Shown here piece after piece: positions 1-35,171 of a DNA stretch of 35,171 nt. The DNA is taken from the NCBI GenBank assembly GCA_943368305.1, contig CALRKX020000001.1, positions 1 through 35,171 of the forward strand, given 5' to 3'. This DNA comes from Erythrobacter sanguineus (GTDB lineage: Bacteria; Pseudomonadota; Alphaproteobacteria; Rhodobacterales; Rhodobacteraceae). The notes under the pieces are model-generated. The model was not told the DNA's origin and did not search any database. It saw only the letters and a list, made by a program, of their open reading frames with translations. Numbering within the stretch: position 1 is the stretch's first letter; every line of letters begins with the position of its first letter. Made by a program: the position numbers and the translations under genes.

Positions 1-223
1 CAAAGCCATGCCAGCCCCCACCCGCATCCTTTTGCCTTACCGATTTTCGGCAGGATCGGGAAGAAGTTTGATGTTGTATATAGGATCCAATCCAGTTTAG
101 GTGACATGGCGTTCCTGCGGGGGGTAGGGCACGCAACCAGAGGTGACGCCTTATGCCCAAATCATGGGCGGTCACATCGAACACTCCCCCGCATGTCGCC
201 CGTGAACGGACAATGGAAGTTTG

Positions 224-1417
224 ATGACCGAGTATGCGACCGCGCTTGACGCCTTCCGCCCCGTTCAGGCGCCGCCCATCCAGCTGGCAGAGCTGCGGGC
301 GCGGATCGTGCGGCTACAGGCGCAGATGGTCGCGGCAGGCGTAAAGGCGACCTGGCTGGATGCCTCCTCCTCGCTGACCTATTACACCGGGCTGTCGCTG
401 GGGCTGTCGGAACGGATTCACGGCGTGCTGCTGCCAGCAAGTGGCGCGATGATCTATGTCTCGCCCCAGTTCGAGGCGCCAAAGCTGCGGACCCTTTTGC
501 ACCTTCCCGGTGACATCGCGGTCTGGGAAGAACATGAAAACCCCTATGACCTGATTGCGGCCCGTCTGGCGGGCTTTGACGCGCCGGGCGCGGGCCTTGC
601 ACTGGATCCGGCAACGCCCTTTGTCTTTGCTTCGGCGCTGATGCAGGCCGTTCCTGGCCCCGTGACCTCGGCGCAAGGGATGATTTCTGCGCAACGGCAG
701 GTGAAATCGCCCGCCGAGCTTCAGCTGATGCAGACCGCGATGAAGGCGAGCTTTCGCGTACAAAAGGCGGTCCATGCCGGGCTGCGTGCGGGTATTTCAA
801 CCACCGAGGTCGCGGGTTTCATCCTTGAGGCCCATACCGCCCTGGGCCTCAAGCCGCTGTTTGCCGCCGTGCAATTCGGCGAGGCGACGGCCTATCCGCA
901 TGGCGTGCCGCAGCCGCAAGCGCTGGCGGCAGGGGATATGGTGCTGGTCGACATGGGCGGCACCTTGCAGGGCTATTCATCCGACATCACCCGGACCTAT
1001 GTGTTCGGCACCCCGACCCCCCGGCAGCGCCAGTTGTGGGAGCTGGAGCGGCAGGCGCAGGCCGCGGGCTTTGCAGCAGCCCGGATCGGCACGCCCTGCG
1101 CTGCGGTCGATGCGGCGGCGCGCAGGGTCTTTACCGATGCGGGCTTTGGCCCCGGTTATCAGGTTCCCGGCCTGCCGCACCGCACCGGGCATGGCCTGGG
1201 CCTCGATATTCACGAGGCGCCTTATATCGTGGGCGGCAACAGCACCCCGCTCGAGGCTGGCATGTGCTTTTCGATCGAGCCGATGCTGTGCGTCTATGGC
1301 GAATGCGGTGTCCGGCTGGAGGACATCGTCTACATGACAGACTCTGGCCCGCGCTGGTTTGTGCCCCCCGCAGTGCGGCTGGATGACCCTTTCGGCAGAA
1401 CAGAAATCGGGGCCTGA
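224..1417 (+). CDS. Xaa-Pro peptidase (M24 family, creatinase N-terminal domain)
   Basis: Metal-binding motifs VDMGG..GYSSDITRT, HRTGHGLGLDIHE, SIEP, GVRLED; ATG at 224 follows TTG at 221. Confidence 0.92.
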   Translation: MTEYATALDAFRPVQAPPIQLAELRARIVRLQAQMVAAGVKATWLDASSSLTYYTGLSLGLSERIHGVLLPASGAMIYVSPQFEAPKLRTLLHLPGDIAVWEEHENPYDLIAARLAGFDAPGAGLALDPATPFVFASALMQAVPGPVTSAQGMISAQRQVKSPAELQLMQTAMKASFRVQKAVHAGLRAGISTTEVAGFILEAHTALGLKPLFAAVQFGEATAYPHGVPQPQALAAGDMVLVDMGGTLQGYSSDITRTYVFGTPTPRQRQLWELERQAQAAGFAAARIGTPCAAVDAAARRVFTDAGFGPGYQVPGLPHRTGHGLGLDIHEAPYIVGGNSTPLEAGMCFSIEPMLCVYGECGVRLEDIVYMTDSGPRWFVPPAVRLDDPFGRTEIGA

Positions 1418-1432
1418 CCCAAGGTCAGGCCC
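1410..1432. terminator. perfect 10-bp stem-loop at the peptidase stop (terminator or mRNA processing/stability element)
   Basis: GGGCCTGACC-CAA-GGTCAGGCCC; no clear U-tract. Confidence 0.4.
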
Positions 1433-1497
1433 TGAAAAGTCCGGTCCGCCTGAACAGGGCCGGCGCAAGTTACAACAGAGAGTGAAAGGACCAAGAC

Positions 1498-3102
1498 ATG
1501 AAAATGCTGACCCGTATCCTTGTTGCGGCATCGGCCCTGGCGATGACCACCGCCATGCCCGCCCTTGCAAAAACCTTCGTCTATTGCTCGGAAGCCTCGC
1601 CCGAAGGCTTTGACCCTGCGCCCTATACCGCAGGCGGCACCTTCGACGCCTCGGCCCACCCGATCTATAACCGCCTGACCGAGTTCAAGAAGGGCACGAC
1701 CGAGGTTGAACCGGGCCTGGCCGAAAGCTGGGATGTCTCGGAAGACGGCACCGTCTATACCTTCCACCTGCGCAAGGGCGTGAAGTGGCAGTCGAACGAA
1801 AAGTTCACCCCCACCCGCGATTTCAACGCCGATGACGTGATCTTCTCGTATGACCGTCAGGGCAACCCGGCGAACCCCTGGCATCAGTATATTCCGGGCA
1901 TCACCTATGAATACTACACCTCGATGTCGATGCCGGAACTGATCAAGTCGATCGAAAAGGTCGATGACTACACCGTCAAGTTCACGCTGAACCAGCCCGA
2001 AGCGCCGTTCCTGGCCAATATCGCCATGCCCTTCGCCTCGATCGTGTCGAAGGAATATGCCGATGCGCTGGATGCGGCCGGCACCCGCGAAGACCTGAAC
2101 AACCTGCCGATCGGCACCGGCCCGTTCAAATTCGTGGTCTATCAGAAAGACGCCGTGATCCGCTATGCCAAGAACCCCGACTATTGGGGCCCGGCGCCGA
2201 TCATCGACGATCTGGTCTTTGCGATCACCCCCGATGCCGCCGTGCGCCTGCAAAAGCTGAAGGCCGGCGAATGCAACCTGATGCCCTATCCGGCCCCGGC
2301 CGACATTGCGGCGATCAAGGCCGACAGCACGCTGAAGCTGGATGAGCAGGCAGGCCTGAACGTGGGCTATCTGGCCTACAACACCACCATGGCGCCCTTC
2401 GACAACCCCAAGGTCCGCAAGGCGCTGAACATGGCGATCAACAAGCAGGCCATCGTCGATGCGGTGTTCCAAGGCGCTGCCGAACCGGCCAAGAACCCGA
2501 TCCCGCCGACCATGTGGTCCTATAACAACGCCGTCACCGACGACCCCTATGACCCCGAAGCGGCCAAGAAGATCCTGGCGGAAGAGGGTGTCAAGGATCT
2601 GTCGATGAAGATCTGGGCCATGCCGGTGCAGCGCCCCTACATGCCCAACGCCCGCCGCACGGCGGAACTGATGCAGGCCGATCTGGCCGCCGTCGGCGTC
2701 AAGGCCGAGATCGTTTCGTATGAATGGGGCGAATACCTGCAAAAGTCGATGGAGCCGGGCCGCGACGGTGCCGTGATCCTGGGCTGGACCGGCGACAACG
2801 GCGACCCCGACAACTTCCTGTCGGTGCTGTTGTCATGCGATTCCGCAGGCGAGGGCGGAGCAAACCGCGCCTTCTGGTGCAACGAGGATTTCTCGAAGCT
2901 TCTGAAGGACGCCAAGGTCACCGCCGACCAGGCCGAGCGCACCAAGCTTTATGAGCAGGCCCAGGTGATCTTCAAAGAGCAGGCACCCTGGTTCACCATC
3001 GCGCATTCGACCCAGTATGTGCCGATGTCGGCCAAGGTGACGGGCTTTGTGATGAGCCCCTTGGGCGACTTCACCTTTGAAACCGTGGATATTGCCGAGT
3101 AA
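1498..3102 (+). CDS. dppA: dipeptide ABC transporter substrate-binding protein (SBP family 5)
   Basis: Signal peptide ending PALA; [52 protein letters not shown]; RBS AAGGA. Confidence 0.95.
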
Positions 3103-3124
3103 TCGGCGTTTCTGACGAAACCGG

Positions 3125-3160
3125 GCGCGCGGGGGACAAAGGGTTTCCCGCGCGCTCTTT
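3125..3160 (+). terminator. stem-loop between dppA and dppB (differential stability or partial terminator)
   Basis: GCGCGCGGG (3125-3133) pairs with CCCGCGCGC (3147-3155), followed by TCTTT. Confidence 0.55.
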
Positions 3161-3176
3161 ACGAGGAACAAGGCGC

Positions 3177-4184
3177 ATGATCCGGTTTATCCTCTCCAAG
3201 CTCTTGTATCTGGTGCCGACCTTCCTGGGCATCACGATCATCGCGTTCAGCTTTGTCCGCATCCTGCCGGGCGATCCGGTGCTGCTGATGGCGGGCGAGC
3301 GCGGGGTCACCCCCGAACGCCATGCCGAACTGACCGCGCAACTGGGCTATGACAAGCCGGTGGTGCTGCAATATTTCGACTTTCTCGGGCGGCTGATGCA
3401 CGGCGATTTAGGCAATTCTCTGGTCACCAAGAAGCCCGTCCTCACCGAATTCCTGTCCCTGTTCCCGGCCACGGTCGAACTGGGTCTTTGCGCCATCCTC
3501 ATCGCCACGCTGATCGGCGTGCCGGTGGGCGTTCTGGCCGCCATCAAGCGCGGCAGCTGGTTCGACCAGATATCCATGACCACCGCGCTGATCGGGTTTT
3601 CGATGCCGATCTTCTGGTGGGGGCTGCTGTTGATCATCCTGTTCTCCGGCATCCTGGGCTGGACGCCGGTTTCGGGGCGGATCAGCCTGTTGTACTTCTT
3701 TCCCAACGTCACCGGCTTCATGCTGATCGACAGCCTTCTGTCGGGGCAGAAGGGGGCCTTCGCCTCGGCGATAAGCCACCTGATCCTGCCCTCGGTGGTG
3801 CTGGCCACGATCCCGCTGGCGGTGATCGCGCGGCAGACCCGCTCGGCCATGCTGGAGGTGATGGGTGAGGATTACGTCCGCACCGCCCGCGCCAAGGGGA
3901 TGCCGTTGCGCCGTGTCATCGGCGTCCATGCGCTGAGGAATGCGATGATTCCGGTCGTCACCACCATCGGCTTGCAGATCGGCGTGCTGATGGCCGGCGC
4001 CATCCTGACCGAGACCATCTTTTCCTGGCCCGGCATCGGCAAGTGGATGATCGATTCCATCTCTCGCCGGGACTATCCGGTCGTGCAATCGGGCCTGCTG
4101 CTGGTCGCAGCCCTGGTCATGGTCGTGAACCTTCTGGTCGATCTGACCTATGGCCTCATCAACCCGAGGATCCGCAACAAATGA
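3177..4184 (+). CDS. dppB: dipeptide ABC transporter permease
   Basis: PGDPV, FPATVEL, DYVRTARAKG, HALRNA, TETIFSWPGIG, RDYPVVQ. Confidence 0.95.
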   Translation: MIRFILSKLLYLVPTFLGITIIAFSFVRILPGDPVLLMAGERGVTPERHAELTAQLGYDKPVVLQYFDFLGRLMHGDLGNSLVTKKPVLTEFLSLFPATVELGLCAILIATLIGVPVGVLAAIKRGSWFDQISMTTALIGFSMPIFWWGLLLIILFSGILGWTPVSGRISLLYFFPNVTGFMLIDSLLSGQKGAFASAISHLILPSVVLATIPLAVIARQTRSAMLEVMGEDYVRTARAKGMPLRRVIGVHALRNAMIPVVTTIGLQIGVLMAGAILTETIFSWPGIGKWMIDSISRRDYPVVQSGLLLVAALVMVVNLLVDLTYGLINPRIRNK

Positions 4185-5095
4185 GCGACATCCCCTCCAC
4201 CGCCCCCGTCCGCCTGTCGGATGCCGCCATCCGCCGCCGTATGCTGCGCGAATTCTGGTTCTATTTCAGCCAGAACCGCGGTGCCGTCGTGGGCCTTGTG
4301 GTCTTTGTCCTGATGGTTCTGATCGCGGTTTTCGCCAGTGTGATCGCGCCGCATGATCCGATCGTGCAATACCGCGATGCCCTGCTGGTGCCACCTGCCT
4401 GGCAAGAGGGCGGGCAATCGGCCTATCTCTTGGGCACCGACGCCGTGGGCCGGGACATGCTGTCGCGGCTGATCTTCGGCGCGCAATATTCGCTGTTCAT
4501 CGGCATCGTCGTCGTTTCGATCGCGCTGGTCGGCGGCATCGTCATCGGGCTTCTGGCCGGGTTCTTCGGCGGCGGGGTCGACAGCGTGATCATGCGCGTC
4601 ATGGATGTGATCCTGGCTTTCCCGTCGCTGCTGCTGGCGCTTGTGCTGGTGGCCGTGCTGGGGCCGGGGCTGACCAATGCGATGATCGCCATCGCCATCG
4701 TCTATCAGCCCCATTTCGCCCGCCTGACCCGTGCGGCAGTGATGAGCGAGATGAAGCGCGAATATGTCACCGCCGCCCGCGTCGCCGGGGCAGGGAACCT
4801 GCGGCTGATGTTCAAGACCATCCTGCCCAACTGCCTTGCGCCCCTGATCGTGCAGGCCACGCTGTCGTTTTCCTCGGCCGTGCTGGATTCCGCCGCCCTT
4901 GGCTTTCTGGGCATGGGCGCGCAGCCGCCCAGCCCCGAATGGGGCACCATGCTGGCCGAGGCGCGCGAATTCATCCTGCGCGCCTGGTGGGTGGTCACCT
5001 TCCCCGGCCTTGCCATCCTGATCTCGGTGCTGGCGATCAACCTGATGGGTGACGGCCTGCGCGATGCGCTTGACCCGAAACTGAAGCGGAGCTGA
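4181..5095 (+). CDS. dppC: dipeptide ABC transporter permease
   Basis: LLGTDAVGRDMLSRL, EYVTAARVAGA, PEWGTML, GDGLRDALDPK; ATGA overlap with dppB stop. Confidence 0.95.
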   Translation: MSDIPSTAPVRLSDAAIRRRMLREFWFYFSQNRGAVVGLVVFVLMVLIAVFASVIAPHDPIVQYRDALLVPPAWQEGGQSAYLLGTDAVGRDMLSRLIFGAQYSLFIGIVVVSIALVGGIVIGLLAGFFGGGVDSVIMRVMDVILAFPSLLLALVLVAVLGPGLTNAMIAIAIVYQPHFARLTRAAVMSEMKREYVTAARVAGAGNLRLMFKTILPNCLAPLIVQATLSFSSAVLDSAALGFLGMGAQPPSPEWGTMLAEAREFILRAWWVVTFPGLAILISVLAINLMGDGLRDALDPKLKRS

Positions 5096-5099
5096 CATC

Positions 5100-5939
5100 A
5101 TGGCGCTTCTGAACATCAAGAACCTGACGGTCAAATTTGCCACCGCCACCGGCAGCTTTACCGCCGTCGATGGCATCGACGTGCAGGTGGACAAGGGCGA
5201 GGTGCTGGCCATCGTCGGCGAAAGCGGCTCGGGCAAGTCGGTCTCGATGCTGGCAGTGATGGGGCTTTTGCCCGACACCGCCACCATCACCGCCGACGAG
5301 ATGACCTATGACGGCCGCGACATCGCAAACCTGTCCGCCGCCGAACGGCGCAAGCTGATCGGACGCGAGATCACCATGATCTTCCAGGAGCCCGTCGCCT
5401 CGCTGAACCCCAGCTTCACCACGGGCTTCCAGATCGAGGAGGTGCTGCGCTTCAACCTTGGCATGTCCCGGCGCGAGGCCCGCGCCCGCGCGCTGGAGCT
5501 GTTCCGCGCCGTGGGCATCCCCGAGCCCGAGGAAAAGTTGAAATCCTATCCGCACCAGATGTCGGGCGGGCAGTGCCAGCGCGTGATGATAGCCATGGCC
5601 ATCGCCAGCAATCCGCGCCTTCTGATCGCCGATGAACCGACCACCGCGCTGGATGTGACGATTCAAAAGCAGATCCTCGATCTCTTGATGAAGCTGCAAG
5701 AGGATTACGGCATGGCCCTGATCCTGATCACCCATGACATGGGCGTGGTGGCAGAAACCGCCGACCGGGTGGTGGTGCAATACAAGGGCAAGAAGATGGA
5801 AGAAGCCGACGTGCTGAGCCTGTTTGAAAGCCCGCAGCACCCCTATACCCGCGCGCTCCTCTCGGCGCTGCCCGAGAATGCCACTGGCGACCGGCTGCCC
5901 ACCGTATCCGACTTCTTCACGCAGGAGGCCGCAGGATGA
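5100..5939 (+). CDS. dppD: dipeptide ABC transporter ATP-binding protein
   Basis: Walker A GESGSGKS, signature MSGGQ, Walker [21 protein letters not shown]. Confidence 0.93.
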
Positions 5940-6805
5940 CCGCCGCCGCAAAAACCCCGGCAGCACCCCCGGTCGTCGAAGGCCGCGCCATCATCCAGGA
6001 CTATCACATCCCCGGCGGCCTGTTCGGCGGCGCCAAGACGGTGCGTGCACTGAAAGGCGTGGATTTCAAGGTGGAAAAGGGCAAGACCCTGGCCATCGTC
6101 GGCGAAAGCGGCTCGGGCAAGTCGACGCTGGCCCGCGTGATCGCCCTGATCGACGCCCCCTCGGGCGGCGAGTTGCGGATCGACGGCCAGCGTGTCGACA
6201 TTCGCGCGCAGCGCCCCGGCCCCGAGATGCGGTCGAAGGTGCAGATGGTGTTCCAGAACCCCTATGGCAGCCTGAACCCGCGCCAGAAAATCGGCGATGT
6301 GCTGATGGAGCCCCTGGTGATCAACACCAAGGTCCCCGCGGCCGAGCGGCGCGAGCGGGCCGAAGCGATGCTGAAGAAGGTCGGGCTGCAACCCGAACAC
6401 TTCAACCGCTATCCCCATATGTTCTCTGGCGGGCAGCGCCAGCGCATCGCCATTGCGCGCGCGCTGATGCTGAACCCCTCGCTTCTGGTGCTGGATGAAC
6501 CCGTCTCGGCGCTGGACCTGTCGGTGCAGGCGCAGGTTCTGAACCTTCTGGCCGATTTGCAGGACGAGTTCGGGCTGACCTATGTGTTCGTCAGCCATGA
6601 CCTGTCGGTCGTGCGCTATATTGCCGACGACGTGATGGTGATCTCGAAAGGTGAGGCGGTCGAGCAGGGCAGCCGCGAGGCGATCTTTGCCGACCCGCAA
6701 CATTCCTATACCCGCCAGCTTTTCGCAGCGACGCCGGTAACGGATGTGGCCGCCATCCGCACAAGGGTGGAACGCCGCCGTCTTGCGCGGGCAGGGACGG
6801 AGTAG
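5936..6805 (+). CDS. dppF: dipeptide ABC transporter ATP-binding protein
   Basis: [32 protein letters not shown]; ATGA overlap with dppD. Confidence 0.93.
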   Translation: MTAAAKTPAAPPVVEGRAIIQDYHIPGGLFGGAKTVRALKGVDFKVEKGKTLAIVGESGSGKSTLARVIALIDAPSGGELRIDGQRVDIRAQRPGPEMRSKVQMVFQNPYGSLNPRQKIGDVLMEPLVINTKVPAAERRERAEAMLKKVGLQPEHFNRYPHMFSGGQRQRIAIARALMLNPSLLVLDEPVSALDLSVQAQVLNLLADLQDEFGLTYVFVSHDLSVVRYIADDVMVISKGEAVEQGSREAIFADPQHSYTRQLFAATPVTDVAAIRTRVERRRLARAGTE

Positions 6806-6971
6806 CCATCCGGCCATCCGGGGCAAGGACGAGGGGCAGGGCGCGGGGCGGCTAGGTGTGGGCGGCCTTGTATCACAGATCACCGTTCCAGCCAGCCGCC
6901 CACCCGCCCGCCTCGGGTTTTGCTTGCAGACTGCACCGGAACGCGTCACCGCTAGGAAAAACGGGGCAGGC

Positions 6972-7643
6972 ATGGACGAGACGGGGCAGAGGCAGGCGGA
7001 TTGGCGGCATCCGGTGGTGCTGGCGATCCTTGTCCTGTGCCTGGTGCCGGAACTGGTGCTGTCAGGGGCCGACGCGGGCCTGTGGGGCGATCCTTACTGG
7101 CGGCGATGGGCCTTGCAGAACGCGGGCTTCTGGTCGGGGCTGCTGCACAACTGGCGACCCAACTATGCGCTGCAACCCTATGCGATGTTTCTGACCTATG
7201 GCTTCCTTCATGCCGGGGCGGTGCATTTTATCGTCAACATGATGACGCTGATCTCGCTGGGGCCGCCTCTGGCAGATCTTTTTGGCGCAAGGCGCCTGGT
7301 GGTTCTGTATGCCGGGTCGATTCTGGGCGGGGCCCTGGGCTTTGCCGCGCTGTCCTCCGAGGTGCTGCCGATGGTCGGCGCCTCTGGGGCGCTGTTCGGT
7401 CTGGCCGGGGCGCATGTGGCGCTGCATTATCAGGAACGTCGCGCCCTCCATGCCCCGCAAGGGCCGGTCTTGCGCGCAATCCTGGGGCTGGTCGGGCTGA
7501 ATCTGGTGCTGTGGTGGGCGATGAACGGGCAACTGGCCTGGCAGACCCACCTGGGCGGCTTTGTCAGCGGCTGGATTCTGGCGCTGTGGCTGAACCCCGA
7601 CCCGGTCGATTCGTCCCCCCCCGATCCTTTGGACATGGTTTAG
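6972..7643 (+). CDS. rhomboid family intramembrane serine protease
   Basis: TYGFLHAG..HF..NM, catalytic GASGA and HLGG, multiple TM segments; start moved to ATG 6972. Confidence 0.9.
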   Translation: MDETGQRQADWRHPVVLAILVLCLVPELVLSGADAGLWGDPYWRRWALQNAGFWSGLLHNWRPNYALQPYAMFLTYGFLHAGAVHFIVNMMTLISLGPPLADLFGARRLVVLYAGSILGGALGFAALSSEVLPMVGASGALFGLAGAHVALHYQERRALHAPQGPVLRAILGLVGLNLVLWWAMNGQLAWQTHLGGFVSGWILALWLNPDPVDSSPPDPLDMV

Positions 7644-7832
7644 AATTCGGGCGCCAGATCAGGCATCTGGCGCATTTCCGCCCCCTCTGGCGGCAAAAAA
7701 GGCCTAAACCGCCGGTTGCTTTCGTCTGCCGCAAGAAAAGCTGGACCTTGGCGGGAAGTCTGTCACGCTTGGGGGGTAAAGTTTGATCTGGTTATTGGTT
7801 CTTGTCCGCAGATTTCCAGAAGGAAGCCGCAG

Positions 7833-8051
7833 ATGGATATTTCCACGATCTTGATGGGCCTTTACCTGCTTGTGGCCCTTTTCGTCGGTGCCATGACCTA
7901 TGCCGAACAGCGCCAGACGCCCGCGCGCAGCAAGCTTTTCACAGGGTTGGCCTATCTGACCTGCGCGCTGTGGCCACTGGCCGTGGCGGCGCTGCTGGTG
8001 TCACTGCAACTTGACCGGATGGCTTTGGCGCGCCGTCAGGCCCACGCCTGA
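7833..8051 (+). CDS. small hypothetical membrane protein (72 aa, two predicted TM helices)
   Basis: RBS AAGGAAG before ATG 7833; two hydrophobic stretches with LWP motif; hairpin GCGGCCCG-CCGC-CGGGTCGC just downstream. Confidence 0.65.
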   Translation: MDISTILMGLYLLVALFVGAMTYAEQRQTPARSKLFTGLAYLTCALWPLAVAALLVSLQLDRMALARRQAHA

Positions 8052-8417
8052 TTTTGCGGCCCGCCGCCGGGTCGCCCCCCGGGTTGTCAGCGACAGAATG
8101 ACATAATCTTCATTAGCGGATGAAGATTCTGCTCCACGGCTGCGCCCCAGATCGTCCTGCCCGTATAGCCGCGAAAGCCCCGCCCACCAGTGCCGCAAGA
8201 CGACAGCGGCGGCGGCAGACCGCGGATCTTCGGCCCCGTAGAGCGTGGCCGACAGGGTGTCGAACGCCGCAGCCCCCCGTTCCTGGCAAAGAGAAATGCC
8301 AAGGGCCAGCATCTCGCGGTATTCGGGTGATCGGGCCAGAACCCGATCCTCGGGCGGACGACCGCCTTTGGTCAGCGTTTCATACAACTGGCGCGCACGC
8401 AGCACTTTGTCGTCCAA
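8001..8417 (-). CDS. hypothetical protein (uncertain)
   Basis: G/A-rich RBS-like sequence before TTG 8417; protein-like helical sequence (LDDKVLRARQLYETL..EYREMLALGISLCQERG..HWWAGL); 3' end overlaps the convergent small gene. Confidence 0.35.
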   Translation of the reverse strand: MDDKVLRARQLYETLTKGGRPPEDRVLARSPEYREMLALGISLCQERGAAAFDTLSATLYGAEDPRSAAAAVVLRHWWAGLSRLYGQDDLGRSRGAESSSANEDYVILSLTTRGATRRRAAKSGVGLTARQSHPVKLQ

Positions 8418-8592
8418 TCCCCCGCCCCCTCGTCCTCGTCCTGATCCGCAGGGCTTCGTCGCAGCAACGATGGCCCTGCCCGCAGTTTCGCGCCCGGATG
8501 GGGCTTTTCCGCGGCGAAGGTGGGGGAGGAATATGGACAAGGCCCTGACGTGACGCGCGCCACGGCAGGAAAGGGTTAACATTCCCGTGCAA

Positions 8593-9672
8593 TCACGAGG
8601 CGGCGGCCGTTCCCCGCAGCGCCCAAGGGGTGGCCCTGCCCTCTCCGGCGATGAAGGCCAGATCGGCACGAATCTGATCATCCGACACCGCCGCCATACC
8701 GCCATGCGACGGCACGCTGATGATGCGGCGGAAGATGTCGCTTGCCCGCGGCAGGCTGGCCAGCGGGCGGTAGTATTTCGCTGCCATGAAATGCTGCAAT
8801 TGCCCCGGCATATCCTCGGGCACCGTGGCATCCGACAACAGTGCCACGCTGGTCAGGGCCACATGGGGCACACCCCCGCCACATAGCGGCACCAGCCCGA
8901 CCTCTGCCGCCAGCGTCACGATCCGCTGGCGCTGCTCGGTCGAGGCGGCGATCCAGTTTGGCGCATCCATCAGCCGGTCCAGCAGGAAGGCGCAAGAAAT
9001 ATCAGAGATCTTGCCGTTGTTCAGCCAGGCCTCGGGCGGCTCTGGCGCGCGGTCGCCATAGGTGATCAGGGGTTCCAGTTCGCCCACCGCCTCGGCAGGC
9101 ACCAGGATCAGCCCGCCCTCGCCCATGCCATAGGGTTTGGTGTGGTGCAGGCTGAGGGCCTGCCAGCCCCAATCGGGCATCCGGCTGCCGATCCCGGCGG
9201 CATTGTCCAGAAGCAGGGGCAGGTTCCGCGCCTTGGCAAAGGCGATCACCTCCTCGAACCCCGGGGCATGGCCCATCGGATTGACGGCGATTATACCGTC
9301 ATAGCTGCCCGGGTCCATCGCCTGCAACGCGGCCATGTCCAGCATCGCATCCGCATCGCAATCGACGAACTGCACATCGGCGAAGTAGCCGCGCCCCAGA
9401 TTGCGAAAGGCAAAGGCGGGTGCCAGCCAGCGCAAGCGGCGGCCGAACCGCATGGCCCACAGCCGCGCCATCGCTTCCAGCGCGATGCCGGCATTGGCAC
9501 AAGGGATCAGGCAAACATCGGGCGGCAAGCCCATATGGGCGGCCATCTCATTTTTGAAAAGATGCCACAGCGGCCCGCCATTGGCCCAATGGTTCCGGGC
9601 GGCACTCGCCTCCAGCAGCCGACCGACCCGCGCAAGATCGGGTCGCTTGTCTTCAATGAAACTGACCTTCAT
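8593..9672 (-). CDS. DegT/DnrJ/EryC1/StrS family PLP-dependent sugar aminotransferase
   Basis: HWANGGP, ANAGIAL, LLDNAA, SLHHTKPYGMGEGG (PLP lysine motif), NGKISD, KYYRPL; start at MKVSFIEDK. Confidence 0.85.
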   Translation of the reverse strand: MKVSFIEDKRPDLARVGRLLEASAARNHWANGGPLWHLFKNEMAAHMGLPPDVCLIPCANAGIALEAMARLWAMRFGRRLRWLAPAFAFRNLGRGYFADVQFVDCDADAMLDMAALQAMDPGSYDGIIAVNPMGHAPGFEEVIAFAKARNLPLLLDNAAGIGSRMPDWGWQALSLHHTKPYGMGEGGLILVPAEAVGELEPLITYGDRAPEPPEAWLNNGKISDISCAFLLDRLMDAPNWIAASTEQRQRIVTLAAEVGLVPLCGGGVPHVALTSVALLSDATVPEDMPGQLQHFMAAKYYRPLASLPRASDIFRRIISVPSHGGMAAVSDDQIRADLAFIAGEGRATPWALRGTAAAS

Positions 9673-10017
9673 CTGAACACAACACCGCACAAATACCGAA
9701 ACCGCCGCAAAGAGCGCCCGGCCCATGGCCGGACCATATGAAGGCCAGATGCCCCACCCATCATCACAGCTCCCCCAAGCTGATCCGCCCCGGAAAATAC
9801 CGGGAGGACAGCCTGATGTGAGCGGAAAACCGCTGGCGAGTCGAGGAGAAGTTGGTGGCAGGCCACAATCCGCACGTGCTGGAAACAATTCAACACGAAT
9901 GGCGTTATTGTTCTAAATTTTGCAATTCAAATGACGACACAAGACGGCCAGTGCAGGCCCCTGAAATGCAATCGGGCGCCCTGTGGGCGCCCGACAATAT
10001 CAGAAAGTTTTCAGGCT

Positions 10018-10563
10018 TCAGGCGCGCTTGGCGCGACGGCGCAGCGAGCCAAGGCCCATCAGCGCACCACCCAGCAGCAGGCCAGCAGCCGGAACCGGAA
10101 CGGGCGAGACCGAAACAGCGTCGATGTCAAAGCCATCGAAGGACTTGCCCTTCTTGGGGGTGGTGTCGACGATCTTGATCTGGGTGAAGACACCCTTGGC
10201 CGCGAAGGTGGTGGCCAGGTAGTTCTTGAGCGACGCGATCAGCGTCCAGGTCGTGCCATCGCCCACATAGACGTCAGCGAATTCCGGCTGTTTCTTCGGG
10301 TCGTTGAAGGTGACCTCGAAGATCTTGCCAACAGCCCGGAAGGGCTGGGCGAAGGACAGCACGATCGAACCACCGATGCCCAACGAGACGAACAGGCCGT
10401 CTTCGGCACCCAGGGCAGCCGTCGGGAAGTCACGACCGGCGAGGGTCTTCTTGAAAAGACCTTTGTTATAGGAAACCACCGAATCTGCGTAGATCGGGGC
10501 AGCATTGGAAGCGGCAGGCGCAAGCAGAGCGGCCGCGAGGACGAGAGATTTGAGGAACGTCAT
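10018..10563 (-). CDS. VPLPA-CTERM (PEP-CTERM-like) sorting-signal surface protein
   Basis: N-terminal signal peptide; C-terminal SPVPVPAAGLLLGGALMGLGSLRRRAKRA (motif + TM helix + basic tail). Confidence 0.88.
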   Translation of the reverse strand: MTFLKSLVLAAALLAPAASNAAPIYADSVVSYNKGLFKKTLAGRDFPTAALGAEDGLFVSLGIGGSIVLSFAQPFRAVGKIFEVTFNDPKKQPEFADVYVGDGTTWTLIASLKNYLATTFAAKGVFTQIKIVDTTPKKGKSFDGFDIDAVSVSPVPVPAAGLLLGGALMGLGSLRRRAKRA

Positions 10564-10853
10564 GAAAGCGGACTCCTGTCGAAAAACATCTTTTTCCAGT
10601 TAGCACATGCAGCATGCCAAAACGATAAATATCTTTCGTCCCGGCGAGATTACGCACATGTGATGGAAACAATGCTGCAGCAGCGCACAAAATGGGCAAC
10701 CGGCAGAAACAATACCCAAGGCATTGTTCTAAAAGACCGCAGCTTTGCCTGAATTTCGCTTCCAAAAAAACGGCACCCCTCCCAACGGGTGATTCGCTGG
10801 GCGCGAATACAACCTCAATGCGTATCCGTGTCGCTTTCTGCCATGCAGAAACT

Positions 10854-12302
10854 TTAGCGGCGGCCACGCGTCACGATCTGCCGCAGCAGCGGTACAAAGC
10901 GCGACCGATCCAGCAAAAGCTGCCCGGCGACATAGACTGCCACCCCCAGCGGAATGCAAACCGCAAGTTGCAGCAACGGACCAATGGCCAGATGTGACTG
11001 AACCGCCGCCACCGTGACGCCCATGACCGCCGCCGACAAGATTGGTCGGCCCAGAACCTTCACAACCTCCATCGAAGGTTGCCCGATAAGGCGCAGCGCG
11101 AAAGAACAGTTGATCGGCGTAAGAAGGACAGTCAGCACAAGTTTGCCAGCCACGACGGCAACGATCCCGTAATTCACGGTCACCAAAAGTGTGCAAATCG
11201 TCATCGTCGCGGAAAAGATACTCCACTTGAACTGGAACTTCGCCCAGCCCTTGGCCGAAAAGATCACACTGTTCAGATCATTCACCGTGCCAAACATGGA
11301 CCTGATCGTCGTCAGCCCCATCAGGACCGCCACCATGTCCCAACCCGGCCCCAACAGCAGCCGGACCGCCGGATGAGCCACCGCCCACAACCCGAAGGCA
11401 ACGGGAGCCATGACCACCATCAACCCGTGCTGCATAGTCAGATAGCCCCGCCGCATCCGGGCGTCATCCTCCTGGATGGTTGCCATGATCGGAAACATGA
11501 CCTTGCGGACCATCTGCACCGTGATCCGCAGGGGGGTGAAGACGATCTGGTCGGCCATCCGGGAATAGCCAAGATCGGTGGTCGAAAGCCGGTTCCCGAC
11601 AATGGGACGGTCGATCTGCGAACTGAGAAACTGCACGACGCCCGCGGCCGTAACATAGCTGCCATAGGACAACAGCGGCCGCAGGACGGAATAGCTGAAC
11701 TGCAAGCCGGGGCGCCAACGCGAAAACCAGGTGATGCACAGCATGGTCACGATGGGGCCTGCCATCATCTGGGCGATCAGGGCCTCTATCTTGAAGCCCA
11801 GCAGCACCATGGCCACAGCGACGGCCGAACTGGACACAGCCCCCGCAACCTCCGAGATGGTCAGATGGCCAAAGGCCAGGCGCCGCTCCAGCACGGATTG
11901 CGGAACACCCTGCAAAGCGCCGAAAACGAAAATCGGGGCTACCCACAACAAAGGACCAACAATTCGGCTGTCACCCATTGCTTGGGCGATCCAGGGCGAA
12001 AACGCCATGGTGGCAAGCGTCATCACCGCCCCGATGCCAAGGTTCCACCAGAAGACGCAATCCTCTTCCAGCTTGGTTACGTTGCCGCGCTGCACCAACG
12101 CGATACGAGTGCCGAAATCTGTCAGTATCTGGGCTATTCCCGACACGAAGGCGACCATGGATATCAGGCCAAACTCGGCAGGAGAAAGATAGCGGGACAG
12201 AACCCCGAGGACCGCTACCCCCTGAAAGGCGCGCAAAAGCCGCCCCGCAACGGTAAAGCTGGCACCCTTCATGGCCTTGGATCTGAGGTTCTGCTGCGTC
12301 AT
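10854..12302 (-). CDS. wzx: Wzx-type polysaccharide flippase (WzxC-like)
   Basis: LSRYLSPAEFGL, DFGTRIALVQR, many TM helices, VMFP, LLLGPGW; start at MTQQNLRSK. Confidence 0.88.
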   Translation of the reverse strand: MTQQNLRSKAMKGASFTVAGRLLRAFQGVAVLGVLSRYLSPAEFGLISMVAFVSGIAQILTDFGTRIALVQRGNVTKLEEDCVFWWNLGIGAVMTLATMAFSPWIAQAMGDSRIVGPLLWVAPIFVFGALQGVPQSVLERRLAFGHLTISEVAGAVSSSAVAVAMVLLGFKIEALIAQMMAGPIVTMLCITWFSRWRPGLQFSYSVLRPLLSYGSYVTAAGVVQFLSSQIDRPIVGNRLSTTDLGYSRMADQIVFTPLRITVQMVRKVMFPIMATIQEDDARMRRGYLTMQHGLMVVMAPVAFGLWAVAHPAVRLLLGPGWDMVAVLMGLTTIRSMFGTVNDLNSVIFSAKGWAKFQFKWSIFSATMTICTLLVTVNYGIVAVVAGKLVLTVLLTPINCSFALRLIGQPSMEVVKVLGRPILSAAVMGVTVAAVQSHLAIGPLLQLAVCIPLGVAVYVAGQLLLDRSRFVPLLRQIVTRGRR

Positions 12303-12348
12303 TTCCGGTGTATCCAATCGGCCTGTCCAACCACGGGCAAAGGCCGGA

Positions 12349-13374
12349 TCAAGCCGGGCCACCCTTGCATGACCAACGGAAACGATAACGCTTGGGCCGC
12401 AGATAATGCAGCAAGGGCGTAAGCGGCAGCTTGACCACGGATGACCACTGCCCTGCCGCCAGGAACAGACCCACCCCCTGCCACCAAACCCGATAGGCTG
12501 CAGCCAGGTGGCCTTCGGCAAAATAATCCCGCACCGTGAAGGCCACCGTACGGGCAAGGGCCAGATTGCGTTTGCCCGCAGGGCCTGGGTAAAGACCCGC
12601 CCTGTTGCGGTCGATCAGAAACCTTGTGCGCACATAGCGGATTGCATCGCCCGAATTGGTCTGCGTGACGCTTCCCGGCTGGCTTTGCCGATAGCCCATC
12701 ATGGCCGGCTGACCGATGACCAGAACAGGCCCGCATTCATTCGCGCGATAAAATAGATCGGTGTCCTCACTGTGACGCACCGCGCCGGTAAAGCCGCCCA
12801 ATGCCTGGAACACAGATCGCCGGAAGCCGACATTGCACGACGATACCGTTGTGATGGGATCGTCCAGGCGCATATCCAGAAGCGTATCATGCAGGCGCAG
12901 GGCCACGGGGGCCGCCCTCAACCGATCAAGCTCTGCAATATCATGGAAACGAACCGCTTCGATGAACAGGACCGTTGCCCTGGCCGCCTCGGGGCGAGCC
13001 AGCACATCTTTCATGACATCAACGCTCCAGGGCAGCCAGATGTCGTCACTGTCATGAAAAACAACCCAGTCATTTCGCGCCTCGTCCATACCGCGGTTTC
13101 GCGCAGGACCAGGGCCGCTGTTCGACTGCACCACAAGCCGGATGGTCGCCCCCCGGCTTTGCTTCGCCAAGGCCCTGACAACCTCTGGCGTCTCATCGGT
13201 CGAACCATCGTCCACCACGACAACATCCAGACCAGATGCTTCCGGCAGAAGGAAAGGGGCCAGACAAGCCCTAACATGATCCGGTCGATTATAGACCGGG
13301 ATCACAACCGAAAAGCTGCCCTCTGCTCCATCTGGCGATACGGCCTTGCGGGCATCTGGATCAAAACTGGCCAA
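12349..13374 (-). CDS. glycosyltransferase family 2
   Basis: SVVIPVYNR, VVDDGSTD, NSGPGPARNRG, FHDSDD, EDTDL. Confidence 0.9.
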   Translation of the reverse strand: MASFDPDARKAVSPDGAEGSFSVVIPVYNRPDHVRACLAPFLLPEASGLDVVVVDDGSTDETPEVVRALAKQSRGATIRLVVQSNSGPGPARNRGMDEARNDWVVFHDSDDIWLPWSVDVMKDVLARPEAARATVLFIEAVRFHDIAELDRLRAAPVALRLHDTLLDMRLDDPITTVSSCNVGFRRSVFQALGGFTGAVRHSEDTDLFYRANECGPVLVIGQPAMMGYRQSQPGSVTQTNSGDAIRYVRTRFLIDRNRAGLYPGPAGKRNLALARTVAFTVRDYFAEGHLAAAYRVWWQGVGLFLAAGQWSSVVKLPLTPLLHYLRPKRYRFRWSCKGGPA

Positions 13375-13455
13375 CAGCGCATACTTTCCTTCAAATCACG
13401 CCTGAACACTATCAGCCCTCGCACACGACTGTCGATACTGCGGCGCAGCATGCTG

Positions 13456-14562
13456 TCAGCCTGTGGTTTTCTGCAAGTGTCCGGCGACATAGACGGGCCT
13501 GCGCAGCACCTTGCGATAAAAAGGTTGCTCAACCCAGCGGGTACACATCCAGGCCATCGGGATCGAAAGAGCAAAGGTAAAGACCGCCAGCAGGCCCAGG
13601 TAGCTCCAGCGATCAAGACTCTGGCCGTTCAGCAGGTACATCCCCAAGTAAAGCGGCGTCATGTGCAGCAGATACAACGAATATGAAAGGTGCCCCAGCC
13701 ACAGCATGGGGCGCGACGACAGCCATGCAATGGGGCGTCGTGACGCCCCTCGATCACGCACCAACAGCAACCAGCCCAGAACAAGACCCCAAATTCCGAT
13801 GGCCATGTCAGCCAGGAGGCAAGCCGCAATCGCCACCCCCGCCACAGAAAGCGGAGTGAGCCAGCCCTGCCCCGCCCAATCTCGTCGCCAGCAGACAAAG
13901 CTGGCAATGCCCAAACCGAAATAGGGGGCATAGGCTGCCAGGTTGGCCGGGTTTGGCCAGTGCCGCAGAAAAACCCAGGCCAGCAGACAAGCCAGCCCCA
14001 CCGCCCACCGCCGCCAGGTCGCACCTGTCGCCAACCCGGCAAACAGGAGGGGAACCAGAAGATAGAACTGGAACTCGGTCGAGATGTTCCACGCCTGCCC
14101 CAAGAACGTATAGGCCGCATTCGGCAGAATCTGCCGCGGGATCAAACCGTGCAAAAGGGTAAGGTGCGCGACCACATGCGCAGGCAGACGATCCAGCCCG
14201 CTCTCAAAAGCCAAAAGCCGATCCGAAAGGCGCGCTCCCTCGAACGGGGCCTGCCTCAGCGCCTCGACAGCCAGAGGCGCGATCATAAGGGACAGCAGGA
14301 ACGCAACAAGGAAGGCCGGATATATCCGCAGCAACCTGCCCCGGATGAACTCTCCATAGCCCTGCCGGCGGCGATCCAGCATCAGGAATATCACGAAGCC
14401 GCTGAGGATGCAGAATATCTTCACCCGGATCAAAGACCCGAACAGCGGACCGAAAGGTCCAAAGGATTCCGAGGCAATCCCCACCGAGGGCAAAAGATGC
14501 ACAATCACGACCCAGACAGCCAAAAGGCCCCGCAGACCATCCAACTCCTTGATCTTGCCCAT
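13456..14562 (-). CDS. acyltransferase family 3 (OafA-like membrane O-acyltransferase)
   Basis: LDGLRG...VVIVH, FCILSGFVI, RLLRIYP, WNISTEFQFY, LGHLSYSLYLLH, WVEQP. Confidence 0.9.
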   Translation of the reverse strand: MGKIKELDGLRGLLAVWVVIVHLLPSVGIASESFGPFGPLFGSLIRVKIFCILSGFVIFLMLDRRRQGYGEFIRGRLLRIYPAFLVAFLLSLMIAPLAVEALRQAPFEGARLSDRLLAFESGLDRLPAHVVAHLTLLHGLIPRQILPNAAYTFLGQAWNISTEFQFYLLVPLLFAGLATGATWRRWAVGLACLLAWVFLRHWPNPANLAAYAPYFGLGIASFVCWRRDWAGQGWLTPLSVAGVAIAACLLADMAIGIWGLVLGWLLLVRDRGASRRPIAWLSSRPMLWLGHLSYSLYLLHMTPLYLGMYLLNGQSLDRWSYLGLLAVFTFALSIPMAWMCTRWVEQPFYRKVLRRPVYVAGHLQKTTG

Positions 14563-14641
14563 AAGACCACCCACAGGATTCCCAATCCTGCGGCGCCGCA
14601 GAATCTCCCCAAGGACTAGCCGGGAAACCCTTACTCAATCG

Positions 14642-14657
14642 TTAATTGAGTATTAAC
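14642..14657 (+). promoter_or_regulatory. CtrA-binding site (TTAA-N7-TTAAC) in a divergent promoter region
   Basis: TTAA-TTGAGTA-TTAAC exact consensus match; an extra TTAC half-site lies in phase at 14631-14634. Confidence 0.65.
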
Positions 14658-14826
14658 CATCTGAAGACGCTCTGCTCGAAGTGAAGATCGCAGGCAGATC
14701 GTCACGAAACTGCCGGTTTTTTGGGGCCTTTAGACTGGGATAGGCTATCAGCCATGTGTGGCTTGCTGCTCAGCAAACAGACACCTAACCTTGAGATAGA
14801 GTGAACAAGACAACAGATCAGGCCCC

Positions 14827-15330
14827 ATGACACAGCCAGCCCCCCTGAAATACCGCAAGATATCCCGCCAGGGCCTGAATTACTTCAAGGAGCTGCGGAA
14901 CGCCGTCATCTGGATTCGGCGGTTCTGGCTGGTAAAGGTCTGGGGCATGGATATTCACCCTGACACCATGATCTCGCTATCAGCCAAGCTGGACAAGACC
15001 TTCCCAAAAGGCGTGCACATCGCACGCGGGGCCCGGTTGGCCTTTGAGGTGCGCGTGATGACGCATGACCGGACACGCGGACTTTATCTGCACACCCGCA
15101 TCGGAGAGGACGCCTTCATTGGCGGGCGCAGCACAATCTTGCCAGGGGTCGAAATCGGGCAGGGCAGCATGGTGGCTGTAGGCTCTGTAGTGACGAAATC
15201 CGTGCCTCCGCGCACTTTGGTCGGCGGCAATCCCGCCAAGATCTTGCGCGAGGGCATCACGATCGTCGGCGGGCGCTTTCTGGAAGCCGATGCGAACGAA
15301 AGTGCCTTGGTCGAGGCTGGCCTGACCTGA
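14827..15330 (+). CDS. hexapeptide-repeat (LbH) acetyltransferase
   Basis: IGEDAFIGGRSTILPGVEIGQGSMVAVGSVVTKSVP..VGGNPAK. Confidence 0.88.
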   Translation: MTQPAPLKYRKISRQGLNYFKELRNAVIWIRRFWLVKVWGMDIHPDTMISLSAKLDKTFPKGVHIARGARLAFEVRVMTHDRTRGLYLHTRIGEDAFIGGRSTILPGVEIGQGSMVAVGSVVTKSVPPRTLVGGNPAKILREGITIVGGRFLEADANESALVEAGLT

Positions 15331-15344
15331 TCGGAAACAAGACG

Positions 15345-16073
15345 GTGACAGACCGCTGGCAGATATGGGCAGGCGCTCTGATCATCTTGGTCGGGATGGC
15401 TCTCTGGGGCCTGCAGTTATGGCAGCATCGGTTATCGCCTCCCGCTGACAGAGCCTTGTCTGCCACGGTCTCCCTTGAGGCATCACCCTTTCGCGTCACG
15501 CTGATCGGCACCAGTCTGACTTCGCGCCCAGGCTGGCCCGAGAGCCTTGAACACAGGCTGGCAAAATGCCTCGGTGTGGATGTGATTATCACCCGCATCG
15601 CCCGCGCGGGCATGAACTCAGACTGGGGCGTGGCACAACTTGAGGTGATCAATCAGACGAGGCCCGATCTCGTCACCATCGAATTCTCGGGCAATGATGC
15701 CGACGTCTATGATGGCATTTCCCTCGCCAAAAGCGAAGAAAACCATCGGCGTCTGATCGCAGGGTTACGATCCACCCGGCCCGATCTGCCAATCATCCTG
15801 ATGGTGATGAGCCCCAAATACGGCTTGTCCAGCCTGATGCGCCCCCTGTTGCCGCGCTATATGGCAATCTACCCTACCCTTGCCGCGCAGCTCGATACCG
15901 GGCTTCTTGATTTCTACCCCAGATGGCTTGTCCGGCCTTGGCGGGAAAGGGGTCTTCAGATTGACGGACAGCACCCCGCCCCAATTATTGCCGCAGAGGT
16001 CATGGTGCCTGTTCTGGTTGGCTATATCGGGCAGGCCGCCAAAAAGTCCTGTGGTGCATGGCGTACGAGATAG
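15345..16073 (+). CDS. membrane-anchored SGNH/GDSL hydrolase
   Basis: N-terminal TM helix; blocks IGTSLT, ARAG, EFSGND, DGQHP. Confidence 0.82.
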   Translation: MTDRWQIWAGALIILVGMALWGLQLWQHRLSPPADRALSATVSLEASPFRVTLIGTSLTSRPGWPESLEHRLAKCLGVDVIITRIARAGMNSDWGVAQLEVINQTRPDLVTIEFSGNDADVYDGISLAKSEENHRRLIAGLRSTRPDLPIILMVMSPKYGLSSLMRPLLPRYMAIYPTLAAQLDTGLLDFYPRWLVRPWRERGLQIDGQHPAPIIAAEVMVPVLVGYIGQAAKKSCGAWRTR

Positions 16074-16224
16074 GTTGCCGCTGCGTAATTTGCGGCAAGG
16101 ATGCCTCACCCGCCCCTCAACCCGTCACACCCGGCTTGCTCCGCCGCCCCCCCTGCTGCATCCTTCTGCCCGAACACAAGGCGGGCCACCGCCGGAACAA
16201 CAGCCGGAAACCGGCAGCAGGCAC

Positions 16225-17685
16225 ATGGACCGACATCGCATGGCGCCGCCGCGCCAAGCCCGTCGCCTCAGGGGGCGACCTCTTGCCTTCTCTGCCCTGG
16301 CGTTGGCCACGGCACTGGCTGCCTGTGCGCAACAGGAAGGCTACAAGACCCCGCATTTCCCCTTTTTAGGCTCTTATTCGCAACGAAAGGCCGCCCCCGT
16401 TCTGCTCTCGAATGCCGAATGGTGGCACGGGTTCCAGGACCCGGTGCTGGACCAACTGGCGACCGAGGCGCTGGGGGCGAACCTGTCGATCGCCGGGGCG
16501 AAGGAGCGGGTGGTCGAGGCCCGCGCCCAGGAACGCGGCGTGCCTGACCGGGCGGCGCTGTCCGCCTCGGTGACAGGCCAGCAGCAGGGCACAACCGGGG
16601 GCGGCGTGACCTCTTCCACCGAGGGCGATCTGGGGCTTTCCTGGATGCTGGACCCTTATGGCGAACGGCGCGCCCGCAAGGCCGCCGCTGCCGCCCGGGT
16701 CGAGGCGAGCGATGCCGAGACGGATGCCGCCCGCCTTCTGGTGCTTTACAACCTGTGCAACGCCTATGTGGACCTGCGCTATCAGCAACGCCTTCTGACG
16801 CTGCGCCAGCAGGAAATCACCAGCCGCCGCAGCACGCTTTCCCTTGCACAGAGCCTGTTTGATACGAGTTCCGGCACGAAACTGGATGTCACGCGCACCA
16901 AGGCCGAACTGGCCCAGGCCCAGGCCGACCTGCCGCTGATCGAGGCGGCAATCCGCGTTCAACAGAACCGGATCGCCGTGCTGGCAGGCCGCCAGCCCGG
17001 CACGCCCGGCCCCGAAACCGGCCCTGCCAAGGGCCAGCCGCACAGCCGGATGAGCACCGATATCGGCATTCCCGCCGATCTTCTGCGCAACCGCCCCGAC
17101 ATCCGCATCGCCGAACGGCTTTACTATGCCGCCGTCAGCGAGGTGACCGTTGCCCAGGCCGCCCTTTACCCCCGCCTGTCCCTGAGTGGCGCGATCAGCC
17201 TGACTTCGGTGCGCAAAGGTGGCACCAGCCGCGATTATTATTTCGGCCCCTCTGTCGCGCTGCCGGAATTTCCCAATGCCAGTACAAAGGCCGGGGTCGA
17301 GGCTGCCGCCTCGGCTGCCCGTCAGGCGCATATCGACTGGAAGGCCACCGTGCTGAACGCCTTGATGGAGGTCGAGAACGCGCTGGTTGAATATCAGGGC
17401 AGCAGCCGCGCCCTTGCCGCCACCGGGCGCAGCCTGACACTGTACCGAGAGGCGCAAGGGATGACGCGCGATCTGGTGAAATCCGGGGGCGCCACGGTGG
17501 GTGACCTGATCGATGCCGATCAATCGGTGACCAATGCGGCAAATGCCTTTGCCCAGACCCAGCGGCAGCAGGCGCTGGATTTCATTGCGCTGAACGTGCG
17601 GCTGGGCTCGGGCAGTGCGGCGGGCGAGGCCCCCGTTGCGACCCTCGTTGCGGCCCCTGCCCCGCCCCCCCCTCCGGGCGGTTAA
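16225..17685 (+). CDS. outer membrane efflux factor lipoprotein (NodT/TolC family)
   Basis: Lipobox LAAC; WWHGFQDPVL, GIPADLLRNRPDIRIAER, LYPRLSLSG, EVENAL. Confidence 0.88.
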   Translation: MDRHRMAPPRQARRLRGRPLAFSALALATALAACAQQEGYKTPHFPFLGSYSQRKAAPVLLSNAEWWHGFQDPVLDQLATEALGANLSIAGAKERVVEARAQERGVPDRAALSASVTGQQQGTTGGGVTSSTEGDLGLSWMLDPYGERRARKAAAAARVEASDAETDAARLLVLYNLCNAYVDLRYQQRLLTLRQQEITSRRSTLSLAQSLFDTSSGTKLDVTRTKAELAQAQADLPLIEAAIRVQQNRIAVLAGRQPGTPGPETGPAKGQPHSRMSTDIGIPADLLRNRPDIRIAERLYYAAVSEVTVAQAALYPRLSLSGAISLTSVRKGGTSRDYYFGPSVALPEFPNASTKAGVEAAASAARQAHIDWKATVLNALMEVENALVEYQGSSRALAATGRSLTLYREAQGMTRDLVKSGGATVGDLIDADQSVTNAANAFAQTQRQQALDFIALNVRLGSGSAAGEAPVATLVAAPAPPPPPGG

Positions 17686-18740
17686 ACCCCGATCCCCTGC
17701 CCTGCCAGCCAAGCCTGAAGCCTGTCTTTCAATCCGGCATCCACTCCGGGACCGGACAGCCTTATCTCGCCCTTGCGAAAGCTGAATGTGACACTATCGG
17801 GCGTTTTGTGACCGTTTTCCTGGGCACTGGCCGGGCTGGCCCCCTGCCCTTTTGGCGCGGGTTTCAGCGCTTGGTTCAACGCCTCCATTTCCGCCGCCGC
17901 ATCGGCAGGGTCAACTCTGGCAAGCCCCTGCGTGATGCTCGCAGCGAAACCCGGTTCGGCATCCAGCCGCATGGCAAGGGCAAGGCCCAGGCGTTCCGGG
18001 ATCGCCTCGGGGAAGCGCAAAGCGTCACCAAGCGCCGAATAGAGACTTAAAAAGGACCCGATCTTGGATCGCCGCGCCCGGCTGGCGTTGGCATAGAGCC
18101 GTTGCAGGGCCAGCTTGGGCGAAGGGAATACCCCCGCCTCGACCGCCTTGGCGGCGATCCGGGCGCGTTCATAATAGGACAGGCCGGCGCGGATCTCGTT
18201 TTCTTCGACCATGGCGACATAGGCATCGCCTGCGGTTTCCGGTCGGCGCAGCACCGCCAGCACGGTGGCAAAGCGGGCATCGCCGGTTTCGGCATGCAGC
18301 GCGCGCAGGGCGGAAAGCCGCCGCCAACCGGAAATCAGGCCATAGCGGCGCCCTGCCCCGGCTGTGGTGCCATGGTCCACCACCTCGATCGCCATGCGCT
18401 GACCATGGGCGCGCAGGCTTTCGGTCAGGCTCGACAGCGCCTCGGCGTCTACAGTCACCCTGTCACGCACCAGCCAGCCTTCGTCCACCTGATCCAGCGG
18501 CAAGGCCTGCACGAACCGCCCTTCGGCCCGGGCATTCGACACCTCTTCGGCCAGTTCGCGCAGCGCAGCCATGGCGGCGGCATCGGCCGCCTCGCGCGAG
18601 ATCGGGGCAGGGGCCACACCAAAGGGATACATCGCCTTGGTTTCCGGCGCGCGGGTCAGGGGACCGGCAGCATAGGGATCTGGCGGCAGGCCCGCCTCAT
18701 CCAGTTCACCCGGCAGGCTCAGACGTTTGCGTTTGGCCAT
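17682..18740 (-). CDS. parB: ParB partition protein
   Basis: SLRAHGQRMAIEV, LISGWRRLSAL (GxRR CTPase motif), MVEENEIRAGLSYYERA; downstream of parA. Confidence 0.9.
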   Translation of the reverse strand: MAKRKRLSLPGELDEAGLPPDPYAAGPLTRAPETKAMYPFGVAPAPISREAADAAAMAALRELAEEVSNARAEGRFVQALPLDQVDEGWLVRDRVTVDAEALSSLTESLRAHGQRMAIEVVDHGTTAGAGRRYGLISGWRRLSALRALHAETGDARFATVLAVLRRPETAGDAYVAMVEENEIRAGLSYYERARIAAKAVEAGVFPSPKLALQRLYANASRARRSKIGSFLSLYSALGDALRFPEAIPERLGLALAMRLDAEPGFAASITQGLARVDPADAAAEMEALNQALKPAPKGQGASPASAQENGHKTPDSVTFSFRKGEIRLSGPGVDAGLKDRLQAWLAGQGIGV

Positions 18741-18757
18741 CTCAAATCCCCTCGCAA

Positions 18758-18777
18758 ATGTTTCGCACGCGAAACAT
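18758..18777. promoter_or_regulatory. putative parS centromere site 1
   Basis: ATGTTTCGC-AC-GCGAAACAT palindrome between parA and parB; resembles the chromosomal parS TGTTTCACGTGAAACA. Confidence 0.72.
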
Positions 18778-18782
18778 CCCCA

Positions 18783-20165
18783 TCATTCCGCCGCCTGCTG
18801 TTCGGCCAGTTCATCGCGCCGCCAGGTGCCGATCAGCAGTTTCTTGAAGGCGGCATAGGTGGCATCAAACGTCTCTCGGCCGCGAATATAGGTATCGCGG
18901 TTGAAGTCGCGGTAATCGGCTTCGTAAATTCCGTTCACCTGTTCGCCCGCCTGCCCGATCAGCGCGGTAAAGCCCTGCCGGGCAGGAGACAGGGTGCGGC
19001 CCAGATAGGCCTGCATCAGCCCGGCCAGTTCAGCCTGCTGGTTGCCATCGAACCGGGTGACCAGAACCCGCACCGCATCCCATTCAAACGACAGTTCTGG
19101 CCGCCCCAATGCGCGGGCGGCGATATTCTCGCCCTCTTCGATGCTGGCAAAGGTGGAATGCAGCATGTCAAAGAAGCGGCCCGTGGAATCAAACTCCAGG
19201 AACGAGGCGCCAAGCGGCACCAGCAGGATGTCGGCCGCCGCCAGACCGTTGATCGTCAGATAGCCAAGGGCAGGGGGGGTATCGACAAAGATGATGTCGT
19301 ATTGCTCCAGCAGCCCGTCCTGTTCCAGACTTTCGGTCAGCGCATCCCACAGCTTCCAGCCGCGTCCCTGCATCCGCCAGACCGGAATCTGGAACTCGGC
19401 CCAGTAAAGGTTCAGCTGCGCGCCGATCAGGTCGATGTTGGGCCAGTGGGTCTTTTGCACAAGGTCGGGCGCGGAGACCTTCAGTGCCTCGGCCAGCGTG
19501 TCGTCGATCGGGATGGGCGGCTCGCCCCGGTCAATCCGGCCCTGATTGCTGGCGCGCAGGTGGCGGGCGTAATGGCGGGCGACCAGCGGGAAAACCGTGC
19601 CCCATTCATCGGCCACCCTGCCACCAAAGATCGAGGTCATCGAGCCCTGGCTGTCGAGATCCACCACCAGCACGCGGTAGCCATCCAGCGCGGCCGACAT
19701 TGCCAGATGCGCGCAGGTACTGGTCTTGCCGACGCCCCCCTTGAAGTTCGCCACGGCCACGATCTTCGCGGGCAGCCCCTTTGGTCGCCACGGCAGATAT
19801 TCCTTGGCCTTTGACCCTTCGGCGGCGAAATGGGCGCGCAGGCGCAGCACCTCATCCAGGGTGAACCATTTGGCCCCGCCCTCGGTCTCGGAGGCGCCCT
19901 GCGGCAGGTCGGGGTTCTGTTTCAGCACGCGGCGGAAATGGGCCTGCGCCACCGGAATCAGATAGCGGGTGATCTCCCACGTTGAAAACAGCCGCAGGGT
20001 TTTGCGCCCCTCATCGTTCAACCCTCGCCCGATCAGATCATCGCGCCCCCGGCCGCAAGCCTCGGCGATCCGGGCAAAACTGGCGGTATCGGTGGCCTCG
20101 CCCAGTTCTGCGAGTGCCGCATCAGGCTGAATGTTGAAATAGGGGGGAGGGGTGTCTTCCGACAT
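18783..20165 (-). CDS. parA: ParA partition ATPase with N-terminal HTH extension
   Basis: Deviant Walker A NFKGGVGKTS, DLDSQGS, VDTPPALG; long N-terminal region typical of type Ia ParA. Confidence 0.92.
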   Translation of the reverse strand: MSEDTPPPYFNIQPDAALAELGEATDTASFARIAEACGRGRDDLIGRGLNDEGRKTLRLFSTWEITRYLIPVAQAHFRRVLKQNPDLPQGASETEGGAKWFTLDEVLRLRAHFAAEGSKAKEYLPWRPKGLPAKIVAVANFKGGVGKTSTCAHLAMSAALDGYRVLVVDLDSQGSMTSIFGGRVADEWGTVFPLVARHYARHLRASNQGRIDRGEPPIPIDDTLAEALKVSAPDLVQKTHWPNIDLIGAQLNLYWAEFQIPVWRMQGRGWKLWDALTESLEQDGLLEQYDIIFVDTPPALGYLTINGLAAADILLVPLGASFLEFDSTGRFFDMLHSTFASIEEGENIAARALGRPELSFEWDAVRVLVTRFDGNQQAELAGLMQAYLGRTLSPARQGFTALIGQAGEQVNGIYEADYRDFNRDTYIRGRETFDATYAAFKKLLIGTWRRDELAEQQAAE

Positions 20166-20423
20166 TGAAAACCGGCCATGTGCTGTGTTTTTTTGAAAGT
20201 ATCACAAAACAGCGCACATGGAAGGGAAAGCCGCACATCGGCCCGGTTTCTTTTGGTTTTCCAAGCAAATTCCGCCGGTTCCAAACGGTTCTGACCTGTC
20301 CGTAAGGGGGCTGGCCAAAAAATCCTGATGTTAGATCCAGTTAGTATGTAAGTTACAGGCGCTTTGCCTTTGCGGGAAGTCCTGATTTTGCAGAGGGTTC
20401 CGGGGAAAATCTGAAGGGGTGGT

Positions 20424-20483
20424 GACTCTGAAACCCCGATCCTGCGATTCCAAACCCCCGAGACGCCGACTCTGAACCCCCGA
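20424..20483 (+). repeat. three iteron-like direct repeats with 22-bp period
   Basis: GACTCTGAAACCCCGA (20424), GATTCCAAACCCCCGA (20446), GACTCTGAACCCCCGA (20468). Confidence 0.78.
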
Positions 20484-20513
20484 AGCCGGATAGCCTTCGG
20501 ACTGGACGGGTCC

Positions 20514-20522
20514 TGTGGATAA
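20514..20522 (-). promoter_or_regulatory. DnaA box
   Basis: TGTGGATAA is the reverse complement of the consensus TTATCCACA. Confidence 0.75.
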
Positions 20523-20607
20523 CTTTACCCTGCCCGTCAATGAAACCACGAAACGAGTCGGCGCCCGAAACTGCGGGAAAGCGGACCGAGAGGGCAGAGG
20601 CAGGCAT

Positions 20608-21648
20608 ATGGCGGCAGCGGCACTTCCCGCGCGCGGCAGCGGCTATGGCAAAGGGGCAGCGGCGCTGTTGCCCGACCGGCATCCGACAGCCGATTTTTTT
20701 GTCTGTGACATCTTCGAAGCCTTGCCCAAGGGTGACCTTGCCTCGATGGAACATCCGATGTTCTCGCTGGGCACGCGCCCCGATCTGCGGATTCTCAGCT
20801 ATGCCCATAACGGGGCCGAGATCACCATCACCCCTTCGGTGCGCGGGCTGGCGACGATTCATGACAAGGACATTCTGATCTATTGCATCAGCCAGTTGAT
20901 GGCGGCGATCAATGCCGGAAGGGCGGTCAGCCGGGTGCTGCACCTGAAGGCGCATGACCTGTTGGTGGCCACCAACCGCGAAACCAGCGGCGACGGCTAT
21001 CAGCGCCTGCGCGAAGCGTTCGAGCGGCTGGCCGGCACCCGCATCACCACCAATATCGTCACCGGAGAGCTGGAGACCACCACGGGTTTCGGCCTGATCG
21101 AAAGCTGGCAGATCGTGCGCCACACCCGCGCGGGCCGGATGGTCAGCGTGATGGTCACCATCTCTGACTGGCTGTTCCGCTCGGTGCTGTCGAAATCGGT
21201 CCTGACACTGAGCCGCGATTATTTCCGGCTGAGAAAACCGCTGGAGCGCCGGGTCTACGAGATCGCGCGCAAGCATTGCGGGCGGCAGCCCGAATGGCGG
21301 ATCTCGGTGGAAACCCTGCTCAAGAAATCCGGCTCGGCCAGCCCGCGGCGCGTCTTTCGCAAGATGATCCGCGACATGATCGAGGCCGACACCCTGCCCG
21401 ATTACCGGCTGGAGGAAGAGCCGGGCGACATCCTGCGCGTCACCCCCCGCCGGGTGCCGCCCGAGGCGCTGCTGGGGGCGCCGCTTCTCGATCCCGACAC
21501 ACTGGACGAGGCGCGCCACCTCGCCCCCGGCTGGGACGTCCATGCGCTGGAGGCGGAATGGAAGAGCTGGTGGGTCGAAACCGGCCGCCCCCGCCTGCGT
21601 GCACCGGACAGGGCGTTCCTGGGCTGGGTCAAGGTGCGGGTAGGGTGA
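20608..21648 (+). CDS. repA: plasmid replication initiator protein A (RPA family, Rhodobacterales RepA-type)
   Basis: LLPDRHP..DFFVCDI, MEHPMFSL, GLATIHDKDILIYCISQL, RLAGTRITTNI, YFRLRKPLERRVYEIARKHCG, APGWDVHALE. Confidence 0.9.
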   Translation: MAAAALPARGSGYGKGAAALLPDRHPTADFFVCDIFEALPKGDLASMEHPMFSLGTRPDLRILSYAHNGAEITITPSVRGLATIHDKDILIYCISQLMAAINAGRAVSRVLHLKAHDLLVATNRETSGDGYQRLREAFERLAGTRITTNIVTGELETTTGFGLIESWQIVRHTRAGRMVSVMVTISDWLFRSVLSKSVLTLSRDYFRLRKPLERRVYEIARKHCGRQPEWRISVETLLKKSGSASPRRVFRKMIRDMIEADTLPDYRLEEEPGDILRVTPRRVPPEALLGAPLLDPDTLDEARHLAPGWDVHALEAEWKSWWVETGRPRLRAPDRAFLGWVKVRVG

Positions 21649-21717
21649 TTTCTGCGGTGCAGTATCTGCACAGGGTCGCTATGGTGGGCGTGCAATCTCT
21701 CTGACGCGAGCAGAACC

Positions 21718-22659
21718 TTGGATCTTTATTATTACCATTCTTCCCACGGCAATTTTGGCGACGACCTGAACACCTGGATCTGGGATACGCTTCTGCCCGG
21801 CTGGCGCGAGGCTTGGCCTGGGACGACGCTGATCGGGGTGGGCACGTTGATCAACAACGGTTTACCTCGGGGTATGCCCAAGCTGATCGTGGGGTCGGGG
21901 CTGGGCTATGGCGATGTGCCGGATGCAGGCCTGATGGCCGAATGCCGGTTTGAAGCCGTGCGGGGGCCGCGTTCGGCCGCAGGTTTGGGTTTGTCGGCTG
22001 ACAAAGGCATTGTCGATCCGGCAATCATGTTGTCGGACTTTTCAGAATTTCAGGGGCTACCCCGAACGGAGCGCCCGATCTTTGTCCCGCATGAGGCATC
22101 TATTTACCGCAATGATTGGGCACGGCTGTGCGCGGCGGCGGGGGTTGACTATGTCTCTCCAAGCGGGGATGCCAAGACGGTCATCCACCGCCTTGCGACA
22201 GCCCCTTTGGTGATTGCAGAGTCCATGCATGCGGCCATCATTGCCGATACTTTTGGCACACCCTGGCATGCGGTCTCCATCTCTCATCGGTTCAATGGGG
22301 CGAAGTGGCTGGACTGGTCCGAGAGCGTGGGCGTGCAACTGAAGATATCACCGCTCTATCCCATCATGGAGCGGATTGCGCGGATCGTGCCCAAGCAAGC
22401 AGCGCCCGCGGCGGCGCGACAGGGCCATATGCATGTTGCTGATGCAGCAGCTCCCGCCAGCCCGAAGCCAGTCGGTCCGTCGCGGGGTAGCAAGCTGCCC
22501 CTGCGTCTCCGCCTGCGAATGGAACTGGAGGCCTTGCAAACCCCTTCTGCCTTGCGGAAAATTGTTGCCAGGCAGGGCCAACTCAGTGACAGGGCTATCC
22601 TGGAGCAGAGCAAGGAGCGGTATCGCGAGGTGCTGCGTCGGCTGCGCTCAGGGTTTTGA
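21718..22659 (+). CDS. exoV: ExoV-like polysaccharide pyruvyltransferase
   Basis: YYY..HGNFGDDLN.W.W..LLPG, GSGLGYG, VRGPRSA, FVPH, AESMHAAIIAD, KWLDW. Confidence 0.8.
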   Translation: MDLYYYHSSHGNFGDDLNTWIWDTLLPGWREAWPGTTLIGVGTLINNGLPRGMPKLIVGSGLGYGDVPDAGLMAECRFEAVRGPRSAAGLGLSADKGIVDPAIMLSDFSEFQGLPRTERPIFVPHEASIYRNDWARLCAAAGVDYVSPSGDAKTVIHRLATAPLVIAESMHAAIIADTFGTPWHAVSISHRFNGAKWLDWSESVGVQLKISPLYPIMERIARIVPKQAAPAAARQGHMHVADAAAPASPKPVGPSRGSKLPLRLRLRMELEALQTPSALRKIVARQGQLSDRAILEQSKERYREVLRRLRSGF

Positions 22660-22678
22660 AGCCAAGGGAGCGTGAAAA

Positions 22679-23239
22679 GTGGCAGAAGGGGTACATAAGG
22701 CGCGCCGCACTAAGCCGAAGCGGCTGGCACGGCTGATCCTGTCTTTCCTTGATCCGCGCGCCTGGGCCCATGCGGTCAAGGTGGTCAATTACTACAACTA
22801 TATCCATGTGACCGAACTGCGCAAAGTCACCAAGGGGCAAAAGCTGATCATCAGCCCGACCGCCAGTTTCGCCAACGGGCAGAACATCACCCTTGGCGAC
22901 CGCTGCCGCATCGGGGCCAATTGCTATCTGTGGGCCGGGCCGGGGCAGGGGCGGATTATTCTGGAGCCCGATGTGATGCTGGCCCCTGGCGTGATGATGT
23001 CGGCGGCGAACTATCGGTTCAACGACGGCAGCCCTGTCACCGATCAGGCGATGAAAGAGGCTGACATAACCATCGGCCGCGATGTCTGGATCGGTTATGG
23101 CGCGGTGATCCTGGCGGGGGCGCAAGTGGGGCAGGGGGCCATCATCGGTGCCGGTGCCGTTGTGCGGGGCAAGGTGGAGCCTTTTGCAATTGTGGCGGGC
23201 AATCCGGCCACGACCGTGGGCACGCGCCGACAGCCCTAG
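22679..23239 (+). CDS. hexapeptide-repeat (LbH) acetyltransferase
   Basis: ITLGDRCRIGANC, ITIGRDVWIGYGAVILAGAQVGQGAIIGAGAVV..VAGNPA. Confidence 0.9.
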   Translation: MAEGVHKARRTKPKRLARLILSFLDPRAWAHAVKVVNYYNYIHVTELRKVTKGQKLIISPTASFANGQNITLGDRCRIGANCYLWAGPGQGRIILEPDVMLAPGVMMSAANYRFNDGSPVTDQAMKEADITIGRDVWIGYGAVILAGAQVGQGAIIGAGAVVRGKVEPFAIVAGNPATTVGTRRQP

Positions 23240-24477
23240 CGCTTGGCAAAAACCCGGTCATAGGCGGCCAGCAGATGCGGCACCGAATGGGTCCAGGATA
23301 GCTTGTCGAACACGCGCTTGCGGCCCAGACGGCCCATTTCGCGGCCTTTTTCAGGATCGGCGATCAGCTCGGCGATTCTGGCTGCGAAATCCAAGGGGTC
23401 ATTGGCGCGGGCATAAAGCGAGGCACCTTCGGCCGAGGCGCGGCCTTCGGTCAGGTCAAACTGCACCACCGGCTTTTCCAGGGTCATGTATTCCATGACC
23501 TTGTTCATGGTGGAAATGTCGTTCATCCCGTTCTTGGGGTCGGGCGAAACCCCGATGTCGACCGAGTTCAGCACCCGCAGCAGGTCTTCGCCATATTGCG
23601 CACCGGTAAAGGTGAAATACTCGGCCAGGCCATGGGTGGCCACGTCGCGTTCCACTTCGGCCTGATGCGGGCCGAAGCCCACAATCACCACATGCAGATC
23701 GGTGTGGCCCATCTTGCGCACCAGGTGGTCAACCGCCTGGATCAGAAGGTCCAGCCCCTCTTGCTGGCCGATCACGCCGACCCAGCCAAGAACGGTCTTT
23801 GCCCCCTTGCGTACGGCAGGATCGGCGGGGCGCAGCTCGAACTTCTCGACCTTGGGGGCAGAGCGGACGACAAAGACATCCTCGGGGCGCATATGGCCAC
23901 GGGTCAGGGCGATGCGGCGAAAGCTTTCATTGGTGGCGATGGAGACAGAGGCGCAGGCAAAGGTGATCCGCTCCCACCACAACATGACCTTGTAGAGCAG
24001 GCCCCGCTTGTTGAACTTGGCCTCGAACAGCTCGGGACAGACATCGTGGTGATCGAAGAGATACCGCACCCCCGAAAGGCGATAGCGCAGCGCCAGAAGC
24101 CAGATCAGATCGGGCGGGTTGCAGCCGTGGATGACGTCAAACCCCTGTTCGCGCCGCACTTTGCGCGCCAGCCGGAACATGTGCCATAGGGCCAGACCAT
24201 ATTCGATGGCATAGGCCTTGGCCCCGGCATGGGCCTCTGGCGGTTCGGGATAGCGGTAGATGTGAACGCCGTCGATCAGCTCGTACTGTTTGTCCCAGCC
24301 GCGGCCGGTGGGGCAGATCACGCTGACATGATATCCGTGCTGCCTGAGCGTCGTCGCCTCCAGCCAGACCCGGCGGTCCAGCGGCACCGGCAGGTTTTCC
24401 ACCACGATCAGAACACGCCGTCCGGCCCCTGTGGCCGCGTTCAGCTTGTCCCCCGCGGTCTGATTGCCTTGCTGCAT
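23236..24477 (-). CDS. glycosyltransferase family 4
   Basis: VENLPVPLDRRVW, HGCNPPD, FDHHD.CPE, STMNKVMEYM; start uncertain (24477 or 24522). Confidence 0.9.
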   Translation of the reverse strand: MQQGNQTAGDKLNAATGAGRRVLIVVENLPVPLDRRVWLEATTLRQHGYHVSVICPTGRGWDKQYELIDGVHIYRYPEPPEAHAGAKAYAIEYGLALWHMFRLARKVRREQGFDVIHGCNPPDLIWLLALRYRLSGVRYLFDHHDVCPELFEAKFNKRGLLYKVMLWWERITFACASVSIATNESFRRIALTRGHMRPEDVFVVRSAPKVEKFELRPADPAVRKGAKTVLGWVGVIGQQEGLDLLIQAVDHLVRKMGHTDLHVVIVGFGPHQAEVERDVATHGLAEYFTFTGAQYGEDLLRVLNSVDIGVSPDPKNGMNDISTMNKVMEYMTLEKPVVQFDLTEGRASAEGASLYARANDPLDFAARIAELIADPEKGREMGRLGRKRVFDKLSWTHSVPHLLAAYDRVFAKR

Positions 24478-24621
24478 GCCTGTCGCCTGAAAGTTCCGTC
24501 GTTCTATAGGCTGTCTTGCCATGTTCCGCGTCAACCTGAAAGGCTTTGGCGTGATGCTGCATTGGCGAAAGGCGGCATTTTGCAAAGAAACTGGCCACAT
24601 CGCCGCAAGGAAAAGCGGCTT

Positions 24622-24639
24622 TGTTTCGCGTGCGAAACA
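24622..24639. promoter_or_regulatory. putative parS centromere site 2
   Basis: TGTTTCGCGTGCGAAACA is the exact reverse complement of the 18-bp core at 18759-18776. Confidence 0.7.
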
Positions 24640-24642
24640 GAT

Positions 24643-24658
24643 TGTTGCTGCAATGCAG
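24643..24658. promoter_or_regulatory. putative PhaR/AniA-like operator (CTGC-N3-GCAG)
   Basis: TGTTGCTGCAATGCAG, 15/16 identical to 34121-34136. Confidence 0.45.
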
Positions 24659-24752
24659 AAGATGGTGGCTTGAGAGTGTCACGGGTTGCTTGGGTCCGTT
24701 AGCCGAAGCTGCTAGCTTGCCGGTTCTGGAACAGGAAAGATTGAGGCAAGGG

Positions 24753-25703
24753 ATGATGGATCCTGTGATTTCGATCATAATGCCGCTTTACAATCGCGGC
24801 TGGTGTGTCGTCGACTGCATCGAAAGTATCGGTCTTGGGCCCACATGGGCCGAACTGATCATCGTCGATGACGGGTCAAGGGATGATTCCATTTCACGTG
24901 CCAGGCAAGCTTTGGCCCGGCTGGACCAGTCCACCAGGGTAACGCTGATCGAGCAAGAAAATGCGGGACCGAGTATCGCCAGAAACCGCGCCGCTGCTGC
25001 AGCAAAGGGCCAGTGGCTGGTGTTTCTGGACAGTGATGACCTGTGGTTTTCCTGGACCTTGCAGACGCTGTTTCAGGTTTTGGCGGCGGCTCCGTCAGAG
25101 GTGGACCTTGTCTTTTTGCAAGGGCGAAATTTTGCGGAGACCTCTGAACTTGCCAATATCCAGCCCGCCGCCGCCACAACCCAGGTTCACCCCAGTTTTG
25201 TCGATACGGTTCAGGCCGCTCCGGCTATGCGCTATGGGGCCTGCAACGCTGCAATCCGGCGTGCCGTCTTTGCCGGGTTGGGCGGGTTTGCCGCAGATCT
25301 GCGCTGCATGGAGGATACCGATCTTTTCCTGCGCGTCCCCGGTTCGGTCATGACGATTGCGTCCCCGGTTCTGGCCGCTTTGCGGCGCAGTGGCCATGAA
25401 AGCCTGTCGGGAAATGTGAAAGAGGTCATCAAGGGCTTTCACTGGCTGGTCACCAAGGCAGCCGAAGGCTGTTATATCGGTCGGCCAGAGGCAATCCGCA
25501 GCTTTCTTGCCGGTTCTTGCGCCTATTCGATCCGCACAGCCTTTGCCGCCGGATACCCTGCGCAGGCGTATCGGATATATCTGCGGAATATACAGCTTCT
25601 GGCAAACAGTCGCACACGAAAGCACCTTGTCAGGTTGCCTCTGACACCTCTTTTACATGCCTTGAGACCCGCAGCTTACCCCTACCGGCGTCGCCCGGCC
25701 TAA
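24753..25703 (+). CDS. glycosyltransferase family 2
   Basis: SIIMPLYNR, IVDDGSRD, NAGPSIARN, FLDSDD, EDTDL. Confidence 0.9.
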   Translation: MMDPVISIIMPLYNRGWCVVDCIESIGLGPTWAELIIVDDGSRDDSISRARQALARLDQSTRVTLIEQENAGPSIARNRAAAAAKGQWLVFLDSDDLWFSWTLQTLFQVLAAAPSEVDLVFLQGRNFAETSELANIQPAAATTQVHPSFVDTVQAAPAMRYGACNAAIRRAVFAGLGGFAADLRCMEDTDLFLRVPGSVMTIASPVLAALRRSGHESLSGNVKEVIKGFHWLVTKAAEGCYIGRPEAIRSFLAGSCAYSIRTAFAAGYPAQAYRIYLRNIQLLANSRTRKHLVRLPLTPLLHALRPAAYPYRRRPA

Positions 25704-25730
25704 GGGGTTTGCGATTACAAATACAGGACT

Positions 25731-25758
25731 CCCGACCCATGCGATGCAACGGGTCGGG
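25731..25758. terminator. stem-loop between convergent genes
   Basis: CCCGACCC...GGGTCGGG between stops at 25703 and 25782. Confidence 0.55.
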
Positions 25759-25781
25759 GCTACGAGGTCTATGATGCTGGA

Positions 25782-27461
25782 TCAGTAGGTGATCGGGGTT
25801 GCCAGATCGTGGCTGTGGCGCAGGGTTTCCAGCGTTGCGAACTCGGTTGGCGTCAACACCGAGTCATAGATCGACAGATTGCTGATCGTGCCGTCGAAGA
25901 AGGACGAGACCCTGTCGGTCGTGCCACGCGTGCTTTGGCCGTTGACCCCGCCCAGAACCAGATATTCGCTGTTGCCCGACAGATCGAGGTCGAAGGCCGC
26001 TTCGCCGACCTGGCTACCGTTTACCCACAGCTTTACCTTTTGTTCGTCAAAGGTGATCAGAACGTCGTAATCCGTGTTAGCCTTGATGCCGGTTTTCGAC
26101 AGGGTGATCGTCTGGCCCATGTCATTTTCGGCGCACAGGATCAGCTTGCCGTTCTGAATCCAGACGGAGAAATCATCGTCGTAACCAGCGGCCCCCTTCG
26201 AAATGATGCCGCGCGATCCTGCAACCGTATCGGCATTGAAGTTTACATGGATCGAGCCCGTGTCAATATCCATCGCCTTGTTGTCCGCCAGCTTCACGAC
26301 CCCGGATTTGGTGCCTGCCAGTTCATAGGACGTGTCGAGGTGATAGACCGAAGTGGGGGCCGTAGGCGTTACAACGGCAGGCGCTTCCCCCTGCTGGATG
26401 GGCGTGGCGGTTCCGAAATGCTCCAGCAGCAGATGGGCAAGACGGTCTTGCGCGCCTAGACCGGTTCCGAAATCGATGGCAGAGCCCGCGACAGGGACAA
26501 AATTTTCCCAGGTGGTTCCGTTGGTGCCATGAAACAAAGAGGAGAGATTGGCATTGCGACCGTAGAAGTAGTTGTCGGTAACAACAGAGGCCTTCGTCTC
26601 ATCCATGATCATCTTGGCAACATTGCCTTCGATGATCGTGCCGGAGTTGTTCATGCCGGCCTTGTCAACCAGCCGGATGATCGCTCCGCCATCCCCAACA
26701 CCGGGAATGAGCGTATTGTGGCGCACCACGACATTCTGCTGCCCGCCGTTGATGTAGATCGAGTTGGGCGAGTTGACGTTGATCAGGTTGTCTTCGATCA
26801 GGATATTCTTGTAGCCGCCCGCTGCGGGATCAGACACGAAGATGCCCTGTGCATTGATCTCACCTGTCGCCGGGTTGTCATAAAGCAGATTCCCGCGAAT
26901 GATGATGTCGTGCGGGGTAACGCCGTTGCTGGCGAAGAACTGAATCAGGTCGGGATGGGTGCCGCTTAGGGCGATCGTGTCGGAGAGAACATTGTTCTCG
27001 ACCAGACCATTGTAGCTATTGCCCGTGATCCGCATCACATCTGTCGAGACATTGCCGAAGGTGCTGTTTGTCACGGTGAAATTCTGGATCGAATTCAAGA
27101 GGATGCTGTATTGCCCCCCGGTCGCGGTGACATTGTCAACGACAAGGCCATTCACGTCACGGAAATTGAGGATACTGTTCGATGTTGAGTTCGTCAGAGA
27201 AATGTTCGCGGAAGATGTCGCCTCGAAACTGTACTGAAGTTTCAGCCCATCGAACGCCAGATTGCTTGCGCCGCTCAGGGTGATTTTCGAAAATGTCGCC
27301 CCCAGGGGATTTTCCGCCTGAATGGTGACCGCTGAAGAAAACGTGCTCTTCAGCGCAACTGTACCATAGTCTCCATTCGCAAGCAGGATGGTGTCTCCAC
27401 CTGTCGCGGTTTTCAGAGCAGAAAGAAGTTGGGTCTGGTTCGAGACCTTGATTGTAGCCAT
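25782..27461 (-). CDS. right-handed parallel beta-helix protein with C-terminal LamG/ConA-like domain, no signal peptide
   Basis: GGDTILLANGDYG start, repeated I/V-x-x-N beta-helix pattern, HPDLIQ; C-terminal IISKG..LWVNG..LVLGG..FFDGTISNLSIYDSVLT. Confidence 0.8.
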   Translation of the reverse strand: MATIKVSNQTQLLSALKTATGGDTILLANGDYGTVALKSTFSSAVTIQAENPLGATFSKITLSGASNLAFDGLKLQYSFEATSSANISLTNSTSNSILNFRDVNGLVVDNVTATGGQYSILLNSIQNFTVTNSTFGNVSTDVMRITGNSYNGLVENNVLSDTIALSGTHPDLIQFFASNGVTPHDIIIRGNLLYDNPATGEINAQGIFVSDPAAGGYKNILIEDNLINVNSPNSIYINGGQQNVVVRHNTLIPGVGDGGAIIRLVDKAGMNNSGTIIEGNVAKMIMDETKASVVTDNYFYGRNANLSSLFHGTNGTTWENFVPVAGSAIDFGTGLGAQDRLAHLLLEHFGTATPIQQGEAPAVVTPTAPTSVYHLDTSYELAGTKSGVVKLADNKAMDIDTGSIHVNFNADTVAGSRGIISKGAAGYDDDFSVWIQNGKLILCAENDMGQTITLSKTGIKANTDYDVLITFDEQKVKLWVNGSQVGEAAFDLDLSGNSEYLVLGGVNGQSTRGTTDRVSSFFDGTISNLSIYDSVLTPTEFATLETLRHSHDLATPITY

Positions 27462-27959
27462 CGCTGGTAACCCCCGTGAGCAGCGGCAGAAGCTTAACTT
27501 TCCGGGCAGAGATCGTGCATCTTCTGGGCGTTGTCTGGGCAGGACGGTGGTTTCGAGTCGATCAACTGTGCCGAAAACGCCGTATTTTTGACTGGATTTA
27601 CAAGAAAGCCGTTAACCTTGCGCGCGGAGTTCATTCATGGCGGCAAGTTCTTCAGGAAGGTCGGAACTATTTATTATCAGTATGATACATGAAAGCATCA
27701 CCTCAGATGCGCTGCTGTTTTCGAAGGTGTTCCCTGCTGGATACATTCTAGAAAGCAAGAAACGAGCATTGTATTTTCAGTGCATTTGAAGTGCATCTTG
27801 GTGGCGTAAATCCGCTCAAGCTATGTGGTTGCGCATTGACCCGAACGTCCTTCAGCCCCGCGGATTGTGGCCGACGAAAGGTTCCTTCTGGTATTTTCCA
27901 CTCTTGTCCAACCTGGACATGCTATCCTGCCCCTCCCTTTTGCCAGGTCATCCCTCACA

Positions 27960-29126
27960 ATGCCGCATCGGTTTTTTCTCCGCGTCTTGCTTCTAAATCT
28001 TGTGTTTGTGGTTCTGCATGGTCCGGCATGGGCACAGGACGTCCGTGTGAGGACGGCGGATGAACTTTCCATCGCATTGCAGAACGTGCAGGGAGGCGTG
28101 ATTGTTCTTGCCCCGGGCCGCTACGGTGATCTGGTGCTGCGAGACCGGAGTTTCAAAAACTCCGTCTCGCTGCGGGCCGAGGTCCCCCGCAAAGCGATCT
28201 TCGGCCAGGTGCGGCTGATGAACAGCGCGAACCTGCAGTTCGAAGGCCTTATGCTGGAAAAGCAGTTCCGCGTTGAAAGCAGCAAGAATATAGGCATCCG
28301 CGGCTGTCTGTCAGACGATATGTTGTATTTTCGAAATGTCAGCCATCTCCAGATTCAGGGCTGTGACGTCTCGGGTGGGCAATTCGGGGTTATCTTCAAC
28401 AGTGTGACCTATTTCGAGATACGGCAAAGCCGGGTTGGCAAGGTATCAGAAGACGTCATGCGCATCACCGGTGACAGCCATGACGGGCTGATTGAGGGCA
28501 ATATCCTCGATGACGTAATTTCCTATCCCCCCACACATCCGGATCTGATCCAGATGTTTGGGGCCCAGGGCAAGACGCCGGCCCGGATCACGATCCGTCG
28601 GAATTTCCTGCATGACAACCACGCGACAGGTTCCCCCAAGCGGACGGCACAGGGTATCTTCGTGTCAGATCCGGCGGGGGGGGGCTATCGGGATATCCTG
28701 ATCGAAGAGAATGTCATTAACACCCGGTCTGCCAATACCATTTACATCAATGGCGGACAAAAGCATGTCGTGGTGCGTAACAACACCCTGTTGCCGGGCG
28801 TCGGCGACGGTGGTGCGATCATCCGGTTGGTGGGCAAGGCGCGACAAAGCAATTCCGGCACAGTCGTCGAAGGCAACATAGCCAAGCAGATTCTGGATGA
28901 AACCAAGGATGCGCGCGTCGGACAAAACTACCTTTACGGCCGCGGTGCAAAAATCCTCGCGCTCTTCTCTGGCACTGGTGCCCGCTGGCAGGATTTTCTT
29001 CCTGTTCTGGGCACGGGCGCCGACAAACCCGGGATGGGGGCGACGGATTTTCTGCGCGAGCTTCTGGCTGCGCAGAAGCCCGGGGCCAAGGGTGGGCCGC
29101 GTCTGGGGCCGGACTGGTCCGAATAG
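27960..29126 (+). CDS. right-handed parallel beta-helix protein with Sec signal peptide (paralog of 25782..27461)
   Basis: Signal peptide ending AWA-QD; GGVIVLAPGRYG, HPDLIQ, QGIFVSDPAGGGY, PGVGDGGAIIRLV. Confidence 0.8.
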   Translation: MPHRFFLRVLLLNLVFVVLHGPAWAQDVRVRTADELSIALQNVQGGVIVLAPGRYGDLVLRDRSFKNSVSLRAEVPRKAIFGQVRLMNSANLQFEGLMLEKQFRVESSKNIGIRGCLSDDMLYFRNVSHLQIQGCDVSGGQFGVIFNSVTYFEIRQSRVGKVSEDVMRITGDSHDGLIEGNILDDVISYPPTHPDLIQMFGAQGKTPARITIRRNFLHDNHATGSPKRTAQGIFVSDPAGGGYRDILIEENVINTRSANTIYINGGQKHVVVRNNTLLPGVGDGGAIIRLVGKARQSNSGTVVEGNIAKQILDETKDARVGQNYLYGRGAKILALFSGTGARWQDFLPVLGTGADKPGMGATDFLRELLAAQKPGAKGGPRLGPDWSE

Positions 29127-29235
29127 GCGTTGCACAGCGCGCGCCAGCAGCGCGCGCTGGGGTAGGGGGGTGATTACCGCTTTTCCCTAACCTTGCCGCC
29201 AATCGCCCATCCGGGCCGCGGACAAGGACACAGCC

Positions 29236-29496
29236 ATGCCTGACAGATTTCAGAACACCGCCGGCGGCATCAATGCGCCGGCCATTGCCGCCTTTGCCGT
29301 TACCCCCAGCGATATCGTCGATCTGGTCGAACCGGTGCGGCAGGTCACCCTGAATGTCGGCGGCACCCTGCGCTGGAGCGGGCGGGACGGCACGGTGAAC
29401 ACCACCGCCGCGCTGCCTGCCGGGTCTTATGCCCTGTCGGCCACACGCATCCATGCCACCGGCACCACGGCAACCGGCATCACGGGCTGGGTCTGA
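29236..29496 (+). CDS. ghsA: GTA/phage head-spike base protein (RCAP_rcc01079 family)
   Basis: 86 aa; MPDRF..PA..AFAVTPSD..DL...R......GGTL......G.......PAG.......RI.ATGTTATGI pattern recognised from the family; RBS AAGGA. Confidence 0.82.
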   Translation: MPDRFQNTAGGINAPAIAAFAVTPSDIVDLVEPVRQVTLNVGGTLRWSGRDGTVNTTAALPAGSYALSATRIHATGTTATGITGWV

Positions 29497-31358
29497 TGCG
29501 GATCGGCTTCGGGATCGGCCTGGGCAGGCCGGGGGCGGTGGCCGGGGTGGCCCCCCTGTCTCCACCAACGCTGAGTCTGACCCTGATCCCCGCCGCGCCT
29601 GCGGTGGGGGATCTGGTCACGATAACGGGAATCGCCGGCGGCAATCCGGCTCCGACCGATTTTGCCAGCCTGACACTGACCATCGGCGGCACGGCGGTGG
29701 GCTTGGCGGGAACCGGGTTGGCTCGCACCTTCGTGGCGCGGGCGGGGGCAATTTCGGCCTCGGCCTCGGTCACGACGACCGAAGGCACGGCCAGCAATAC
29801 CTTGTCGGGCACGGTTGCGGCGGGCACCACCGTGGCCTCGCTCAGTGGTTTTGGCTCTTCGACGATCGAGGGTGACGGCGCATCGGGCACAGCCGCCTAT
29901 GCGCTGAACCTGATTGGCGGAGCGATGGCGGCGGGCACCCTTCGCAACAAGGGCATTGCCGGCACCGTGCTGCAAAACAGCCCCGACAGCACCGGCAATC
30001 CGATGGCCAGCAACGGGCGCGACCGGTTTGTCGCCGATCTTCTGGGGGCGAACCGCTCGGCGCGGCTTTGCATCCTTTATGGGGCCAATGACCTGCGCTA
30101 TACGGCAGCGCCCGCGACCTTCAACCTCGCAGGCTTTGCCACCGACATGCGCGAGGTGATGAACGGCCTTCTGCTGGGCGGCTATGCGCAGGGCGAGATC
30201 GTGATCGGGTCACCGAACTGGTATCCTGATACCACCTATTCCGTCGGCAGCGCGGGGTTCACCGGGTCGAACCGCACGATCCATGAAGCCTATGTGAACG
30301 AATGTTTGGCAATCGCCACCGAGTACGGCGTCGCCTATGCCGATGTTTACGGCAAGCTGCGCGATCTGGGGGGCGTTGCCCTGATGAGCGCGGATGGCCT
30401 GCATTGCAATGACGCCGGCCATCAGGTGATCGCCCATGCCTTTCTGACGGCGGCGCAGGTGAATACGCGGGCAGCGGTCACGTTGGGCGCGGCCAGTTCG
30501 CCCAGCCTGCAAACCCTGTCGCTGGGCTGGAGTGCGGTTGCTGGTGCCGTCAGCTATACGGTCGAGGCGGGGCTTTCGGGCAGCTACGGCTTTGCCCAGG
30601 GCGCCACGGTCACCAGCACCACGAACAGCTTTACCGGGCTGGCGGCGGGGGCCTATGTCGGGCGCGTCCGGGCGAATTTCGCCGATGGGGCAGGGCCATG
30701 GAGCTTCTGGACCACGCCGGTCACGGTCAGCGACAGTGCGGCACCCGCCCGCACGGTGACAGGGCAGGACACGTTCACCGGCAAGGTGGCGGGCACCTTG
30801 GTCGAGGCGCTGGTGCCCACGCTGGGCACCTGGGTGCGCCATGCCAGCAGCACCGGGAATGCGGCCATCACCTCGGATGCCGTGGCGCTGCGCGGGCCGG
30901 GGACAACCAGCCAGTTCTGCGTAGCGACCCTGGCTAATCAGGCGCTGGGGGCAGGGGTGTTTGTCGAGCTGGATTACAAGGTGCTGACCAACAACGCGCA
31001 ACTGACCAGCTATGGGGTGGCGCGGGCCTCTGCCGCCGATCTGACCTTTCTGGCGGCGGGCTATAACGGGGCGGCCTGGCGCATCCTGAAATATGTGGCG
31101 GGCACGGCGACGGTTCTGGGCACCTATACCTTTGCCGAGACGGTGGGCGCACTGCCCACCATGCGGTTCGAGGTGGAAACCGGCATCCAGCGGCTTTACC
31201 GCAATGATGTGCTGGTGCTGACCACGACTGAACCCGACAGCGGTCTTGGCGCCACGGGCACCGGGCTTGGCCTGCGGATAGGGGCGGGCACGACGGCCTG
31301 GACCTCGGCCAACGGCGCGCCCTACATCGGCATAAGGGTGGGCCGGCTGGGGGCGTGA
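29496..31358 (+). CDS. putative head-spike fibre (GhsB/rcc01080-like N-terminal anchor) with SGNH hydrolase, Fn3 and C-terminal beta-sandwich domains
   Basis: N-terminus MRIGFGIGLG; TGATG overlap with ghsA; SGNH blocks GSST, KGIAG, YGAND, DGLH; Fn3-like WSAVAGAVSYTV..TGL..Y..RVRA..GPWS. Confidence 0.72.
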   Translation: MRIGFGIGLGRPGAVAGVAPLSPPTLSLTLIPAAPAVGDLVTITGIAGGNPAPTDFASLTLTIGGTAVGLAGTGLARTFVARAGAISASASVTTTEGTASNTLSGTVAAGTTVASLSGFGSSTIEGDGASGTAAYALNLIGGAMAAGTLRNKGIAGTVLQNSPDSTGNPMASNGRDRFVADLLGANRSARLCILYGANDLRYTAAPATFNLAGFATDMREVMNGLLLGGYAQGEIVIGSPNWYPDTTYSVGSAGFTGSNRTIHEAYVNECLAIATEYGVAYADVYGKLRDLGGVALMSADGLHCNDAGHQVIAHAFLTAAQVNTRAAVTLGAASSPSLQTLSLGWSAVAGAVSYTVEAGLSGSYGFAQGATVTSTTNSFTGLAAGAYVGRVRANFADGAGPWSFWTTPVTVSDSAAPARTVTGQDTFTGKVAGTLVEALVPTLGTWVRHASSTGNAAITSDAVALRGPGTTSQFCVATLANQALGAGVFVELDYKVLTNNAQLTSYGVARASAADLTFLAAGYNGAAWRILKYVAGTATVLGTYTFAETVGALPTMRFEVETGIQRLYRNDVLVLTTTEPDSGLGATGTGLGLRIGAGTTAWTSANGAPYIGIRVGRLGA

Positions 31359-31365
31359 GGCGGCT

Positions 31366-32169
31366 TCAGGGCAGCGCGAACTCCTGGCGGATTTTCGCTG
31401 TCAGCGGGCGATAGCGGGCAAGGCGGCGCAGGGTATTCAGAGGATACCTCCTTAGACGGTAGAACGGGGTCATTGCGCGGAAAATGCCAGCGGTACCGCT
31501 GGCTGACCCCGAAACGCCGATACGATAGATCACGGCGGGAAAGGGAAGGGGAGCGAGTGCATCTGCGGTACCCTGCAAATCGGGCATGTTGAAAAGGTGA
31601 CTGCCCAGGCGCCGCTTGATCGCCGCAATATCGGGTTGGCCCTCTGATGTCTCGAAAGTCCCCAGAACCCGCCGCTTCAGGATATGTGAGGTGCCGCAAC
31701 TTCTGTGCAGCCGCCTGGTCCGGTAGCACCAGCGTCCGCCTGAATAGAGATAACCTTGCGGAATGTACCACCCCGGCGCAATCCGCTTCTGGGATACGAA
31801 TTCAGCCAGACGACTGCTGACAAAATCGTCGTAATCGACCGGCATGATGAAGGCCTCTGGCGGCAGGTCGCGCATGCCTTCGTAAATGCGCAGACCCTTA
31901 TCTTGGCGGATAGCGTCATAATACGCCTCCATGCCCTGCGCTGGGTCAGGCAGGTCGGGTGCGGGTAAATCGATGAAGCGCGCCACGCAGCGCGGTGGCA
32001 AGGGCGGCAGGATGGCGCCATGGCTGGCAACCAGCCGACACTCCCAATTCTGGGTGGTCTGAGCTGTGATTGAGGCCAGCGTCTGTTCAAGATTGCGCTG
32101 AACCGCATCCCAGTCATGGACCGTATCGTGATGACGGACAGGAATGACGAAATACAGAAGGCAACTCAT
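31366..32169 (-). CDS. GT-A-fold glycosyltransferase-like protein
   Basis: FVIPVRH, TLASITAQ, DxDD motif (VDYDDFVS), CGTS; follows GT2 genes on the same strand. Confidence 0.65.
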   Translation of the reverse strand: MSCLLYFVIPVRHHDTVHDWDAVQRNLEQTLASITAQTTQNWECRLVASHGAILPPLPPRCVARFIDLPAPDLPDPAQGMEAYYDAIRQDKGLRIYEGMRDLPPEAFIMPVDYDDFVSSRLAEFVSQKRIAPGWYIPQGYLYSGGRWCYRTRRLHRSCGTSHILKRRVLGTFETSEGQPDIAAIKRRLGSHLFNMPDLQGTADALAPLPFPAVIYRIGVSGSASGTAGIFRAMTPFYRLRRYPLNTLRRLARYRPLTAKIRQEFALP

Positions 32170-32216
32170 GAAACAGCCTCCAATATGGGTTGCGCGGAAG
32201 GTTTGCGAAAACCAAG

Positions 32217-33080
32217 TCAGGATAGCAGGCTACGCAAAAATTGCAGCGCAGTCCTTGGCTTTTTCCCCAGCAAAAATGCAGTCCGCAGATGTGGGCGCGC
32301 CTTTGCCTGTTTCTTCAGCTTTTGCCAGACCCGGCCCGTAATATAGTGATTGCGCGCGGCATGTCCGGGGTTGCGGGCAAAGATATCGGCGTATTTCTCA
32401 AGAATGCGCGCCCGCGCAATGGCGTCGTTTTCCACGAAGGACGAGATGTTTCCGGCGGTGGCGAAAATCACCACCATCGGTTCCGGCAGAAAGACGAACT
32501 CAGTCTCTTGCGCGACACGGATCATCAGATCCCAGTCCTGGAACCGCTTCAGCGCAGCATCGAAATACCCCACCTTGTCCAGCACTGCACGACGCACCAC
32601 CAGCACCTGGGTGCTGGTGGTGTTGCGCCGCAGGATCTCGGCCGAAAGATCGCCCTCCAACCGGTCAAAGACCGGCTCGGGGATGTAAAAGGTGCGTTGG
32701 GGGCTGGAAAACAGCGAACCGCACTAGCACAGGCCGGCCTGTGGATTGGCGTCCAGCGCCGCGACCTGTGCCGCCAGCTTGTGGGGCAGCCAGACATCGT
32801 CGCTGTCCTGAAAGCCGATCAGATCGCCCTTCGCCGCCTCGATCCCCAGATTGCGCGCGCCCGATCCGCCGCGGTTCACATCCGACAGGATCAGCCGCAC
32901 CTTGGGGTGGTCGCGATAGGTTTCCAGCACGGCGCGCGTGCCATCCCTCGAGGCGTCATCGACGATGATCAGTTCGAAATCGCCATAGGTCTGGGCCAGC
33001 ACGCTGTCGATGGCGCGTGCGACCAGCGCCTCTCGGTTATAGGCGGGCAGGATGACGGAAACGCGGGGAGTCTTGGTCAT
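32217..33080 (-). pseudogene. glycosyltransferase family 2 interrupted by one in-frame TAG (32724-32726)
   Basis: ORFs 32724..33080 and 32217..32660 are in the same frame; read-through gives ...AGLC*CGSLFSSPQRTFYIPEP...; N half has VILPAYNR, DDASRD, FQDSDD and C half has FD..LKRFQDWDL. Confidence 0.85.
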
Positions 33081-34055
33081 TCAGATATCCGCCCAGCCGT
33101 TCCACCATTCGGCCCGGCGCGTCCAGACCTCTTTCAATTTCGAGATATTGTCCTGACGGCTGGCGCTGTTGCCTTTCAGCCGCGCCCGCGCCTTGGCCCC
33201 CCAAAGTCTCATCAACGGCCAGAGACGGAACATCCAGGTAGCAAGTGCCTTCTGCCAACCGGGGAAGTGGTCTCGGATAAGCCGTATCTTGGCCTTCAGC
33301 AGCATCACCAGCTTTGACCCACGCAACTGTTGCGAGGCCCCGACATAATGGATGATCGTAGCCTCGGGTGTGATCATCGGGCGCGCGCCGATGACAGAGG
33401 CGCGCAGGCAAAGATCCGCCTCCTCGCCATACATCACATAGCTGAGGTCGAATCCATCCAGATGGTTCCACAGTGTGCGCTTCATCAGCAGGAATGCCCC
33501 GGTGACAATATCAACCTCGCGCTCGGTATCCCGCTGCCAGTCGCCATAGCCTTCGGGATTGAAGAGGGGGCTACGTTGAAAGATGCTGCTGAGGCCGGTC
33601 GTGGTGCAAAACACCGACCACAGCGTCATCTTCCCCCAGCAAGAGGTCGGGTTCAGGCTGCCATCACCGTAAAGCGTGCGCCCGCCCCAGATTTCCGCCT
33701 GTGGCGCGCGTTTGGCAAAGGCCAGAAGCCGATCAATCGCGCCGTCCAGCACCACGGTGTCGGGGTTCAAAAGCAGGATGTATTCGCCCCGCGCCACCTG
33801 GCCCGCGATGTTGTTGGCACGGGCAAATCCGTGGTTTTCGGTCTCGGCCATCAGCCGGACGCCGGGAAATTCGGCCGCCACCGCCGCCGCCGTTCCATCC
33901 TTCGAGTCATTGTCGATCAGGATGACTTCATGCGCGCAAACCGTCTGCGCCGCGATCGAGCGCAGGCAGTCCAGCGTCATCTCTCGGGTGTTGAAACTGA
34001 CAACAATCACCGAAACCTCGGGCAACTGGTCACTGGACTGAACGGAATTGGTCAT
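33081..34055 (-). CDS. glycosyltransferase family 2 (WbbL/GT2-like)
   Basis: SVIVVSFNT, IDNDSKDG, NHGFARANN, LLLNPDT, TGAFLL, MYGEEADLC. Confidence 0.9.
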   Translation of the reverse strand: MTNSVQSSDQLPEVSVIVVSFNTREMTLDCLRSIAAQTVCAHEVILIDNDSKDGTAAAVAAEFPGVRLMAETENHGFARANNIAGQVARGEYILLLNPDTVVLDGAIDRLLAFAKRAPQAEIWGGRTLYGDGSLNPTSCWGKMTLWSVFCTTTGLSSIFQRSPLFNPEGYGDWQRDTEREVDIVTGAFLLMKRTLWNHLDGFDLSYVMYGEEADLCLRASVIGARPMITPEATIIHYVGASQQLRGSKLVMLLKAKIRLIRDHFPGWQKALATWMFRLWPLMRLWGAKARARLKGNSASRQDNISKLKEVWTRRAEWWNGWADI

Positions 34056-34120
34056 CAATTTGCCCTGATCGGGAAGTCCCTTGCCCTGAATATCCTAGGG
34101 AAATCCCCGGGGCGCAATGG

Positions 34121-34136
34121 TGTTGCTGCAACGCAG
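34121..34136. promoter_or_regulatory. putative PhaR/AniA-like operator (CTGC-N3-GCAG)
   Basis: TGTTGCTGCAACGCAG in the divergent GT2/T1SS promoter region. Confidence 0.45.
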
Positions 34137-34184
34137 CTTACGGGCCGCCTGCGGCCAGCACCCGACAGCAGAAAGGAACGTCAG

Positions 34185-35171
34185 ATGGCCGTGACTGAAG
34201 GCAAGGCATCCGCCCCCTCCGCCGCCAGCCAGCCAGAGCTGAACGCCTATCGCAGCGCCCTGCGCGCCATGCGCCGCCCGGTCATGGCGGCGGGGTTCTT
34301 CAGCGCGCTGATCAGCCTTCTGATGCTGACCGGCTCGCTTTACATGTTGCAGGTCTATGACCGGGTGCTGTCTTCGGGATCGGTTGCCACCTTGCAGGGC
34401 CTGTTCGTCATCGTGACGCTGGCTTACGCCTTTTACGGTCTTTACGAATTCCTGCGCGCGCGCATCCTGTCGCGCGCAGCCATGCGGCTGGAGGGGCAGG
34501 TGGCCCCGGTGGCCTTTCGCGCCTGGCTGAAATCGGGGTTGCAGGGCGGGCAGGGTCAGGCCCAGCCGATGCGGGATCTTGAGATCCTGCGCAGCTTTCT
34601 GTCAGGCCCGGCGATCGGCGGGTTGTTCGATCTGCCGTGGATGCCGCTTTATGTGCTGATCCTGTGGCTGATCCATCCGCTGCTGGGGCTTCTGACGCTG
34701 GGGGGCGCAGGCGTTGCCATCGTGGTCGCGCTGGTCAACCACTGGATGACCCGTGGCTCGGCCGACCGCGCCATGGCGGGCGATGCCCAGGCGCGCGGCT
34801 TTGCCGATCAGGGCCAGCGTCAGGCCGAGCTGATCGAGGCGATGGGCATGCAGGCCGATGTGACCGCGCGCTGGCGCGAGTTGCAGGGCGCGGGCCTTGC
34901 CGCCAGCCAGCAGGGCACCGATGTGACCGAGGCGACCTCTTCCTTCTCGAAGGCGTTCCGCAATTTCCTGCAATCGGCCATGCTGACCCTGGGGGCCTGG
35001 CTGGTCTTGGGTCATCAGATGTCGGCGGGCATGATCATTGCCACCTCGATCCTGTCGGGCCGCGCGCTGGCGCCGGTGGATCAGATCATTGGCCAGTGGC
35101 GGGCCATCTCGCGCGCGGCCGTCGCCCACCGCCGCCTGACCGAGTTTTTTGACCGTGAAACCGCCACCCCG
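34185..35171 (+). CDS. type I secretion system permease/ATPase (PrtD/AprD family), 3' truncated by the window edge
   Basis: Not in the ORF track; read manually: RBS AAGGA, MAVTEGK...FFSALISLLMLTGSLYMLQVYDRVLSSGS..FDLPW.P..SILSGRALAPVDQ. Confidence 0.9.
   Translation, partial: MAVTEGKASAPSAASQPELNAYRSALRAMRRPVMAAGFFSALISLLMLTGSLYMLQVYDRVLSSGSVATLQGLFVIVTLAYAFYGLYEFLRARILSRAAMRLEGQVAPVAFRAWLKSGLQGGQGQAQPMRDLEILRSFLSGPAIGGLFDLPWMPLYVLILWLIHPLLGLLTLGGAGVAIVVALVNHWMTRGSADRAMAGDAQARGFADQGQRQAELIEAMGMQADVTARWRELQGAGLAASQQGTDVTEATSSFSKAFRNFLQSAMLTLGAWLVLGHQMSAGMIIATSILSGRALAPVDQIIGQWRAISRAAVAHRRLTEFFDRETATP

Follow-up and report, generated by a model that had tools for sequence, protein, structure and literature searches.

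A head-spike gene pair with a predicted esterase fibre in an exopolysaccharide cluster on a RepA replicon of Erythrobacter sanguineus

Gene content of the locus

Gene transfer agents (GTA) are virus-like particles through which bacteria exchange DNA. The window analysed here is a 35,171-nucleotide stretch of Erythrobacter sanguineus DNA (GCA_943368305.1, contig CALRKX020000001.1, positions 1-35,171, forward strand) from a host assembly, G000, that is 65% complete. It carries, on the plus strand, a ghsA-like gene for an 86-aa head-spike base of the Rcc01079 family (29236..29496) and a ghsB-like gene for a 620-aa head fibre (29496..31358). The two reading frames had been pointed out in a preliminary description of this DNA and do exist: they share a single base within TGATG, and the downstream protein begins MRIGFGIGLG.

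The neighbours named in that description, i.e. glycosyltransferases, a flippase and repA/parAB, were all recovered by Pfam/NCBIfam searches. The RepA-I-like replication initiator gene repA occupies 20515..21648 on the plus strand, with a probable start at 20608 (PF10134, E 1e-98), and the partition genes lie on the minus strand at 17682..20165 (ParA-like parA, 18783-20165; ParB-like parB, 17682-18740; Pfam/NCBIfam). The left arm of the exopolysaccharide (EPS) cluster (8593..17685) encodes a DegT aminotransferase, a Wzx flippase, a GT2 glycosyltransferase, an Acyl_transf_3 protein, a hexapeptide acetyltransferase, a small SGNH protein, a NodT-like outer-membrane factor and, at 10018-10563, a likely exosortase-target protein with a VPVP..AAG motif. 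The region 5' of the pair (21718..29126) encodes a pyruvyltransferase, a hexapeptide acetyltransferase, a GT4 and a GT2 as well as two beta-helix proteins, of which one contains LamG. Downstream (31366..35171) are a 267-aa gene that is GT-like by position only, a GT2 gene with an in-frame stop (32217-33080), a second GT2 gene and a gene for the type I secretion ATPase PrtD, which runs off the contig. By Pfam/NCBIfam the window thus holds two hexapeptide acetyltransferases, one acyltransferase, one pyruvyltransferase, the Wzx flippase and glycosyltransferases of types GT2/GT4. No phage families were found in 36 window proteins (Pfam and NCBIfam) or in 12 further ones (Pfam), with PHROGs applied to four proteins, and the claimed absence of other phage genes near the pair holds within the proteins scanned by Pfam/NCBIfam. 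The cluster had been called a capsule cluster. It is indeed a polysaccharide locus, but of the Wzy/exosortase EPS type, and its product may thus be a capsule or slime.

Spike base and fibre

The 86-aa protein passes the NCBIfam model NF048002 ('spike base protein, RCAP_Rcc01079 family') with 80.4 bits against a cut-off of 28, and it matches the solved Rcc01079 chain 6tb9 (E 4e-8) and phrog_12296 (E 9e-24). These profile and homology checks bear out the proposed Rcc01079/GhsA identity; no other NF048002 match occurs in the 65%-complete host assembly. The residue equivalent to Glu12 of Rcc01079 is Asn, and the acidic residue is also missing from most EPS-linked homologues. Compared with the orthologues in a sister genome, G004, dN/dS was 0.14 for the base and 0.10 for the fibre, while neighbouring EPS genes gave 0.05-0.15. 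Both genes of the pair are under purifying selection.

In the phylogenetic tree, the base groups with phage and prophage spikes in a 23-row branch (support 100/98), where phages or prophages supply 10 of the other 17 members. This membership in a phage-rich clade had been missed before. Among outside relatives, the spikes carried by Pben1, RcapMu and Paracoccus prophages come closest; viral contigs yielded only distant spike bases (33-39%). The grouping suggests that the base was captured independently, putatively from a temperate phage. The GC content of the pair is 0.67, compared to 0.55-0.62 in the flanking EPS genes. Full-length orthologues of 55-90% identity occur in many samples, and several genomes have the same EPS/replicon context. 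Presence is patchy, with a spike base in two of five same-genus genomes.

The fibre was modelled with AlphaFold from an alignment (pLDDT 92.6), which was used instead of a single-sequence model (pLDDT 34). The predicted chain consists of an N-terminal docking peptide (residues 1-11), an Ig-like domain (22-107), an SGNH esterase domain (113-320; PF13472; S122-D300-H303, N198), an FN3 domain (327-413) and a C-terminal CBM66/ConA-like lectin (419-618). The SGNH blocks are represented by S122 (I), G156 (II), N198 (III) and D300-x-x-H303 (V), the fold being assigned by AlphaFold/Foldseek, and the triad residues are kept in 46-47 of 47 homologues. Judged by motifs and model, the fibre is likely an acetyl-esterase; the esterase domain is a second point that the preliminary description did not contain. 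Foldseek retrieved the SGNH phage tail spike G7C gp63.1 (E 1.5e-7, at low overall TM). The plasmid cluster, in the window and in the corresponding G004 contig, encodes O-acyl/acetyltransferases. Among surveyed loci, Acyl_transf_3 accompanied esterase fibres at 7/14, compared with 10/55 (p 0.03), a co-occurrence to which we gave no weight because five of the 14 loci belong to the window's own clade.

No match to Rcc01080 was obtained when the fibre was compared with PDB sequences, nor by BLAST against the family that holds the RcapMu homologue of Rcc01080, and its relatives in our survey were confined to its own clade. Its N-peptide shows the pattern of the RcGTA fibre, whose residues 2-10 (IALGLGLGL) are bound by the pentameric base according to the available part of PMC7296036; the consensus of 130 coupled fibres is L-G-L-G-L-G-L. 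The docking peptide is of the GhsB type, but sequence homology to Rcc01080 does not reach beyond the first ~10 residues, and since the body lacks Rcc01080 homology, we regard the fibre as a functional analogue of GhsB rather than an orthologue. A complex prediction with four bases, which is not a true pentamer, and fibre residues 1-36 scored 0.01 and was given no weight.

Replicon, host GTA and family-wide context

The RepA of the window is 76% identical to annotated RepA-I and 75-76% identical across RepA-I records. The syntenic contig of the sister genome (G004:C6), which also carries the pair, is circular with a size of 60 kb and a terminal overlap of 123 bases. Together with repA/parAB this upholds the proposed plasmid-type replicon; in G000 it is likely a plasmid, with circularity judged from G004. 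No relaxase was found among the scanned ORFs of the window and G004:C6 (24 scanned of 43 candidates). Plasmids with a spike base were mostly typed as non-mobilizable (28/32); among the finished ghsA plasmids, one encodes a MOBQ relaxase. For RepA-I plasmids, horizontal transfer was inferred in the available part of PMC5030684. With its RepA-I-like initiator, parAB, a size of ~60 kb and mostly polysaccharide genes, the replicon resembles the RepA-I 'biofilm plasmids' described there by Michael et al. (2016). In contrast to the core of those plasmids, a rhamnose operon and a capsular ABC exporter, it bears a Wzy-type, exosortase-linked cluster; neither core element was found in the window ORFs or the 24 scanned ORFs of the G004:C6 remainder. 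The accessible portion of that paper makes no mention of phage or spike genes on biofilm plasmids. A plasmid location unique to this pair was ruled out: 17 of 116 genomes have ghsA and RepA on one contig, and ghsA is present on 29 finished plasmids of Alphaproteobacteria, including those of Rhodovulum, Tritonibacter and Jannaschia.

A GTA cluster and gafA, proposed earlier as a check on the host, are both represented in G000. A head module comprising the head-to-tail-tube genes lies on contig C180 and is 89-98% identical to the G004 cluster; its capsid gene, the sole HK97 capsid gene found in G000, matches the RcGTA capsid with E 1e-177. gafA is on C34. We did not recover the GTA's own g11-g15 from the 65%-complete assembly. 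Position 210 of the RcGTA capsid is Phe by PDB-alignment numbering, so Asp210 could not be mapped. A tail module on C183 was rejected as the GTA's own tail, as it is 44% identical to the G004 GTA and 62-64% to three copies read as prophage-type. G004 has three further HK97 capsid genes, and a Mu-type capsid was found in neither genome. GTA capsid and tail markers occur in four of five clade relatives tested, whose prophage content differs between hosts; clade member G425, of unstated completeness, yielded neither capsid nor tail marker.

No CtrA box was found in the 200 bases upstream of the window's ghsA, even at two mismatches. Across the family, CtrA boxes precede 19 of 103 EPS-linked ghsA genes (5.3 expected) and none of 13 phage-linked ones. 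In gapped k-mer and Gibbs searches, the regions preceding ghsA yielded nothing beyond GC-rich hairpin-like motifs and weak TTAAC-like ones. A sequencing-run search listed no RNA data, and EPS-linked and phage-linked spikes were indistinguishable by amino-acid carbon cost (p 0.6-0.7).

At least three EPS-type genes lie within 10 kb of ghsA at 77 of 123 loci, compared with 5 of 129 control windows, all from G000; two loci are prophage-like. A position in an EPS cluster is the commonest ghsA context in the family. The 130 coupled fibres sort into 55 families. An adjacent fibre is missing from 34 of the 77 EPS-linked loci, with a displaced candidate in ~6; about a third are fibreless nearby. ghsA occurs in 147 of 355 genomes with a GTA tail marker and in 10 of 46 without (Fisher p 0.01). 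These ten are among 157 ghsA genomes in all; the capsid was not detected in three of four tested, and two closed or near-closed genomes (G195, G068) have spike and fibre in EPS clusters with no tail marker and no capsid match.

Co-variation of the fibre with neighbouring polysaccharide genes was observed mostly among close relatives and may go no further than shared descent. A common fibre family occurs in 17 of the 21 locus pairs whose EPS genes are very similar, and families f6 and f14 retain both fibre and EPS set at ~51% ghsA identity. The two largest fibre families, however, are found in EPS clusters unrelated to each other (mean similarity 0.02-0.03). For loci with a ghsA identity of 55-65%, EPS similarity is 0.041 versus 0.040, whether the fibre is shared or not. 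Within the species, swaps of the fibre and of the next gene occur in different strains, not jointly. The suggestion that lock and key are inherited together is borne out insofar as the genes for spike and polysaccharide are physically linked; a match of fibre to EPS type beyond shared descent and a transfer of the replicon are conjectural.

Possible role of the spike pair

Our results confirm the earlier observation and partly support its interpretation. We consider it rather probable that the pair forms head spikes of the host's chromosomal GTA, which would bind and probably de-O-acetylate the plasmid-made polysaccharide. In favour are the GhsA family membership, the docking peptide, the GTA head genes and gafA of the host, purifying selection, the EPS linkage and CtrA-box enrichment across the family, the higher frequency of ghsA in genomes with a GTA tail marker, the conserved triad, the acetyltransferases of the cluster and the SGNH phage tail spikes retrieved by fold. 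Against it stand the missing CtrA box of the window, the Asn in place of Glu12, the grouping with phage and prophage spikes, whose capsids differ, the prophage-type tail module of G000 and extra capsids of G004, the lack of markers in G425, the ghsA genomes without a GTA tail marker and the fibreless EPS-linked loci. Five GhsA subunits would cap each vertex of the GTA capsid and hold one fibre by the N-peptide, in which hydrophobic residues alternate with Gly; RcGTA fibres dock in this manner. The lectin at the C-terminus would attach to the EPS, the presumed substrate, and the esterase would remove acetyl groups, allowing the particle to pass through to the tail receptor. Regulation of the pair may be of the GTA type.

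As in RcGTA GhsA/GhsB (rcc01079/rcc01080), in what is accessible of PMC5026251, PMC7296036 and PMC10218006, a homologous base is coupled to a fibre with a hydrophobic-Gly N-peptide, at a locus apart from the GTA cluster and beside polysaccharide genes. The RcGTA genes are chromosomal, whereas the window pair is on a RepA replicon; the RcGTA fibre has 325 aa, whereas that of the window has 620 aa, including an esterase domain, and a body not homologous to it; and the window base falls into the phage-rich clade and lacks an upstream CtrA box. RcapMu, RcapNL, RcWaterboi and vB_PbeS_Pben1 have the same base-fibre pair and are the nearest tree neighbours. Their pairs sit among tail and lysis genes, unlike that of the window, which is without phage neighbours. 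The fibre shares the full SGNH triad and the predicted position on a virion appendage with receptor-binding proteins such as G7C gp63.1 and the PP99, Possum and Aristophanes spikes. In the available descriptions these are tail proteins of lytic phages, while the window's would be a monomeric GTA head fibre and, unlike them, is encoded beside acetyltransferases of its presumed substrate.

Several other roles were weighed. The pair might act without particles, as a small pentamer with an esterase-lectin that is released by lysis or exported and acts on the matrix by remodelling or marking it; the role in the GTA of R. capsulatus would then be one special case. The fibreless third of EPS-linked loci, the ten ghsA genomes without tail marker (three of the four tested also without detected capsid), the missing CtrA box and the adjoining type I secretion system agree with this. 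A coupled docking peptide maintained over 55 fibre families, the depletion of ghsA from GTA-less genomes, where retention could reflect a lag after GTA loss, and the family-wide enrichment of CtrA boxes argue against it, and inspection of the N-terminus revealed no signal-peptide-like stretch; we regard such a role as unlikely. To a similar degree we doubt that the spike sits on the GTA and targets another polysaccharide, with EPS loci being gene-capture hotspots of suitable regulation. The unrelated EPS clusters of the two largest fibre families, the near-equal EPS similarities and the separate swaps within the species favour this, but the 17 of 21 concordant locus pairs and families f6 and f14 do not, and in R. 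capsulatus the genes adjacent to the spike make the receptor (PMC10218006).

Service for or against temperate phages of the host, with a plasmid-kept phage spike added in trans to prophage capsids, appears quite improbable. It would fit the relatedness to Pben1, RcapMu and Paracoccus prophage spikes, the prophage-type tail module in G000 and the additional capsids in G004. However, the clade's hosts vary in their prophages while four of five tested relatives have GTA capsid and tail markers, and G000 and G004 yielded no Mu-type capsid. The phage-rich clade and the deviating GC content could also mark an inert prophage remnant. This was rejected as very improbable on the dN/dS of 0.10-0.14, which largely refutes it; the widespread full-length orthologues in a conserved context and the intact catalytic residues of the fibre point the same way.

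Under the GTA-spike reading, the recurrence of the spike-in-EPS layout across the family means that such plasmids may carry a cell-surface 'lock' and a particle 'key' together. We hold it possible, though doubtful, that Rhodobacteraceae EPS plasmids represent transferable GTA 'mating types', with spikes repeatedly captured from temperate phages and an exchangeable fibre matched to the EPS, in the present case an esterase fibre paired with an acetylated EPS. GTA production is lethal to the producing cell, which raises the question of how its benefit might be directed to kin. If the idea is true, particles of a lysing cell would go preferentially to cells that carry the same plasmid. Such a greenbeard-like linkage could be part of the reason why suicidal GTA production persists. 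The 'compatibility type' suggested before should not be taken strictly, since loss of the head spikes in R. capsulatus lowered transfer by about two-thirds and spikes are not obligatory there, going by the available text of PMC5026251. As the spike unit is often on curable RepA plasmids, kin targeting is directly testable.

Earlier publications cover the linkage to capsule genes in R. capsulatus, two cases on plasmids and the RepA-I biofilm plasmids; a spike-receptor gene linkage is in print for R. capsulatus only. Hynes (2016) examined other Rhodobacterales and detected a homologue of Rcc01080 in none of them, with local synteny within genera only. The fibre was overlooked earlier because the shared part is a 10-residue peptide only. 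The survey adds ~50 families, so far unannotated, of proteins that likely bind or modify polysaccharides, each encoded beside genes for its candidate ligand.

Spike base, fibre and surrounding exopolysaccharide genes

Likeness to Rcc01079 (GhsA), the head-spike base in the gene transfer agent that Rhodobacter capsulatus makes (RcGTA), had been proposed for the 86-aa protein encoded at 29236-29496 (+), and profile search bore this out: the protein matched the NCBIfam spike-base model NF048002 at 80.4 bits (cut-off 28) and, at E 4e-8, the Rcc01079 chain of known structure. It is the sole NF048002 match in the genome, and 0 of 14 control genomes were positive. In the window sequence, a TGATG overlap joins this gene to a 620-aa fibre ORF (29496-31358, +) beginning MRIGFGIGLG. 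The RcGTA fibre is described as docking into five pockets of the base pentamer through residues 2-10, IALGLGLGL (PMC7296036). The proposed GTA spike pair stands for the Rcc01079-family base and the docking-type N-peptide, but not for the fibre body, since the window fibre has only the N-peptide in common with Rcc01080 (GhsB) and is otherwise unrelated.

An AlphaFold model of the fibre, built from a 47-row alignment (mean pLDDT 92.6), comprises the disordered N-peptide (residues 1-11) and Ig-like (22-107), SGNH (113-320), FN3 (327-413) and jelly-roll (419-618) parts. With Foldseek, the SGNH part matched SGNH hydrolases (target TM up to 0.79) and the jelly-roll CBM66 lectin modules (0.75); whole-chain matches, of low overall TM, included phage N4 tail and G7C gp63.1. 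Ser122 and Asp300 are kept in 46 of the 47 rows, His303 and Asn198 in all of them. Based on the SGNH fold and the neighbouring acetyltransferases, the fibre may be an active O-acetyl-esterase acting on exopolysaccharide (EPS).

The pair is surrounded by genes for a Wzx flippase, GT2 and GT4 glycosyltransferases, an acyltransferase, two hexapeptide acetyltransferases, a pyruvyltransferase, two beta-helix proteins, a type I secretion ATPase, ParAB and RepA. Compared with a sister genome of the same genus (G004, 97% complete), dN/dS was 0.14 for the base, 0.10 for the fibre and 0.05-0.15 for five EPS genes. The closest named locus, on contig14 of Fuscibacter oryzae KVB23, has a base of 94% and a fibre of 92% identity. 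The GT2 gene at 32217-33080 (-) carries an in-frame stop at codon 119. As the sister copy is intact and base 32724 differs in four of four independent metagenome runs, this stop reflects either a fault in the assembly or a private mutation. The unassigned 267-aa gene directly after the fibre (31366-32169, -) is among the window genes most divergent from the sister genome (73%) and occurs as another allele in one run and part of a second (X3 and X2); it is a candidate EPS-type determinant. Two swaps were seen within the species, in different strains: in one run, 30 listed differences form a tract at 29960-30092, which falls in an SGNH loop, and in a second run the next gene is replaced (31438-32283).

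The beta-helix genes (25782-29126) are divergently transcribed paralogues, one with a C-terminal LamG domain, and each protein is about 50% identical to the other's orthologue in the sister genome. This family often adjoins ghsA (31 copies across 23 loci). The window proteins may be polysaccharide lyases, perhaps exported through the adjacent type I system.

Plasmid and origin of the spike base

From the rhomboid gene (about 6907) through prtD, every window gene recurs in identical order on contig C6 of G004. This contig of 60,477 bases is concluded to be circular, as both ends lie inside parA and overlap by 123 bases. Most of it is covered at 84-92% by three contigs of the window genome (C1, C21 and C155). 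Beyond the genes in common with the window, C6 encodes Wza, TPR, exosortase, ExeA-like, Wzz/Wzc, Ugd and HlyD proteins as well as another acyltransferase. A scan of 24 of the 43 candidate ORFs in this part of C6, the other 19 resembling shadow frames, revealed neither a relaxase nor a rhamnose operon. An annotated RepA-I shares 76% identity with the window RepA, and the 52.5-kb Marinovum algicola record 75%. Four independent metagenome runs supplied contigs that together cover 17000-35171 in 30 of 30 bins, no single piece spanning the whole. The M24 peptidase gene and dppABCDF operon (221-6805) have no orthologous match in G004, where a leucine-catabolism-like block occupies the dpp position; this region looks like a variable cargo slot. 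We conclude that a RepA-I-like EPS plasmid carries a real, selected GhsA together with a non-orthologous predicted esterase fibre. Biofilm plasmids of the RepA-I type, as well as their horizontal transfer, have been described (Michael 2016, PMC5030684).

A ghsA tree was calculated from 48 of 208 rows (86 columns), the 22 EPS rows among them being drawn at random. The window clade of six (support 98/94) is nested in a 23-row branch (100/98), whose 17 other members comprise ten phage or prophage copies, by annotation or neighbours, five in neutral settings and two in EPS clusters. An AU test, with groups named after the first tree was seen, rejected the window group and the sampled EPS-linked bases as one clade (p 0.007). 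The phage-rich branch points to independent capture of the spike from a temperate phage, which we grade as likely rather than proven given the post hoc groups and a tree without a true root.

EPS linkage and fibre diversity across the family

NF048002 was positive in 157 of 401 family genomes, taken at about one per genus. The survey set of 123 loci from 116 genomes was drawn from 150 listed of 182 matches, short-contig and lowest-ranked loci being left out; 80 named loci, picked by likeness to the window, were added. Pfam supplied names for the neighbour clusters (150 of 183 representatives), which were then made into local profiles. Among the matches listed, 77 of 123 ghsA loci had at least three EPS-type genes within 10 kb, 17 had one or two, 27 none, and two were prophage-like; when 2-4 neighbours were spot-checked with PHROGs in most of the 27 loci without EPS-type genes, one capsid-related match emerged. 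As a control, 5 of 129 20-kb windows of the window genome were EPS-rich; the contrast is overstated but large, since a single genome in fragments served as control and the surveyed loci were themselves the training set of the profiles.

RepA was found in 50 of the 116 genomes, on the ghsA contig itself in 17 (one more ambiguous); these contigs measure 46-111 kb, apart from a single 301-kb one. Sixteen of the 17 loci are EPS-linked, and their nine adjacent fibres represent nine families. A mainstream ghsA query returned 32 finished plasmids, 29 alphaproteobacterial and 28 typed non-mobilizable, and ghsA lay in an EPS cluster on all three inspected: Rhodovulum sp. MB263 pRSMBB (RepA, rhamnose operon, 851-aa fibre with N-peptide), Tritonibacter mobilis p4 (254-aa fibre with N-peptide) and Jannaschia CCS1 p1 (RepA, MOBQ, next gene without the peptide at its annotated start). 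The window locus is one case of an arrangement that is common but has been little described.

The N-peptide is common to all 130 coupled fibres (142-1554 aa), which fall into 55 families; Pfam named few of 109 scanned (LamG, SGNH, SASA esterase, FN3/Ig). The preliminary description had suggested testing whether fibre domain type co-varies with neighbouring capsule genes. Among 63 EPS-linked loci with fibres, EPS genes were more alike in same-family pairs (difference 0.151, p 0.0002 in a permutation that takes no account of linkage and relatedness), and 17 of 21 locus pairs with EPS similarity of at least 0.5, mostly close kin, have one fibre family in common. In a one-per-genus set of 38 loci the difference was 0.043 (p 0.004), and it disappears where ghsA identity is 55-65%. 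Each of the two largest fibre families extends over unrelated EPS clusters. Fibre and EPS genes are thus seen to be inherited together, with the signal coming mostly from close kin; their functional matching is a proposal.

Association with GTA

The preliminary description had suggested looking for a GTA head-tail cluster and gafA in the host; portal-to-tail-tube genes were located on contig C180 (89-98% identity to the G004 cluster; capsid versus RcGTA capsid, E 1e-177) and gafA on C34. The g12-g15-like genes on C183 are 44% identical to the G004 GTA versus 62-64% to three other copies, and so this second-type tail module probably belongs to a prophage with GTA-like tail genes. Three further genomes of the genus (G001-G003) have the GTA marker, and no spike base was found in them. 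Across the family, gafA occurred in 58 of 58 ghsA genomes tested, and a GTA tail marker in 147 of 157 ghsA-positive versus 208 of 244 ghsA-negative genomes (p 0.01, with negatives scored by eye and kin not independent). For 19 of 103 EPS-linked ghsA, a CtrA-type box matching the consensus with at most one mismatch occurs in the 200 bases upstream of the gene, versus 5.3 expected from AT-matched neighbours, and for 0 of 13 phage-linked ghsA; the 200 bases upstream of the window ghsA contain none.

Counting against a GTA function are two near-complete genomes, G195 (one contig) and G068, which have no GTA capsid or tail marker and keep base and fibre in EPS clusters (L243 and L234), G425, which belongs to the window clade and is without both markers, and 34 of the 77 EPS-linked loci, in which no fibre adjoins ghsA. 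On balance, we moderately favour the view that the pair arms the host GTA. Hynes 2016 (PMC5026251) reports that ghsAB adjoin capsule genes and are co-regulated with them, that mutants lose roughly two-thirds of transfer, that rcc01079 homologues occur in 9 of 21 genomes, that Roseobacter litoralis and Jannaschia CCS1 have plasmid copies, and that a phage origin is likely. Capsule genes on a cosmid are reported to confer recipient ability (Alim 2023). Since GTA particles package high-GC chromids (Tomasch 2018), a fibre gene of 2 kb could likewise be transferred by GTA. To a transferable module of capsule lock and spike key on the RepA replicon, as originally proposed, we give a low but appreciable probability. 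Literature searches, and the available text of these papers and of PMC10883770, PMC6363796, PMC5786225, PMC5721377, PMC8601537, PMC9638019, PMC10218006 and bioRxiv 10.64898/2026.07.19.739414, gave no account of EPS linkage across the family, of fibre diversity, of an esterase head fibre or of a compatibility-type model, although the Hynes 2016 and Michael 2016 supplements may list some of the loci.

About a third of the EPS-linked ghsA genes are intact yet have no fibre gene inside 10 kb; L153, L163, L167, L169, L186, L252, L255 and L265 are among them. NZ_CP089971.1 (L037/L041), labelled plasmid pORIO5, carries leuS, valS, gatB and purM and looks chromosomal; it also holds what looks like a broken prophage, in which a spike base is accompanied by an unrelated SGNH fibre. 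Spike-base homologues beyond alphaproteobacteria (L085, L107, L134, H69-H71) occurred in Anaerolineales, Paenibacillus, Microbacteriaceae and 15-kb Bacillus cereus elements, and one viral contig (L031) has two spike-base genes in tandem.
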